Shown: positions 1 to 59,951 of the stretch, one piece after another
Layout: each line of letters opens with the position of its first letter
How positions within the stretch are numbered: position 1 is the first letter of the stretch
NCBI GenBank assembly: GCA_027451625.1
Contig: DAIDIY010000011.1
Location: 1 to 59,951, forward strand
From: Candidatus Daviesbacteria bacterium
GTDB taxonomy: Bacteria; Patescibacteriota; Microgenomatia; Daviesbacterales; UBA10151
DNA: 59,951 nucleotides
Direction: 5' to 3'
The notes under the pieces: generated by a model
Databases searched by the model: none
The model's input: the letters and a program-made list of their open reading frames with translations, nothing else
Told to the model about the DNA's origin: nothing
Made by a program: the position numbers and the translations under genes

Positions 1-1
1 T

Positions 2-202
2 CAGCCACAACCTCAAGTAGTTTATGTTTCAGGGGCAACAGGAGTTACAACACTTCCTAAGACAGGTATGCCTGTTGAAGCTTGGGGATTAACAGGATTT
101 TTTCCAGTTGGAATTTGGCTTAGAAAGTTTGCGAGTAGTAAAAAAGCTTTACAAAGTTCAGCTAATTACTTGTGGAATCAAAGACAATTTCTAAAAAAGT
201 AA
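2..202 (+). CDS. C-terminal end of a sortase-sorted (LPXTG) surface protein; 5' end lies outside the window
   Basis: Frame 2 reads ...GATGVTTLPKTGMPVEAWGLTGFFPVGIWLRKFASSKK...FLKK, with stop TAA at 200-202. This gives an LPKTG motif, then a hydrophobic stretch, then a basic tail. Confidence 0.6.
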   Translation, partial: QPQPQVVYVSGATGVTTLPKTGMPVEAWGLTGFFPVGIWLRKFASSKKALQSSANYLWNQRQFLKK

Positions 203-256
203 TATATCTTATAGTTGTATACTATAACTGTATGTGTTAAAATACAAATCACGATT

Positions 257-1024
257 ATGGAAAGACAAAAGATAGAGACCGGTACAAAAATTATATTAGC
301 AACAGTAGTGGGAGGAGGAAGTGCTTTATTGGGAGCAGATGTTGTGCTCAATCAATCACTTAATAATTTATCTCCTCATTCAGTAGTAGCTAGTGAACTA
401 GGTTTTAAACCCTCGTTTCATATGTTACTGGGAGAGTTAGTTGAAGCAGCTCCTAAAAATTGTACATTTACTGAGATTGTGTCAGGAACTCCAGGACAAA
501 CAGTATCAGTTTATAATAACGTAAATGGTCATAAAGGCCCCCTTCTCTCCGAGATAAAAGTTTCTTCGAATGATCAAGGCAAAGGACAAATAACAGCTGA
601 TTGTAATAGCGGGGTGATAATGGTATCAGATCTAAATCCCGGTAGAGAAATTCGTTTAAAACCTCTAATAAATGGTGGAATTCATCCCGATACAAGTTGG
701 AAAGTCGTATCTACTCCTGTTATACAAAAAGAACCTCATGTTATTAAACCTCAGCCTACTGTAGTAAGAGTTCAACCTATCGAGCCAGAGTCCTCTCAAC
801 CCTCTGTACCTGTAGTAAGAGTTCAACCTATTGAGGCACAGCCACCTTTAGGAGATGGAAGAAGGATAGATAATTTTTTTAGCTTTCCATATAGGTTTCT
901 TCGATCTTTGGGGTGGAATATTTCTCCCCAAGATGAAGATGTCGTCAATGTGTTTGGTTGGAGTGGAGGACTTTTTCTTGGGTGGAGAATCGGCCGAAGA
1001 ATAATAGGATTGTTGGGCTTATAG
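257..1024 (+). CDS. hypothetical membrane or surface protein with a 17-aa tandem repeat
   Basis: ATG at 257 (the track start at 215 is TTG). N-terminal TM segment KIILATVVGGGSALLGADVV. A perfect 22-nt direct repeat at 759-780 and 810-831 encodes VVRVQPIE. The C-terminus is hydrophobic and basic (GGLFLGWRIGRRIIGLLGL). Confidence 0.5.
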   Translation: MERQKIETGTKIILATVVGGGSALLGADVVLNQSLNNLSPHSVVASELGFKPSFHMLLGELVEAAPKNCTFTEIVSGTPGQTVSVYNNVNGHKGPLLSEIKVSSNDQGKGQITADCNSGVIMVSDLNPGREIRLKPLINGGIHPDTSWKVVSTPVIQKEPHVIKPQPTVVRVQPIEPESSQPSVPVVRVQPIEAQPPLGDGRRIDNFFSFPYRFLRSLGWNISPQDEDVVNVFGWSGGLFLGWRIGRRIIGLLGL

Positions 1025-1738
1025 TCTGTATAAATATATATATCAATATATTATTAGTGGATTTATTATTCTGCTTGTTAATATAGTTATTCCAATATTA
1101 TTTGTCACAATAATTTGGTTTAGGATATTACAGTAGGACTAATTTACTAGAAATTACTGATCATCTTAACGGACCAAGTATTATTTCACGCCATAGGAGA
1201 ATTATTAATTTCTATGGTAATGTGGAATTTATTGTGGTTACTCTCAAATATTAGAGAGTATTCATACCTTGATGTTGAGATAATTATTTGTTTTATTTTT
1301 TCGACATCATTAATTCCTTTTTAGGAATGTTAAAAGCCCCCGTAGAAATAAAATCCATCGCATAAATGAATAATAAAAGGCTCAATCTAGGTATCTTATT
1401 GCAAATTATATAAGATTAAATTTGTGTATTGACTATATGATTTATAACGATATAGGAGATTCTTACAATGCGAAGAGAGGTACTCTTAATAGCTCTGAAT
1501 GTGCTATAGACGTCTTTCAGGAGGTCCCCAAAGCCTACTGGATTCATCGGGTAAAAGAGTATATCCCATTTCATTGTCAATTATGGTCATATAATTAGTC
1601 AACCAAAAATTTTTGGGATAGCTATTTGGTAGAGTAAAATTTAAAGTTTTTTATGATAATTAGAGATTCCTTTAGAGTAAATTAATTAAAGTTTGATTTG
1701 ATAATTATTTACAACTTTAAAAATTATTTATCAAAGTT

Positions 1739-2275
1739 TTAGAACTTAAGTTCTGAGTAGGAATGTAAATCTATACCTTGAGATTGATAAATCTCTTCGA
1801 TATCTTTATCTCCAACATCTTTTCCAGTTAATCCTAGTAGTGTTAAAGCCCTTTCTACATTTTCCTTACTATCAGATTCTATCTCTAAATATGGGTCAAT
1901 CATAGGCCAAGTATCGATAGAAAACTCTATTTTATCAAGCTGAAAGAGATGCCGTTTATTCTCTTGATAGAATATTCTAAAAAAAGGCAATTTCTTAAAT
2001 ATTTGAGCAGCTTTTTCGAAATCAGATACTTCAACTTCAATTTCTGTAGTTTTACCAAGTTCGGTATTTTTAATTATTTTATGTTTGTATGTGGTAGTAA
2101 CTTTATTTCCATGATCTCTAAGTCTTATCCATTCAAAGTTCGCAGACTTTAAATCGAACACATATCTTCTCATTAAAACTTCAGGTACTTCTTTTGCACC
2201 AAACTGTTTTAATTTATTAATAATCGATTTTAAGTCGAATTTAAGAACTTTAGTCTCGTACTCTATATTCTCCAT
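1739..2275 (-). CDS. CYTH-domain protein (CyaB-type adenylate cyclase / triphosphatase family)
   Basis: 178 aa. N-terminal EYETKVLKF resembles the CYTH ExExK signature. Acidic and basic beta-strand pattern (TEIEVEV, FSIDTWP..YLEIE) and size fit the family. Confidence 0.55.
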   Translation of the reverse strand: MENIEYETKVLKFDLKSIINKLKQFGAKEVPEVLMRRYVFDLKSANFEWIRLRDHGNKVTTTYKHKIIKNTELGKTTEIEVEVSDFEKAAQIFKKLPFFRIFYQENKRHLFQLDKIEFSIDTWPMIDPYLEIESDSKENVERALTLLGLTGKDVGDKDIEEIYQSQGIDLHSYSELKF

Positions 2276-2355
2276 AATAGAAAGTATATCAAAAGTTAGG
2301 ATTTCTAAACTCTAATTTTATCTAAATAGTGCATTTAGCTTCTAAATCCCGTATT

Positions 2356-2640
2356 CTAGTACCGAATGAAATACTTAGAGTAAATTAAGGTGTAAATTAA
2401 ATACTCCCTGAGATGTCTTGTATTGCAGTATTCATTTGCACCTCGATGCCAGAAGGAATAAGGATCAGCATGAAATGTTTCCATATCCAGGTTATTTCTT
2501 AACTTAAAGTACAAATGGGTCTTTTTGCCGTTATCCAAGTAGTTGATCTTTTGGCTTTTCCGGGTAGAGGAGAAAATATCCTTCGTTGAGCATAAAGGGG
2601 AGACTCGCTATCAATGGCTTTAATTTTTTTAGCACCTATA
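2356..2640 (-). pseudogene. IS30-family DDE transposase remnant (C-terminal fragment, frameshifted, N-terminus missing)
   Basis: The minus strand reads ..IFSPLPGKAKRSTTW, then a frameshift near 2530, then DNGKKTHLYF...FHADPYSFWHRGANEYCNTRHLREYL. This matches the IS30 pattern PLP..ksiTwDnGkEf...DPysPWqRGtNEntNgllRqy, which includes the catalytic E region. No upstream catalytic or HTH part fits before the next gene at 2743. Confidence 0.65.
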
Positions 2641-2742
2641 CTTCTAAATGTTTACTATAAATTCAAGAGATTAGGACTGATTATTAATGTGATATAGAAG
2701 GAAAGATTGATTCTAGATTGAGAATATGGTTAATTAAATTTA

Positions 2743-3519
2743 ATGGAGATTTTAAGTTCTAATTCTTCAAATACCCAAAACCAAGAAATAAATCAACAAA
2801 TTTATTCTACAATTGATTCTCAGGTAGAAACTCCTAAATCTGGTAATAACAAATTGTTAATAATATTATTAATAATTTGTTTTGTAATGATCTCAGTTTT
2901 TGGAGGTTATTATTATATATCCCATACATCAAATAGCAGTCTACAAGTAAGCACTATTCCTCCTAATGAGATAAAAATACCACAAGTAACTCAATCTTTG
3001 CCTTCTCCGGAGCAACCTACACCAACAGTGGAATCCTCCATGAGCTCTGGATTAAAAATATATACAGCTCAAGATAATAGTTTCAGTTTTTCATACCCTG
3101 CTTCTTGGAGTGAAACTCAGCAAACTCAAAATATACCTTTACTAACTTCAAGCGGGAAGAGATATCCTGATATAATGATTAGTTTTTATCAAACTCCTAC
3201 AAAGACTAGCTTCACTGACCCTAGTACACTATCAGTTCAAATTTTTACCAATACTGATTTTTCTAATTTAACTCCTGAAAGTTTTATAAAAGAAGTCGGC
3301 GGCAGTTATTATAAAGGTGGAAATTATATAAATATAGGTAGTTTAAAAGTTTTTGAAGCTAAAGCTAATTACTTAGGATCTTTATCAACAAGTTATATCT
3401 TTAATAAAGGAGATAGCTTCTACGATTTTTCGAATTCTGATACAATCTTTACCCAACCAGGTAAAGATTTCACCTCAGTAATAACTCCTATACTTTCAAG
3501 TTTTAAATTCATGAATTAA
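2743..3519 (+). CDS. hypothetical single-pass membrane-anchored protein
   Basis: 258 aa. TM segment LLIILLIICFVMISVFGGYYYI, then a Pro/Ser/Thr linker, then a globular C-terminal domain. No recognisable catalytic motif. Confidence 0.5.
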   Translation: MEILSSNSSNTQNQEINQQIYSTIDSQVETPKSGNNKLLIILLIICFVMISVFGGYYYISHTSNSSLQVSTIPPNEIKIPQVTQSLPSPEQPTPTVESSMSSGLKIYTAQDNSFSFSYPASWSETQQTQNIPLLTSSGKRYPDIMISFYQTPTKTSFTDPSTLSVQIFTNTDFSNLTPESFIKEVGGSYYKGGNYINIGSLKVFEAKANYLGSLSTSYIFNKGDSFYDFSNSDTIFTQPGKDFTSVITPILSSFKFMN

Positions 3520-3880
3520 TTGTTAAAAACAGTTAATTTCTTTGATTTAATAGACTATAATGGAACTCCTTGATAGAATACGTTATCAATATCTTCCTAA
3601 GAGTTAGATATAATTTATCTGTATTTAGGTTCTAATCCAAGAGAGGGTGTACAGTTATGGGATTTTTAGATTGGGTATCTTTTGTGGATATTAAAAAATA
3701 CCCTCCAGCTAGTAGGATTACAGCCAATGCGCTGATGATAATCCCTAGCTACCTGCACCACGCACACTTAAATGATCTGATCTTATTGATACAAAAGTCA
3801 AATTAATATAAATACTGAATTGATGTTTGACTCATAGAGTCTTTGAGAGAGCTTTAGAAAATTGTAATATAATTTCAAAC

Positions 3881-4297
3881 ATGGCAGAGTTACAACCAAA
3901 AATTGTTACTAGAGCATTTATTCAAGACAATGAAGGAAGAATCTTGCTGGGGAGAAGGGCAAGAGGCCATGGTGTTGGACAATTTGCTTTAGTTGGAGGT
4001 AAGCCTGACGCAGGAGAATCTAACGATCGCGCAATAGAAAGGGAAGTTTTTGAGGAATTAGGATTAAAATTTATTCCTGTATTCTATTCAGCAGTCAGAG
4101 ATACCCATTTTGATTCTTTATATCCTTGGGAGGTTTATTATTATACAGGTGAAGTAACTGGGAATTTAAATCCTAAGACAGATGAAATTACTGAAGTAAT
4201 CTATGTTGGTCAGTCTGACTTAGATAACGTGGATATAGCCTTTGATCATAGAGATAGGTTGAGAGAATTCTTCATAGCAATGAAAAAGCCACTCTAA
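3881..4297 (+). CDS. NUDIX hydrolase
   Basis: Nudix box GGKPDAGESNDRAIEREVFEELGL (GX5EX7REUXEEXGU). ATG at 3881 preferred over the TTG at 3827. Confidence 0.8.
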   Translation: MAELQPKIVTRAFIQDNEGRILLGRRARGHGVGQFALVGGKPDAGESNDRAIEREVFEELGLKFIPVFYSAVRDTHFDSLYPWEVYYYTGEVTGNLNPKTDEITEVIYVGQSDLDNVDIAFDHRDRLREFFIAMKKPL

Positions 4298-4331
4298 ATA
4301 AGCTAAGTGTTTTGCAAAGCTTTAGCAAAAA

Positions 4332-4580
4332 TTATTTTAAGTTGTTATTTACGTATAATTGAATTTGATTTGTAGCTATAAGTCCACTAACAGCAGCTAT
4401 TATCCTTAGTGATCCCTTTACTGCCAAACTGGTGAGATCTAGATTTACGTTATTAAATATAATTGATCTAATTAAATCTTCAACACCCCAGATAGCTAAA
4501 GGTAAGGCCGATATTTTCAACATCACTAAAGTTGTTTCAGTCAAAGAATATATATTTGCCTGACTTTCTTTAAACATCAC
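4332..4580 (-). CDS. hypothetical small membrane protein
   Basis: 82-aa ORF with two hydrophobic segments. No other support. Confidence 0.3.
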   Translation of the reverse strand: MMFKESQANIYSLTETTLVMLKISALPLAIWGVEDLIRSIIFNNVNLDLTSLAVKGSLRIIAAVSGLIATNQIQLYVNNNLK

Positions 4581-5274
4581 TGAAATATATCATATTCCAG
4601 GTGTATTTCAATTAGATTTAGAAGCATTTTTTACTCCATACTCTTCTTAACTATATTTAGGTTATGCTGGTTATATCTGCCTATTAAATTAGGAATGTAT
4701 CTTGTTACTTAATAGATTGAGCTGTTTTAGTAATCTAAACGCTTATCTAGTTGGGGATTGTACAGGATTATAGGAAAATATATTTCATATAGTTTTAGAT
4801 GTACATGAAAGATCCATGATATACTTGGTGTAATGGAGATTAATTTTGCCAATCTTCAAATAAAGCTATCACCGTAAGCTATACAGTCAGCTTTTTATGC
4901 TGGAATTGCGTATGTTATTTTATTTTTCTACTCAATTATTCAAGGAGTTTATAAAAGAAGATTAGGACTTGTTGACCTGAGAAGTCCAAAATTTAATCAA
5001 AATTTTTTTGAGCCTATTGTATTTGAAAAGTTAACGGCAATAATTTTCGGCGTGATTTTAGCTTTAATTACTGGTTGTCTTTCCTTTTTACTTATAGTTA
5101 TTTTAAGGTCAACTGTTTTGTTCAACATTCCAGTTCTTATTCTAATTTTAATTTTTTCAATAATACCCGCATTCTTTGCTGATAACGCCTGAATTATCGT
5201 GAAGGCTGAAATAAAAAAACTCAATAAGCTAAGTTCGGCAGAACTTATTTATACAGTTAGGAATTTAGAAGGGG

Positions 5275-5547
5275 TTAGTGGCGATAAACCTCATTATGGG
5301 TGCCTATTTCAAAAAACAAATATTCATCTTCTGTTTCAATATAGAGCATTCTCAGACTCATATCTACGGAGATGCTCCAGGTATTTTCTACATCCTTTGT
5401 TATTTTATGTAAACGTAGCGATGGATGCCTCGGGTTTTCTTGAAAAAGTTTTAGTTGTTTTTGAATTTTATTAGATAATTTTGTATTTGATCGTTGAATT
5501 TCTTGTAGTTTTTTATATACTTCAGCACTTAACTTAATTGATTTCAC
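5275..5547 (-). CDS. type II toxin, RelE/ParE superfamily
   Basis: 90 aa. NPRHPSLRLHKI...WSISV...LRMLYIE...LFFEIGTHNEVY matches the RelE/ParE layout. A 4-nt overlap (ATGA) joins it to the upstream antitoxin ORF. Confidence 0.7.
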   Translation of the reverse strand: MKSIKLSAEVYKKLQEIQRSNTKLSNKIQKQLKLFQENPRHPSLRLHKITKDVENTWSISVDMSLRMLYIETEDEYLFFEIGTHNEVYRH

Positions 5548-5798
5548 AGCTTTTTGAAGAGTTCATCTATATTAGTTACTTCTACTGCTTTTTCTTTTTC
5601 TTCAAGAGCTTTTTTATATGACTGGATTGTTCTATCAGAAGCTTCAAATGTAGGAAATTCCATGTCAGCAACATCCTGTAGGATAAGGTGTTTAATATAG
5701 CCTGCAAGTGGCATGCCAAACTTACTAGCTTTACTTTCTAGGTAATCCTTTAATGCCACCGGAAGATTTAATTTAATTTGAGCTTGTGGTGTAACCAT
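5544..5798 (-). CDS. type II antitoxin (ribbon-helix-helix-like)
   Basis: 84 aa. N-terminal beta-strand then helices (IKLNLPVALKDYLESKASKFGMPLAGYIKHLI), an acidic C-terminus, and translational coupling to the toxin. Confidence 0.6.
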   Translation of the reverse strand: MVTPQAQIKLNLPVALKDYLESKASKFGMPLAGYIKHLILQDVADMEFPTFEASDRTIQSYKKALEEKEKAVEVTNIDELFKKL

Positions 5799-5804
5799 AT
5801 CTTT

Positions 5805-5839
5805 ATAATAGCACTATTTTAAGGACTATTCAAGGACTA
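5805..5839 (-). promoter_or_regulatory. candidate toxin-antitoxin promoter with direct-repeat operator
   Basis: On the minus strand: -35 TTGAAT (5833-5828), a 17-nt spacer, -10 TATTAT (5810-5805), then 6 nt to the ATG at 5798. The 8-mer TAGTCCTT occurs twice at 11-bp period (plus-strand AAGGACTA at 5821-5828 and 5832-5839), overlapping the -35 and the spacer. Confidence 0.45.
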
Positions 5840-5966
5840 ATCTAATATTTAGACATCTACATAAAATTGTGCTTAGTTATCCTACAGCTCCATAATGGAT
5901 TGAGGCACTATATAACTACCAACAAACTGACAATTAGCTGGGGATTGTGGAAGAATTCAGAACTTA

Positions 5967-6563
5967 CTATTCAAATTTTGCGGTAGCTAAAATTTGATTG
6001 AAGATTTTTTCAACACTTCCATTTTCTTCTCTATAGACACTAATACAAGTCTTTTTATCAGGTAAATACTGATATGCTGTATTACCTACCCAACCTTTTC
6101 TCCAATCTCTATCATTGTTAGGAAAAAATAAATTTATCTTGCCAGCTAGGAGAATATTCTCTCCTCTTAGGTTAGTTTCATTAAACTGATTATGGCAGAA
6201 ACTTCCGTCAAGATTTTGGGTAATCGTGATTATCATCTGATAGCCTTGTTTAAATGTAATAGTCTCAATTGTTGCTGGTGACCCATAATTTATAACATAG
6301 CTTGATTGAACTCCATTAGGAGTATTGAAAGTCAAATTAAGTATACTGCTGCGAATTATTTGAGGTGATCTTAAAAAAGGAATACTTGCGTTAGTTCTTA
6401 GCTTAAAAATTACAAATCCCAAGATAATTAGAAAAATTGCTACAATCGGAATTAATCTGTGCGTAAATCCTTCCTGATTCATACTGGTATGATCTAATAA
6501 TCCAAACTTCGAATCAATACATTGGTTTGAAGTTATCATTAAGCATCTAATAAACTGAGGCAA
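5967..6563 (-). CDS. hypothetical single-pass membrane protein
   Basis: 198 aa. TM segment LIPIVAIFLIILGFVIF followed by a globular domain. Start uncertain. Confidence 0.45.
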   Translation of the reverse strand: MPQFIRCLMITSNQCIDSKFGLLDHTSMNQEGFTHRLIPIVAIFLIILGFVIFKLRTNASIPFLRSPQIIRSSILNLTFNTPNGVQSSYVINYGSPATIETITFKQGYQMIITITQNLDGSFCHNQFNETNLRGENILLAGKINLFFPNNDRDWRKGWVGNTAYQYLPDKKTCISVYREENGSVEKIFNQILATAKFE

Positions 6564-6809
6564 TTAAGAAGAAAAAGTGGATAACATTCTAAAATATGTT
6601 GAGGGGATTAGGAGATACCGAGGATAATCATGAAGTTAGGATTAAAAGAATTGAGAATATTCCCTCTATTTCTCAACAACTTAAGTAAACAATATTTATT
6701 CCACCATTCAACTCACTATTGTTGAAGTTCTGATATCATACACTAGGCATAGCTTGCTGCGGGTCTTGGAGCAAGTTAGAACCAAATTGGCTCTATAAAT
6801 TGATTTAAG

Positions 6810-7292
6810 TTAGTTAAATTTTTTAACTAATACTAAATCTGAATCAATAAATCCCATTTTGTGGTAAATATCAATGACACTTTTATTAGAAGCGTATGCT
6901 TCTACTTTTAGGTAATTGCATTTTGATTGTTTAAAATTGGAAAGTAGTGCTTCAAATAATTGTCTACCAATACCTTTATCTCTAAGCTCTTCTGAAACAA
7001 ACCAGTCCTCGATAAACCCCTCTTTATTTAATACTCTAGATGAATTAGCTTTAACTAAACCAACAATATACCCAACAAGCTTTTCATTTTCCTCAGCTAC
7101 GTAAACGATATAATCATTATTAGTAAGATATTTATCTATAATCTTAACAAATAACTCATCTTTGTTTTCATATTCTACAAATGGCAAAAATTCGTTGGGG
7201 AATATTTTATCTGTAATATAATAATCTGCAAATTCATAGAGCAAAGATAATAGTTGATCTCTGTCTTTAATCTCAGCTTTTCTAATTTCCAT
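6810..7292 (-). CDS. GNAT family N-acetyltransferase
   Basis: Acetyl-CoA binding motif A, VSEELRDKGIGRQLFEAL (Q/RxxGxG/A). Typical beta-strand YVAEENEKLVGYIVG. ATG at 7292 (MEIRKAEIKD) preferred over the longer track start. Confidence 0.8.
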   Translation of the reverse strand: MEIRKAEIKDRDQLLSLLYEFADYYITDKIFPNEFLPFVEYENKDELFVKIIDKYLTNNDYIVYVAEENEKLVGYIVGLVKANSSRVLNKEGFIEDWFVSEELRDKGIGRQLFEALLSNFKQSKCNYLKVEAYASNKSVIDIYHKMGFIDSDLVLVKKFN

Positions 7293-7434
7293 AATTCTGA
7301 TTATATCAGAGGTTCGAGCATCCAAACTCTATGATCCGAAAAGGATTGATATAGTAAGCTAATATTTATGTGCTGGCATTGGTTGACTATGTGGGAACTT
7401 ATTATTTAAATATTTAATGAGGTTTGCTTAAGGA

Positions 7435-7968
7435 CTAACTCTCCAAAATAGGAGATTCTTCAACAATAATTTTCTTTTTTGCAATTTTTTTTGATTTTTC
7501 TACATCTTTAGTTGAAATCTCTTTATTAGATTCAGTCGGTAATAAGAGAGACAAAATCATATCAAGTTTGTCATTAAGTTCTTTAAACTTATCTTTTCCT
7601 CCACCCAAAGATTTTTTATCACCGAAACAGTTACTACAAAAAACTGGTTTATCACTGGTAGGCTGGAAAGGAACTTTACAATTATCTCCACAATCTGCAC
7701 AAATAGCATTAAACATTTGTCTATCTTCATTATTACTAGATCTATTAAAATTTCTGTTCTCAGGTCTTACAAAGTTTGAACTATTTCCTTGATCTTCAAA
7801 ACATTGACTGCAAAAAACAGGACGGCCATTTGTTGGTCTAAAAGGGATCTGACAATCTTTTCCACATTTACTACAAACTGCTTGGAACATCTCCCTAGAA
7901 CCATTATTACCAAATTTAGGTTTAAATCTACCACCTCTATTTGACCCACTATTTCTATTAAATGTCAT
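7435..7968 (-). CDS. tandem CxxC-x17-CxxC zinc-ribbon domain protein
   Basis: Two copies of F.A.C..CG..C.(I/V)PF.PT...PVFCS.CF: CSKCGKDCQIPFRPTNGRPVFCSQCF and CADCGDNCKVPFQPTSDKPVFCSNCF. Gly/Arg/Asn-rich N-terminus and a Lys-rich tail. Confidence 0.75.
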   Translation of the reverse strand: MTFNRNSGSNRGGRFKPKFGNNGSREMFQAVCSKCGKDCQIPFRPTNGRPVFCSQCFEDQGNSSNFVRPENRNFNRSSNNEDRQMFNAICADCGDNCKVPFQPTSDKPVFCSNCFGDKKSLGGGKDKFKELNDKLDMILSLLLPTESNKEISTKDVEKSKKIAKKKIIVEESPILES

Positions 7969-8023
7969 CTTACAAGTATATCACATATGAGCATAATTAG
8001 ATAATCTGACGAATGTATTTTAG

Positions 8024-8097
8024 CTGCCGGACTAGGACTCGAACCTAGAATCTTCGCGTCCAGAGCGCGACGTGATTACCGATTACACCATCCGGCA
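8024..8097 (-). tRNA. tRNA-Gln (anticodon CUG)
   Basis: The reverse complement folds as a cloverleaf. Acceptor stem TGCCGGA/TCCGGCA (U1-A72) with discriminator G. Anticodon stem TCGCG/CGCGA with loop CTCTGGA. T arm CTAGG-TTCGAGT-CCTAG. No encoded CCA. Confidence 0.85.
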
Positions 8098-8215
8098 TTG
8101 TTGTTAATTTTAAAAATTTTATTTTATATTAAGTCTTTATTAATAGATATCTAGTCGATTATGGTGCTATTTTACCACTTTCTAAAATTTTAGGTTGTGA
8201 TAAGATTCAAAAGAA

Positions 8216-8785
8216 ATGGATATATATGCTGATAATGGAGTGTTTAATATGCGACACAGACCTTTGATCTTTGTAGATATAGAGACTACAGGTTTGGCTG
8301 TACAAAAGCACGAGATTATTGAAATAGGAGCATTAAAAGTTGAACCCAAAAAACCATTTAAAATTATTGAAGAATTATCTATTAAAGTTAAACCTACCAA
8401 TCTAGAAGTAGCAGATAGAAAATCTTTAGCTACAGTGAATTTTACACAGAGTGAATGGAGTAAGGCGCTAAGATTAGAAGATGCTTTAAGACAGCTTTAT
8501 ATTTTTGGTCTCGGAGGGGTAATGGTTGGTTTTAACGTTAATTTTGACTGGGCTTTTCTAGATAGAGCATATTTTCAATCTGGGTTATCTGATCCGTTTT
8601 ATTATCATAGATTAGATGTTATGTCGATGGCATATATGGTTTTATTCCGAAAAAAAAGTTTAAAACGGTTTAGCCTAAAAGAATTGTCTAAATACTTAAA
8701 GATTTCTAATTCAGTAGAACATCGAGCTCTAGCTGATATTAAGATCACGTATCTTGTCTTTAAGAAACTGTTTGAATACACTTAG
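8216..8785 (+). CDS. DEDDh 3'-5' exonuclease (DnaQ / RNase T-like)
   Basis: Exo I motif IFVDIETTGL, Exo II motif GFNVNFDWAFL, Exo III motif HRALADI. The real start may be the ATG at 8249 (MRHRPLIF). Confidence 0.75.
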   Translation: MDIYADNGVFNMRHRPLIFVDIETTGLAVQKHEIIEIGALKVEPKKPFKIIEELSIKVKPTNLEVADRKSLATVNFTQSEWSKALRLEDALRQLYIFGLGGVMVGFNVNFDWAFLDRAYFQSGLSDPFYYHRLDVMSMAYMVLFRKKSLKRFSLKELSKYLKISNSVEHRALADIKITYLVFKKLFEYT

Positions 8786-8788
8786 GAT

Positions 8789-9229
8789 ATGATTTATTTA
8801 GGATCGGATCATCGGGGATTTAATTTAAAAAATATTTTAGTTTCTAAGCTTATTGAAGCCGGATTTGAAGTGTCTGATTTAGGAGATAATGAGCTGGATA
8901 AAGATGATGATTATGTAGATTTTGCGGTTAAAGTTGCTGAGGCAGTACAACAGGATAATAAATCCTGGGGAGTTGTTATATGCGGTTCGGGAGTTGGAGT
9001 TGATATGGTAGCGAATCGCTTCAAAGGTATAAGATCGGCTTTAGTTTTTGATGTCCAGCGATCAATACAATCTAGACAACATGAAGATGCAAACGTCTTA
9101 GCACTAGCTGCAGATGTATTAGACGAAACGACTGCATGGGAAATAGTTGAAGCTTTTTTGAAGACTCCATTTTCGAACGAGGAAAGGCATGTTAGAAGGC
9201 TAAATAAAATGGCTTCTTTAGAGAGATGA
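8789..9229 (+). CDS. rpiB: ribose-5-phosphate isomerase B
   Basis: LGSDHRGF, ICGSGVGVDMVANRFKGIR, QHEDANVLAL. The 146-aa size is typical of RpiB/LacAB. Confidence 0.85.
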   Translation: MIYLGSDHRGFNLKNILVSKLIEAGFEVSDLGDNELDKDDDYVDFAVKVAEAVQQDNKSWGVVICGSGVGVDMVANRFKGIRSALVFDVQRSIQSRQHEDANVLALAADVLDETTAWEIVEAFLKTPFSNEERHVRRLNKMASLER

Positions 9230-9879
9230 ATGATGATATAGAGATTATTCCGGCTATACTTCAGACTACAGAAGATGGGTTTGAGTCTAAGGTCAATCAT
9301 CTTAATGGTTATACCGATTTATTTCAGGGCTGGGTCCAAATCGATATCGCTGACGGCATTTTTGTTAAAAATTTTACTATTGATGTAAAAGTAATACAGA
9401 AATATCCGCTAAATTTTAAAAAAGAAGTTCATTTAATGGTAGAAGATCCCAGTAAGTATATCGATGACCTAATACTATCCGGAGTTCAACGGGCAGTCAT
9501 ACATATAGAGTCAAAAAACGTTTCTCAAGCCTTGGATAGAATCTTAAATTCTGGAATAAGAGTTGGACTTAGCCTTAATCCGCAAACACCTGTTGCACTA
9601 GTGACCCCTTTTATTGATAAAATAGATGTATTACAGATAATGTCTGTTTATCCTGGATTTCAGGGAACAAAATTTCTGAGTGGTACTCTGGACAAGATTC
9701 AAGAAGCAGAAAAATTAAGTAATAATAACTTTAGAGTCTCAGTTGATGGCGGTATCGATGATACGAATATCAAAGAGATTGTAAATGCAGGAGCGGATAA
9801 CTTAATAATTGGCTCATATTTAAACGAAAATGTTGAAGAACATCTGGAAAAAATTTGGGAAATTCTCTATAGAAGATAG
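9226..9879 (+). CDS. rpe: ribulose-phosphate 3-epimerase-like
   Basis: TIM-barrel Rpe motifs: IIPAIL, VQIDIADGIFV, HLMVEDP, MSVYPGFQGTKF, VDGGI. A 4-nt ATGA overlap joins it to rpiB. Confidence 0.75.
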   Translation: MNDDIEIIPAILQTTEDGFESKVNHLNGYTDLFQGWVQIDIADGIFVKNFTIDVKVIQKYPLNFKKEVHLMVEDPSKYIDDLILSGVQRAVIHIESKNVSQALDRILNSGIRVGLSLNPQTPVALVTPFIDKIDVLQIMSVYPGFQGTKFLSGTLDKIQEAEKLSNNNFRVSVDGGIDDTNIKEIVNAGADNLIIGSYLNENVEEHLEKIWEILYRR

Positions 9880-10504
9880 CCAGATTCCTGGAAATAAGTT
9901 GATAAATAATGTAGCTATATTTGGTTACTCTGATGCAAGTAAAGAGGGACACTTGTATAAAAGTGTTTTTGAGGTGGGTAAAAAACTTGCTGAAGAGGGG
10001 TATATTGTTATTGATGGTGGAGGACCAGGGGTTATGCGGGCTGCGACTTTGGGAGCAAAATCAGGTGGAGGTAAAACTGTAGGTGTTACTTTACATCCTA
10101 AAGATATGACTCATTTTGAAGGGAAAGATCCTAAAAATGATTTTGATGTAGAAATTAGAACTTCTAACTATATTGAAAGAACTTTGACGATGATGCAGAT
10201 TGGACAAGCCTATGTAGTATTTAATGGTGGAACAGGAACTATTTCTGAATTTGGAATGGCTTGGGGATTAGCTCGATTATATTTTGGACATCATAAACCA
10301 CTAATACTTTATGGAAGATTTTGGAGGAATATAATTAAAGTATTCAGAAAAAATATGCTTCTTAGACCAGAAGAGCTAAGAGTCTTTAAAATTGTTGATT
10401 CGTCAGAAGGAGTTTTAAGGGCGATAAAAGAATTCGATTATGAGCTTACAGAAGGTAAACATCAACATCTAGAAGCTAGTAAAGAAGGAGCGTTTAATAT
10501 TTAA
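9830..10504 (+). CDS. LOG / TIGR00730 family protein (nucleotide 5'-monophosphate nucleosidase-like)
   Basis: VAIFGYSDA, GGGPGVMRAATLGA, GGKTVGV, FNGGTGTISEF (the PGGxGTxxE-type motif). The ATG at 9830 overlaps rpe by 50 nt. A TTG at 9899 is an alternative start. Confidence 0.7.
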   Translation: MLKNIWKKFGKFSIEDSQIPGNKLINNVAIFGYSDASKEGHLYKSVFEVGKKLAEEGYIVIDGGGPGVMRAATLGAKSGGGKTVGVTLHPKDMTHFEGKDPKNDFDVEIRTSNYIERTLTMMQIGQAYVVFNGGTGTISEFGMAWGLARLYFGHHKPLILYGRFWRNIIKVFRKNMLLRPEELRVFKIVDSSEGVLRAIKEFDYELTEGKHQHLEASKEGAFNI

Positions 10505-10505
10505 A

Positions 10506-11375
10506 ATGATAGTAAACGATGAAGAGATTTTGAAACTAGAGCTTAAAGCAAATAAGATCCGTCAAGATGTAATTCGGATGTTATCCGAGGCCAAATCTGG
10601 ACATTCGGCAGGTCCATTAGGAATGGCAGACATTATGACTCTCTTGTATTTTTTGGTTCTAAATCACGATCCTAAAAATCCATCTTGGGAAGACCGTGAT
10701 AGGCTTGTATTATCAAACGGTCATATTTGTCCCGTTTTATATGCAGCTTTAGCTAATAGAGGTTATTTCCCGGTCGATGAGTTATTAACTTTACGCAAAC
10801 TTGGTTCGAGGTTGCAAGGTCATCCGCATAGGACTGCTTTACCTGGTTTGGAAACAACTTCAGGTCCATTAGGTTCTGGCTTATCTCAAGCTTGTGGAAT
10901 GGCTAAGGCTGCCTTAATGGATAATGCTTCATGGAGAGTTTATTGTCTGACCTCAGATGGTGAGCATGATGAAGGTAATACTTGGGAAGCAGTGTTATTT
11001 GCATCAAAGTATAAATTACATAATCTAACAGTGATAATGGATCGCAATAATATTCAAATAGATGGTTTTACAGAAGATATAATGCCACTCGGGTCTGTTA
11101 TTGATAAGTATAAATCTTTTGGATGGCACACTTTGGAGGTAGATGGTCATAATTATGAACAATTAATTAATGCTTTTGGTGAAGCAAAAGCAGAATTTGA
11201 GGCACCTACTTTAATAGTAGCTCATACTATTCCTGGAAAAGGTGTGTCGTTTATGGAGAATAAATTTGAGTGGCATGGTAAACCGCCGAATAAAGATGAA
11301 GCAGAACAGGCTTTAAAAGAGCTGGTAGAAATAGAAAAAAAATTAAAATCTAATTCAGAAGTTGTATTTAGTTAA
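10506..11375 (+). CDS. transketolase, N-terminal (thiamine-diphosphate-binding) subunit
   Basis: SGHSAGPLGMADIMTLLYF, RDRLVLSNGH, TSDGEHDEGNTWEA, and NN in DRNNIQIDG. A split tkt gene. Confidence 0.9.
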   Translation: MIVNDEEILKLELKANKIRQDVIRMLSEAKSGHSAGPLGMADIMTLLYFLVLNHDPKNPSWEDRDRLVLSNGHICPVLYAALANRGYFPVDELLTLRKLGSRLQGHPHRTALPGLETTSGPLGSGLSQACGMAKAALMDNASWRVYCLTSDGEHDEGNTWEAVLFASKYKLHNLTVIMDRNNIQIDGFTEDIMPLGSVIDKYKSFGWHTLEVDGHNYEQLINAFGEAKAEFEAPTLIVAHTIPGKGVSFMENKFEWHGKPPNKDEAEQALKELVEIEKKLKSNSEVVFS

Positions 11376-12371
11376 ATGATTAATTCTAATTTATATTTAA
11401 ATCCAAAATTATTTACTGATGATTTGGAACAAGTTCCATCTAGAAATGGATATGGAGAAGGATTAGTTTTGGCAGGGGAGATGTATCCTAACGTAGTAGC
11501 TCTTTGTGCTGACCTTACAGAATCGACAAGAACTGAGGAATTTAAAAAAAGATATCCAGATAGGTTTATCGAAATAGGAGTAGCAGAACAAAATTTAGTT
11601 ACAGTAGCTTCAGGAATGGCAGCAGTAGGTAAAATTCCTTTTACTACCTCTTATGCAACCTTTTCTCCAGGAAGAAACTTGGAGCAAATAAGGACAACTA
11701 TATGTTACAATGACCAGCCTGTTAAGATTATAGGATCACATGCTGGTATTTCAGTTGGCCCGGATGGAGCAACGCATCAAGCGCTGGAAGACATTGCAAT
11801 TATGAGAGCACTTCCAAATATGGTGGTTATTTCGCCTGTTGATTCTCTACAAGCTAAAAAAGCAACCTTGGCAATAGCATCCCTACCGAAACCTTGTTAT
11901 TTGAGACTTTCTAGAGAAAAAGTACCAGTTATTACAACAGAGCAAACTCCGTTTGAGATAGGCAAGGGTCAGATTTTTTGGGAGGGTAAAGATGCTACAA
12001 TTATTTCAACAGGGCAGATGGTTTATAGAGCGCTGGAAGCAGCTAGAGAGTTAGAGAAGAATAATATAAGTGTTCGAGTAATAAACATACACACAATTAA
12101 ACCAATAGATCAGCTTATTATTATAAAGGCTGCTGAGGAAACAGGTGCAATAGTAACTGTTGAGGAACATCAAATAAATGGTGGATTGGGTGGAGCTGTA
12201 GCTGAAGTGGTAGGACAAAATTATCCTGTTCCTCTGAAAATTATTGGCATAAATGACAGATTTGGTGAATCGGGTGAGCCGAATGAACTTCTGGATAAAT
12301 TCGGTTTAAGAGTTGAAGAGATAATAAAAGGCGTAACTTATGTTTTGAGAATGAAAAATCATCCGGACTAA
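11376..12371 (+). CDS. transketolase, C-terminal (pyrimidine-binding) subunit
   Basis: FIEIGVAEQN, GPDGATHQALEDIAIMRALPNM, VTVEEH. Its start abuts the stop of the N-terminal subunit (11375/11376). Confidence 0.9.
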   Translation: MINSNLYLNPKLFTDDLEQVPSRNGYGEGLVLAGEMYPNVVALCADLTESTRTEEFKKRYPDRFIEIGVAEQNLVTVASGMAAVGKIPFTTSYATFSPGRNLEQIRTTICYNDQPVKIIGSHAGISVGPDGATHQALEDIAIMRALPNMVVISPVDSLQAKKATLAIASLPKPCYLRLSREKVPVITTEQTPFEIGKGQIFWEGKDATIISTGQMVYRALEAARELEKNNISVRVINIHTIKPIDQLIIIKAAEETGAIVTVEEHQINGGLGGAVAEVVGQNYPVPLKIIGINDRFGESGEPNELLDKFGLRVEEIIKGVTYVLRMKNHPD

Positions 12372-12372
12372 T

Positions 12373-13584
12373 ATGGAAAAGACTAAGGTTGTGGTTGCAG
12401 GAGCTGGATTCGGGGGTGTAAGTGCAGCATCCAAAATATCACAAATAATCCCAGATGTTGACTTGACAATAATTAATAATGTTGACTTTCATGAATATCA
12501 TCCAGATCTTTATGAGTTAGTTGGTATTAGTCGAGGGATTGATGATATAAAGTTTTCTTCGGTATTAAAATCTCTAACTGATATTCCATTAAAAAAAATT
12601 TTTCCTCAAAAGGTAAGTTTAATCAAGGCGATAGTTCGTGAAGTAAATATGGAGAAAAAATTTATTCTAGCTGAGGGGAGAGAATATAAATACGATTTTT
12701 TGGTTTTAAGTCTTGGTAGTGAGACTTTTTATTATGGAATACCTGGGGCTAAAGAATTCAGTTTACCTCTTAAAACAAGTACTGATGCATTAAAGATAAG
12801 AGATGAAATTACTCGTCTTATCAAAACTAAAGATAATGATATTAAAATAATTATTGCTGGAGGAGGATTTACAGGGGTTGAACTGGCTGGATCGATTGCT
12901 TCATTTATAAGAAAGAAGAAAAGAAAGAGTTATAAAATATCTTTATCTATAGTTGAAGGATCAAATAATGTTTTACCAGGAACTGCGGAGCAGGTAAGGC
13001 AAGGAATTCAAAAACAATTACAAAATTTGGGAGTAGGGCTGGTATTTAATTCATTTATTGCGAGAGTTGAGAAAGATAAAGTTGTAACTCAAGAGGGTCT
13101 GGAGATTCCATTTGATCTTTTAATCTGGACTACAGGTATAGAAGGTGAAGGAGTAAAGAAGATTGTTGGAGAAAAAGAAACCAAAAAACAAAAAATTGAA
13201 GTTAATCCAGACTTATCAACAATAGATTTTCCGGAAGTTTTTGTGGTTGGAGATATGGCTGATATCAAAAATGGAGATGGGAGAAGTATACCAGCTACGG
13301 CATGGGCAGCGATTGGTGAAGGCGAAATTGCGGCAGAAAACATAAAGAGACGAATAGAAGGAAAGAAGCCAATTTTATATCATCCAAACGAACCGATCTT
13401 TGTAGTGCCTTGTGGACCATTTTTTGCCTTGGCGATTTTTGGTTCATTTTTAGTATCAGGTATCCTAGGATGGATTATCAAACGTGGGGTAGCGCTTAAA
13501 TATTTCTGGTCTGTGCTTTCACCTACGGAGGCAATAAAGGTTTGGATTTTAGGATTTTGGGTGTATTTCATGAATGATTTATAG
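12373..13584 (+). CDS. FAD/NAD(P)-dependent oxidoreductase, type II NADH dehydrogenase-like, with a C-terminal membrane segment
   Basis: Two Rossmann GxGxxG motifs (VVVAGAGFGGVSAA and IIIAGGGFTGVELAG), plus FVVGDMA. Hydrophobic C-terminus FALAIFGSFLVSGILGWII. Confidence 0.7.
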   Translation: MEKTKVVVAGAGFGGVSAASKISQIIPDVDLTIINNVDFHEYHPDLYELVGISRGIDDIKFSSVLKSLTDIPLKKIFPQKVSLIKAIVREVNMEKKFILAEGREYKYDFLVLSLGSETFYYGIPGAKEFSLPLKTSTDALKIRDEITRLIKTKDNDIKIIIAGGGFTGVELAGSIASFIRKKKRKSYKISLSIVEGSNNVLPGTAEQVRQGIQKQLQNLGVGLVFNSFIARVEKDKVVTQEGLEIPFDLLIWTTGIEGEGVKKIVGEKETKKQKIEVNPDLSTIDFPEVFVVGDMADIKNGDGRSIPATAWAAIGEGEIAAENIKRRIEGKKPILYHPNEPIFVVPCGPFFALAIFGSFLVSGILGWIIKRGVALKYFWSVLSPTEAIKVWILGFWVYFMNDL

Positions 13585-13598
13585 ATTATAAATAAGGT

Positions 13599-14579
13599 AT
13601 GCTTGATTTAATTTCTATCGGTGACTCGACTGTCGATAATCTTTTTAAGATTCATGATGCTCATTTAGCGTTTTCTATAAATAAAGAAGAACGTGAGTTG
13701 TGTTTGCGTTATGCAGATAAGATTGCGGCTGATGAGTATTTTCAAGTTCTAGGAGGAAATAATACAAATCACGTGATAGGATCTTCTAGATTAGGATTAA
13801 AAACAGCTATTTATACTAATGTCGGATCTGATGGAGGAGGTGGAAGGATTATAGAAGCACTTAAAGAAGAGAATGTAGATACTCGATATGTTAAAAAAAA
13901 TTCAAATATGTCATCTAACGCCTCGGCCGTGGTCAGCTATAAAGGAGAAAGAACAATATTTGTCTACCATCAGAGCTGGGATTATGATTTACCTGATTTA
14001 GATAATACGCATTGGATATTTTTAAGCTCAATGTCTGAGTCGTTTACTAAAACTAATATAATTGATCAAATTACTCGTTATCTGGAGCGAACTGGAGCAA
14101 GATTATCATACAATCCAGGCACTTTTCAGCTCAAGTATGGTGTAAAAAAATATCCTAAAATTTTGACTTTAACCACTTTACTGATCGTTAATATAACTGA
14201 AGCTTGTACTATCTTAAATTTAAGAAAAAAAGAAGTAGATGTTAAACAACTTCTTTATGGGTTATTAAGGCTAGGACCTGCCAATGTGATTATTACTGAT
14301 TCTAACAAAGGATCGTACGGTTTTAACGGTAGAAAGTATTATAAGATGCCGATATTTCCTGCTACTTTAGTAGAAATGACAGGAGCTGGAGATGCTTACG
14401 GTTCTGCTGCGACTGCTGCTTTGTTTTATGGTAAAGATCTAGCAGAAGCTATGAGATGGGGAGCTGCAAATAGCGCTTCTGTAGTTGAACATATAGGACC
14501 TCAATCAGGACTTTTAACTTATGATACAATGTTATCATCTCTGAAGAGAAATCGTAAAATAGTTTCAGCAGAGTTTTAA
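13599..14579 (+). CDS. PfkB (ribokinase) family sugar or sugar-phosphate kinase
   Basis: LGGNNTN near the N-terminus. C-terminal signature EMTGAGDAYGSAA...GAANSA. Confidence 0.8.
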   Translation: MLDLISIGDSTVDNLFKIHDAHLAFSINKEERELCLRYADKIAADEYFQVLGGNNTNHVIGSSRLGLKTAIYTNVGSDGGGGRIIEALKEENVDTRYVKKNSNMSSNASAVVSYKGERTIFVYHQSWDYDLPDLDNTHWIFLSSMSESFTKTNIIDQITRYLERTGARLSYNPGTFQLKYGVKKYPKILTLTTLLIVNITEACTILNLRKKEVDVKQLLYGLLRLGPANVIITDSNKGSYGFNGRKYYKMPIFPATLVEMTGAGDAYGSAATAALFYGKDLAEAMRWGAANSASVVEHIGPQSGLLTYDTMLSSLKRNRKIVSAEF

Positions 14580-14599
14580 ATTGTTATAATTTTAGGATT

Positions 14600-15442
14600 A
14601 TGGTTGATAAAAAATTAGAAATATTTACTAAAAATGAGAAGTTCTTGATGTTAGCTTTAGATCATAGAGAAAGCTTCATGAAATTTTTAAATCCTTCAGA
14701 TCCAAATTCGGTTACCAAAGAATCGGCGATCAGTGCCAAAAGAGAGATAATTGAGTCTTTGCAGGATAGCTTTAGTGGATTATTAGTAGATAAAGAGTAT
14801 GGATTACCGGCTTATCAATTTCATACAAAACCTTATCTTTTACCTATTGAAAAATCTGGTTATACAGAAGATTTAGGTGAACGGATTACAGAGCTGGAGG
14901 TTAGTGCTTCTGATTTGAAAGAATTGGGAGCAGGTGGAGTGAAACTCCTTTTATATTTTAATCCTGATGTTCCCTCGTCATCATCTCAGATAGAGACTGC
15001 AAAAAAAGTTCTAGAAGAATCAAGATTGGTAGGTTTACCTTTATTTTTAGAGATTAGAGTATATCGGGCAGATAGCGGTGATGATCTCAAAGGTCAAGAA
15101 GAAGATTTAGTGCTAAGATCTCTTAAGATGCTTTATGATAATCAAGTTGTTCCCAGTGTTTGGAAATTAGAATTTCCGGGTAGTAAAGAGGGATGTCAGA
15201 AAATTACTGAGTTAGTCGGAGAAACTCCATGGATACTTCTGACTAAAGGGTCAACTTTTGATATTTTTTGTACTGAGCTAAGAGAGGCAACTGAATCAGG
15301 AGCATCAGGATTTTTGGCGGGTAGAGCATTATGGCAAGACCTGTTTTCTACTCATGAAGATAAGAATCAATTCTTAAAACAAACTCTTCCTGAAAGATTC
15401 AACATAATATCGAATATTGCTTTATCGGTCTCTATTAGTTAA
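14600..15442 (+). CDS. class I ketohexose-bisphosphate aldolase, LacD / tagatose-1,6-bisphosphate aldolase family-like
   Basis: FLMLALDHRESF (compare LacD/YihT aLAxDQRgal), GVKLLLYFNPD, FLEIRVY, WKLEFPG, GFLAGRALWQ. Confidence 0.6.
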   Translation: MVDKKLEIFTKNEKFLMLALDHRESFMKFLNPSDPNSVTKESAISAKREIIESLQDSFSGLLVDKEYGLPAYQFHTKPYLLPIEKSGYTEDLGERITELEVSASDLKELGAGGVKLLLYFNPDVPSSSSQIETAKKVLEESRLVGLPLFLEIRVYRADSGDDLKGQEEDLVLRSLKMLYDNQVVPSVWKLEFPGSKEGCQKITELVGETPWILLTKGSTFDIFCTELREATESGASGFLAGRALWQDLFSTHEDKNQFLKQTLPERFNIISNIALSVSIS

Positions 15443-17064
15443 GTTGAGTGTACTAAGTGTTCTAAAGAATAATCCATCTGAGAGTCAGCCTTTTTATGGG
15501 GGTTAAATATATCCTCTGGGTCGAAAATCTTTTTGACCTCTTTAAATAGTTTAAAAATTTTCTCTCCATACATTTGAGAAAGGAAAGGTCCTCTGATTAG
15601 ACCATCATTATGTTCTGCAGTCATTGAACCTTTATACGAAAATACTAGATCATATACTTTGCGAGATAGTTCAGGAATAATCTTTTGATTCCTTGTTTCA
15701 CTCATATTCATCAAAGGAATGATATGGAAATTTCCGTCACCAATATGTCCTGCTATGGTATAAATCATTGGATATCCTTCGAGTAGCTTGTTTAACTTAG
15801 GTAGAAATTCTGGCAGAAATTCAGGTTTAACAATTAAATCATCAATAAACGGTGCAGTCCTTTTTCCATGTATATGCTTCCTTAATAAATTAAAGCTCTC
15901 ACGTCTTATGACCCAATATTTTCTAGATTCTTGTTCAGTCTGGGTAATGCGAGCTTTAAGATGAAATTGAGAGATGCCAGAGAGAGCTTGATGTGCTTTT
16001 TGATCGATCTCTTCTTCACTGTCTCCAGTAAATTCAGCCATTAGAATAAGTTTAGGAAATCCACCAGATATAGTCATTAATATCTCCGGTACAAATTGCC
16101 AAGCCAACGATAGTAGGTTTTTAGGTTTAATAGACTTTACTATTTCAGGAAAATAGCGAATGGCTAGTTTTAGTGTATGATCGTCGTATGATTCAAAACT
16201 CTCAGGCTTAAATTGAAGAACAGTATCTGTAATTTCACCTAAATTTCCCAAATTATTTAAAAATATGACCAGAAGTTTCGAGTGCTTCTTGGGGATTATT
16301 AGTCTGTATTTTATTTTAGTAATTATTCCAAGTGTTCCTTGAGATCCACAAATCAGTTTTGGGAGATTGAAGATTTTACCATCCCAAACATTCCATAAGA
16401 AATATCCTGCTGAGTTTTTGGAGACATCTGGTTTTGCTGCTACAATCTCGTCATAATTTTTAGTAATTAATTCATATAGAGATTTATAAAGTTCACCCTC
16501 AAAATTTTTAAGCTTCATTTTTTCCTCAAGTTGTGTTTTGTTTAATGGTTTAATTTGATATTCATTACCATCCGCTAAAATCATATTAAGCTCTTCTATA
16601 TAGTCTTCTGTCTTTCCATATGTTAATGTTTTTTCACCGCCGGAGTTATTGGCAGCCATTCCTCCGACAGTACATAATTCGCGAGAAGCTGGATAAGATG
16701 GAAGAAGCAGATTGTGTTTTAGAGTTTCTTTCTCAAAATCTCGATAATATACTCCTGGTTCAGTTACAGCAAAGTCGTTTCCGATCTCTAAAATATGATT
16801 GAAATATTTTGTAAACTCTAAAATAATCCCGTCATTAAGCGGTCCTCCCGTCATATCAGTGCCAGCTGAACGGGCTGTGAGAGATATTTTATTCTCAGAA
16901 GCGAACTTAACTAGTTTCTTAACATCTTCAATATTTTTTGGATAAACAACGATTTGAGGTTTAACCTTAAATAGAGAAGCATCTATACTAAAACTATCTA
17001 TAGTGTTTGTATCATCAAAGACTTCTCCATCAATAAGATTTGTAAGCTGCGCTTTAAGATCCAT
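15439..17064 (-). CDS. FAD-linked oxidase (GlcD / D-lactate dehydrogenase family)
   Basis: FAD_binding_4-type N-terminus: VVYPKNIEDVKKLVKFASENKISLTARSAGTDMTGG. C-terminal GHIGDGNFH and SMTAEHNDG. Confidence 0.8.
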   Translation of the reverse strand: MDLKAQLTNLIDGEVFDDTNTIDSFSIDASLFKVKPQIVVYPKNIEDVKKLVKFASENKISLTARSAGTDMTGGPLNDGIILEFTKYFNHILEIGNDFAVTEPGVYYRDFEKETLKHNLLLPSYPASRELCTVGGMAANNSGGEKTLTYGKTEDYIEELNMILADGNEYQIKPLNKTQLEEKMKLKNFEGELYKSLYELITKNYDEIVAAKPDVSKNSAGYFLWNVWDGKIFNLPKLICGSQGTLGIITKIKYRLIIPKKHSKLLVIFLNNLGNLGEITDTVLQFKPESFESYDDHTLKLAIRYFPEIVKSIKPKNLLSLAWQFVPEILMTISGGFPKLILMAEFTGDSEEEIDQKAHQALSGISQFHLKARITQTEQESRKYWVIRRESFNLLRKHIHGKRTAPFIDDLIVKPEFLPEFLPKLNKLLEGYPMIYTIAGHIGDGNFHIIPLMNMSETRNQKIIPELSRKVYDLVFSYKGSMTAEHNDGLIRGPFLSQMYGEKIFKLFKEVKKIFDPEDIFNPHKKADSQMDYSLEHLVHST

Positions 17065-17131
17065 AAAATTATAATAGCACTTGATATTTAAAAAACAACA
17101 CTTCTAACTTATTTTTATATACGGAACAATT

Positions 17132-17857
17132 TTAATTGTGGATTACTACTTTGGTACCTGGATTTTGGGGAGTAGCTCTGACAACCAATTGGCCCGGCGC
17201 AAGTTTAGGACCTGTCCAATCGTAAAGCCAGGCAGCATCTACAATTGGAGTATTAACACATCCATGACTCATAGGTTCTCCAAAATTATTGTGCCAGTAG
17301 GCTCCATGAATAGCATATCCTTCATAAAAGAACATATTATATGGAACATTAGGTAAATCGTAAAAAGTTCCTAAGCTAGCATCTCCACCAATCATCCTTT
17401 GGCTTCGTGTTTTATACCAAATAGTAAATGTTCCGGTTGGAGTAGGACCCCACCTACCGCTTGAGATTGGGATTTCCATCAATAATTTATTCCCATCCCA
17501 AGCTCTTAATCTTTGTTCTGAAAGAGATACCTCAATCCATTTGCTGGATGAACTAGTATTAGCTTCAGTGCTCGCACCTAAAACATTGTTTTCAAGATCA
17601 CTTTGAAAACTTTGAGCGAGGGATGTTTTTGGATAATCTATGATTTGATCATTAAAAATAGCTTGATTTGCATTTTCATCAAATTGACCAGTAGCTTTTA
17701 AAATATCTGAAACTTGGCAACAGAATTTATTACTCTCTGGGGAGAGATTTAAAGAATAAACAACCCAGCGTTTGAATGGCAGATAAGCAAAAAAAGCAAC
17801 AACAAAAATAGCCATTAAAACAATGGGAGGGAGCAGAAATTTGAGCATTGATTCCAT
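17132..17857 (-). CDS. L,D-transpeptidase (YkuD domain), membrane-anchored
   Basis: Active-site block YAIHGAYWHNNFGEPMSHGCVNTP. N-terminal TM segment LLPPIVLMAIFVVAFFAY. ATG at 17857 preferred. Confidence 0.8.
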   Translation of the reverse strand: MESMLKFLLPPIVLMAIFVVAFFAYLPFKRWVVYSLNLSPESNKFCCQVSDILKATGQFDENANQAIFNDQIIDYPKTSLAQSFQSDLENNVLGASTEANTSSSSKWIEVSLSEQRLRAWDGNKLLMEIPISSGRWGPTPTGTFTIWYKTRSQRMIGGDASLGTFYDLPNVPYNMFFYEGYAIHGAYWHNNFGEPMSHGCVNTPIVDAAWLYDWTGPKLAPGQLVVRATPQNPGTKVVIHN

Positions 17858-17915
17858 TGTTAGATCTTCACCATTTAATGTCAAGTAGGTGGTAAAATAC
17901 AATTTGTTGAAAATA

Positions 17916-19046
17916 ATGTCATTTATCAAAAGAATTAATTTTTCTAAGAGACACTGGTTTCTAAAGTTTCTGTTTGTATTTTTGGTCCTTGGATTTTTAT
18001 GGATCTTTATCGCCTATTTTGTGCCTAAGATATTATCCCCGAAATACGTTGCGAACTCTTTAATTTGGGGAGTTATATATAGAAATGAAGACTGGAGTGG
18101 AGAGGTAAATATAGTTGGAGATGTATGGGCCTTACCTGGAACAGCAGTGAGAATAGAACCAGGAACAAAGATTATCATCAATTCAAGTGGAGATAGATTT
18201 AATCTTAACTGGCTGCCATGGATGTTAAGAAGTGGTATTAATACAGGTCATAATAGTTTTGGAGTAAAAACTGGAGAACCTTTTTGGGATGAACAACAAA
18301 AGATAGATGTTAGACTATCAAAAGTCTTTGCAGTTGGAAGTCGGGACTTACCAATTATTATTGAGTCTGAGACTCTACGACCAGGTAGCCCTTATGATAT
18401 TAATGTGATCTCAATTGATAGTGGAGTATTAAACTTTTTAAAAGCTTCTAACTACCGACGGCTTGAAATAGGAGATCAAGTTAGCATTGAAGGCAGTACT
18501 TTTTCTAATACAGGAGAATGCGCTATTTGTATTGAGTATGGTAGTCCTACAGTTGCAAATAATACTTTCTATAACAGCTTAAGAGAAGCAATTTGGATTT
18601 TTGAGGGAAGTCCGCGGATAACAGATAATTTATTCTCAGAATCTTCCGGATCTGGTGTAGTAGTTAATCCTCATCGTTTTGGAGCTCCAGTCATTTTCCA
18701 TAATGATTTTGAAATGCCCAAAAATATTGCTTTGGAATTTTTAACTGGAGGGGAAGATGCAAGTAGCTTAGTATCTTCTAATATTTTTTCAGGTGGTTCG
18801 ATAATTTCTATTCCCTGCGATACTAAAATTGATTTGACCAAAAATTCAATATTGGGAATAATTCAGTTTAATCATTTTGGTTGTATAGGACATTTAACCT
18901 TTGGTCCAAATTGGTGGGGAACAACTAATAGAAGATCAATTATAAATGAAAAAATTACGAATAGAGGAAAATACTTCAATATAGAGATTCCCTCTATTCT
19001 GGTTGCTCCATCAAAGAGAGTAGGGAGAAGATTAAATCAGAATTAG
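17916..19046 (+). CDS. hypothetical membrane-anchored protein with parallel beta-helix-like repeats
   Basis: TM segment FLKFLFVFLVLGFLWIFIAYF. Repeating ~22-aa units of the type I.GS.FSN....AI.I..GSP.V.NN.F (NosD/PbH1-like). ATG at 17916 preferred. Confidence 0.45.
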   Translation: MSFIKRINFSKRHWFLKFLFVFLVLGFLWIFIAYFVPKILSPKYVANSLIWGVIYRNEDWSGEVNIVGDVWALPGTAVRIEPGTKIIINSSGDRFNLNWLPWMLRSGINTGHNSFGVKTGEPFWDEQQKIDVRLSKVFAVGSRDLPIIIESETLRPGSPYDINVISIDSGVLNFLKASNYRRLEIGDQVSIEGSTFSNTGECAICIEYGSPTVANNTFYNSLREAIWIFEGSPRITDNLFSESSGSGVVVNPHRFGAPVIFHNDFEMPKNIALEFLTGGEDASSLVSSNIFSGGSIISIPCDTKIDLTKNSILGIIQFNHFGCIGHLTFGPNWWGTTNRRSIINEKITNRGKYFNIEIPSILVAPSKRVGRRLNQN

Positions 19047-19049
19047 ATT

Positions 19050-19202
19050 ATGCTTTGCGAAGAGACAAAGGTAGAAATACAGGATAATGATCATTGTGAC
19101 TATCAGTTTTGTCCAATATGTGGAAATATTATAGGAATAATGCCTGGATCGGCAGATGCTATTTGTAAAAATTGCGGATTTAAAGACCCTTGCTGTGAGT
19201 AG
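19050..19202 (+). CDS. small (50 aa) zinc-ribbon protein, below the ORF-track length cutoff
   Basis: MLCEETKVEIQDNDHCDYQFCPICGNIIGIMPGSADAICKNCGFKDPCCE. CPIC-x14-CKNC knuckles plus three more Cys. It fills the gap between flanking genes exactly. Confidence 0.4.
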   Translation: MLCEETKVEIQDNDHCDYQFCPICGNIIGIMPGSADAICKNCGFKDPCCE

Positions 19203-19211
19203 ATAATATAT

Positions 19212-19886
19212 TTATTTTGTAGGAAAGTAACAAATTGTAAATCCATCAAAACTAGGAATATATTCTTTTTCTCGATTAGTTCTTGTAAAAGTTGATACTT
19301 TCTTCCCAAAAGCAAGTGGATATTCCACATGAGGGGTAAATATGTAACTTCCTATCTTTGATGACTCCTGAGAAGGCAGGCGTTGTAAACCGTAGAAACC
19401 AAGTCTTCTGCTAAGTTCTGTTATTATGTCAGTTGTAGGAATTCCTCTTACTTCCCGAGAAATATTATCAAATTTAATAATTCTTACAGCTTGATGGCGA
19501 CCAATCATCTCAGAGATAGGTCTGCAATATCCCAGGTATTCTTCATAAGTTTTTCCTGTGCTAATAGTTTCTCCTAGTATTTTTCCAGTGGGGCTATCTT
19601 TCGAGAACAGATAAGTTAAAGTACCGCGATTTGGAGTTGGATCTAGTCCATAAAAACTAACGACTTTAGGAATCATTGCATGAAGTCTTTGAGCAATAAG
19701 TTTAGAATACCCACGCAGCTGTTCTTCCTCGAATGAATAAAAATTATCGGAATACATTCCTGATCTTCTCCTCAGCCATCTTACAAAATTACAATAATTC
19801 TTTTCTTGTGGGTTTAGAATCTCTCTTTCAATAGCCATAGACCGCATTATACTGTAAATGTAAGAAAATGAAGATTTGATTGACAA
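19212..19886 (-). CDS. hypothetical protein
   Basis: 224-aa ORF with no motif I can assign. Start uncertain (TTG at 19886; ATGs at 19847 and 19838). Confidence 0.45.
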   Translation of the reverse strand: MSIKSSFSYIYSIMRSMAIEREILNPQEKNYCNFVRWLRRRSGMYSDNFYSFEEEQLRGYSKLIAQRLHAMIPKVVSFYGLDPTPNRGTLTYLFSKDSPTGKILGETISTGKTYEEYLGYCRPISEMIGRHQAVRIIKFDNISREVRGIPTTDIITELSRRLGFYGLQRLPSQESSKIGSYIFTPHVEYPLAFGKKVSTFTRTNREKEYIPSFDGFTICYFPTK

Positions 19887-19915
19887 AATAGGCTCACCTT
19901 AATAAGCTATTAAAT

Positions 19916-20194
19916 ATGGAGTTATCTGCGTCTGATATTCCGGTTAATTCAAAAACATCTTTTGCAAATCGTCCTCAATGGCAAAGGCTGTTATTTGTTG
20001 CGGCTGCACTAGGGGGAGTAATTATTTTAGTTATGCTTTTTGCAAATCTAAGAAAGGTAAAAACATCATCTGAGAGTTCTACCATAGTTTATGGTAAGCC
20101 TGTTGGTGCTCTGCCTGTATTTCGATTGGTGACAGGAGTACCTCCACAACCACATGTGCCAGATTACTTAAAGCCGCAAATACCCAAACACTAA
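19916..20194 (+). CDS. hypothetical single-pass membrane protein
   Basis: 92 aa. TM segment LLFVAAALGGVIILVMLFA and a Pro-rich tail. Confidence 0.4.
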   Translation: MELSASDIPVNSKTSFANRPQWQRLLFVAAALGGVIILVMLFANLRKVKTSSESSTIVYGKPVGALPVFRLVTGVPPQPHVPDYLKPQIPKH

Positions 20195-21765
20195 TCTAGA
20201 AGTTTGCTTTTAATTAATTTTCTAACTGATAACCAGTATCCTTCTATTAAATCTTTTGAAGTAGGATTAGCCCCAAATGGAATCTCAAATGCAGGAGCGC
20301 GTGTAACCCCATAAAATCCATTCTTAATCTCGCTTTGGATTATGGAATTTTTATTCGCATCGACCCATTCAACACCTCCATCTCCTGATTGAGAATCGAC
20401 GATATAGATAGCTTTATTAAATCTAGGAAATTTTTTGTTCACTAAAAGTGAGGTTAAGATTTTAGGATTCAAAAGGGATTTTAAATTATTAGTAATGGTT
20501 TTTTGAATATCAAAATCAGTATTTAGCTCCCCTGCTGTATTTTCATTTGTTATAAAGTTTATTAAATTCACTCCGAAATTATTAATAGGATTTAGAATTT
20601 CTAATGAAAATAGTTTTGTTTTTATTACATTAAGCAACGCTTCAAATACTATTTTTTTCCGTACATTTCTCTCTGTTGTCCGGTCATAATCTTTTGGCAA
20701 TGCTTTCATAAACTCCATTAATCTAAATCCATTAAGAGTTTGTCTCCCTTTTGAAAATTTTTCTCCTAAATATTTTTTATTTTTGTAATAAAATGGCTGA
20801 GTCTCTAGATTGAACGGAATATCAACTTCTAATCCATGAAGCAGGTGGTCATCCATATCAGCTAGAATTTGATCGTTCATCGTAATCTGGAAATCTACGG
20901 AAAATCCGGTGGCATCCTCAATGGTTTGTCGCATAAGATCAAATCCGCCTATCCAATATGCCTGATCTATCTTAGAAGGTCCTGCTTTTTTGCCATATTT
21001 CTTTTCTTGGAATCTTTCAATTTCTACTGCTTCGATATCGTGAGTGAGAGACACCATATCTATGGTATTTTGATCTAAATCGATTGAAATTATAGTTGGT
21101 GAACCAATTCTCGCTTGATTATTAGATTCAAAAGTATCTCCATAACCAAAAAGCAAAAAGTTTACTCTACTTCTATTAAGATCAGCATCGACCCGATGAT
21201 TAAACTCTGGATCTGTTTGTTGTCTTTCCGATCGCCTTTTTTGGGCTTCGATGATAAAAGGTTTTAATAGTTCAAGGTAAAGATTATTAGATCTCTCTTT
21301 TGTCGCTTCTGGACTTGGAGTCAGGGTTTTTATAATCGGTGCTGAATCAACCTCGGGAGTGGTCTGAGCCGGTACTATGGTAGTAGGACTAATAGTAGGA
21401 GATGGATTAGGCTCATTTGGTTTGGGAGTAGAACTTTTTGAAATAGTATTATTTTTTTCTGCCAAAGTCTTTTCATTGGTATTAGAAAGAGATGTTGATG
21501 ACAAGGCTCTCTTGTTATGCAAAAGATATAATGAGGTCCCAATCCCAACTCCAAATAAGGCTAAGGCAGTTCGACGAGAAACAGCTGGTTGTTTAACTCT
21601 CTGATTGTTATTTGAAGGTAGGGTATGAATCGCTTTTTTTAAAGCTTTAGCTGCTGTTGCTAAAGCCTCTCTTTCAGGGTCTTCTCTGATTTCTCGTAAA
21701 ACACCTGTATAATCATTTAATTCTTCTCTCACGGATCCTACCTCCTTTATCCAACCACTCAGCAA
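20191..21765 (-). CDS. single-pass membrane protein with a divergent LytR-CpsA-Psr (LCP)-like ectodomain
   Basis: Cytoplasmic tail, TM segment ALALFGVGIGTSLYLL, and a Ser/Thr/Pro linker. Then VNFLLFGYGDTFE, GSPTIISIDLDQNTIDMVSLTHD, KIDQAYWIGGFDL and FSVDFQITMNDQILADMDD, which follow the LCP template. The start region overlaps the preceding gene; GTG near 21735 is possible. Confidence 0.45.
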   Translation of the reverse strand: MLSGWIKEVGSVREELNDYTGVLREIREDPEREALATAAKALKKAIHTLPSNNNQRVKQPAVSRRTALALFGVGIGTSLYLLHNKRALSSTSLSNTNEKTLAEKNNTISKSSTPKPNEPNPSPTISPTTIVPAQTTPEVDSAPIIKTLTPSPEATKERSNNLYLELLKPFIIEAQKRRSERQQTDPEFNHRVDADLNRSRVNFLLFGYGDTFESNNQARIGSPTIISIDLDQNTIDMVSLTHDIEAVEIERFQEKKYGKKAGPSKIDQAYWIGGFDLMRQTIEDATGFSVDFQITMNDQILADMDDHLLHGLEVDIPFNLETQPFYYKNKKYLGEKFSKGRQTLNGFRLMEFMKALPKDYDRTTERNVRKKIVFEALLNVIKTKLFSLEILNPINNFGVNLINFITNENTAGELNTDFDIQKTITNNLKSLLNPKILTSLLVNKKFPRFNKAIYIVDSQSGDGGVEWVDANKNSIIQSEIKNGFYGVTRAPAFEIPFGANPTSKDLIEGYWLSVRKLIKSKLLD

Positions 21766-23935
21766 AAAGATCTCTTAATTGCTGTTCTGTTTTACCTTCC
21801 AGGTTTTTAATTTGATCTGTTTTATAAAGATGAAGTAGGAACTCTTTTGCTTGGACTGCATTTACTGGATTTATATTGTTTCCTAAGATATTAATGATAA
21901 AGTCCAAAACTTCCAAGTTGTCTTTTTCCCGGTTAATATATTCACTTATAAATTTAGGCGGAATTGTAGGATCTCCTGGCTCTTTTGGTAGGAATTGATT
22001 ATTGGCAAATTTATAATCTGCTAAATCTGCAATCTCTGAAAAAACTTCTTTTAAATTATTACCTATTTTAGTGCCTTTATCATCTAAATCTTTGGTTGCT
22101 GAAAGATATGGACCAAGAGTGGGAAGTAATTCATTCCATATAATTTGTATGTCTTGAGGAGTTGGAGAAGAAGGATAATAAGATAATAAGAAGAGAACTT
22201 GATTTAATAAGTCATCACCCGAATCATTAAAGAGTTTTGCCATTGATTCAGTATCTTTTAATTCATCCCGTAACTTTGGATCAGGTACTGCTATATCAAA
22301 AAGTAAACTCGTGACCAATTCTGTATTATATTCATTTATCAGTGCAGGATTTTCCAGCATATCCTTTACAGCTCTAATCCCTGGATAATATTTTTCTGGA
22401 AGAATAGATATCTTTTCAGCTAACTTTTTGTATATATTGTTAAATATATTTGGTTGTTCAGGATTTATATCTTGCGCTTTGATTATATCAAGAAAACCAT
22501 GACGGAAAGTATCATAGTTTTGATCCCATATTTCGTTAGGTGCTGTGATATCAGAAGTCATCTTAGAAATTGATTGATCTGGATTTCTGCTTATAGTTGG
22601 AAGAATGTCATTTATATGAGTAATATCCCTTAAGCTAGTTAATAGAGAATATAAGTTAGTGCTTTGAGGATTATCAGTATTATCTTCTTCTTGGGGTGGA
22701 GTATATTTAATCTCTAAAGTTGGTAATTGAGAAGTCAAAGAACCAGAAGGAATCTGCAGAGTTTGTTCTATCCATTCGATCTCATGTTGATAAACTGATA
22801 TATACTGCTTGGGGTGCTCTCGCACCCACTGCTGACGCTGTTCTAAAGAAAAGTTTTTTTGTAGTTTTACCCAATGATTATATGTACTTCTTTGAATTTG
22901 GGGGCTATCTCCCTCAGTTGCGAATTTGTCTATATAAACAAACGGATTATTTAGAAACATATTTTCGATCTGTTCCTCATTAAGAGTTAAACGTCCTTTT
23001 GATATAAAATGTTTAAGCTCAGATGGAATGTTCTTAGGATATAGGTAAAGATCTGGGTGCTTTGCAAAATAATCTTCTACTTCAAAAGGTTTATCCCTAT
23101 ACAAATCAGCAAGTTTTGTCTCAGCTTTAATTATAAGCATGTTAGGGATAGGAGAATCGGTTAAATCTTTGATACCATCTAGTTCTAGTCGTAAGATATT
23201 AAAGGGATTGGCATTTAGGAAACGTGCGACTTCCTTTAAAGGTATCTCTCTTTTAGCTGCTAAAATTTGATCTTTATTATTTATGTTAGAAGGAAGAAGC
23301 AATGGATCAATTTGAAGAAGTTCAAAAGGACTGAGATTAACCTCTATTTTTTGACTCTCTCTAGCCTCTGCACTGATATACCCTCCCATTTTAGCATTAT
23401 CATCTGCTCGAACGTCATGAGGATCTATATTGTCACGTATATAATCTCTCCTTTTAGGAGAACTACTATTTTCTGAAACAAGTTGAGAAAAAGATTCAAT
23501 GGTTATGTCTTGAGGATGTGTAGGAAGGGGATGTCCGCTCCTATCTAAGTCGGTAATTATTTTATTTATATAATCATTTAGTCTGGGGTCAGAATCATAT
23601 CCTAGCCATCTTAATGTTTGAATAGACTTTATTATTCCTTCAGTTTTTCCTTTCATATATGTCATTCCTAATCGCTCGACAGCTGCTGGGAAAAGTTTTT
23701 TCCTATAAGAATTTCCTATCGCAGTGGTCAAAGGATAGAGTTTTGTTATTATGGTTTTAATATTTGGATTGTTTGGGTCTAATATAGAAAGACACTCAAA
23801 ATCATCAATTAATACTTGAGGATCGAAGTATCTTCCTTTACTATAATTATCTGCAATCTGGGAGAGGAGCTCTTTTGGAGTTTTAGGAAGTATAAATGAT
23901 TGATCTGTCCGTACTTCAGATTCATTATTATTCAT
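21713..23935 (-). CDS. hypothetical 740-aa soluble protein (orphan)
   Basis: Long uninterrupted ORF with no TM or signal peptide and no recognisable catalytic motif. Its stop overlaps the start region of the LCP-like gene. Confidence 0.6.
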   Translation of the reverse strand: MNNNESEVRTDQSFILPKTPKELLSQIADNYSKGRYFDPQVLIDDFECLSILDPNNPNIKTIITKLYPLTTAIGNSYRKKLFPAAVERLGMTYMKGKTEGIIKSIQTLRWLGYDSDPRLNDYINKIITDLDRSGHPLPTHPQDITIESFSQLVSENSSSPKRRDYIRDNIDPHDVRADDNAKMGGYISAEARESQKIEVNLSPFELLQIDPLLLPSNINNKDQILAAKREIPLKEVARFLNANPFNILRLELDGIKDLTDSPIPNMLIIKAETKLADLYRDKPFEVEDYFAKHPDLYLYPKNIPSELKHFISKGRLTLNEEQIENMFLNNPFVYIDKFATEGDSPQIQRSTYNHWVKLQKNFSLEQRQQWVREHPKQYISVYQHEIEWIEQTLQIPSGSLTSQLPTLEIKYTPPQEEDNTDNPQSTNLYSLLTSLRDITHINDILPTISRNPDQSISKMTSDITAPNEIWDQNYDTFRHGFLDIIKAQDINPEQPNIFNNIYKKLAEKISILPEKYYPGIRAVKDMLENPALINEYNTELVTSLLFDIAVPDPKLRDELKDTESMAKLFNDSGDDLLNQVLFLLSYYPSSPTPQDIQIIWNELLPTLGPYLSATKDLDDKGTKIGNNLKEVFSEIADLADYKFANNQFLPKEPGDPTIPPKFISEYINREKDNLEVLDFIINILGNNINPVNAVQAKEFLLHLYKTDQIKNLEGKTEQQLRDLFAEWLDKGGRIRERRIK

Positions 23936-24032
23936 GGTTATTCTAAGGATATATTGGAATCAAAAAAAACGGAATATGCTTCTACTATTGACTGAGTAAG
24001 TTAAAGGTGTTTATATGGTTATATAAATATTT

Positions 24033-26033
24033 ATGGCTGAAGAAGGCTCTGAAATTCTTGTTGATAAAAGAATAGCTGAAGGATTACTTGCTGTAGCCGA
24101 TGAGAGTACTCCTTCTATATCTAATACTACCACTAGTAATGAAACATCTCTTAATACTCCAAGAAAGCCTAGATTTATACCGCGTTTAAGGCAAGGCTTT
24201 AGAAATTTATTACATCGTCCTAGTTCTGACGGAGATAATAGTCTATCTGGAGCAGCCGTATCTTCAGAGACTGCAGAGAAGGAACCGTTATTTGGGAGTA
24301 ATCTTTATAAAGATGCTGAGGGTGGAATAGGTTCTGTGCCTAAAGTAGAGCCACCTCCTCAATCAACGCCTACTTTGAACTCTGAGCCTCTTCCTACTAC
24401 AGCCTCTGGACTTTCGGAGAGTGTCATGCAGCAAGCAAATATTAAAGCTCGACAGGAGGGAAAACCTCTGCCTTATCCTGAAGCTCAAGGTGTCAAGTTG
24501 CCCTATGCTTTGGAGGGGAAATTACTTGACCTTAAAGGTGAGCGAGATGTTCTAATACAAAAACTATCAGATTTGATGATTTCGGATGCGGAGCGTGCTG
24601 AATTTGAAGCGCAGATAGCAACTTTAGATGGACAAATAAATCAATTTATGTTTCCTACCCCTGAAGAGAGAAAGCAACAAGTAGAGGAGACTAAAAAAGA
24701 ATTAACTGATATTCGGGCCGCAAATGAAGATCTTGAACCAAGTTATAAAGAAGATTTAAATAACCAAATCGATTCTTTTATTTCAGAACTCGATAATTAT
24801 ATAAAAGATATTCCCGAAGCTGCGGATGCTGAACGATCCATTTTAAGAAGAGTCTTAGATTATAAGTTGCCTTTGGTGGGAGCTACCGTGAAAGATTATC
24901 TAATTTATACTGCAGTAGGTTCATCAACAGGATTAGTCGCCAGAACAGCCGTCTTGAATGGAATGAGGATATTCTTAAGTGTTGGCGCAACTCCGGTTGC
25001 TACAACTCTTGCTGGAGCTGCTGCAGGTGGAGCTTCAGGCTTTGCAAGAGAATATATAAAACTTGTTAGAGATGAAAAAAGGCAGGAAAAAATCTCAGAG
25101 TTAAGAGAGAAATATAATGATCGAAATACACTTAAAAGAGAACTTTTAGTTAGATTAAAGTCTGGTGATTTGCAAAGGTTAGGCAAAGCTAGCCTTCGCG
25201 GAGCAATCGTGGGTGCTATGTCAGGGTTTGTTGCATTTGAAGTAGCCAGCTGGGCTAAAGATCATATTGACCTGAACTCATTTATTGAAGGTATTAAACA
25301 TCATCTGCCTGGAGGCGGAACTGATCGTGGATCAACTCTTAGTGTTAAGCCCGAACCTACCCCAACGCCGTGGCATTCTCCGTCTCCTCATGAAACGCCG
25401 ATAAACAGTTCTGCCGGAGTCCATAGCACTTCTACTCCTATTGCTACTGAAACACCGACACCTACTCCAACTCATCCTTTACCTAATTCTTCACCTTTGG
25501 AATTATCATCTACACCCACTGTTCATTCAACTCCTGCTGTTAATCTTCCCCCTGGCCATTCTGGAACAAATATTGACTTAGGAAATCATGGAGCTTCGGG
25601 TACAGGACCTGGAAGCACTGGACTAGAGCCAAAGCCAGGTAGCAATCTTTCTGTTGGATCTTCACATGGATCAACTCTAGGAGTCTCAGCGGATAAGGCA
25701 AATGGTTCTTTTGGTACTCACAGTGCACCAGTAGGTGAAACTGCCTTTCATATTCCTGATGGAGTGATACCTAAAGATGGAATTGTCCACCTCTCTGAAG
25801 GGTCAAATCCTTGGAATATGGCTTCTAAAATTGGCGAACATGCATTAGGTAGGCCTTTGACACCTGAAGAGACGCTTGAATTGACTAAAGAAATAGCTAG
25901 GCAGTCTAAAGTTGCTGTTCCGGGATGGGGGATCGGTGGGCCTGGATTTACCGATGAACATTCACTTGGAACTGGATATAAACTTGTTTTTAATGATAAA
26001 GTAGTTTCTTTATTACAAAGTTTTAAAAAATAG
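24033..26033 (+). CDS. hypothetical 666-aa modular membrane protein
   Basis: Disordered N-terminus, then a coiled-coil segment (residues ~170-290). Gly/Ala-rich hydrophobic helices follow (LIYTAVGSSTGLVARTAVL, SVGATPVATTLAGAAAGGASGF, GAIVGAMSGFVAFEVASWA). Then a ~150-aa Pro/Thr/Ser/Gly linker and a ~110-aa C-terminal globular domain. Confidence 0.6.
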   Translation: MAEEGSEILVDKRIAEGLLAVADESTPSISNTTTSNETSLNTPRKPRFIPRLRQGFRNLLHRPSSDGDNSLSGAAVSSETAEKEPLFGSNLYKDAEGGIGSVPKVEPPPQSTPTLNSEPLPTTASGLSESVMQQANIKARQEGKPLPYPEAQGVKLPYALEGKLLDLKGERDVLIQKLSDLMISDAERAEFEAQIATLDGQINQFMFPTPEERKQQVEETKKELTDIRAANEDLEPSYKEDLNNQIDSFISELDNYIKDIPEAADAERSILRRVLDYKLPLVGATVKDYLIYTAVGSSTGLVARTAVLNGMRIFLSVGATPVATTLAGAAAGGASGFAREYIKLVRDEKRQEKISELREKYNDRNTLKRELLVRLKSGDLQRLGKASLRGAIVGAMSGFVAFEVASWAKDHIDLNSFIEGIKHHLPGGGTDRGSTLSVKPEPTPTPWHSPSPHETPINSSAGVHSTSTPIATETPTPTPTHPLPNSSPLELSSTPTVHSTPAVNLPPGHSGTNIDLGNHGASGTGPGSTGLEPKPGSNLSVGSSHGSTLGVSADKANGSFGTHSAPVGETAFHIPDGVIPKDGIVHLSEGSNPWNMASKIGEHALGRPLTPEETLELTKEIARQSKVAVPGWGIGGPGFTDEHSLGTGYKLVFNDKVVSLLQSFKK

Positions 26034-26046
26034 TTTAGACTAAGTT

Positions 26047-26403
26047 ATGAATCTGCAAATAGATGATATTTTAAACAAATTAGTTGATGAATGCCTGAGT
26101 GCACCTGCTTTTGCTACACTAGATGCTCAACAAAAAGAAGTGCAAAAACAGAAGATACTGAACCATTTTTATACAAGGATTCTTTTTATTACTATTGATA
26201 ACCTGACAGATGAACAGTATGGACAGATACAAGATCTAAAACCAGAAGATCCTCAATTTGAACAGAAGATAGAATCTTTTACTCAAGAGATGCCTCAGCT
26301 TTTAGATTTATTCGATCAGACATTAAAAAAAGATGCCGACTATATTAAAAATACAGGTCAACTTCCTTCCTTGGAAGAAGATCAATCCCAAAACCCTCTC
26401 TGA
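26047..26403 (+). CDS. hypothetical small acidic helical protein
   Basis: 118 aa, 13-nt gap after the 666-aa gene. It resembles small helical CPR-restricted families (DUF5663-like), from recollection only. Confidence 0.45.
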   Translation: MNLQIDDILNKLVDECLSAPAFATLDAQQKEVQKQKILNHFYTRILFITIDNLTDEQYGQIQDLKPEDPQFEQKIESFTQEMPQLLDLFDQTLKKDADYIKNTGQLPSLEEDQSQNPL

Positions 26404-26419
26404 TGTAAAATGCAGTTCT

Positions 26420-26944
26420 ATGAAAAGACAAGTAATACTAGTATCGCTTTTTGCTTTGTTTGTCTTACCGGCGCCTGTTCAAGCCAGAACAACACCTAAC
26501 GATATATATCAACAAAGGCAAGAAGAGTTTCGAAATGATTTAGCTAAAATACAAAATCCAACTAAGAAAGATTTAGTGATTAAAGCAAATAGTGAGCTTT
26601 ATGATATTAATCAACAGATATGTGATCGCTTCGAGATTGATATATATAAAATGGCAGCTGTTTTGGATGAAGAGAAAAAGCGTCAAGGTGTAACGCATAC
26701 AATAGTTGCTTATGGCCAAGGAAATACTCCGCTTGATCAGGCAGCTTATTATTTAAACTATGCCGAAGAGGCACTTGCTTATCAGCGCATTCAAGATTAT
26801 ACCCCTAATCTGTCAAATGGAGATGTTTCTGAATCTGTAGTTAAGAGTAAAGATTTGCTGGAAAATAATTTAGAAGTTTTACAGGAAAAAATACTAACTG
26901 CTAAAGCGGAGATTAATAAGGCATTAGATTACTATGAAAAATAA
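26420..26944 (+). CDS. hypothetical secreted helical protein
   Basis: The ATG at 26420 gives a signal peptide, MKRQVILVSLFALFVLPAPVQA. The longer track start (26333) overlaps the previous gene. Confidence 0.5.
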   Translation: MKRQVILVSLFALFVLPAPVQARTTPNDIYQQRQEEFRNDLAKIQNPTKKDLVIKANSELYDINQQICDRFEIDIYKMAAVLDEEKKRQGVTHTIVAYGQGNTPLDQAAYYLNYAEEALAYQRIQDYTPNLSNGDVSESVVKSKDLLENNLEVLQEKILTAKAEINKALDYYEK

Positions 26945-27212
26945 AAAATTTCTGTTTGTTATTTTATTTCTCACTGTCATAGGATTTATTCTATACTTGC
27001 TACCGAAACATCTACAGGCTTCAAATCTTACTGTGAGCTCTTTATCTACTCCAAAATTTACTCCTACTTCTTCTCCTAGTCCTACAATGGGTATTCCTAA
27101 ATTCAATTTTAATAAATCAACTAATTTAAAAGAAGAGCTTCAGACAGTAGATCCTAAGATAGATACTAATGATTTTTCTCCGTTGCAGCAGATTATATCT
27201 TCACTGAAATAA
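26934..27212 (+). CDS. hypothetical small single-pass membrane protein
   Basis: 92 aa. TM segment FLFVILFLTVIGFILYLL and a Ser/Thr/Pro stretch. 11-nt overlap with the upstream gene. Confidence 0.4.
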   Translation: MKNKKFLFVILFLTVIGFILYLLPKHLQASNLTVSSLSTPKFTPTSSPSPTMGIPKFNFNKSTNLKEELQTVDPKIDTNDFSPLQQIISSLK

Positions 27213-27358
27213 AGAAAAGTAACTATATGAACTGGATTTATCCAAAGAAAATAATATTTACTTTACTGGATAAGTCAATAAAAGAATTAAAGGCTCCACT
27301 ATCTGGATGATGATAGTTTTCCTGTAAATATCTAGTAAACTGTTTTTAATGTGTGTAT

Positions 27359-27610
27359 TCATCTTTTAATCACAGCTCCTTGAATGTAAAGTAGGAGTAA
27401 AGATCCAGCCATTGCCACCAAAAATGAAGATAGATTAAATCCTGTAATACTAACATTAAGTATTAGACTACCTAAAAATCCTCCTAACAAAGATCCCGCT
27501 ATTCCAACTAGGATTGATCCCCATATACCATCTCGTGATGCTCCTGGATCAAGTATATAAGTAAATATCCCTATCAAACTCCCGAATACCAACCAGGCTA
27601 ATACATTCAT
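27359..27610 (-). CDS. GlsB/YeaQ/YmgE family (transglycosylase-associated) stress membrane protein
   Basis: 83 aa. LAWLVFGSLIGIFTYIL...GIWGSILVGIAGSLLGGFLGSL is the typical Gly-zipper pattern. Confidence 0.75.
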   Translation of the reverse strand: MNVLAWLVFGSLIGIFTYILDPGASRDGIWGSILVGIAGSLLGGFLGSLILNVSITGFNLSSFLVAMAGSLLLLYIQGAVIKR

Positions 27611-27672
27611 TAGGCTAAATGATAAGTAACAGTTATGATAGAGGGAAAAAATTTACGTAAGAGTTTAGTCAA

Positions 27673-28236
27673 CTAGCTCTTACCAGTAATTATAACTATA
27701 TTAAATGGAGTAAGCTTAGATTCTGAAACTAAGGAAACTTTAGTGAATTCTTTTTGTAAAAGATCAACTAAAGGTTTTAAATCAGTAGAATTCAGATTGG
27801 ATGAGTAGTTTACTATTGTATGAGGCTGATTTTGAGAGTCGGCATTTCCAATCTGGATGTCTTTAAAGTTTAAATCACTAATTAATGTTTTTACTTTACC
27901 TGCCTGTCCGGAGATTCCGCTACCATTTAAAACCTGTACAGAAATCTGATCAAGATTAATTTGATCAACAGTAGGAGTGGGAGGGGTAATTCTAGAATTA
28001 ACAAGTGTTGGCTTTATATTAACATTCTGAGCTTCTAGGTTTAAAACCGGAGATTTTAAAGTAGGGAAAAGAGCTATATAGCCAAAAGCTATGCATATTG
28101 TGCTTACTAAAAATAATATAATGACTGCAAATAAAAGTGACGAGTGCTCTTTGTCAAAAAATAATACCTTCAGAGGATGAGAAGGCCTAAACGGGGATTC
28201 AGAAAAAATAACTCCTCTTTTACTCTTTTCTTCCAT
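27673..28236 (-). CDS. LytR_C (LytR cell-envelope-related C-terminal) domain protein, membrane-anchored
   Basis: TM segment LLFAVIILFLVSTICIAFGYIALF. ISVQVLNGSGISGQAGKVKTLISDLNF..IQIGNAD is the LytR_C signature. Confidence 0.65.
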   Translation of the reverse strand: MEEKSKRGVIFSESPFRPSHPLKVLFFDKEHSSLLFAVIILFLVSTICIAFGYIALFPTLKSPVLNLEAQNVNIKPTLVNSRITPPTPTVDQINLDQISVQVLNGSGISGQAGKVKTLISDLNFKDIQIGNADSQNQPHTIVNYSSNLNSTDLKPLVDLLQKEFTKVSLVSESKLTPFNIVIITGKS

Positions 28237-28270
28237 AAAAACACTTCTAGTTTAACACAAATATTTAAAA

Positions 28271-28510
28271 TTGACTTTAAGAAAATTAAAGATTAAAACA
28301 AAAAATCCTGTGGAACAATTATTGTTATCATTTTTACATAATCTTAATTTTTATCTTCCCAGAGATTTTATAGGGTTTATTTGGGGAGTGGTTATTTTAC
28401 TTTTACCTGTTTATTTGATTTTTAATCTATTGATATGGGTTTTTCAAGTCTCTTCAGACCCCCAAGAAGGAATAACAAAAAAAAATAACTCTAAAAAAGA
28501 TGAAAAATAA
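28271..28510 (+). CDS. hypothetical small membrane protein
   Basis: 79 aa, TTG start, one long hydrophobic segment, Lys-rich tail. Confidence 0.3.
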   Translation: MTLRKLKIKTKNPVEQLLLSFLHNLNFYLPRDFIGFIWGVVILLLPVYLIFNLLIWVFQVSSDPQEGITKKNNSKKDEK

Positions 28511-28530
28511 TTTAAATGTATACTTTAGAG

Positions 28531-28974
28531 TTAACGGTGAGGAGTAAATTTTTTAACTAGCTTAGCAGTGTATATAATTTCTCTTACTTCTCCATCATCG
28601 CCTTCGATTTCATTTACTCCTGATAATCGTTGATATTCTTTTAGATAATCAGACAAAGCCTCTTGCATCTGTTTAAGTTCACCTCTTGAGTTTGCGACTT
28701 TTTGAGCCAGATCCGCTGCTTGTGGCTGTTTTAAGATTTGAGATTTAGTCATTGATTTTAGCTTACTCGCTTCTTTGGCTTTCTTGTCATGCTCTTTATA
28801 GGTAGAGTCGTTGTTGAGAATATCGTCTATAATTCCTTGCTGTTTTTGAATCTCTTCTTCTAATTGACTAATGCCTGAAATGTGACTTTTTATCATTTGC
28901 TCTAAATTAATAAGAACTAAACCCTGATTATTTTCGTCTTGAGAAGTGGACTGATCTGGTTGCATATCTATCAA
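28531..28974 (-). CDS. hypothetical coiled-coil protein downstream of ruvB
   Basis: 147 aa with heptad-rich Gln/Glu/Lys sequence and a short C-terminal beta-like segment, EVREIIYTAKLV. Same strand as ruvCAB, 68 nt after ruvB. Confidence 0.45.
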   Translation of the reverse strand: MIDMQPDQSTSQDENNQGLVLINLEQMIKSHISGISQLEEEIQKQQGIIDDILNNDSTYKEHDKKAKEASKLKSMTKSQILKQPQAADLAQKVANSRGELKQMQEALSDYLKEYQRLSGVNEIEGDDGEVREIIYTAKLVKKFTPHR

Positions 28975-29042
28975 ATATAAAAGCTCGATAGATTGATTTC
29001 AAGAGGGTATTTTTTATATTCCACTTTTTAATTTAGTTTTTT

Positions 29043-30062
29043 TTACAGTAGTTGTTGCTGGGAATGGACTTTCTTGCCTAAATGATCATAAGCGTTTTTG
29101 GTTACTTTACGTCCCCTAGGAGTACGTTCTAAAAAACCAATCTGCATCAGATATGGCTCAATAACCTCCTCTAAGGTTCCTATATCTTCTGATAAAGTAG
29201 CTGCTAGCGTCTCTATCCCTACTGGACCTCCAGAGAACTTATCTATAATTGTTAAAAGCAGTCTTCTATCTGAATCATCTAGTCCTAATGGATCAATCTC
29301 TAGTAGCTCGAAAGTCTCCTGTAACAGCCTTTGGTTTATGATAGAAGTGTTTTGAAATTCTGCCATATCGCGAACTCTTTTTAGTAGCCTTAATGCTATC
29401 CTAGGAGTACCTCGAGCTCTTTTAGCTAGTTCCAAAGTTTCTTGTTCTCCAATTTTAAAGTTAAGTTTTTTTGATGCTTGAGAGATAATCACACCCAGGT
29501 CTTCAGGTGTATAAAACGATAGACGATGGATAACTCCAAATCTATCCCTTAGCGGATTAGAGATCAGACCAATTCTGGTAGTTGCCCCAATGATTGTAAT
29601 ATGGGGTAAATCTAATCTTAAAGTTTTAGCTGCTGGACCCTTGCCTATGATAATATCGAGGGCAAAATCTTCCATTGCAGGATAAAGTGTTTCTTCAACG
29701 ACCTTATTTAGGCGGTGAATCTCATCAATAAATAAAACATCGTGGGGCTCTAGATTAGTAAGGATAGATGCTAGGTCTCCTGCCCTTTCAACTGCAGGAC
29801 CTGAGGTTATACGTATATTAACCCCCATCTCTTTTGCTATTAAATGCGCTAAGGTCGTTTTTCCGAGCCCAGGAGGACCGTATAGTAAGGTGTGCTCCAT
29901 TGATTCTGCACGCTTTTTTGCTGCTGATATAGCAACATGTAAAGATTTTTTAATTTTTGTCTGGCCTATAAACTCATTCCAAGCTGACGCACGGAGTGTG
30001 TTTATAAGAATTTCTTCTTCGGGAGAAGAAGTAATTTTCTCTTGGTTGTTTGTTTTATTCAT
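29043..30062 (-). CDS. ruvB: Holliday junction branch-migration ATPase RuvB
   Basis: Walker A motif [11 protein letters not shown], Walker B motif [19 protein letters not shown]. Confidence 0.95.
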
Positions 30063-30074
30063 GATTAGAGATGA

Positions 30075-30632
30075 TTAATCTTTATTCTTAAGAATTGATG
30101 TCAGTTTATCTTCAATGGTTTCTCCTGAAGCTTTTGATAAAAGCGGGTAAATTTCATTTTTAGAATATCCCATAGATATTAATGCTTCTATCAATTCTGA
30201 TTGTTCTTTGTCTGAGGTAAGATCTATATCAGCTCCTCCACCAATTTTATTTTTTAATTCGATAATTAATTTTTGAGCATTTTTTCGGCCTAGACGAGGG
30301 ATATCTATGAAAAAGTCCAGATTAGACTTTATTATCGCCTCTTCAACCGGTTCTACTCCTTTATCAACAACTAATAGAGCAGTTTTGGGACCAATTCCTG
30401 AAACGTTTAAAACTTTTTTAAAAAGTTGTAGCTCTTCATTGCTGCTGAATCCATATAAATTTATAGCGTCATCTTTAACATCTGTATATATATATAAATG
30501 ATCTTCTTGATCTAAAATCGTACTGCTAAGCTTTCGTGGTAAAGGAGTAATTAAATAACCAACTCCTCCTACGAGCAGGATTAATGTCTCTTTTTGTTTA
30601 TTAATTATTTTCCCAGTTAAGTATCCAATCAT
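30075..30632 (-). CDS. ruvA: Holliday junction DNA-binding protein RuvA
   Basis: MIGYLTGKI start, HhH motifs (VSGIGPKTAL and IPRLGRKNAQKL), and the 185-aa size. Confidence 0.9.
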   Translation of the reverse strand: MIGYLTGKIINKQKETLILLVGGVGYLITPLPRKLSSTILDQEDHLYIYTDVKDDAINLYGFSSNEELQLFKKVLNVSGIGPKTALLVVDKGVEPVEEAIIKSNLDFFIDIPRLGRKNAQKLIIELKNKIGGGADIDLTSDKEQSELIEALISMGYSKNEIYPLLSKASGETIEDKLTSILKNKD

Positions 30633-31123
30633 GGTCTTTGTATAATTTTTTGGAATCTCTCTGAAAAGGCATGAGTTAAAGCAACTGCTACTGCATCAGC
30701 TGTATCATCTTGGGTGATAGGCTTTGATAAATTAAGGATAGATTTTACCATAGCTTGTATCTGTTTTTTGTCCGCTCGGCCATAACCAGTTAAAGTTTGC
30801 TTTACTTGGAGAGGAGTATAGGAATTAATATTTACTCCTTTTTCTGATGCAGCTAAAATTATTACTCCCCGAGCCTGTCCAACTTTAAAAGCTGTTTTAG
30901 AGTTTGCAGCAAAAAATAATTCTTCAACTGCGACTACATCCGGATTATATTTATCCATCAGATCTTTTAAAAAAATATGAATTTTTTCCAATCTAAGTGA
31001 TACGTCATCTTGAGCATGGGTTTCAAAGAGACCATAATCAATTAATTTATAGACACCTGAGATTTTCGTTATTATTCCCCATCCAATTCTCGCAATTCCT
31101 GGATCAATTCCTAAAATAACCAT
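30629..31123 (-). CDS. ruvC: crossover junction endodeoxyribonuclease RuvC
   Basis: ILGIDPGIARIGWG, VAVEELFF, and DDTADAVAVAL catalytic acidic residues. 4-nt overlap with ruvA. Confidence 0.9.
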   Translation of the reverse strand: MVILGIDPGIARIGWGIITKISGVYKLIDYGLFETHAQDDVSLRLEKIHIFLKDLMDKYNPDVVAVEELFFAANSKTAFKVGQARGVIILAASEKGVNINSYTPLQVKQTLTGYGRADKKQIQAMVKSILNLSKPITQDDTADAVAVALTHAFSERFQKIIQRP

Positions 31124-31172
31124 CGAGGTAAGTTTAAGAAAATTATTTAGATTAGTAAAGCGTGACTTGGTC

Positions 31173-31200
31173 TTGAAAAATTTGCCGCTTCTGTTAAAGT
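31173..31200 (+). promoter_or_regulatory. candidate sigma70-type promoter abutting the EndoQ-like start codon
   Basis: TTGAAA (31173-31178), a 16-nt spacer, TAAAGT (31195-31200), then 7 nt to the ATG at 31208. Confidence 0.3.
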
Positions 31201-31207
31201 AAATCGC

Positions 31208-32497
31208 ATGCAGTTGATAGTTGATCTACATCTCCATTCCCATTTCTCACGTGCGACTAGTAAATCCTTAACTCTGGAAGGACTGTATAAATGGGGCAAG
31301 ATAAAAGGAGTAAATGTTATAGGGACAGGAGATTTTACTCACCCTAGTTGGTTTTCTGAATTGAGAGATAAACTAGAGCCAGCAGAACCCGGATTGTTTA
31401 GATTAAAACCAACAATAGCCGCGGATATAGACAAGAGTTTATCAGAGAGTATAAAAAAGCAGGAAATTCGTTTTATTTTAACCTCTGAAATTAGTAATAT
31501 TTATTCAAAGTTAGGTAAAGTTAGAAAACTCCACAATTTAGTGATTGCACCTAGTTTTGAAGATGTATCTAAAATTAATTCTTATTTAGAAAGGATTGGT
31601 AATCTCTCTGCAGATGGTCGTCCTATTTTAGGACTTGATAGTAAAGAACTTCTCAAAATATGCCTTAAAATAAATGAAAATATTCTCTTTATACCGGCGC
31701 ATATCTGGACTCCTTGGTTTGCAATGTTTGGATCAAAATCTGGATTTGACTCTATAAAAGAAGCTTTTGATGAATTGTCAGGAGAGATTGTGGCTGTTGA
31801 AACAGGATTATCATCCGACCCGTGGATGAACTGGAGAATAAAAGAACTGCAAAATATAGCTATAATTTCTAATTCAGATGCTCATTCTCCTCAAAAGATT
31901 GGCAGAGAGGCCACTATCTTTGACTGTCCATTCGATTATTTTCAAATCATTTCCGCTATAAAAAATAATGATGAGAGATTATTGGGAACTATAGAATTCT
32001 TTCCGGAGGAGGGAAAATATCATTTTGATGGACATCGTATATGCAATGTAAAACTATCTGCGGATGAAACTAAAAAACTAGATCGGATATGTCCAGTCTG
32101 CCATCACCAGCTTACAGTAGGAGTAAACTTTAGAGTATCTGAATTAGCTAGTTTTCCAGTTGGATTTAAACCAGAGAATCATAAAAAAGTTGAATATATT
32201 ATTCCATTACCAGAGATCATAGCTGAGCTTAAAGGAGTTTCAGTATCTACTAAAAGCGTCAGTGATACTTTTATTAAAGTCTACAATACTTTAGGAAATG
32301 AGTTCGCTATTCTTCGGAATATCCCAACTAAATTGATATCTGAAGCCGGTTTTCCAGAATTGAGTTTAGCAGTCGACTTAGTCAGAAGAAACAAGGTAGA
32401 AATTGAACCAGGTTATGATGGAGTTTATGGAAAAATTAGACTATTTAAGGACGAAAGGGCAAGAAAAAATTTTGGCGGTCAGATGAGTCTGTTATAG
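31208..32497 (+). CDS. PHP-domain nuclease, endonuclease Q-like (TIGR00375-type)
   Basis: PHP metal motif DLHLHSHFSRATS, GTGDFTHPSWF, IPAHIWTPW, NSDAHSP. Zinc-knuckle HRICN...CPVCHHQLTVGV. 429 aa, immediately upstream of a UvrD-like helicase. Confidence 0.6.
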   Translation: MQLIVDLHLHSHFSRATSKSLTLEGLYKWGKIKGVNVIGTGDFTHPSWFSELRDKLEPAEPGLFRLKPTIAADIDKSLSESIKKQEIRFILTSEISNIYSKLGKVRKLHNLVIAPSFEDVSKINSYLERIGNLSADGRPILGLDSKELLKICLKINENILFIPAHIWTPWFAMFGSKSGFDSIKEAFDELSGEIVAVETGLSSDPWMNWRIKELQNIAIISNSDAHSPQKIGREATIFDCPFDYFQIISAIKNNDERLLGTIEFFPEEGKYHFDGHRICNVKLSADETKKLDRICPVCHHQLTVGVNFRVSELASFPVGFKPENHKKVEYIIPLPEIIAELKGVSVSTKSVSDTFIKVYNTLGNEFAILRNIPTKLISEAGFPELSLAVDLVRRNKVEIEPGYDGVYGKIRLFKDERARKNFGGQMSLL

Positions 32498-32512
32498 GTT
32501 TAACATTCTAAA

Positions 32513-34360
32513 ATGAATGTCATATTTCAAAGAACTTCAGAACAAGAAAAAGCAATAAAGTCCCAGGGGTCAGTTATTGTCAAAGCTGGACCAGGAACAG
32601 GTAAAACGATGACTTTAATAGGAAGGATTTATTTTTTATTAAATGATCTAAAAATCAACCCAGAGGAAATTCTAGTTTTGACTTTCACTCAGAAAGCAGC
32701 CCAGGAGATAAAAGAAAGACTTAATATAGAAAGTGAGAAATCTGCAATTACTGTGGGAACTTTCCATTCTTTTGCACTAGAGGTTCTTTTAGATGAAGGT
32801 CTAAAGATAAAACTTGCGTCAGAGGCGTTACGGCAAAAGATTATCAAGGAGATCATCTTAGAAGAGAGGCTGAAAACTACAGCGAGATCTTTTGCGGAGA
32901 ATGTATCTAATTTTAAAAATTTTAATTCGAATAGCTCTAATTTAAATAAAGATATTTTGTTATATCAGAGTAAATTAGAAAGAGATGACTTAAAAGATTT
33001 TGATGATTTATTATCGATATTTCATACGAAGTTAAAAGAAGACTTAAAACTAAAAAATAAATTACAATCTCGTTTTGGACATATATTAATTGATGAATTC
33101 CAGGATACTAATATACTCCAGTATGAAATTTTAAAGCAAGTCATAAATAGCAGATCTCATTTATTTGTGATCGGAGATCCTAATCAGTCAATTTATGAAT
33201 TCCGAGGTGCTGATGCTCAAGTATTTAGTAGGTTAAAAGACGACTATTCAGAGATTGAAGATATTCGTTTAACAAAAAATTTTAGAAGCTGTCAGGATAT
33301 TGTTCAAGTATCAAACAGACTTTTTCCGAAATCTCCTCTTAATCCAAACCAGACTGATCGAGGAAAGGTAATGCTAATAGAGACTCTAAATGAATATACA
33401 GAGTCTGAATGGATAGTTAATCTTATAACCACCAGTATTGGTGGATTAGATTTAAATCAAGCTGTCTCAAATGATAAAGAAGTAAATTTTTCAGATTTTG
33501 CTATTCTCTATCGAAATCATAATTTATCGAAGATCTTAGTCCAAAAACTTAAAGAGAGTGGAATTCCTTTTCAAAGGATTGGAGAGAGTTCTCTTTATGA
33601 AAAAAAAGAAGTCAGTTTTATAATCTGTGTTCTGAAGTTTTTAAATCATCAAGTTATGGATAATTTTTATTTGATTTTGGAAAATGATTTTTTGAATTTG
33701 GATTATAAAATTTTACATAAAGTCAAAGATTTTAATGGGAAAAAAATATGGCTTGATATGAAATCAAATATATCATCTGAAAAGGGCTTTACTGAGATTG
33801 TTTTAAAGCTTGAAGAATTGATTAAGTCTTTTAAAGATGGAGTAGGGCTGCAACAATTAGTCTTAAGTATTTGTGATAAATTTCAAATAAAAAACGAAAG
33901 CACTAACTTGGACATTGAACAATTTTTATCTATATTGATTCAGTTTGGAAACGATAATTATTCAATAGATAAATTTATACACTTTATATCCTGGTTAAAT
34001 GAAAATAATTTTTATGATAAGAAGAGTAATAAAGTTGTTCTTTCAACAATTCATTCAGCTAAAGGTTTAGAGTTTAAATATGTAGTCGTTATGGGATTTG
34101 AAGATAATTTAATCCCGATAATTAAAGGTGGAAGCATTAAAGAAGAGAAACGTCTATTATACGTTGCAATGACAAGAGCTAAAAATGAGCTTTATTTAAC
34201 ATATACTCGGATAAGAAATAAGCGGAAAACCAAAATTTCTCAATTTAAAAATATTATAAAAGGAGAAGGTATTGTGGAAATGGTTGATAAATCACTTGAA
34301 AGACGTATTAAGGCAAAAGAAAAATGGAAGTTAAGAAATTCTCAATTGAAATTTTTTTAA
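32513..34360 (+). CDS. UvrD/PcrA/Rep family SF1 DNA helicase (short form)
   Basis: Motif I AGPGTGKT, Ia TFTQKAAQEIKERL, II ILIDEFQDTN, III GDPNQSIYEFRGA, IV KNFRS, V STIHSAKGLEFKYVVV, VI LLYVAMTRAKNEL. Confidence 0.9.
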   Translation: MNVIFQRTSEQEKAIKSQGSVIVKAGPGTGKTMTLIGRIYFLLNDLKINPEEILVLTFTQKAAQEIKERLNIESEKSAITVGTFHSFALEVLLDEGLKIKLASEALRQKIIKEIILEERLKTTARSFAENVSNFKNFNSNSSNLNKDILLYQSKLERDDLKDFDDLLSIFHTKLKEDLKLKNKLQSRFGHILIDEFQDTNILQYEILKQVINSRSHLFVIGDPNQSIYEFRGADAQVFSRLKDDYSEIEDIRLTKNFRSCQDIVQVSNRLFPKSPLNPNQTDRGKVMLIETLNEYTESEWIVNLITTSIGGLDLNQAVSNDKEVNFSDFAILYRNHNLSKILVQKLKESGIPFQRIGESSLYEKKEVSFIICVLKFLNHQVMDNFYLILENDFLNLDYKILHKVKDFNGKKIWLDMKSNISSEKGFTEIVLKLEELIKSFKDGVGLQQLVLSICDKFQIKNESTNLDIEQFLSILIQFGNDNYSIDKFIHFISWLNENNFYDKKSNKVVLSTIHSAKGLEFKYVVVMGFEDNLIPIIKGGSIKEEKRLLYVAMTRAKNELYLTYTRIRNKRKTKISQFKNIIKGEGIVEMVDKSLERRIKAKEKWKLRNSQLKFF

Positions 34361-34361
34361 T

Positions 34362-36959
34362 ATGAATAATAATTTTTCTACTCCAATGATGAAGCAGTAC
34401 TCATCTATAAAGAAAAACTACAAAGATTGCTTAGTATTATTTAGAGCAGGAGATTTTTATGAGCTTTTCTTAGAAGACGCTAAGATAGGGGCGAATATTT
34501 TGGGTATCACTTTAACCAAAAGACCTGAAGGCAAAGATGGATTAATTCCAATGGCTGGAGTTCCCTACCATGCAGTGGATTCTTATTTGGCTAAGCTTGT
34601 TAAAGCAGGATTTAAAGTTGCAATATGTGAGCAATTATCACCTCCAAATAAAAAAGGAATAATCAAAAGAGATGTAATTCGAGTTATCACTCCTGGTACT
34701 TTAGTTGATGAAAAAGTTTTAGACAAAAAAGAAAATAATTTTTTAATCAGTTTATCTGTTAAAGATGATATTTTTGCTTTAGGTATTGTTGATCTTTCAA
34801 CTGGAAATTTACAAGTTTTACAAAGTTACTATCGTAATTTGGAACAAGAACTCATGGATGAGCTAGTAAAGCTTCACCCTTCTGAATGTATTTTATCACC
34901 AGAAAATTATACAGATTTAAATCTTTTAAGATTACTAAAAAAAGAGAGAGGAATGAGTATTTATCCTTTTGAAGATTGGGACACATTTACCTCAAATGCT
35001 GAAGAATTCCTAAAAGATCATTTCCAGGTAAGAAATTTATCCGGGTTCGGGATTGCAGATTTACCTTATGCCAAAGAATCAGCCGCTGCTTTGATCGGTT
35101 ATTTAAAGATCACTCAAATGAATAAAATAGGGCATATTAAAAAGATTAGCCTTGCAACAAGTTCAGATCATGTTATTTTAGATAAATCGACACTGCTGAA
35201 CTTGGAAGTCTTTTCTACTATTTTGGATCGAGGAAGTCAGGGAACTCTTCTTTCTGCTATTGATCAAACTCAGACAGCGATGGGAGGAAGAATGATAAAG
35301 AGTTGGTTATCCAGGCCTTTAACTTCAGTAGAGTTGATAAATAAACGACTAGATGCAGTGGAATATTTTTTAAAAGAAGATGATCTATCGTATGAACTAG
35401 ATAATATTTTAGCTAAAATTTCAGATATAGAACGAATACTCTCCCGTTTATCTATTGGAATAGGGAATGCTCGTGATCTTATTTTATTAAAAGACAATCT
35501 AGTATCAGTTCTTGAAATTAGAGATTTATTAAAAAATTGCAAAAATGAAATTATTTGTGATCTCTTAAAACTTTTTAATAAATCTCTTAGGGATGTAATA
35601 TCGTTAATAGAAGAAAAGATAGTGGATGAACCTCCAGTTAGTTTAAGAGAAGGAGGATTTATAAAATCAGGAGTTTCACCTCAACTTGATCGTTTACGTA
35701 GAATAATTGGTGGAGGAAAAAATTGGATAACTCAGCTAGAAGTAGATGAAAAGGAAAGAACTGGAATTTCAACTTTAAAAGTAAGATTCAATAAGGTTTT
35801 TGGCTTTTATATAGAAGTTAGCAAAGGTAGTGCTAATTTGGTACCGAAAAATTATATCCGCAAACAAACTTTAGTAAATGGTGAAAGATTCATAACTTCT
35901 GAATTAAAAAAGCAGGAAGAAATTATTTTAACTTCAGAATCCAAAATTAATGAACTAGAATATAAATTATTCCAAAATATTTTAACTAAAGTCTTAATTT
36001 CTACAGAGTACATTCAAAATGCCTCATTTGCAGTTGGAGTTATTGATTGTTTAAATAACTTCTCTAAGATTGCCAGACTTAATTATTATATTCGCCCAAA
36101 AATTGTTTATTCTGGAGAGATAAGGATAAAAAATGGCCGTCACCCAGTTGTAGAACAGATGCTAGAAGGCGGAGGATTTGTAGGGAATGATGTTTTACTC
36201 AGTAAAACATCCAATCAACTATTGCTTATTACCGGACCTAATATGGCGGGTAAATCGGTTTTTATAAGGCAGGTAGCATTGATTGTAATTTTATCTCAGG
36301 TTGGTAGTTTTGTTCCAGCGGATAAAGCATATATTACACCAGTTGATAAAATTTTTGTCCGCAGCGGGGCAGCAGATGCAATCAATTCAGGGATGTCAAC
36401 ATTTATGGTGGAGATGAGTGAAACAGCGAATATTCTAAATCATGCCACATCAGACAGCTTGATCGTAATGGATGAAATAGGCAGAGGAACAAGCACTTAC
36501 GATGGAATAAGTATTGCTTGGGCGATAGCCGAGCATTTGGTCACAAATAGCCAATTCTCACCGAAGACATTATTTGCAACTCACTATCATGAATTACAAA
36601 AACTGGAACAAAAATATCCAAATCGGATAAAAAATTATCATTTAGAAGTAGAAAATATAAATAATGAGCCTATTTTTTTACATACAGTTTTACCTGGAGC
36701 TGCTCCGTTTAGTTTTGGATTAGCTGTAGCTAAATTAGCTGGAGTACCTCACTCTGTGATCGAGGATGCGTTAAAGATTCTCGAAGAGTTAGAGAAAAGA
36801 GGAGTAGCTCAGGCAATTTCTCCAAGCTTTAAAGAACTAGATCGTAATAAAAAGATATCAGGGGTTTTGGAGTTTATACAGTCGATCGATTTGGAAAATA
36901 CGACCCCGCTGCAAGCACTAAATTTAATCTATGAAATTAAAAAGAAAGTGAGAGTGTAA
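34362..36959 (+). CDS. mutS: DNA mismatch repair protein MutS
   Basis: TPMMKQY, GDFYELF mismatch-binding motif, Walker A motif GPNMAGKS, DEIGRGTSTYDG, THYHEL. Confidence 0.95.
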   Translation: MNNNFSTPMMKQYSSIKKNYKDCLVLFRAGDFYELFLEDAKIGANILGITLTKRPEGKDGLIPMAGVPYHAVDSYLAKLVKAGFKVAICEQLSPPNKKGIIKRDVIRVITPGTLVDEKVLDKKENNFLISLSVKDDIFALGIVDLSTGNLQVLQSYYRNLEQELMDELVKLHPSECILSPENYTDLNLLRLLKKERGMSIYPFEDWDTFTSNAEEFLKDHFQVRNLSGFGIADLPYAKESAAALIGYLKITQMNKIGHIKKISLATSSDHVILDKSTLLNLEVFSTILDRGSQGTLLSAIDQTQTAMGGRMIKSWLSRPLTSVELINKRLDAVEYFLKEDDLSYELDNILAKISDIERILSRLSIGIGNARDLILLKDNLVSVLEIRDLLKNCKNEIICDLLKLFNKSLRDVISLIEEKIVDEPPVSLREGGFIKSGVSPQLDRLRRIIGGGKNWITQLEVDEKERTGISTLKVRFNKVFGFYIEVSKGSANLVPKNYIRKQTLVNGERFITSELKKQEEIILTSESKINELEYKLFQNILTKVLISTEYIQNASFAVGVIDCLNNFSKIARLNYYIRPKIVYSGEIRIKNGRHPVVEQMLEGGGFVGNDVLLSKTSNQLLLITGPNMAGKSVFIRQVALIVILSQVGSFVPADKAYITPVDKIFVRSGAADAINSGMSTFMVEMSETANILNHATSDSLIVMDEIGRGTSTYDGISIAWAIAEHLVTNSQFSPKTLFATHYHELQKLEQKYPNRIKNYHLEVENINNEPIFLHTVLPGAAPFSFGLAVAKLAGVPHSVIEDALKILEELEKRGVAQAISPSFKELDRNKKISGVLEFIQSIDLENTTPLQALNLIYEIKKKVRV

Positions 36960-36975
36960 TTTAAAATAAATAGTC

Positions 36976-38658
36976 ATGGGCAAAATTAGATCTCTATCAG
37001 ATGATGTAATTGTCAAAATCGCAGCGGGAGAAGTTATAGAAAGACCTGCGTATGTAGTTAAAGAGTTAATTGAGAACTCCATAGATGCTAAAGCACAAAA
37101 TATCAATATTGAAATCGAAGAATCTGGACTGAAAAAGATACTAGTTTGGGACGATGGTGAAGGAATGGATAAAGAAGATCTCTCTGTTTGTTTACTTCCA
37201 CATACAACTTCTAAACTAGAAGATGATAGTTTAATCAAAATCTCGACTCTGGGGTTTCGTGGCGAAGCTCTTTCCAGCATAGCCGCAACTTCAGATATAA
37301 TAATTTCAAGTCGTCCTAGAAATCAAAAGATTGCATACGTTATTAGGTCTGAATATGGGAAAGCAACCCCAATCTCGCCTAAGGGGTCATCTTTCGGTAC
37401 GACTGTGATCGTTAAGAATATATTCGCAGCTGCTCCAGTTCGCAAAAAGTTTGTTAAAAATAATAAGGGTGAATTTGGACGTATCCTTGACATTATCAGC
37501 CAAAATGCACTCTCTAATCCAGGTATTGGTTTCAAGCTGACTCACAATGGTAAGCTAATTTTTAACCTACCAGCTAAACAATCAGTGATGCAGCGAATAA
37601 GACTTTTACTGGGAGAGGAGTATTATATCAATTTAATTCCATTGAAGTTTGAAGAGTCATATCTAAAAATTAGTGGTTTTATTTGTAAACCCCAATATGG
37701 GAGTATTGGAGGGAAGAAGCAATATATCTTTGTAAATCAGCGCCGAATTATAGATCACCTTATATCTACGGCATTTAAAGAAGCCTACGGGACATTGCTT
37801 GAGACTCACTTATCGCCTGCTTTTATTGTATTTCTTGAGATACCATTTGAAATGATAGATGTGAATATCCATCCTAGAAAGGAGACAATTTCCTTTTTTG
37901 ACCGCCAATTCATCTTTGATAATCTGATTAAAGCTGCAACGCAGACTTTAACGGAGAACAATTTAACTTTTTCTAATCTTAGTTGGCAAAAAGGAGAAAA
38001 TGACAAATTAACTCTATCATATGCTGGTAGATTGCTCAAAGGAGATCCTTTTATAAGAGAAGATATCAATTATGAAGAGATTAACTGGAAAAATCCAATT
38101 TTGCAAATTCATAACCAATACCTTATCTGTCAAAGTCAATCAGGAGTTATTGTGATAGATCAACATGCTGCAAGTGAACGGGTACTATTTGAAAAATTTA
38201 AAGAGGCATTCAAAAATTATCGAAATGAAAAATACCATTTACCCAAAGCGTTGATTATGCATTTATCTTATCAAGAGTCAGAACATATGATGCAAGTATT
38301 AACTGATATGTCAAATCTAGGTTTTGTTATAGAACCATTTGGGAATACCTCTTTTAAGGTAGAAGCAGTTCCTAAAATTTTTCAAGATCGAGAGATCAAA
38401 CCTTTATTAATGGAATTATTAGAAGATCTGATCTCAGAAACAAAACTTTCGGATATAGATAATAAAACACAAAAGATGTTGGCATACCTTGCCTGTAGAG
38501 CAGCTGTAAAAGCAGGAGATAAACTTAGCTTAAATGATAGACGTAAATTAATTAAAGAATTGGCAAAATACCCCACATTCTATACTTGTCCCCATGGTAG
38601 ACCTATTAAGATAGAATTAATTCTTTCTAATTTAGATAAGATTTTTAAAAGAACTTAG
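36976..38658 (+). CDS. mutL: DNA mismatch repair endonuclease MutL
   Basis: GHKL ATPase motifs (VVKELIENSIDA, DDGEGM, GFRGEAL). C-terminal endonuclease motifs DQHAASERVLFE and CPHGRP indicate MutH-independent repair. Confidence 0.95.
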   Translation: MGKIRSLSDDVIVKIAAGEVIERPAYVVKELIENSIDAKAQNINIEIEESGLKKILVWDDGEGMDKEDLSVCLLPHTTSKLEDDSLIKISTLGFRGEALSSIAATSDIIISSRPRNQKIAYVIRSEYGKATPISPKGSSFGTTVIVKNIFAAAPVRKKFVKNNKGEFGRILDIISQNALSNPGIGFKLTHNGKLIFNLPAKQSVMQRIRLLLGEEYYINLIPLKFEESYLKISGFICKPQYGSIGGKKQYIFVNQRRIIDHLISTAFKEAYGTLLETHLSPAFIVFLEIPFEMIDVNIHPRKETISFFDRQFIFDNLIKAATQTLTENNLTFSNLSWQKGENDKLTLSYAGRLLKGDPFIREDINYEEINWKNPILQIHNQYLICQSQSGVIVIDQHAASERVLFEKFKEAFKNYRNEKYHLPKALIMHLSYQESEHMMQVLTDMSNLGFVIEPFGNTSFKVEAVPKIFQDREIKPLLMELLEDLISETKLSDIDNKTQKMLAYLACRAAVKAGDKLSLNDRRKLIKELAKYPTFYTCPHGRPIKIELILSNLDKIFKRT

Positions 38659-38717
38659 TTTAGATCAAAAGTTAATATAAGAAATAAAAATAATGCACTT
38701 TTTATAAAACTAGTTCC

Positions 38718-38746
38718 TTGTTTATTGATTTTAAAAATGTTATAAA
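38718..38746 (+). promoter_or_regulatory. candidate promoter close to the cyclophilin start
   Basis: TTGTTT (38718-38723), a 17-nt spacer, TATAAA (38741-38746), then 8 nt to the GTG at 38755. Confidence 0.3.
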
Positions 38747-38754
38747 AACAAATT

Positions 38755-39426
38755 GTGAGCCAAAAGAATATTACAATTACGATTTTAATTGCAATCTTGT
38801 TGGTTATTAGCTATTTTGTCATCCATCAAATAGAAAAGAGTGTGGTTAATATGCCAGGAAATAATAATGTTAATAATAGCTTATCGCTATCACCTTCAAC
38901 TGCAGGGTCGAGTGCGACTCAATCTCCTTTAAATGAGACTACCTCGACTCCAAAAAGACATTATACAAAATTTCCAGGAATACTTCCTCAAAGCGAACTG
39001 GAGAATAAAAAGGCGGTAATTATCACTGATAAAGGTGAGATTGATTTTCAAATTTATCCAGAAGCTAGTATGGCTGCATCTAATTTCATTCATCTGGCTA
39101 ATGATGGATTTTATAACGGTTTGACTTTTCATAGAGTAGTACCAGGATTTGTCATCCAAGGGGGCGATCCCTATGGAAACGGAACGGGAGGTCCCGGTTA
39201 TACATTCCCTGATGAACCAGTAACAAGAAAATATGATAAAGGGATAGTTGCAATGGCTAATGCAGGACCAAATACTAACGGTTCTCAATTTTTTATTATG
39301 CTTGAAGATGATCCAAATCTACCTCCTAAATATACTATCTTCGGTAAAGTGATTAAAGGGCAAGATGTAGTTGAAAGAATCGAGGTAGGAGATGTGATGA
39401 AAACGGTAAAGATAGAGAACTTATAG
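38755..39426 (+). CDS. cyclophilin-type peptidyl-prolyl cis-trans isomerase, membrane-anchored
   Basis: FHRVVPGFVIQGGDP, GTGGPGYTFPDE, MANAGPNTNGSQFFI. N-terminal TM segment ITILIAILLVISYFVI. GTG start. Confidence 0.9.
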   Translation: MSQKNITITILIAILLVISYFVIHQIEKSVVNMPGNNNVNNSLSLSPSTAGSSATQSPLNETTSTPKRHYTKFPGILPQSELENKKAVIITDKGEIDFQIYPEASMAASNFIHLANDGFYNGLTFHRVVPGFVIQGGDPYGNGTGGPGYTFPDEPVTRKYDKGIVAMANAGPNTNGSQFFIMLEDDPNLPPKYTIFGKVIKGQDVVERIEVGDVMKTVKIENL

Positions 39427-39479
39427 AATAAGGAGCGGGTAAGGAAAAAAATCTTCGGCCTTATTCCCAAATTAATGCT

Positions 39480-39492
39480 CAATATCTTGTAT
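39480..39492. promoter_or_regulatory. candidate NrdR box 1, adjacent to -35-like TTGACA (39494-39499)
   Basis: CAATATCTTGTAT is the exact reverse complement of the 13-mer at 39553-39565. Extended to 16 nt, it matches about 12 of 16 positions of the NrdR-box consensus as I recall it (acaCwAtATaTwGtgt). Confidence 0.4.
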
Positions 39493-39552
39493 ATTGACAC
39501 TGCAAGGATTCAATATGATAACTTATACATGTTCTAATAAATTGGTCGGTAA

Positions 39553-39565
39553 ATACAAGATATTG
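39553..39565. promoter_or_regulatory. candidate NrdR box 2, 13 nt upstream of the nrdR start
   Basis: ATACAAGATATTG, with core ACAAGATATTGT nearly palindromic. The centre lies 73 bp (about 7 helical turns) from box 1. Confidence 0.4.
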
Positions 39566-39577
39566 TAGCCCGAGTAA

Positions 39578-40030
39578 ATGAGATGCCCATTCTGTAGTAG
39601 TCTTAGTAATAAAGTAGTAGATAAAAGATCGGTTTTAGTATCTGGAGATATCAGAAGAAGGCGAGAATGTTTAAGTTGCAAAAAGAGATTTACTACTTAC
39701 GAAAGATTGGCAGATTTAGAATTGATAGTTCTCAAAAGGGATGGTCGGAGAGAAGTTTTTAGTCGAGAAAAATTAAGAGCAGGAATTAGTAAAGCTTTAG
39801 AAAAAAGACCTAATGCGAATAGTATAGATCAGATTGCAGACAAAATTGAGAAGTATGTTAGAAAACGCGGAGATCATGAGATAGCTAGTAAATTGATTGG
39901 TAGGATGGTATTAACAGAATTGAAAAAGATTGATGGCGTAGCCTACTTGCGATTTGTAAGCGTTTATAGACAATTTAAACATGTTGAGGATTTTGCTAAA
40001 GAGTTAGAGCATCTTAGTGATTTTAACTAA
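39578..40030 (+). CDS. nrdR: transcriptional repressor NrdR
   Basis: Zinc ribbon MRCPFC...CLSCKKRFTTYE followed by an ATP-cone (VLKRDGRREVFSREKL...). Confidence 0.95.
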   Translation: MRCPFCSSLSNKVVDKRSVLVSGDIRRRRECLSCKKRFTTYERLADLELIVLKRDGRREVFSREKLRAGISKALEKRPNANSIDQIADKIEKYVRKRGDHEIASKLIGRMVLTELKKIDGVAYLRFVSVYRQFKHVEDFAKELEHLSDFN

Positions 40031-40036
40031 AAATTT

Positions 40037-42508
40037 ATGAAAAATAATAATAAATTAATAGCACAAGAGATAACCGCTCCAAATAATACTAGACTGGAAG
40101 CCTACGAGCCAGATAAAAATCTTAAAATCGAATCAAAAATTGTCCTGGAAGGAGTTAGAAAAAAAGTCTTTTTAGATAGATATGCCTTAAAAGATAAAGA
40201 AGGTAATTTGATCGAGAATACTCCTGAGGAGATGTGGAGGAGAGTTGCTTGGGGAATAGCTCAGTCAGAAGTAAAAAAAGTACGTAAAGAGTGGGAAGAA
40301 AAATTTTATAGAGTAATGGATGGGTTTAAATTTGTCCCAGCGGGAAGGATTTTATCCGGAGCAGGAACTGGATTTGAAGTTACTTATTTTAATTGTTTTG
40401 TAATTCCCTCTCCTAAGGATTCGCGTCAAGGAATACTTGATGCATTAAAACAGTTAGTTGAAATTCAATCTCGATCCGGAGGAGTCGGTCTTAACCTTTC
40501 TTCTCTTCGTCCAAGAGGTGCAAGAGTTAAAAAAGTTAATGGATTCTCTTCTGGCCCTGTAACCTGGGCGGGATTATTTTCTTATGCTACTCACGATGTA
40601 GTTCAGCAGGGAGGTTCTCGCAGAGGGGCTACTATGCTTATGCTTTGGGATTGGCATCCGGATATAGAAGAGTTTATTACTGTAAAGCAAGATCTATCTA
40701 AAATTAATGGAGCTAACCTATCAGTTTGCGTATCAGATGATTTTATGTCAGCTGTCAAAGAAGATAGAGACTGGGATTTGGTATATCCTGACTTAGATGA
40801 TCCTGATTATGATTCTCATTGGAATGGAGAAATTGATGAGTGGAGAGCTTCGGGTAAAAAAGTTAAGGTCTATAAAACAATTAAAGCAAGATATCTTTGG
40901 AATTTAATCTGTGAAGCTGCTTGGAGATCTGCGGAACCTGGATTGCACTTTTTAGAGAGAAGTAATAAGAGATCTAATACTTGGTATTTTGAAAGGCTTG
41001 TAGCAACTAATCCATGTGGAGAACAACCTTTAGGTCCTTGGGCAGTATGTAATTTAGGTGCAATGAATCTAGCAGCTTATGTTAAAGATGGGGTATTTGA
41101 TTATGAAAATTTTGGCAGTGATACAAAAGTTGCGATGAGATTTTTGGACAATGTCATTGATCAGACATATTATTTCTTCCCTGAGAATGAAAAGATTGCT
41201 AAAGATATAAGACGGACAGGTTTAGGAATTATGGGACTCGCAGATGCTTTAATTAAGATGAAAGTCAAATACGGTTCAGAAGAATCACTTCCTATCATTC
41301 GTAAAATATTTGAGACTCTCCGCGATAATGCTTATTCAGCTTCAGCTGATATTTCATCTGAGAAAGGAGCTTTTCCTAAATTTGATAAAGAGAAATATTT
41401 GCGGGGATATCATATTCAAGCTCTACCGGATGATATAAGAGAAAAGATTGCTAAAGATGGAATAAGGAATGCAGTCCTTTTGACTATCGCTCCTACTGGA
41501 ACAACTTCTACAGTTGCAGGAGCTAGCTCGGGAGTAGAACCTGTGTATGAGTTTAGTTATAAGATGAAATGGCGAGATGAAGGGAATCGTGGATGGAGAG
41601 AGGATGTAGTTTATCACCCATTGTATCAGGAGTGGTTGAAAGATCATCCAAATGGGGAAAAACCTGATTATTTTGTTTCGGCTAATGATCTTACTCCTAT
41701 GGAGCATGTGAGAGTACAAGCGATAGCTCAGGAATATATAGATGCATCAATTTCTAAAACAGTTAATGCTCCCAATTCGCATACTATCGATGATGTAAAG
41801 CTGCTTTATATGGCAGCTTATGATATGGGGCTTAAAGGTGTTACTTATATGAGGGATGGATCCAGGGAAGGCGTGTTAACTAGAGTTGAAGATAAGAAAG
41901 AAGAGAAGCCAATTTCTGCTAATAATCATCGGCCAATGGTACTAAATGGACGAACTTATGAAGTTATGACTCCTGTAGGAAAGGCATTTATTACTATAAA
42001 TCGTGATAACAATGGGAATCCGATTGAGTTATTTGCTACTGTAGGGAAAGGTGGAATGCATGTAATGGCTGATGCGGAGGCTTTAGGAAGATTAGTCTCA
42101 ATAGCTCTTCGTGCATCAGATAATCCAAATAAAGTTGCGCATAAGATAGTTTCTCAGTTAAGAGGTATTGGAGGATCCTCTCAGATTGGATTCGGAAAAG
42201 ATCGAGTTATGAGTCTTGCTGATGCAATGGCTAAAGTTTTAGCTGAAGATTTATCTCAGAAATCTCATGAAGAAAACGAGTCATTACCCTTGCCTATAGA
42301 AGATACCGCTCTGTTTAATGATAGAACTAATGGACTGAGTACTTCAAATGGTGCTGTAACGAATGGTCAAGCTAATTCTGGACAGTTGGCTATTCTTGAG
42401 GATCATATAGAAAGAAGCGGTGATTTATGTCCTGATTGCGGTAATGCAACTTTAGTTTACGAAGAAGGATGTTCAAAATGTTATACATGCGGTTTTAGCA
42501 AGTGCTAG
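40037..42508 (+). CDS. nrdJ: class II (adenosylcobalamin-dependent) ribonucleotide reductase
   Basis: FVPAGRIL, catalytic NPCGEQPL, TIAPTGTTS, ISKTVN. C-terminal Cys-rich zinc tail CPDCG...CSKCYTCG. No NrdB-like partner nearby. Confidence 0.85.
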   Translation: MKNNNKLIAQEITAPNNTRLEAYEPDKNLKIESKIVLEGVRKKVFLDRYALKDKEGNLIENTPEEMWRRVAWGIAQSEVKKVRKEWEEKFYRVMDGFKFVPAGRILSGAGTGFEVTYFNCFVIPSPKDSRQGILDALKQLVEIQSRSGGVGLNLSSLRPRGARVKKVNGFSSGPVTWAGLFSYATHDVVQQGGSRRGATMLMLWDWHPDIEEFITVKQDLSKINGANLSVCVSDDFMSAVKEDRDWDLVYPDLDDPDYDSHWNGEIDEWRASGKKVKVYKTIKARYLWNLICEAAWRSAEPGLHFLERSNKRSNTWYFERLVATNPCGEQPLGPWAVCNLGAMNLAAYVKDGVFDYENFGSDTKVAMRFLDNVIDQTYYFFPENEKIAKDIRRTGLGIMGLADALIKMKVKYGSEESLPIIRKIFETLRDNAYSASADISSEKGAFPKFDKEKYLRGYHIQALPDDIREKIAKDGIRNAVLLTIAPTGTTSTVAGASSGVEPVYEFSYKMKWRDEGNRGWREDVVYHPLYQEWLKDHPNGEKPDYFVSANDLTPMEHVRVQAIAQEYIDASISKTVNAPNSHTIDDVKLLYMAAYDMGLKGVTYMRDGSREGVLTRVEDKKEEKPISANNHRPMVLNGRTYEVMTPVGKAFITINRDNNGNPIELFATVGKGGMHVMADAEALGRLVSIALRASDNPNKVAHKIVSQLRGIGGSSQIGFGKDRVMSLADAMAKVLAEDLSQKSHEENESLPLPIEDTALFNDRTNGLSTSNGAVTNGQANSGQLAILEDHIERSGDLCPDCGNATLVYEEGCSKCYTCGFSKC

Positions 42509-42608
42509 CTCCAGTTAACTTGAAACAAATTTTCAGCAGTTCTGATCTTCCGTTTATCTTACTGTTTTGTACTAATTAATTTGTACAAAATTTAGTATCT
42601 TTGGAAAT

Positions 42609-43034
42609 ATGAGTGATAATGAACTCGGGACATTTGATGAAACATTAGAAGATACATATAAGTTTCTCAAAGATTTAGAAGATAGACTTGGGTGGACAGG
42701 AAGAAGATCACAGACTTTCCGTCTAGTCAGATCAGTCTTTCATGCCCTGCGGGATAGGTTGCCAGTAAATGAGGCAGTACAGTTTGGAGCTGATCTGCCC
42801 TCGCTTTTAAGAGGGTATTATTATGAAGGATGGATAGCCGCAGATAAACCTATAAAGATGAATAAAGAAGAGTTTATAAAGAGAATACATAAAGAGTTTA
42901 ATTTTTCGACTGATTTATCTACTGAACAACTGGTAAGTACAGTGATGGAGTCATTAGGTCGTTTTATTAGTAAGGATGAGAAGGAGGATATAAAAGCTGT
43001 TTTACCCAAAGATATCTCGCCTATGATTAGATAA
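42609..43034 (+). CDS. DUF2267 domain protein
   Basis: 141 aa. FLKDLEDRLGW...RSQTFRLVRSVFHALRDRLPVNEAVQFGADLPSLLRGYYYEGW is the typical DUF2267 pattern. Confidence 0.65.
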   Translation: MSDNELGTFDETLEDTYKFLKDLEDRLGWTGRRSQTFRLVRSVFHALRDRLPVNEAVQFGADLPSLLRGYYYEGWIAADKPIKMNKEEFIKRIHKEFNFSTDLSTEQLVSTVMESLGRFISKDEKEDIKAVLPKDISPMIR

Positions 43035-43078
43035 GTCAAGTTCTTGATTTTTGGCACTGCCGTGAGTAGTATTTGCTT

Positions 43079-43639
43079 ATGGCGGATAAAGAATTTCATG
43101 ATTTTAAAGAACAAGATAAAGGGTTGGTCATAGTTTATACGGGAGAAGGTAAAGGAAAAACGACTGCAGCTTTAGGGTTAGCTTTAAGAGCTGCTGGTTA
43201 CAAAAGAAGGGTTTTAATTATTCAATTTGGTAAAATTTGGTTTACCGGCGAATTAGAGGGAGTAAAAAGATTGAAACCTTATGTAAAACTAATACAAGGA
43301 GGAAAGGGATTTGTTAAGATCTTAAATGATAAGATTCCCTTAGAAGAACACAAAAATGCGGTCATTAATACATTTAATCTTCTCTGCTCAGAGGTTACTT
43401 CAGGAAAATGGGATGTAGTAATTGCAGATGAAATCGTAGGAGCTTTATCGGCGGGGATGATCTCTTATGAAGAAGTCTCTAAATTAATTCATGATAAACC
43501 TCAACAATTAGATTTAGTGCTGACTGGTCACCATGCAAGTGCTGCACTTTTAGATTTAGCTGATATGGCGACTGAAATGGTTCCAATTAAACATCCCTTT
43601 GAAAAAGGATTTTTAGCAAAACCGGGAATTGATTATTAA
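43079..43639 (+). CDS. cobO: cob(I)yrinic acid a,c-diamide / cob(I)alamin adenosyltransferase (CobO/BtuR type)
   Basis: P-loop GLVIVYTGEGKGKTTAALGLALRAAG, LIIQFGK, ADEI, TGH. ATG at 43079 preferred over the TTG at 43073. Confidence 0.8.
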   Translation: MADKEFHDFKEQDKGLVIVYTGEGKGKTTAALGLALRAAGYKRRVLIIQFGKIWFTGELEGVKRLKPYVKLIQGGKGFVKILNDKIPLEEHKNAVINTFNLLCSEVTSGKWDVVIADEIVGALSAGMISYEEVSKLIHDKPQQLDLVLTGHHASAALLDLADMATEMVPIKHPFEKGFLAKPGIDY

Positions 43640-43647
43640 TTAGGGAG

Positions 43648-43684
43648 TTGACTCATTTTAGCACTCGTGATATTATTCTGCTAA
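43648..43684 (+). promoter_or_regulatory. sigma70-type promoter overlapped by a CIRCE-like inverted repeat, upstream of lon
   Basis: TTGACT (43648-43653), a 17-nt spacer, TATTAT (43671-43676). TTAGCACTC (43658-43666), N9, TTCTGCTAA (43676-43684), compared with the CIRCE consensus TTAGCACTC-N9-GAGTGCTAA: the left arm matches 9/9 and the right arm 6/9. Confidence 0.5.
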
Positions 43685-43747
43685 AGTTTGACTATTCGAG
43701 GGGAAATTAAGTAGTTCACTCCTTCGAAGTAGCATTAGAGAAATTTT

Positions 43748-46174
43748 ATGATACCAGATCTCAATTTACATTCAATGAAATTACCAGACAGACTTCCAGT
43801 GGGTCCTTTAAGAGATACAGTAATGTTTCCTGGAACCTCTTTGCCGATTGTCTCCGGAAGGCCTAAAAGTAAAGCGGCTCTAGATAAAGCTTGGGAGACT
43901 AATAGATTAATTGTCTTCGTTGCTCAAAAAAATGGTCGAATTGAAGATCCTTCTGAAAAAGATCTTTATCAAGTTGGAACAGTATGTCTTCTGAAACGAA
44001 TGATTAAGAATCCAGAGGGAGAATATACTGTTTCGGCTGAAGGATTAGCTCGAGTTTTTATTAAAAATTTCACTCAGGATGAACCTTTCTTAGAAGCTGA
44101 AGTTGAAGAGATTCCAGAGCTTTTTGAGAAAACAGAAGAGATTGAGGCTTTAATGCGTAATGTTAGAGAACAATTTAAGAGATTTATTGAACTCGGAGGT
44201 AATCCCTTGTTTGATCCTGGAGCTCTCTCTAATTGGACAGCTAATTTAAGTATTATCTCTCATAACGATGATCCTAATTTATTAGTAAATTCTGTAGCTC
44301 AAGTAATTGAATTTAAAACTTTAGATAAACAGCAGATGTTGGAGATGGTTTCAGCAAGAGAGAGATTACAAAGGCTGTCAGAGCTTTTGGCAAAAGAGAT
44401 CAAAATTTTGGAGATCTCTCAAAATATATCTTCTAAAACTCAAGAGAGAGTCTCAAAGATGACTCGAGAGGCTATCTTGAGAGAACAGATGAGATCTATA
44501 GAGGAAGAGTTAGGAGAAAATGATGGAGGTCACAGTCAAGAAATCCATGAATTTGAACAAAAGATTAGACATTCAAAGATGCCTAAAGATGTTCGTGAAA
44601 AAGCTCTTCGTGAACTTTCAGCTTTGTCAAAGATGTCTCAATATAATCCGGAAGCATCTTATAAGAGGAATTATTTAGAGTGGCTGACTGATCTTCCATG
44701 GGGAGAAGGAACAACTGAAAAGGTAAATTTAAAAAAAGCAGAGGCAGTTTTAGATGAAGATCATTATGGATTAAAGAAGGTGAAGGAGAGAATTTTAGAA
44801 TACTTAGCTGTACATAAGCTTTCAGGTAAGATTAAGGGTCCTATTATTTGTTTTGTTGGACCTCCAGGAACTGGTAAAACTTCGATTGGAAAATCCATCG
44901 CACGAGCATTGGGAAGAAAATTTGTAAAGATCTCTCTCGGGGGTATTCGGGATGAGGCAGAGATAAGAGGTCATAGAAGAACTTATGTAGGAGCAATGCC
45001 GGGGAGAATATTACAAGGAATAAAACAGGCTGGGACTACAAACCCTGTCTTTATGTTAGATGAAATAGATAAGATAGGTGCAGATTATCGGGGTGACCCA
45101 TCAGCTGCATTGTTAGAAGCTTTAGATCCAGAACAAAATAATGCATTCTCTGATCATTATTTGGAAATCCCTTACGATCTTTCTAATGTAATGTTTATAA
45201 CAACGGCTAATATTTTAGATACGATTCCTCCGGCTCTTAGAGACCGATTAGAAATCATTAGATATGCCGGATATACTGAGAATGAAAAATTTCATATAGC
45301 CAGGCAATATTTGATTCCTAAACAGATTGCAATACACGGTCTGAAAGAAGATGGCGTTGAGATCACAGATGATGGAGTTTATACCATGATTAGTCAATAT
45401 ACTAGGGAAGCGGGAGTTAGAAATTTAGAGAGAGAAATTTCAGCAGTGGCTCGTAAAATTGCGCGTAAAGTGGCAGAAGGTAGCAAAGAGAAAAAATTTA
45501 TTGTTGATGCACAAGAGGTGAAGAAACTTTTAGGTCCAGCAACATTTTTGCCACAGCTGACAGAGGTGGAAAATACTGTAGGTATGTCTACAGGACTTGC
45601 TTGGACAGAGGTAGGAGGAGAGATTATGTTCATAGAGGTAACTTTGATGCCTGGACGTGGTCAGCTGATTTTGACAGGTAACCTTGGAGATGTAATGAAA
45701 GAGTCAGCTCAGGCTGCAATGTCATATGTTCGATCTCATTGGCAGATTTTAGGATTAAATGAAAAGTTTTATCAAAAGGTAGATGTACATGTGCATGTAC
45801 CAGAAGGTGCGGTACCTAAAGATGGTCCATCGGCAGGAATAGCCTTAACCTCAGCTATAGTCTCAGCATTCACAAGGATTCCTGTTAAGAAGGAAGTAGC
45901 TATGACTGGAGAAGTTACGCTTCGGGGAAGAGTTTTAGAAATTGGAGGATTGAAAGAGAAAGTACTTGCAGCGCATAGAGCTGGTGTAAGAGTAGTTATT
46001 GTTCCTGAGAATAATCGTAAAGATTTGGAGGATATCCCTGATTATGTTCTTTCAGAGATAAAATTTGTTTTTGTTAAAGATATGAAGGAAGTTTTGGATA
46101 ATGCTTTAACAAGTCCTCCAGTTCCAAGATCATTAAAAAATTTACCTAAGGGGACATATCCGGCACTAGCTTAA
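43748..46174 (+). CDS. lon: ATP-dependent Lon protease
   Basis: LON N-terminal domain, Walker A motif GPPGTGKTS, Walker B motif FMLDEIDK, catalytic PKDGPSAG and a downstream Lys region (TGEVTLRGRVLEIGGLKEK). Confidence 0.95.
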   Translation: MIPDLNLHSMKLPDRLPVGPLRDTVMFPGTSLPIVSGRPKSKAALDKAWETNRLIVFVAQKNGRIEDPSEKDLYQVGTVCLLKRMIKNPEGEYTVSAEGLARVFIKNFTQDEPFLEAEVEEIPELFEKTEEIEALMRNVREQFKRFIELGGNPLFDPGALSNWTANLSIISHNDDPNLLVNSVAQVIEFKTLDKQQMLEMVSARERLQRLSELLAKEIKILEISQNISSKTQERVSKMTREAILREQMRSIEEELGENDGGHSQEIHEFEQKIRHSKMPKDVREKALRELSALSKMSQYNPEASYKRNYLEWLTDLPWGEGTTEKVNLKKAEAVLDEDHYGLKKVKERILEYLAVHKLSGKIKGPIICFVGPPGTGKTSIGKSIARALGRKFVKISLGGIRDEAEIRGHRRTYVGAMPGRILQGIKQAGTTNPVFMLDEIDKIGADYRGDPSAALLEALDPEQNNAFSDHYLEIPYDLSNVMFITTANILDTIPPALRDRLEIIRYAGYTENEKFHIARQYLIPKQIAIHGLKEDGVEITDDGVYTMISQYTREAGVRNLEREISAVARKIARKVAEGSKEKKFIVDAQEVKKLLGPATFLPQLTEVENTVGMSTGLAWTEVGGEIMFIEVTLMPGRGQLILTGNLGDVMKESAQAAMSYVRSHWQILGLNEKFYQKVDVHVHVPEGAVPKDGPSAGIALTSAIVSAFTRIPVKKEVAMTGEVTLRGRVLEIGGLKEKVLAAHRAGVRVVIVPENNRKDLEDIPDYVLSEIKFVFVKDMKEVLDNALTSPPVPRSLKNLPKGTYPALA

Positions 46175-46214
46175 GCTATTGCAATTGATCTTTTGATTTC
46201 TTAAAATACTCTTC

Positions 46215-46724
46215 ATGGGAATAAGTAATTTGCCAGCAGGAGAGAACTATCCTGATGAATTTAATGTAGTTGTGGAAATACCTCGTGGTAGTCGGAATAA
46301 ATATGAATATAGTGAAGACCTTGATGTGATTAAATTAGATCGGGTTTATTATACGGCTATGACTCCTCCATTCGAATATGGATTCATTCCTCAAACTAGA
46401 TCTGCAGATGGAGATCACCTAGATGTTGTTTTAGTCATGGGAACTTCAGTTGCTCCAGGAATTGTAGTTGAAGCACGAGCAATTGGAGTAATTAAAATGA
46501 TTGATAACGGAGAAGAAGATGAAAAAATTGTAGCTGTTCCTGTTAAAGATCCTCGTTTTGTACATGTAGCAACAGTAGAAGATCTATCGGGGTATTTTAC
46601 AAAAGAAGTACAGCATTATTTTGAGCATTATAAAGATTTAGAAAATAAGAGAGTGGAGATTACAGGGTGGGGAGATAAAGAAGAAGCGATTAAAGTTCTA
46701 AAACAATCTCTTGAATCTAAATAA
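46215..46724 (+). CDS. ppa: family I inorganic pyrophosphatase
   Basis: EIPRGSRNKYEY, DGDHLDVV, DNGEEDEKIVAV, HYFEHYKDLE. Confidence 0.9.
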   Translation: MGISNLPAGENYPDEFNVVVEIPRGSRNKYEYSEDLDVIKLDRVYYTAMTPPFEYGFIPQTRSADGDHLDVVLVMGTSVAPGIVVEARAIGVIKMIDNGEEDEKIVAVPVKDPRFVHVATVEDLSGYFTKEVQHYFEHYKDLENKRVEITGWGDKEEAIKVLKQSLESK

Positions 46725-46731
46725 GCTTTGA

Positions 46732-47142
46732 TTAGGCTTGAGCGATATTACTTGGTTTCCCCTCAATGAAATTTTTTACTTCCTGAACTATCTGATCAGG
46801 AGTATAAGAAGCTTTTATTAAATATCCTACAGAACCTAAGGCAAAACTTTCTTTAATTATAGATTCCTGTCCTAGGTTAGTAAGTAGCACTACAGCCATT
46901 CCAGAAGTTGCTTGATCAGCTTTAATTCTGCGTAATATCTCCAGTCCATTAATGTCGGGCAACATAACATCTAGGAGAAGCAGATCGTATTGATTTTTCT
47001 TTAATGCTTCTAGACCAGTTGTTCCATTAGGAAATGCATCAGTTGTAAACCCTGCGAGATCTAATTGTCTTTTATAGAGATCTCGAATAAAATCTTCATC
47101 TTCGATAAGTATAATTCTTTTTTTGGAATCATCAGAATCCAT
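46732..47142 (-). CDS. stand-alone receiver (CheY-like) response regulator
   Basis: RIILIEDEDF, phospho-acceptor LLLLDVMLPDING, LTNLG, GYLIKA. No output domain. ATG at 47142 preferred over the TTG at 47166. Confidence 0.85.
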   Translation of the reverse strand: MDSDDSKKRIILIEDEDFIRDLYKRQLDLAGFTTDAFPNGTTGLEALKKNQYDLLLLDVMLPDINGLEILRRIKADQATSGMAVVLLTNLGQESIIKESFALGSVGYLIKASYTPDQIVQEVKNFIEGKPSNIAQA

Positions 47143-47184
47143 TGTATGTTCACAATACAACGTCAAGTAATTTTATGCAATAGT

Positions 47185-49452
47185 TCATTGTCCAGTCGGC
47201 AAAGAAAAACTGAATGTAGATCCTTTACCGACCTCTGAGTCTACCCATATTTTTCCATTGTGCATATCAATAATTGATTTGGAGATATAAAGACCTAATC
47301 CTGTTCCTTTAGCACTCATTTCAAGCTTCCCCCATGCTCTAAAGAATTTAGTAAATAAATGGGGGATAGCTTCTTTTGATATACCTTCCCCAGTATCTTG
47401 GATGTGAGTAATAACCTCATTCCCTTTTACCTCCACCCATATAGTGATAGATCCTCCAGGATGGGTATAGTTGATAGCATTGGCAATTAGATTAGATAAT
47501 ACTTCACTAATACGAAGTTTATCAGCAAAAACTTTAGGAATCGGCTGCTGGGGCTCAATAAAGGTAAACTGTTGATTTTTATCAGTAGCTTTAATTAAGA
47601 AGTCTCCCATTACTGTCTTGACTGTAACAATCCAATCTAAAGGTTCAGGATTAATTCGCACGATCCCTCTCTCGATCCTTGAGACGCTAAGAAGATTTTC
47701 TACCAGTGATGTTAGTTGTTGAGCGGAGATATCAACCTTTTGTAGAGCTGATTTTTCTTCACTGTTTAGTTTCATCATCATCTGTTTCATAAATACTGAT
47801 AGATACCCTTTTATAGCTGTAAGTGGGGTTCTTAATTCATGAGCTGCCATTGATACAAAGTCTAACTTCATTTCCTCCAATTGTTTCTCTTCTGTCATTT
47901 CATGAAGAGTGATTATACATCCTAAGTTAAAAGAGGCTCCTTTGGCAGTTTTTGCGGAAGTTATATTTACAAAAACTTCATTGTTTTCCTTAGTTCTAGA
48001 AGTGCTTAGCTTTACTTCCAAAGCTTGAAAAACAACTCCTTCATAAGGATCAAATCGAATAGGACAATAGGTATTTACTGGAATTTTTATCCCTTTTATG
48101 AATAATTGTAAAATTATATCTAATGGTTTACCTAAAACCTCAGTCTCGTTATATCCAGTAATATTTTGGGCGATTTTATTAAAAAGTATAATATTGCGAT
48201 GTAGATCTACAACAATAATGGCGTCAGCAGTATTATATATTGTGGCCAATAATTTGTTTCTGTCAGATAGTAAAATGTTTTTATCACGAGTTAACCTAGA
48301 AAGAAACACCTTGAGATTATTTGCCATTGAGTTAAAGCTGTTTCCCAGCTCTCCTATCTCATCACGCCTTTTAAAATTAATCTTATATCCGAACTCGATA
48401 TTACTAAGATATCCAATGCCTTGCTGAATATTTTTGAGAGGTATGACGATCTGCCGTGAGATCAAAAATCCAATTGTGGCAGCTAGACTTAAAAGGACTA
48501 ATAATAAAACTAGCTCAAGAATGATCAATTGATTCGAAACAACTGGGAATTCGTTAACTGGAATTTGGGAGATTATTCCCAAGTTAGTTGGCGATAGATG
48601 CACTTCCTCCATAATAGAAATAATATTTTTTTCATTAGGGACAATCGCTACATTATTAAATGAAGAATCTTTTATAGAATTTGATGATAAGAATTTAGCA
48701 ACTATAGGTAAGGAAGAAAGATTTTTTTTAGACGAATTTGTTGTATTCGAAGGATAAGTTAAACGAATCCCTTGATTATCAACTAAAAAGACAGATCCAT
48801 GAGATCCAATTTTAAAAGAGTTAATGATGGACCAGATAGAATTAAGGTTATATTTTGCTTCAAGAACTCCAAAATAATCTCCAGGTTTTAATTGGTTTGT
48901 TTGTTTTTTTGAGTTAGGAGACTGCGATATTGGGGTGATCTTTGATACTATAACAGGAACAGCAATTGTTATTATGGGTTTGTTATTAACAAAACTAACA
49001 GGACTAAAATATCCTGAGTTCCCTAATTTAAGAGTATTTTTGAAAAGAGGAGTTCCAGATTGGTTTGTAAGTTCGCTTTGGGAATAAAGATGACTAGCAG
49101 TTGCTTTAATTAATTCTTTACCATTTTTATCCAGAAGTGTAATTTCTTCTAAATCTTTATCTTCTATTAAATAGGTTTGGAGTTGTTGGCTTACATTTGA
49201 TAGATCAGAAGATAAAATAGTTTGATTCTGAGCATATATAAGCAGGTTCGCCTTTTTAGATAGGAAATATTGTTCAAGCTGTTGTTTTATATTAAGGGTA
49301 CTAATACTAAGGAGGTTTGATCCTTCCTTTAATGATTGCTGATACGATAGCTGAATCCAGATTAGATTAGTTCCTAGATATGTTAAGGCAGTAAGAATTA
49401 AAAAAAGCGTTAATATCTTTATATATAAAGAATACTTTTTGGGCAGATGCAT
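47185..49452 (-). CDS. sensor histidine kinase (extracytoplasmic Cache-like, HAMP, PAS, HisKA, HATPase_c domains)
   Basis: Two TM segments flank a ~280-aa sensor domain. HAMP region (RRDEIGELGNSFNSMA). PAS region (DAIIVVD...ITGYNETEVLGK). H-box AAHELRTPLTAIKGY. N-box LSNLIANAINYT. G-boxes DTGEGI and GTGLGLYISKSI. Confidence 0.9.
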   Translation of the reverse strand: MHLPKKYSLYIKILTLFLILTALTYLGTNLIWIQLSYQQSLKEGSNLLSISTLNIKQQLEQYFLSKKANLLIYAQNQTILSSDLSNVSQQLQTYLIEDKDLEEITLLDKNGKELIKATASHLYSQSELTNQSGTPLFKNTLKLGNSGYFSPVSFVNNKPIITIAVPVIVSKITPISQSPNSKKQTNQLKPGDYFGVLEAKYNLNSIWSIINSFKIGSHGSVFLVDNQGIRLTYPSNTTNSSKKNLSSLPIVAKFLSSNSIKDSSFNNVAIVPNEKNIISIMEEVHLSPTNLGIISQIPVNEFPVVSNQLIILELVLLLVLLSLAATIGFLISRQIVIPLKNIQQGIGYLSNIEFGYKINFKRRDEIGELGNSFNSMANNLKVFLSRLTRDKNILLSDRNKLLATIYNTADAIIVVDLHRNIILFNKIAQNITGYNETEVLGKPLDIILQLFIKGIKIPVNTYCPIRFDPYEGVVFQALEVKLSTSRTKENNEVFVNITSAKTAKGASFNLGCIITLHEMTEEKQLEEMKLDFVSMAAHELRTPLTAIKGYLSVFMKQMMMKLNSEEKSALQKVDISAQQLTSLVENLLSVSRIERGIVRINPEPLDWIVTVKTVMGDFLIKATDKNQQFTFIEPQQPIPKVFADKLRISEVLSNLIANAINYTHPGGSITIWVEVKGNEVITHIQDTGEGISKEAIPHLFTKFFRAWGKLEMSAKGTGLGLYISKSIIDMHNGKIWVDSEVGKGSTFSFSLPTGQ

Positions 49453-49547
49453 ATGTTTATCTTATTCTCATTCTAACAAGGTAGCTATCATGTTGACAAT
49501 TGAATACTCGCTTATGGCCAAGCAAAGAAGATAAAAAAATAGTTAAT

Positions 49548-49955
49548 CTATTTTACAACAACAATTCCTTGAATTTTTGGATGGAGAAAATCATGATAAC
49601 CAAAATTTCCAGTTTTTGGAAATGTTAAAGTTTTGTACTCTCCCGGCTGTAAAAGATCAATAGAATTTAGAGGAGGATAAGCATTATCGATAGGATGAGG
49701 ATTTGAGTCTATCTGATGTACTTGATTATCTTTATTGACCCAGGTCACACTGTCTCCAGCTTTTATAGTCATAACTGCTGGATAAAATCCTGATGATGTA
49801 ATTTCTATTACATTTTGGCTAACAATATCTGATACCATTGAGGTTGAAGCAGAGGGAGATGGTATATCTTTTAAATGATTATAGATTCTATATCCAACAT
49901 ATAAAAAAAGAGATAAAAAGACAATTCCACAAGTTATATACCATCGCTTATTCAT
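49548..49955 (-). CDS. membrane-anchored cupredoxin-fold protein lacking the canonical copper-ligand Cys
   Basis: TM segment ITCGIVFLSLFLYVGYRIY. ITSSGFYPAVMTIKAGDSVTWVNKDNQVHQI... and GNFGYHDFLHPKIQGIVVV follow the plastocyanin/amicyanin-like template, but read D and I where I expect Cys and Met. Confidence 0.55.
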   Translation of the reverse strand: MNKRWYITCGIVFLSLFLYVGYRIYNHLKDIPSPSASTSMVSDIVSQNVIEITSSGFYPAVMTIKAGDSVTWVNKDNQVHQIDSNPHPIDNAYPPLNSIDLLQPGEYKTLTFPKTGNFGYHDFLHPKIQGIVVVK

Positions 49956-50111
49956 ATATATACTCTATAAGTATCATATAAAAACTGTCAAGCATGCTAG
50001 ATCTTAGAAATTAGATAAATTAAATTTATATATGTAGAATAACTAGTTTATTAATCGCTTTGGATAGATTTTTTACAGATGTTTAATCTCTTCGTAGTAT
50101 AATGGTTTAAA

Positions 50112-50474
50112 ATGAAGTTGAATGATCTTACAGCAGAGGAAAAGGCGGTAATAGTTGATAAAAAAACCGAACCTCCATTTGGTGGAGAATATGATAATTT
50201 TTTTAAAGAAGGAGTCTATATATGCAGACGCTGTAATACTCCTCTCTATACATCTGAGAGTAAATTTCATTCTGGATGCGGCTGGCCGAGCTTTGATCAA
50301 GAGATCCCGGGGAGAGTAAGAAGAGTCATTGATCATGATGGAATGAGAACGGAGATACTATGTGCTTTGTGCGGAGCCCATTTAGGACATGTGTTTCTTA
50401 ATGAAGGGTATACTGCCAAAAACACAAGACACTGTGTTAATTCTCTATCGATTAAATTTGTACCAAAAAAATGA
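50112..50474 (+). CDS. msrB: peptide-methionine (R)-S-oxide reductase MsrB
   Basis: Zinc motifs CRRCNTPL and CALCGAHLGHVF, GCGWPSF, and catalytic RHCVNS. Confidence 0.9.
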   Translation: MKLNDLTAEEKAVIVDKKTEPPFGGEYDNFFKEGVYICRRCNTPLYTSESKFHSGCGWPSFDQEIPGRVRRVIDHDGMRTEILCALCGAHLGHVFLNEGYTAKNTRHCVNSLSIKFVPKK

Positions 50475-51013
50475 GCAGGAATGATTTTGAGATTGCAGTC
50501 TTTGGTGGAGGATGCTTTTGGTGTACTGAAGCTATTTTTGCAAAAGTAAAAGGTGTTATCATAGTGAAATGTGGATATGCTGGGGGAAATGTACAAAATC
50601 CTACATATCTACAAGTAAGTGAAGGTAATACTGGATATGCCGAAGTAATCCAATTAGAGTTTGATCCGAAAATAATTTCCTACAGTGAATTATTAGATAT
50701 CTTTTGGCATATTCACAATCCATTTACACTTAATCGACAAGGTCCAGATATTGGAACTCAATACCGTTCAGTAATTTTTTACACAACTGATAAACAGCAA
50801 GAAGAAGCACAGAAATCTATGAAGTTTTATTCCGAATCTGAAGCCGCAGGAAATCCAGTTGTAACTAAAATTTTACCTCTTGAGAAATTTTATTTAGCTG
50901 AAGAATATCATCAAAACTATTTTGAAAAAAATCCGACTCAGCCTTATTGTCAGTTGGTCATTAACCCAAAACTAAATAAATTTTTAGAAAGATATCAAGA
51001 TAAATTAAAGTAA
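50471..51013 (+). CDS. msrA: peptide-methionine (S)-S-oxide reductase MsrA
   Basis: GGGCFWCTEA catalytic motif, GYAGG, GYAEVIQLEFDP, QYRSVIFY, EYHQNY. ATGA overlap with msrB. Confidence 0.9.
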   Translation: MSRNDFEIAVFGGGCFWCTEAIFAKVKGVIIVKCGYAGGNVQNPTYLQVSEGNTGYAEVIQLEFDPKIISYSELLDIFWHIHNPFTLNRQGPDIGTQYRSVIFYTTDKQQEEAQKSMKFYSESEAAGNPVVTKILPLEKFYLAEEYHQNYFEKNPTQPYCQLVINPKLNKFLERYQDKLK

Positions 51014-51163
51014 TTTTAGAAATTTCTTCTATTTCCTACAATATTTAGATAAAACAATTTTTATTTAAAGTTAACCCTCTGAAATTTAAAAAGGCAAATT
51101 TTTAAGGATTTATTGATGCTATAGGTGATATTTGTTAGGATGTGTTTGTTTAATATTTATATT

Positions 51164-52771
51164 ATGGCTAAATTATTCCATAAATATATTTTTTATCTAG
51201 AGATATTAATCACTATATTTGTATTTGTACTAAGTACTTTATTTAAGCTAATACCCTCGCTTAACTATAATTTCGATTTTACGTTTGATCAAGGGAGAGA
51301 TATGATTGTTTTGAGAGATATCGTTGTTGGGCATCATCTAACACTAATTGGCCCGACTACAAGTATCAGTGGGGTTTTTTTAGGTCCATTTTGGTTTTAT
51401 TTTAATATAATACCTTTTATTCTCGGTAGAGGAGATCCCGCGCTGTTGACTTATTGGCTTATATTTTGGTATCAATTGAGTGCAATAGCGATATTTTTCG
51501 TTTTTAAAAAATTTGATAGAGTTTTAGCTTTTATTACTACCATAGTCTTTTTATCTACACCTGCATTTTTTTACTCTAGTCGTTATTTTTGGAATGCAAA
51601 CGGTGCTCCCTTGGGATTTGTTTTTTATTTTTTAGTTTTAATGATTTATCTTAAAAATAATTCTTATAAAAAGGGATTTATTTTAGGAATAATCAGTGGA
51701 CTTCCTCTCCAACTTGAAGCTGCAATTGGAATTTTAGCGCTTCCCTTTTCGATAATAATTATTTTATTATTAAAAGGTAAACGGTTTAAAAATCTTTTAG
51801 CCTATTTTTTAGGATTTTCACTTACTCTATTGCCACAAATTATATTTGATATTAAAAATCATTTCTTAATGTCAAAAAATTTTATAAATGAATTTACTAA
51901 CAGATCGCATAGCTTGGGATCTTCTCTGGGGATTGGAGATACTTTTAGAACTCATATTTATGATTTTTTCTCAATTTTAGTTCAGGCTTTACAGATAAAA
52001 GTACCTTTTTATTATTATCTTCTACTATTGATGGTAGTTGTATTATTTTTTCTTACGATGATTCATAAGTTTAACAAAAGGATAGAAACTAAGATTTTTA
52101 TTAAAGAGCTACCCGATTACGATTATAAATTATTTATTGTATCTTTTTCTTTTATCCTTCTATCTTTTATTTTTATACTCTTTTATAGATTTGTGATCTA
52201 TGATTGGTACTTAACAGGACTTTATGTACCTTTTGTTTTCATAATAAGTATATTTTTTACTTTAACTTTAAGGCTTAGAAATTTATTAATAAAATTAGCA
52301 TCTATTTTAACTCTTGTTATACTATTATTTTCCGCCTATAGCTACCAGTTACGGTTTTTCCCTAAATCATCATCAAAGGATAGAAGTATATTGGCAAATG
52401 AGCTAGCAGATATTGATTGGGTGTATAAAAATGCAGATGGACAAGGTTTTAAAGCTTATAATTATGTCCCAGCTGTTTATGATTTTAATTACCAGTATTT
52501 ATATTGGTGGTATGGGACTAAAAAATATGGTTACCAACCTTTTTCTGTCTCCTATTTAGATAATGTCCCTCAATATATTCCTGATAATAATCTCTTCTGG
52601 CATCATAAAAGGAGCTTGTCTTCTAAATATCCAATTTTTTTAATTATTGAACAAAATATTGGTAATCCTCAATTCCTTTATGCTTGGAGAGGTAATTTTA
52701 CTAAATATTGTTCTGTGAAAAGCAAAAACTTTATATGGTCAACTAAAGTTGAGGAGCTTAAAGGGTGTTAG
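51164..52771 (+). CDS. polytopic GT-C-like membrane glycosyltransferase candidate (ArnT/PMT-like)
   Basis: About 12 predicted TM segments. An acidic motif, FDQGRDM, lies in the first extracytoplasmic loop. Soluble C-terminal ~130 aa. ATG at 51164 preferred over the GTG at 51125. Confidence 0.45.
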   Translation: MAKLFHKYIFYLEILITIFVFVLSTLFKLIPSLNYNFDFTFDQGRDMIVLRDIVVGHHLTLIGPTTSISGVFLGPFWFYFNIIPFILGRGDPALLTYWLIFWYQLSAIAIFFVFKKFDRVLAFITTIVFLSTPAFFYSSRYFWNANGAPLGFVFYFLVLMIYLKNNSYKKGFILGIISGLPLQLEAAIGILALPFSIIIILLLKGKRFKNLLAYFLGFSLTLLPQIIFDIKNHFLMSKNFINEFTNRSHSLGSSLGIGDTFRTHIYDFFSILVQALQIKVPFYYYLLLLMVVVLFFLTMIHKFNKRIETKIFIKELPDYDYKLFIVSFSFILLSFIFILFYRFVIYDWYLTGLYVPFVFIISIFFTLTLRLRNLLIKLASILTLVILLFSAYSYQLRFFPKSSSKDRSILANELADIDWVYKNADGQGFKAYNYVPAVYDFNYQYLYWWYGTKKYGYQPFSVSYLDNVPQYIPDNNLFWHHKRSLSSKYPIFLIIEQNIGNPQFLYAWRGNFTKYCSVKSKNFIWSTKVEELKGC

Positions 52772-53049
52772 TTAACAAGCAGCATTACGATTTTGAACTG
52801 AAACTTGGAGATATATTTAGCAATAAAAAAAATGAGCTACTACACTATAAATAAAGCTTATGTTGTAAGCGTTCTAAATTATAAGTCTTGTATTGTGTAT
52901 TTGGTGCTATTAAAATAAAAAGATAAGTGATTCAGGTCTGTCTCCAGAAGAGATAGGACTTTCTGCAGAATCTTCTATAAAGAGGATCAAATAAAATGAC
53001 TATGATAAAGGATTATATTAGGTGGTCTAGATCTCTTGGATCTTTTAAG

Positions 53050-53123
53050 TAGCGCGTACGGGAGTTGAACCCGTGATTTTCGGAATGAGAATCCGACGTC
53101 CTAGGCCACTAGACGAACGCGCC
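53050..53123 (-). tRNA. tRNA-Glu (anticodon CUC)
   Basis: The reverse complement is GGCGCGTTCGTCTAGTGGCCTAGGACGTCGGATTCTCATTCCGAAAATCACGGGTTCAACTCCCGTACGCGCTA. Anticodon stem TCGGA/TCCGA with loop TTCTCAT. T arm ACGGG-TTCAACT-CCCGT. Glu-type short D stem. G1-U72 wobble. No encoded CCA. Confidence 0.85.
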
Positions 53124-53203
53124 TTTTTAGGTATTCAACAGCCTAAATTTTAACAGAAAAATCATTGATTGTCATTCAAACGTAAATTAAAATTATCTAT
53201 CTC

Positions 53204-53233
53204 TTGTCACTTATTGTTTTTTTCCGTTATACT
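53204..53233 (+). promoter_or_regulatory. candidate promoter abutting the lysS start codon
   Basis: TTGTCA (53204-53209), an 18-nt spacer, TATACT (53228-53233), then 6 nt to the ATG at 53240. The track's TTG start coincides with the -35 hexamer. Confidence 0.35.
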
Positions 53234-53239
53234 ACAGCC

Positions 53240-54679
53240 ATGGCAGTAGATTCATTACAACAAGAACGCTTAAAAAAATTAGAAGATTTAAAGAAAGAGG
53301 GGATCAATCCTTATCCTGCAAAAACTGGTATTAGACAACAAATTTCTCAGGCGAGAAATCAGATTAATGAGCGTGCAGCTGTGGCAGGCAGGATAAGATC
53401 TATAAGACCTCATGGGAAGATTACTTTTATGGATGTAGAAGATCTTTCAGGAAAGATACAACTCCTTTTTTCTCAAATTGATCTGACTAAAGAAAAATAT
53501 CAGATACTAAGTGATTTAGATGTTGGAGATTTTATTTGGGGTGAGGGAGAAGTATTCAAAACTCAAGCTGGAGAAATAACCATCAAAATTTCTGATTTCC
53601 AATTATTAACCAAATCATTATTGCCAATGCCGACGGAATATTTTGGGTTAAAAGATATAGAGACTAGGCTACGAAAAAGGTATCTAGATTTAGCTGTTAA
53701 TCCTGAAACGAAAGAAATGTTTTTTAAAAAAGCTAGGTTTTGGAACAGTATTCGAGAATTCCTATTAGAGAATGGGTTTGTTGAGGTAATGACACCAGCT
53801 TTAGAGGCTATCCCTGGAGGAGCAGAAGCTAGGCCTTTTATAACTCATCATCATGCTTTGAATAGAGATTTTTACCTTCGTATCTCTTTGGAACTTTACC
53901 AAAAAAGGCTTTTGGTAGGTGGCTTCGAGAAAATATTTGAAATAGGAAGGGTGTTTAGAAACGAGGGAATAGATGCTGACCATTTGCAAGATTATACGCA
54001 AATGGAGTTTTATTGGGCTTATGCAAGTTGCGATAATCTAATCTCATTTTCTCAAGAATTATTTCAGCAGATAATTCTAAAAACTATGGGTAGCTTAAAG
54101 ACTAAATATCAAGGAGAAGAAATCGACTGGAGTGGAGATTGGCCTAGATTAGATTATGGAGAAGCTTTTTTTAAAGAAACAGGCATAGATTTAGATAAAG
54201 AAGTAAGTCTAAAAAAACTTTATGACTTTGCAGAAAAACACAAAATTTCAACAGAAGAGGAGATGGGAATAGGCCGACTGATAGATAGTATATATAAGAA
54301 GGTTGTAAGACCAAAAATAATTCAACCAACATTCTTAATTAATCACCCAGTCTCTGTTTCTCCCCTTGCTAAAAGGAAAGAAGACAATCCTCAAAGGACT
54401 GAGAGAATGCAGATAGTCGCTGGGGGATCGGAACTCTGTAATGCTTATTCGGAGCTAAATGATCCACTTGATCAACTCAAAAGATTTGAAGAACAGCAAA
54501 GTTTGAGAGAGAGAGGTGATGAAGAAGCACAGATGTTAGACTACGATTTTATTGAAGCTCTAAAATATGGTATGCCTCCAGCTGCAGGATTTGGTATGTC
54601 AGAGAGACTATTTTCGTTCTTGATGGATAAACCAATCAGAGAAGTTGTATTTTTTCCTGTAATGAAAGAAGAAAGATAG
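53240..54679 (+). CDS. lysS: lysine--tRNA ligase (class II)
   Basis: N-terminal OB anticodon-binding domain (GRIRSIRPHGKITFMDVED). Motif 2 region RVFRNEGIDADHLQDYTQMEFYWAY. Motif 3 region GMPPAAGFGMSERL. Confidence 0.95.
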   Translation: MAVDSLQQERLKKLEDLKKEGINPYPAKTGIRQQISQARNQINERAAVAGRIRSIRPHGKITFMDVEDLSGKIQLLFSQIDLTKEKYQILSDLDVGDFIWGEGEVFKTQAGEITIKISDFQLLTKSLLPMPTEYFGLKDIETRLRKRYLDLAVNPETKEMFFKKARFWNSIREFLLENGFVEVMTPALEAIPGGAEARPFITHHHALNRDFYLRISLELYQKRLLVGGFEKIFEIGRVFRNEGIDADHLQDYTQMEFYWAYASCDNLISFSQELFQQIILKTMGSLKTKYQGEEIDWSGDWPRLDYGEAFFKETGIDLDKEVSLKKLYDFAEKHKISTEEEMGIGRLIDSIYKKVVRPKIIQPTFLINHPVSVSPLAKRKEDNPQRTERMQIVAGGSELCNAYSELNDPLDQLKRFEEQQSLRERGDEEAQMLDYDFIEALKYGMPPAAGFGMSERLFSFLMDKPIREVVFFPVMKEER

Positions 54680-54699
54680 AGAAGTTTTTCAATTAACAT

Positions 54700-55284
54700 A
54701 TGGATCGAACTGAAGCGATAATAGTATTAAATGAGATGCTTGAAAACAAAAATTTGGTGCGGCATTGTTTGGCTGTAGAGGCTATCATGCGCAAATTGGC
54801 GATCGTAATGAAACAAATGCATCCAGAGTTGCCGGAAGTAGAGTTTGATGAAGATGAATGGGGATTGGTTGGGTTACTGCATGATGCAGATTATGAAGTG
54901 ACAAATAAAGATCTTCAAACACATACTGATATAATTGTATCTAAACTATTAGAAAAGGGAGTCTCTAAAAGAATTATTAATGGAATTTTAGGTCATCATG
55001 AGCTCAAAAAACCAAACAGAGAAAATTTTTTAGAAAAAGGAATTTATGCGGTAGATGAACTATCTGGACTAATTACAGCGTGTGCTTTGGTAAGACCAGA
55101 TAAAAAATTATCATCTTTATCTTTGGAGTCTGTAATGAAAAAATTTAGACAGAAGGATTTTGCAGCAGGAGCATTAAGGCATCAAATCTTAAAATGTGAA
55201 GATGAATTAGGAATTCCTTTGGAAGAATTCGTCAGTATCGCACTTGCAGCGATGCAGAGTATTTCAGAAGAGTTAGGACTATAA
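54700..55284 (+). CDS. HD-domain metal-dependent phosphohydrolase (COG2316-like)
   Basis: H...HD signature RHCLAVEAIMRKLA...GLLHDADYE, then GHHE and a conserved DELSGLI segment. 194 aa. Confidence 0.7.
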   Translation: MDRTEAIIVLNEMLENKNLVRHCLAVEAIMRKLAIVMKQMHPELPEVEFDEDEWGLVGLLHDADYEVTNKDLQTHTDIIVSKLLEKGVSKRIINGILGHHELKKPNRENFLEKGIYAVDELSGLITACALVRPDKKLSSLSLESVMKKFRQKDFAAGALRHQILKCEDELGIPLEEFVSIALAAMQSISEELGL

Positions 55285-55302
55285 ATAATAATTTATTATT
55301 TT

Positions 55303-56589
55303 ATGCTGGACATTAACTATATAAAAGAAAATATCGATATCGTCAGAAAGGCCATCAATCAAAAGCACTCTCACGCGGATTTAGATCAGCTTTTGTCGAT
55401 TGATGAGAAAAAAAGAGAGCTAGTGCGTAAAATCGATGAATTAAGAGAGCAAAGAAATATAGCAGCTAAGAATAAAAATATTGAACAAGGTAAAAAGATA
55501 AAAGAGACGCTAGCCATTTTAGAACCTCAGTTAAAAGAGATTGAAAAAAAATTTTTTGATTTAATGATTTTGATCCCAAATATTCCTTTGGATAATGTAC
55601 CGGAGGGTGAAGATGAATCTGAAAATAAAGTAATCCGTAAATGGGGGGAGATAAAAGAATTTTCATTTACTCCTAAAAGCCATATCGATTTAGGTGAGAG
55701 TTTAGATTTGATTAATACCAGCAAAGCAGCGGAGGTCACAGGATCGAGATTTGCTTATCTTCTAAACCAAGCAGTAATTCTTGAGTTTGCTATTATTTCT
55801 TATACTTTTTCTGTATTACAAGATACTCAAATCTTAAAATCTATTGCTCAAAAAATTGATCCTAATATCAGCATAAATCCTTTCATACCTGTTCTGCCTC
55901 CAGTTATGATTAAACCAGATGTCTATATTAAAATGGGAAGATTAGATCAATTTCAAGCAGAAGATAGATATTATCTTCCCAAAGACGATCTATATCTAAT
56001 AGGAAGTGCTGAACATACATTAGGTCCGCTGCATATGAATGAGGTTATCTCTGAAGATAGGCTTCCTTTGCGATATATTGGATTTTCTACTAGTTTTCGA
56101 AGGGAAGCTGGTTCATATGGAAAAGATATCCAAGGCATTCTTCGTATGCACCAATTTGATAAAATAGAGCTTGAGTCTTTTTGTCTTCCGGAAAACTCAA
56201 AAAAAGAACAAGACTTTATTGTCGCTATCCAAGAATATCTTGTACAATCTTTAAATCTTCCATATCACGTAGTTGAAATATGTACAGGAGATATGGGAGG
56301 ACCTGATGCGCGACAGATCGATATTGAAACTTGGATTCCTTCTCAAAATAAATATCGAGAGACTCATACCTCAGATTTAATGACAGATTATCAAGCAAGA
56401 AGATTAAATACTAAAGTTAAAAGGAAAGATGGTAAGGTAGAGTTTGTTCATACAAATGATGCTACTGCGTTCGCACTGGGCAGAATATTAATTGCTATTT
56501 TTGAGAATTATCAACAGGAAGATGGTTGTATTTTTATACCTGATGTGCTGAAACCATTTGTTAACTTTACTAAAATTTCTCCTAAATAA
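55303..56589 (+). CDS. serS: serine--tRNA ligase
   Basis: N-terminal coiled-coil arm. Motif 2 STSFRREAGSYGKDIQGILRMHQFDKIE. Motif 3 region NDATAFALGRILIAIFENYQ. Confidence 0.95.
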   Translation: MLDINYIKENIDIVRKAINQKHSHADLDQLLSIDEKKRELVRKIDELREQRNIAAKNKNIEQGKKIKETLAILEPQLKEIEKKFFDLMILIPNIPLDNVPEGEDESENKVIRKWGEIKEFSFTPKSHIDLGESLDLINTSKAAEVTGSRFAYLLNQAVILEFAIISYTFSVLQDTQILKSIAQKIDPNISINPFIPVLPPVMIKPDVYIKMGRLDQFQAEDRYYLPKDDLYLIGSAEHTLGPLHMNEVISEDRLPLRYIGFSTSFRREAGSYGKDIQGILRMHQFDKIELESFCLPENSKKEQDFIVAIQEYLVQSLNLPYHVVEICTGDMGGPDARQIDIETWIPSQNKYRETHTSDLMTDYQARRLNTKVKRKDGKVEFVHTNDATAFALGRILIAIFENYQQEDGCIFIPDVLKPFVNFTKISPK

Positions 56590-56593
56590 TTCT

Positions 56594-59500
56594 TTAGTAA
56601 TTTCTTTGCGATTTATTAGAAGGGATCTTTCCTAAGAAGACAAGAATTGCTATATATAGGGCTACAAATATAAGACCTGCAAGAGGAATATATTCGAGGA
56701 TGTCAGGCCAAAAAAATATAAAAAGCTGGCCTTTTTGACCCGGATTTATTATCCATCCATTTTCCCAGCCATTAATTTTAACGTGTGTTCCAATATTTGC
56801 TACCCATCCTTGATCATAGGCTTGATTTAATACTAATACTCCTTTAGAAGTTGAAATGTTATTAAATCTGACGGTAAACAGATGAGGAAGAATCTGAGTA
56901 TAGGTTAGCTGAAGATGATTAAGTGAATGTTTAGAAGTATTTTTTATATTAGTTAGGAAGTTGAATGGGAAAGGAATAACTTGTATATCTTTAATACGGT
57001 TTATAGTTTCAATATCACCTGCAGAATAGTTATCAAAGTGAATATCATAACCTATTCCACCATCATTCATAGGCGGGATTAAGATAAAGTTTTGTTTAAA
57101 CTGGTTATTTTTGGGAACAGATGTATATATGTCACATCTTTGACTAAAGTTATTAGCAACGCATAACCTTAAAGGTAGCCCTGTCATATTTTGGCTAGTG
57201 ATTGAAAGTAAATATCCGACGTTGTGAAGTAGGTTTGGAAGAGAAAAATAATCGCAGGTAGAACCTGATATTGAGTCAAATTGAATGTATTCGTTGTTGA
57301 TTAAAGACTGTGATGATTTTAGCGGAGATTGAAAACTACATCGACTATCAATAGTTCTATTGGAGAGCAGACTCTTGTTTAAATTGGCTATATCTAAAGC
57401 TGGAACTATTAGGGGATGATTTAGATCTAATTCATTGTGGATTTCTTTTTTATATATATCAGTGGGAGTAAGTGTAAAAATTTTTATTGGCTGAATAGTG
57501 GATACTTTAATTCCCTGATAAAAAGCTGTATCTGATGTTAATGATCCTTGATTATCTAGATAAAAAGTAAGTTGCAGGAGATTCGTATCATTGGGATTTA
57601 ATAAATAAAAATAATTGACGTGTTTTCCGTTGTTAATATATTTTTCATCTAAAAGACATCTTTTAAGAAGAATATTATATAAACAGAAATGGCCGCCTTC
57701 CTTGGCATTGGTTTTGACGGTAAAAGAAACATGTAGGATAGTTTTGAATTCGTTGACATCATTACTGCTTATAATTTCATTAAGAGGAACTTTTATACAC
57801 CCGTTAGCATTTTGAGAGATGATCTTTACAGTTTGATCAGAAAGTATTTTAGCTCCCACGAATTGATCCGGATAATAACTCCCGCATATCCCAGTAAAAA
57901 AATTTCTAAAGGGCGTACCTAATGTAAGGTTTTTCGAAGTATTATACAAAGCAATATTGTTATATGAATTATTACTTAAAAATATTACTCCTTGGTCAGA
58001 GAACACATCAGAAATATTTTTTAACATAATTGTTTGATAAGGATTTACATTTAAAAGCCAATTCCCATCTGAGGGTGGGTTAATGGGTATTGAGTATCTT
58101 AAAGTCATATTTTGCTGTTTCTGTGCAGATTGTGGAAGTTCTAGATTCAAATTTAAGTCTAAATTTTTATTACTTTCTTTAACAAAGACTTTAGATGGGG
58201 TTGCTGCTTCATTCAAAAAATAATTGTCCAAAGGGATTTGAAAATTAGTTGCCATATTTGAATCAAACCATATATTTTGATTCTTCATCCAAACTTTATT
58301 AGTATCAATGACATTCATATTATTAGACAGACTCATAAATGGATAATCAATACCTTGCTTTATGTTTTGACTTTGAATATATGTTCCTGAGTCGAGATAT
58401 AGATTATCTATGTCTACAGGGTTTGAATTATTATTTGTAAAGACAAAAGAAGGAGGCGTAAAGATTTGATTTTTTGGCTGTAGATTATTAGTAAATTGAT
58501 AAACGAAAATATTATCAAACTTTTTAACAAGAAGTATTTTTTTTGATTGTGAAAGTAGTGATTCAATATTATTAATAGAGATTTTTGTACTATCTGAAGG
58601 AGTATTATCAGGAGAAAAAATATTTTGATCTAACACTAAATAATTAATTCCATATTTTTGTAAAACTTTTTCTAGAAGAGAGATATTTTGAGAATAGATT
58701 GCATATGAAAATTGGCGGAAATAATCTTCGTTACTGGGATTCCATCGATCATAATCTCTATCCATTATAGATTGTTTGATTCCAAATGAAACAAATTGTG
58801 CTCCCTGAAATCCCCAGCGATAATAAACCCACCCCCAAAATGAAGGTATGGGTAAGAATGCTACGCGGCCTGATCCTGGCTGGTTATCTAAGTAATTAAA
58901 GAGTTTAAAATAAGCTGTAGGAATTTTGACTTGCATATACTGCGAGATTAATTCTCCTTGGAAAAAAGGCCAGCAATAAATTACCAGCCCCAAAGATACT
59001 AGTATCAGCTGGACTTTAAGAAAGTAGAAAATTATCCTTTGATGTTTACCAATAATTTTTTTAAACATTGTATAGAGTAAATACTGACCTGAGGCAAAAT
59101 AACAGCTGAAACAGAAAAATAAAATAATAGCAAATTTGTCATAAGGGAATCGAAGAGCTTCTTTTAAAATTGTTGAATGTTCTCGGAGAAAGTCAAAAAT
59201 GATATTAAATGGAGGACTGGCATTAATAATAAATAATAGTGAGATAATAAGAGGAGGAAGGAGAACCTTTAAATTTGTTTTCTTAATAAAAAAAATTGTA
59301 GATATTCCAAATATAGAGATAGAAGAGGCAAGATATCCTAAGATAAGGATCTGAGGATTTGATAGATGTTTTTTCCAATCACTAAATAGATATTCAAAAT
59401 TTTCTTTTTGATTATATATTGTCCAATTAAAAAGGAAATTTTTAAAGATAAGTGTATCTGCTATATTACCAAAAGTTTTATTTTGATCAAAAGCTTCCTC

Positions 59501-59866
59501 TGAAAAGATTTGGTTTGTTTTTGCTAGCGGTATTTTAGATGCATTTCCAGAAAATAAGAAATATAGATTAGGGGCCAGCCAAAATGAATTTATAAAAAGA
59601 GTCACGAAAATAAGTATAAGAATTTGTTTGAACTTAGATTTAAGAAAAAAAACTAATAATGAAAGAAAAACTAAAAAGTATGCAAACCATAAAGTTGAAG
59701 CATAAGCCATAGGGGCTGCCAATAGATTAATAACGGAAAACAGAATAAGAGATGATCTTGATGGTTTTTTTAGGTAAACAAGGCTTAAAAGAAATAACCA
59801 AGGCAAAAAAGCGAAACAGACTGTGAACATCTCGAAAGGTAGATAGAATTGTTGAAGTGTGCCCAA
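56594..59866 (-). CDS. giant polytopic membrane protein with a ~750-aa extracytoplasmic domain and a C-terminal TM anchor (GT-C / AftD-like candidate)
   Basis: 1090 aa. About 10 N-terminal TM helices, a long Asn/Ser/Ile-rich ectodomain, and a final TM segment IPLAGLIFVALYIAILVFLG. TTG start at 59866, with an in-frame stop upstream at 59912-59914. Confidence 0.5.
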   Translation of the reverse strand: MGTLQQFYLPFEMFTVCFAFLPWLFLLSLVYLKKPSRSSLILFSVINLLAAPMAYASTLWFAYFLVFLSLLVFFLKSKFKQILILIFVTLFINSFWLAPNLYFLFSGNASKIPLAKTNQIFSEEAFDQNKTFGNIADTLIFKNFLFNWTIYNQKENFEYLFSDWKKHLSNPQILILGYLASSISIFGISTIFFIKKTNLKVLLPPLIISLLFIINASPPFNIIFDFLREHSTILKEALRFPYDKFAIILFFCFSCYFASGQYLLYTMFKKIIGKHQRIIFYFLKVQLILVSLGLVIYCWPFFQGELISQYMQVKIPTAYFKLFNYLDNQPGSGRVAFLPIPSFWGWVYYRWGFQGAQFVSFGIKQSIMDRDYDRWNPSNEDYFRQFSYAIYSQNISLLEKVLQKYGINYLVLDQNIFSPDNTPSDSTKISINNIESLLSQSKKILLVKKFDNIFVYQFTNNLQPKNQIFTPPSFVFTNNNSNPVDIDNLYLDSGTYIQSQNIKQGIDYPFMSLSNNMNVIDTNKVWMKNQNIWFDSNMATNFQIPLDNYFLNEAATPSKVFVKESNKNLDLNLNLELPQSAQKQQNMTLRYSIPINPPSDGNWLLNVNPYQTIMLKNISDVFSDQGVIFLSNNSYNNIALYNTSKNLTLGTPFRNFFTGICGSYYPDQFVGAKILSDQTVKIISQNANGCIKVPLNEIISSNDVNEFKTILHVSFTVKTNAKEGGHFCLYNILLKRCLLDEKYINNGKHVNYFYLLNPNDTNLLQLTFYLDNQGSLTSDTAFYQGIKVSTIQPIKIFTLTPTDIYKKEIHNELDLNHPLIVPALDIANLNKSLLSNRTIDSRCSFQSPLKSSQSLINNEYIQFDSISGSTCDYFSLPNLLHNVGYLLSITSQNMTGLPLRLCVANNFSQRCDIYTSVPKNNQFKQNFILIPPMNDGGIGYDIHFDNYSAGDIETINRIKDIQVIPFPFNFLTNIKNTSKHSLNHLQLTYTQILPHLFTVRFNNISTSKGVLVLNQAYDQGWVANIGTHVKINGWENGWIINPGQKGQLFIFFWPDILEYIPLAGLIFVALYIAILVFLGKIPSNKSQRNY

Positions 59867-59951
59867 GTTAAAGAGATAAAAAAGTGCCCCTAAGAATGAA
59901 AATGTGCTGCGAATTTTTTTAGGAATGTAGTGAAGGAATGAGATTTGTAGA

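Follow-up and report, generated by a model that had tools for sequence, protein, structure and literature searches.

A candidate LCP-centered cell-envelope gene cluster in a Microgenomates (Patescibacteria) bacterium

Do tightly packed genes of obscure ancestry that flank a gene for a LytR-CpsA-Psr (LCP)-like protein form one cell-envelope system, or are they neighbors by chance? The question arose from a first-pass annotation of a 59,951-nucleotide stretch of a “Ca. Daviesbacteria” genome (contig DAIDIY010000011.1; hereafter the window), which described two divergent operon-like units as a single surface module. In Gram-positive bacteria, LCP enzymes carry out the last ligation step for wall glycopolymers; they are drug targets and are usually described as stand-alone. 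All six claimed open reading frames (ORFs) were present at their coordinates and on their strands, as was the intergenic region from which the units diverge. The features are as follows, with one neighboring gene outside the cluster given for context.

20191 to 21732, minus strand: LCP-family protein, 513 aa (PF03816 profile match and TagV PDB match)
21713 to 23935, minus strand: acidic soluble protein, 740 aa, predicted to be all-helical (ORF, hydropathy)
23936 to 24032, no strand: divergent intergenic region, 97 bp (sequence, alignment with contig L001)
24033 to 26033, plus strand: membrane protein, 666 aa (hydropathy, homologues P0003/L001 and L091_814)
26047 to 26403, plus strand: acidic, helical, putatively cytoplasmic protein, 118 aa (homologues L091_107 and, in part, L001)
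26420 to 26944, plus strand: secreted protein with a signal peptide, 175 aa (about 174 aa) (ORF, hydropathy)
26934 to 27212, plus strand: bitopic protein, 92 aa (ORF, hydropathy)
27673 to 28236, minus strand: LytR_C-domain protein, 187 aa (PF13399), context only

In a codon-usage test, the annotated frame ranked first for all six ORFs (0.16 to 0.27 nats per codon), with values similar to those of neighboring known genes, and the six share the codon usage of the host. This last result bears on the idea that a mobile, viral, or defense island was inserted beside the LCP gene, which would account for the orphan-rich patch, for a GC content of 0.41 at 24 to 26 kb (about 0.33 elsewhere), and for weak PADLOC and PHROG coiled-coil matches. 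However, no flanking repeats, integrase, or tRNA junction delimited such an element, no relatives were found in IMG/VR, and the matches in the coiled-coil region were weak (best PADLOC E = 5e-4 at 17 bits; PHROG E ≥ 0.02), while the GC rise is explained by the 666-aa gene being Ala/Gly/Pro/Thr-rich. Host codon usage, absent element boundaries, and absent viral relatives together effectively refute this explanation.

The operon-like coupling of both units held up, given their tight spacing and overlaps. In the plus unit, the 666- and 118-aa genes are separated by 13 nt and the 118- and 175-aa genes by 16 nt, and the 175- and 92-aa genes overlap by 11 nt, as had been claimed; no terminator-like site was found between genes within either unit. 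In the minus unit, the LCP ORF lies where it was reported, but its start was revised from TTG at 21765 (524 aa) to GTG at 21732, which is the likely start, lies 7 nt past an AAGGAGG Shine-Dalgarno sequence, and gives the 513 aa also found in the database gene call (P0004). With this start, the overlap with the 740-aa gene, including the stop codon of the latter, shrinks from 53 to 20 nt, and the two genes are translationally coupled through it. Between the units, the 97-bp region aligned with an 89-bp counterpart on a related contig (L001) in two conserved blocks: TAAGGATATA (23944 to 23953) and a −35-like TATTGAC (23986 to 23992). Because a consensus promoter scan found no site in the 97 bp, and no enrichment over shuffles, we only infer a promoter function for this region.

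Five consecutive genes without any profile match make up an orphan island in a window where most remaining ORFs carry strong Pfam matches: the five non-LCP proteins matched nothing in Pfam, NCBIfam, PHROGs, PADLOC, or PDB sequences. Their description as orphans was accurate at the level of profiles, but for the 666- and 118-aa proteins it was partly an artifact of sensitivity, because the word-indexed search had missed a relative of the former (L091_814). A motif scan of the six proteins found no Walker A, HExxH, CxxC, LPXTG, or lipobox motif, in line with the earlier statement that no motif could be assigned, and the architecture attributed to three of them (tail, transmembrane [TM] segment, Ser/Thr/Pro linker, ectodomain) was also borne out. 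Other orphans in the window lie at 215 to 1024, 2743 to 3519, 5967 to 6563, 28531 to 28974, 51125 to 52771, and 56594 to 59866.

The LCP assignment of the 513-aa protein is solid by sequence comparison. Residues 225 to 382 matched PF03816 at 53.7 bits (cut-off, 24.6) over profile positions 7 to 149 of 150, and PDB matches included Bacillus subtilis TagV (3nxh/6uf3) and YvhJ (E = 1e-7); the NCBIfam LCP domain model scored 47.4 bits, under its cut-off of 62.3. A single hydrophobic segment (residues 66 to 82 of the 524-aa reading; KD, 1.73) agrees with the single-pass topology first proposed, and the protein comprises, in order, a 53-aa cytoplasmic tail, SRRTAL and a TM anchor, an S/T/P-rich linker, the LCP domain, and a C-terminal extension. 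We infer that it is membrane anchored with its catalytic domain outside. At least 80 homologues with 32 to 46% identity (query coverage typically about 70%; range, 52 to 89%) place it in a distinct, divergent, and widespread subfamily that occurs in Patescibacteria, Chloroflexi, and others. The cluster had been described as built around this protein; its identity as an LCP protein stands, but it is an ordinary member of that subfamily and no special centerpiece.

The subfamily has an invariant signature (GYGxTxEPP...IGS and SLTHDIRAPEIE) plus a C-terminal extension of about 140 aa bearing GDGGVxW...YW..VR. In characterized enzymes, pyrophosphate and Mg2+ are bound by residues that include R118 and R219 of TagT and R99, D123, R218, and D224 of Staphylococcus aureus LcpA (PMC7831098). 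Relative to TagV, the RSD motif is changed to RIG and PRD to THD (the Asp is kept, the Arg lost), changes common to the entire 80-member subfamily, and the RxR region could not be aligned. The window protein keeps the KI(D/N)xAYxxGG block, the Asp of the PRD motif, and a distal RNxR(K/Q) motif; in it, THDIRAPE reads THDIEAVE, so that an Arg (93% of the subfamily) and a Pro (97%) are replaced by Glu and Val. Because canonical motifs as well as these subfamily residues are replaced, transferase activity is not assured. The SRRTAL preceding the TM segment, 52 residues from the N terminus, is Tat-like; Tat-like anchors are frequent across the subfamily, and clearer twin-arginine motifs occur in relatives (TRRQFLRG in P0007 and MDRRDFIK in P0047; also P0068 and P0063). 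No Tat genes were found among the ORFs scanned.

The 740-aa protein, said to be soluble, indeed has no hydrophobic segment (hydropathy maximum, 0.86). It matched only itself, both in a word-indexed search of 5.8 billion proteins and when phmmer was run exhaustively against 1.84 billion representatives, and its sole relative is a truncated 263-aa ORF on L001 (46% identity over 250 aa). An AF2 model was helical and unusable (pLDDT, 36.8). For residues 90 to 130, hhalign gave a weak similarity to the cytoplasmic domain at the N terminus of other Patescibacteria-type LCPs (probability, 32%; P = 5e-4; below significance), and a large soluble orphan also lies immediately upstream of the LCP gene at three other loci (L085, L092, and L093).

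The 666-aa protein had been described as a coiled-coil, membrane, and Pro/Thr-linker protein, a plan that stands, with three TM segments rather than one. Its N-terminal part consists of a disordered N terminus, a conserved ARQEGKPLPYPxAQGVKLP motif, and a coiled coil; a Gly/Ala-rich TM hairpin of two segments, a charged cytoplasmic helix, and a third TM segment follow. Beyond these, a Pro/Thr stalk (about 140 aa) leads to a conserved C-terminal domain (about 100 aa). The three moderately hydrophobic Gly/Ala-rich segments lie by hydropathy at about 279 to 305, 313 to 336, and 388 to 408; with the positive-inside rule, this would place the K/R-rich loop at 337 to 385 in the cytoplasm and the stalk outside. 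The protein had no Pfam, NCBIfam, or PDB match. Its homologue on L001 (P0003) is 47% identical, and L091_814 aligned over the C-terminal domain (42% over 71 aa; E = 4e-11) and the membrane region (25% over 230 aa; E = 2e-8).

The tip domain (residues 560 to 666) was modeled by AF2 at a pLDDT of 60.6 with a predicted beta-alpha-alpha-beta-alpha order (strand 25 to 28, helices 34 to 46 and 52 to 65, strand 90 to 93, and helix 96 to 105). Following an extracellular Pro/Thr linker, such an order recalls the LysM modules of stalked surface proteins, but it differs from them in that a loop of about 25 residues is inserted after helix 2, ahead of strand 2. Foldseek of the model found nothing in the PDB below E = 1, and LysM-named phage proteins appeared at BFVD ranks 1, 3, 7, 18, and 33 (E = 1.4 to 8.5; TM score, about 0.35). 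Residues 540 to 666 matched no Pfam family at E ≤ 10, LysM (PF01476) included, and a profile search of the C-terminal domain against the PDB gave no LysM; the identity of the predicted tip fold as LysM is not demonstrated. The long extracellular stalk with its conserved tip, in a member of the Patescibacteria, could also suit a host-contact or adhesion module of an episymbiont, with the tip binding the host cell surface. We consider this improbable, as no adhesin-like repeat, pilus, secretion-system, or toxin domain was found, the tip is small and its one, weak resemblance is to wall-binding LysM, and its partner is a wall-modifying enzyme rather than secretion machinery.

The 118-aa protein is acidic, as first described (22 D+E versus 10 K+R). 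Its relatives are L091_107 (29% over 100 aa; E = 2e-17) and a partial ORF on L001 (58% over 26 aa). One of the loci with a large orphan upstream of its LCP gene (L085) encodes a DUF5663 member, L085_118, also of 118 aa (26.3 bits; cut-off, 23.7), at the head of an operon that diverges from the orphan and LCP genes, matching the 118-aa protein of the window in size and class of position. DUF5663 (PF18908) comprises small helical proteins of unknown function, of which a literature search found no mention. Its Pfam model misses both the window protein (none at E ≤ 10) and L091_107 (none at E ≤ 1), and alignment of the 118-aa family (A8) with L085_118 by hhalign fell below significance (probability, 34%; P = 4e-4); the 118-aa protein may be a remote DUF5663-like protein.

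The 175-aa protein has the signal-like N-terminal segment, by hydropathy, for which it was named a signal-peptide protein (MKRQVILVSLFALFVLPAPVQA|RT, ending VQA|RT). The 92-aa protein, called single-pass, has one strong TM segment at its N terminus, a short S/T/P linker, and a tail of about 40 aa. Neither had a profile match or a relative in the loci compared, and both are placed in the module by position only.

The first-pass annotation named a lack of synteny outside this genome as grounds for rejecting its module. Two contigs keep synteny. L001 retains the 740-aa gene divergent from the 666- and 118-aa genes, with proteins 46 to 58% identical. On the independent contig L091 (43% GC), 666- and 118-family genes, 2 nt apart, diverge from an operon of a canonical LCP gene followed by a subfamily LCP gene, the product of which is 41.6% identical to the window LCP; no 740-aa counterpart was found there. 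In all three loci, the 118-family gene lies directly downstream of the 666-family gene, with gaps of 13, 15, and 2 nt. The 666- and 118-aa partners were absent from five Patescibacteria-like loci of the LCP subfamily (L083, L084, L085, L092/L093, and L094), from three Chloroflexi-like ones (L088 to L090), and from the ruvB neighborhoods of Daviesbacteria and Gottesmanbacteria relatives. The adjacent RuvB is closest to those of “Ca. Daviesbacteria” (77%), Gottesmanbacteria (72% and 70%), and Woesebacteria (71%), an affinity that assigns the window to Microgenomates/Patescibacteria; around ruvB, relatives have only ruvCAB in common.

These comparisons leave a coincidental neighborhood rather unlikely, though a rival to be taken seriously: a housekeeping LCP gene would lie beside a hypervariable patch of fast-evolving, lineage-specific genes with unrelated functions, packed like operons because the genome is compact, such hypothetical genes being typical of Patescibacteria. 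It would fit the otherwise unconserved neighborhoods of the LCP subfamily, the sharing of ruvCAB alone, the further orphans elsewhere in the window, and the lack of recurrence of the 740-, 175-, and 92-aa genes beyond one close relative. Against it, the strictly adjacent 666/118 pair adjoins an LCP operon in two genomes with LCPs only 42% identical, the intergenic blocks are conserved although identity between the flanking proteins is no more than about 46%, and every product is envelope-targeted or partnered with envelope-targeted proteins. Judged from homology and gene order, the LCP, 666-family, and 118-family proteins form a recurrent, uncharacterized association, for which statistics are thin because only two or three instances are known. 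Of the single module first proposed, these three members recur together, but the 740-, 175-, and 92-aa proteins are linked to them by position only.

We tentatively prefer, at a little short of an even chance, to read the locus as a lineage-restricted, LCP-centered cell-envelope module. The envelope of Patescibacteria is inferred to combine a single membrane with murein and, possibly, rhamnose wall polysaccharides (PMC11809585). At the wall of such an organism, the LCP protein would transfer, or at least hydrolyze, a polyprenyl-pyrophosphate-linked glycopolymer, and the 666-family protein would act as a trans-membrane scaffold or wall tether, the tip of which, with its LysM-like beta-alpha-alpha-beta topology, may have peptidoglycan or glycan as its ligand. 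The cytoplasmic coiled coil and the 118- and 740-aa proteins might organize or regulate the LCP protein through its cytoplasmic tail, and the secreted 175-aa and bitopic 92-aa proteins would be lineage-specific accessory envelope proteins cotranscribed with the plus unit. A more elaborate proposal, which we judge unlikely, is a Patescibacteria-specific trans-envelope LCP complex coupling cytoplasmic cues to wall-polymer attachment or stalk-protein glycosylation, with four pieces: (i) a divergent Tat-anchored LCP, (ii) a three-pass coiled-coil protein with a new wall-binding tip on its Pro/Thr stalk, (iii) a DUF5663-like acidic adaptor, and (iv) a detachable cytoplasmic module. In this scheme, the cytoplasmic N-domain that LCPs of related loci carry as a fusion would have its counterpart in the N-terminal region of the 740-aa protein, split off by gene fission and supplied in trans.

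The surroundings of the locus are rich in envelope genes, with a YkuD L,D-transpeptidase, a beta-helix membrane protein, a Transgly_assoc protein, and a stand-alone LytR_C protein. The original suggestion of host contact or glycopolymer display is unsupported, and no gene for a glycosyltransferase, a flippase, or other glycopolymer synthesis or export was found in the 60-kb window. The same absence weighs on a further alternative, that the LCP protein glycosylates proteins, transferring a lipid-linked glycan onto the co-encoded 666-aa stalk and 92-aa protein and not onto peptidoglycan. For this there is precedent in Actinomyces oris, in which LcpA is reported to glycosylate the surface protein GspA (PMC6381275, as summarized in PMC7831098); long Pro/Thr-rich linkers occur in the 666-aa, LCP, and 92-aa proteins, and the divergent active-site motifs could suit an altered acceptor. 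Sortase and LPXTG motifs are lacking, however, and such linkers are common, nonspecific spacers, also found in many Chloroflexi-type members of the subfamily; we hold this alternative to be improbable, to about the same degree as host adhesion.

If real, a recurrent association of an LCP subfamily with dedicated membrane and cytoplasmic partners would point to regulated or scaffolded wall-polymer attachment in the huge, uncultured Patescibacteria, about whose envelope very little is known; if it is coincidental, the locus is one more orphan patch of a candidate-phylum genome. The analysis defines three objects: (i) an LCP subfamily of at least 80 members without the canonical arginines and often with Tat-type anchors, (ii) a new membrane-protein family (the 666-aa protein, P0003, and L091_814) with a conserved, putatively extracellular tip domain, and (iii) a family of small acidic partners (118 aa).

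Among known systems, the LytR_C domain is fused to LCP enzymes in Actinobacteria. That of Corynebacterium glutamicum LcpA is functionally important (PMC7831098). Unlike in actinobacterial LcpA (C. glutamicum; mycobacterial Lcp1), LytR_C here is a separate 187-aa bitopic protein (36.3 bits; cut-off, 22.2; one TM segment); its gene lies 460 bp past the plus unit and about 6 kb from that of the LCP protein, in a different transcription unit that is convergent, and no functional tie between it and the LCP cluster is shown. The A. oris LcpA-GspA pair is similar in that an LCP is encoded near Ser/Thr/Pro-rich surface proteins, but here there is no sortase signal and the partner families are unrelated in sequence. 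With TagT/U/V of B. subtilis, LcpA to LcpC of S. aureus, and Cps2A of Streptococcus pneumoniae, the window protein shares the LCP domain, the N-terminal anchor, and the predicted extracytoplasmic placement of the catalytic domain; it differs from these canonical transferases in belonging to a subfamily without the RSD/PRD arginines, in which Tat-like RR anchors are frequent, and in having no wall-polymer biosynthesis genes beside it.

The association of the window LCP gene with partner genes recurs outside its own genome and is real, but its instances are few. Six genes make up the cluster:

20191-21732, minus strand: LCP protein, 513 aa in the public gene call (P0004)
21713-23935, minus strand: 740-aa orphan
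24033-26033, plus strand: 666-aa three-TM coiled-coil stalk protein
26047-26403, plus strand: 118-aa small acidic protein
26420-26944, plus strand: 174-aa secreted protein (175 aa in the first-pass annotation)
26934-27212, plus strand: 92-aa single-TM protein

All six open reading frames proposed in the first-pass annotation were present exactly as given, diverging from a 97-bp intergenic region (23936-24032), with gaps of 13 nt and 16 nt in the plus unit and an 11-nt overlap between its last two genes. At the minus junction the proposed overlap held and its extent did not: the LCP start most likely lies at GTG 21732, since a Shine-Dalgarno sequence (AAGGAGG) precedes this codon by 7 nt and the public gene call agrees, leaving a 20-nt overlap with the 740-aa gene's stop codon, a classic translational-coupling arrangement. 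That strong Shine-Dalgarno sequence and the independent 513-aa database gene rule out a single frameshifted 740-LCP gene. A codon-usage model trained on the 21 window genes with Pfam support ranked the annotated frame first in 6 of 6 cases (0.16 to 0.27 nats per codon); all are genuine genes and use codons as the host does. Hydropathy bore out the topologies proposed earlier: one TM segment in the LCP (residues 66-82 of the 524-aa reading), none in the 740-aa protein, a signal-like N terminus in the 174-aa protein, one strong TM segment in the 92-aa protein, and three Gly/Ala-rich, moderately hydrophobic segments in the 666-aa protein. Walker A and HExxH motifs were absent from the six proteins, as previously reported, and CxxC, LPXTG, and lipobox motifs were absent as well; neither internal repeats in the 740- and 666-aa proteins nor catalytic motifs were found, and promoter and terminator sites were not enriched.

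The earlier guess of a patescibacterial origin was correct: the neighboring RuvB shared 77% identity with “Ca. Daviesbacteria” and 70 to 72% with Gottesmanbacteria and Woesebacteria, which identifies a Microgenomates-type Patescibacterium. That the cluster is instead a mobile or defense island is effectively excluded by the host-like codon usage, the lack of flanking or tandem repeats, and the lack of relatives of the cluster proteins in IMG/VR. A pentose-phosphate block at 8789-12371 (plus strand; RpiB, ribulose-phosphate 3-epimerase, and a transketolase whose N- and C-terminal parts are encoded by separate genes) is ordinary housekeeping, consistent with a chromosomal rather than mobile setting. 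Other genes of the window included the following:

17132-17929, minus strand: YkuD L,D-transpeptidase with an N-terminal TM segment
17889-19046, plus strand: membrane-anchored right-handed beta-helix protein (PF13229)
19212-19886, minus strand: 224-aa ORF by the LCP 3' end, no profile match, weak coding score (0.10)
19916-20194, plus strand: 92-aa TM protein, no profile match, convergent with the LCP gene (4-nt overlap)
27359-27610, minus strand: Transgly_assoc/GlsB-type small membrane protein
27673-28236, minus strand: stand-alone, bitopic LytR_C-domain protein (PF13399, 36 bits)
51125-52771, plus strand: 548-aa protein, no Pfam match at E<=0.001
56594-59866, minus strand: 1090-aa protein, no Pfam match at E<=0.001

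The YkuD and beta-helix ORFs, whose start regions share some 40 nt, extend the envelope-gene neighborhood upstream of the cluster. Just past the plus unit and convergent to it lie the LytR_C and Transgly_assoc/GlsB-type genes; in actinobacteria, this domain normally occurs as a fusion with LCPs. The 548- and 1090-aa proteins are further candidate lineage-specific proteins. A 95-nt tRNA-Ala(GGC) called by ARAGORN at 15777-15871 (plus strand), within a FAD-linked oxidase ORF (15439-17064, minus strand), is probably a false positive, as Rfam lent it no support.

Membership of the window protein in the LCP family is firm by fold and profile, with a PF03816 match of 53.7 bits (threshold, 24.6) and matches to TagV/YvhJ structures (E=1e-7). 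Its 80 homologues (32 to 46% identity) typically covered about 70% of the query, namely the ectodomain with its C-terminal extension (about 140 aa), and their alignment defined a distinct subfamily of at least 80 members (P0005-P0083 and the window protein) in Patescibacteria, Chloroflexi, and others. Its own near-invariant signature reads GYGxTxEPP...IGS, SLTHDIRAPEIE, KIDQAYxxGGF, E(R/H)NxRK, and GDGGVxW...YW..VR. Conserved arginines and aspartates are important in LCPs for pyrophosphate binding and catalysis (PMC7831098). The subfamily has IGS and THD in place of the canonical RSD and PRD arginines, so the catalytic residues do not settle the assignment; the window LCP further has Glu and Val where the subfamily has Arg (93%) and Pro (97%). 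Many members carry Tat-type motifs ahead of the anchor (TRRQFLRG in P0007, MDRRDFIK in P0047; SRRTAL in the window LCP), and RRGFL is also among the classical forms at or before the membrane anchor. Possibly the subfamily is a Tat-dependent LCP clade with a distinct function.

What weighs most is synteny outside the window genome, which was found on two contigs. On the 3.2-kb contig VFSW01101169.1 (L001), three pieces of the cluster stand in the same divergent arrangement: a 740-aa protein homologue represented by its N-terminal 250 residues (46% identity), a 666 homologue (P0003, 47% identity), and a 118 homologue of which the contig includes the first 26 residues (58% identity). Conservation also extends to the intergenic region, in the two blocks TAAGGATATA and TATTGAC. 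The second contig (L091; 11 kb, 43% GC), reached by following LCP homologues with long cytoplasmic N termini, has two divergent units. On its first strand, a 559-aa orphan is followed by an 814-aa protein, a 107-aa protein, and an HTH protein; on the opposite strand, an 802-aa canonical LCP is followed by a 527-aa subfamily LCP with 41.6% identity to the window LCP. Homology between the 814-aa protein and 666 spans two parts, the C-terminal (“tip”) domain with 42% across 71 aa (E=4e-11) and the membrane region with 25% across 230 aa (E=2e-8), and the 107-aa protein is homologous to the 118-aa protein (29% over 100 aa, E=2e-17). The 666 and 118 genes are thus strictly adjacent, in that order, in all three loci (gaps of 13, 15, and 2 nt), and the pair faces the LCP operon in both loci where this is visible.

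These partners were absent from five Patescibacteria-like loci of the same LCP subfamily (L083, L084, L085, L092/L093, and L094) and from three Chloroflexi-like loci (L088-L090), and ruvB-anchored synteny across 80 genomes recovered conservation of ruvCAB only and of no cluster gene. A coincidental juxtaposition in an orphan-rich genome seems rather unlikely to us. By BLAST and hhalign, the LCP-homologue neighbors L084_395, L085_503, L085_2023, and L088_717 (named by contig and length in aa), as well as L092_755, L093_416, and L091_559, showed no relation to 666, 740, or 118. Elsewhere in the subfamily, the LCP shares an operon with a second, canonical LCP fused to extra domains (L091 5321-7729, plus strand, with a C-terminal region of unassigned function; L092 3788-6058, plus strand, with Amidase_3); the window has no second LCP of this kind. 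Homologous proteins of about 415 to 420 aa adjoin the subfamily LCP gene on two independent contigs (L092 6055-7326, minus strand; L094 269-1513, plus strand). These look glycoside hydrolase-like (…YVRD(A/S)F(Y/F)AL(I/V)GL(E/D)D…), have no Pfam match, and may represent another recurrent LCP neighbor, unrelated to the window cluster.

A homologue search with the 666-aa protein retrieved a single relative, P0003. For the 666 family, DNA-pattern scans with the alignment gave no match in GTDB genomes and, in JGI metagenomes, only the contig of P0003. In the three-sequence alignment, a variable, disordered N terminus is followed by an invariant ARQEGKPLPYPxAQGVKLP and a coiled coil. Next come two hydrophobic, Gly/Ala-rich helices 4 to 6 residues apart, a helix rich in K/R, and the third hydrophobic helix; the protein ends with a Pro/Thr stalk (about 140 residues) and a conserved domain (about 100 residues). 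From the positive-inside rule and the lack of a signal peptide, we infer that the first 280 residues and the K/R-rich loop face the cytoplasm and that the stalk and tip lie outside. The AlphaFold2 model of the tip was beta-alpha-alpha-beta-alpha (pLDDT 60.6), for which Foldseek against the PDB returned nothing significant; PDB sequence and profile searches with 666 and its tip gave no match either. In a BFVD fold search LysM-named proteins were enriched at the top, with every E-value >1, so that LysM-like wall binding by the modeled tip is a lead, not a result. Directly downstream of the LCP homologue P0005, the partial protein L084_395 (L084 1926-3110, plus strand; >395 aa) has the same architecture (charged N terminus, Gly-rich TM hairpin, charged helix, TM segment, and PS-rich linker); hhalign detected no sequence homology to 666 (10 columns, P=0.005).

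The five non-LCP proteins found nothing beyond coiled-coil noise in Pfam, NCBIfam, PHROGs, PADLOC, and PDB sequences, the PHROGs and PADLOC matches being weak and confined to coiled-coil regions. The 740-aa protein retrieved only itself by word-indexed search (5.8 billion proteins) and by exhaustive phmmer search (1.84 billion representatives), had no match in PDB sequence and profile searches, and gave an unusable, helical single-sequence AlphaFold2 model (pLDDT 36.8). Two weak leads came from hhalign. Residues 90-130 of the 740-aa protein (…IQTLRWLGYDSDPRLNDYINKI…) matched the cytoplasmic domain at the N terminus of the LCPs P0019, P0013, L091_802, and P0024 (…IELFAALGYSDSEPVTKVI…) at a probability of 32% (P=5e-4), and the 118 family matched, at 34% (P=4e-4), a bona fide DUF5663 protein in the equivalent position in L085; both statistics are optimistic because the regions were chosen after the resemblance had been noticed. 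If the former likeness is real, the 740-aa protein would provide in trans what elsewhere forms a fused domain of the LCP. More loosely, large soluble orphans lie directly upstream of the LCP in L085 (2023 aa), L092 (>755 aa), and L093 (416 aa); these are non-homologous, and the 740-aa gene holds the same place in the window.

Of the single envelope module proposed at first, the recurrent core of the LCP, 666, and 118 families stands, and the 740-, 174-, and 92-aa proteins are tied to it by operon structure only. Our preferred view, tentative and at somewhat short of even odds, is that the locus is a lineage-restricted, LCP-centered envelope module. The LCP would act at the wall on a lipid-pyrophosphate-linked polymer, the 666-family protein would serve as a trans-membrane scaffold or tether, and cytoplasmic partners would work via the coiled coil and the LCP tail. 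An LCP function is plausible because Patescibacteria are inferred to have one membrane and murein, possibly with rhamnose polysaccharides (PMC11809585); polymer-synthesis genes were not encoded in the window. Glycosylation of the PT-rich partners by the LCP, after the precedent of A. oris LcpA, is improbable, and a role of the cluster in host contact is equally so. Published work on patescibacterial LCP proteins or on DUF5663 was not found. Compared with what is known, the 666 and 118 families are undescribed so far, as is the recurrent association of partners with the LCP; the window LCP itself adds a new member to a known family, within a poorly described subfamily.
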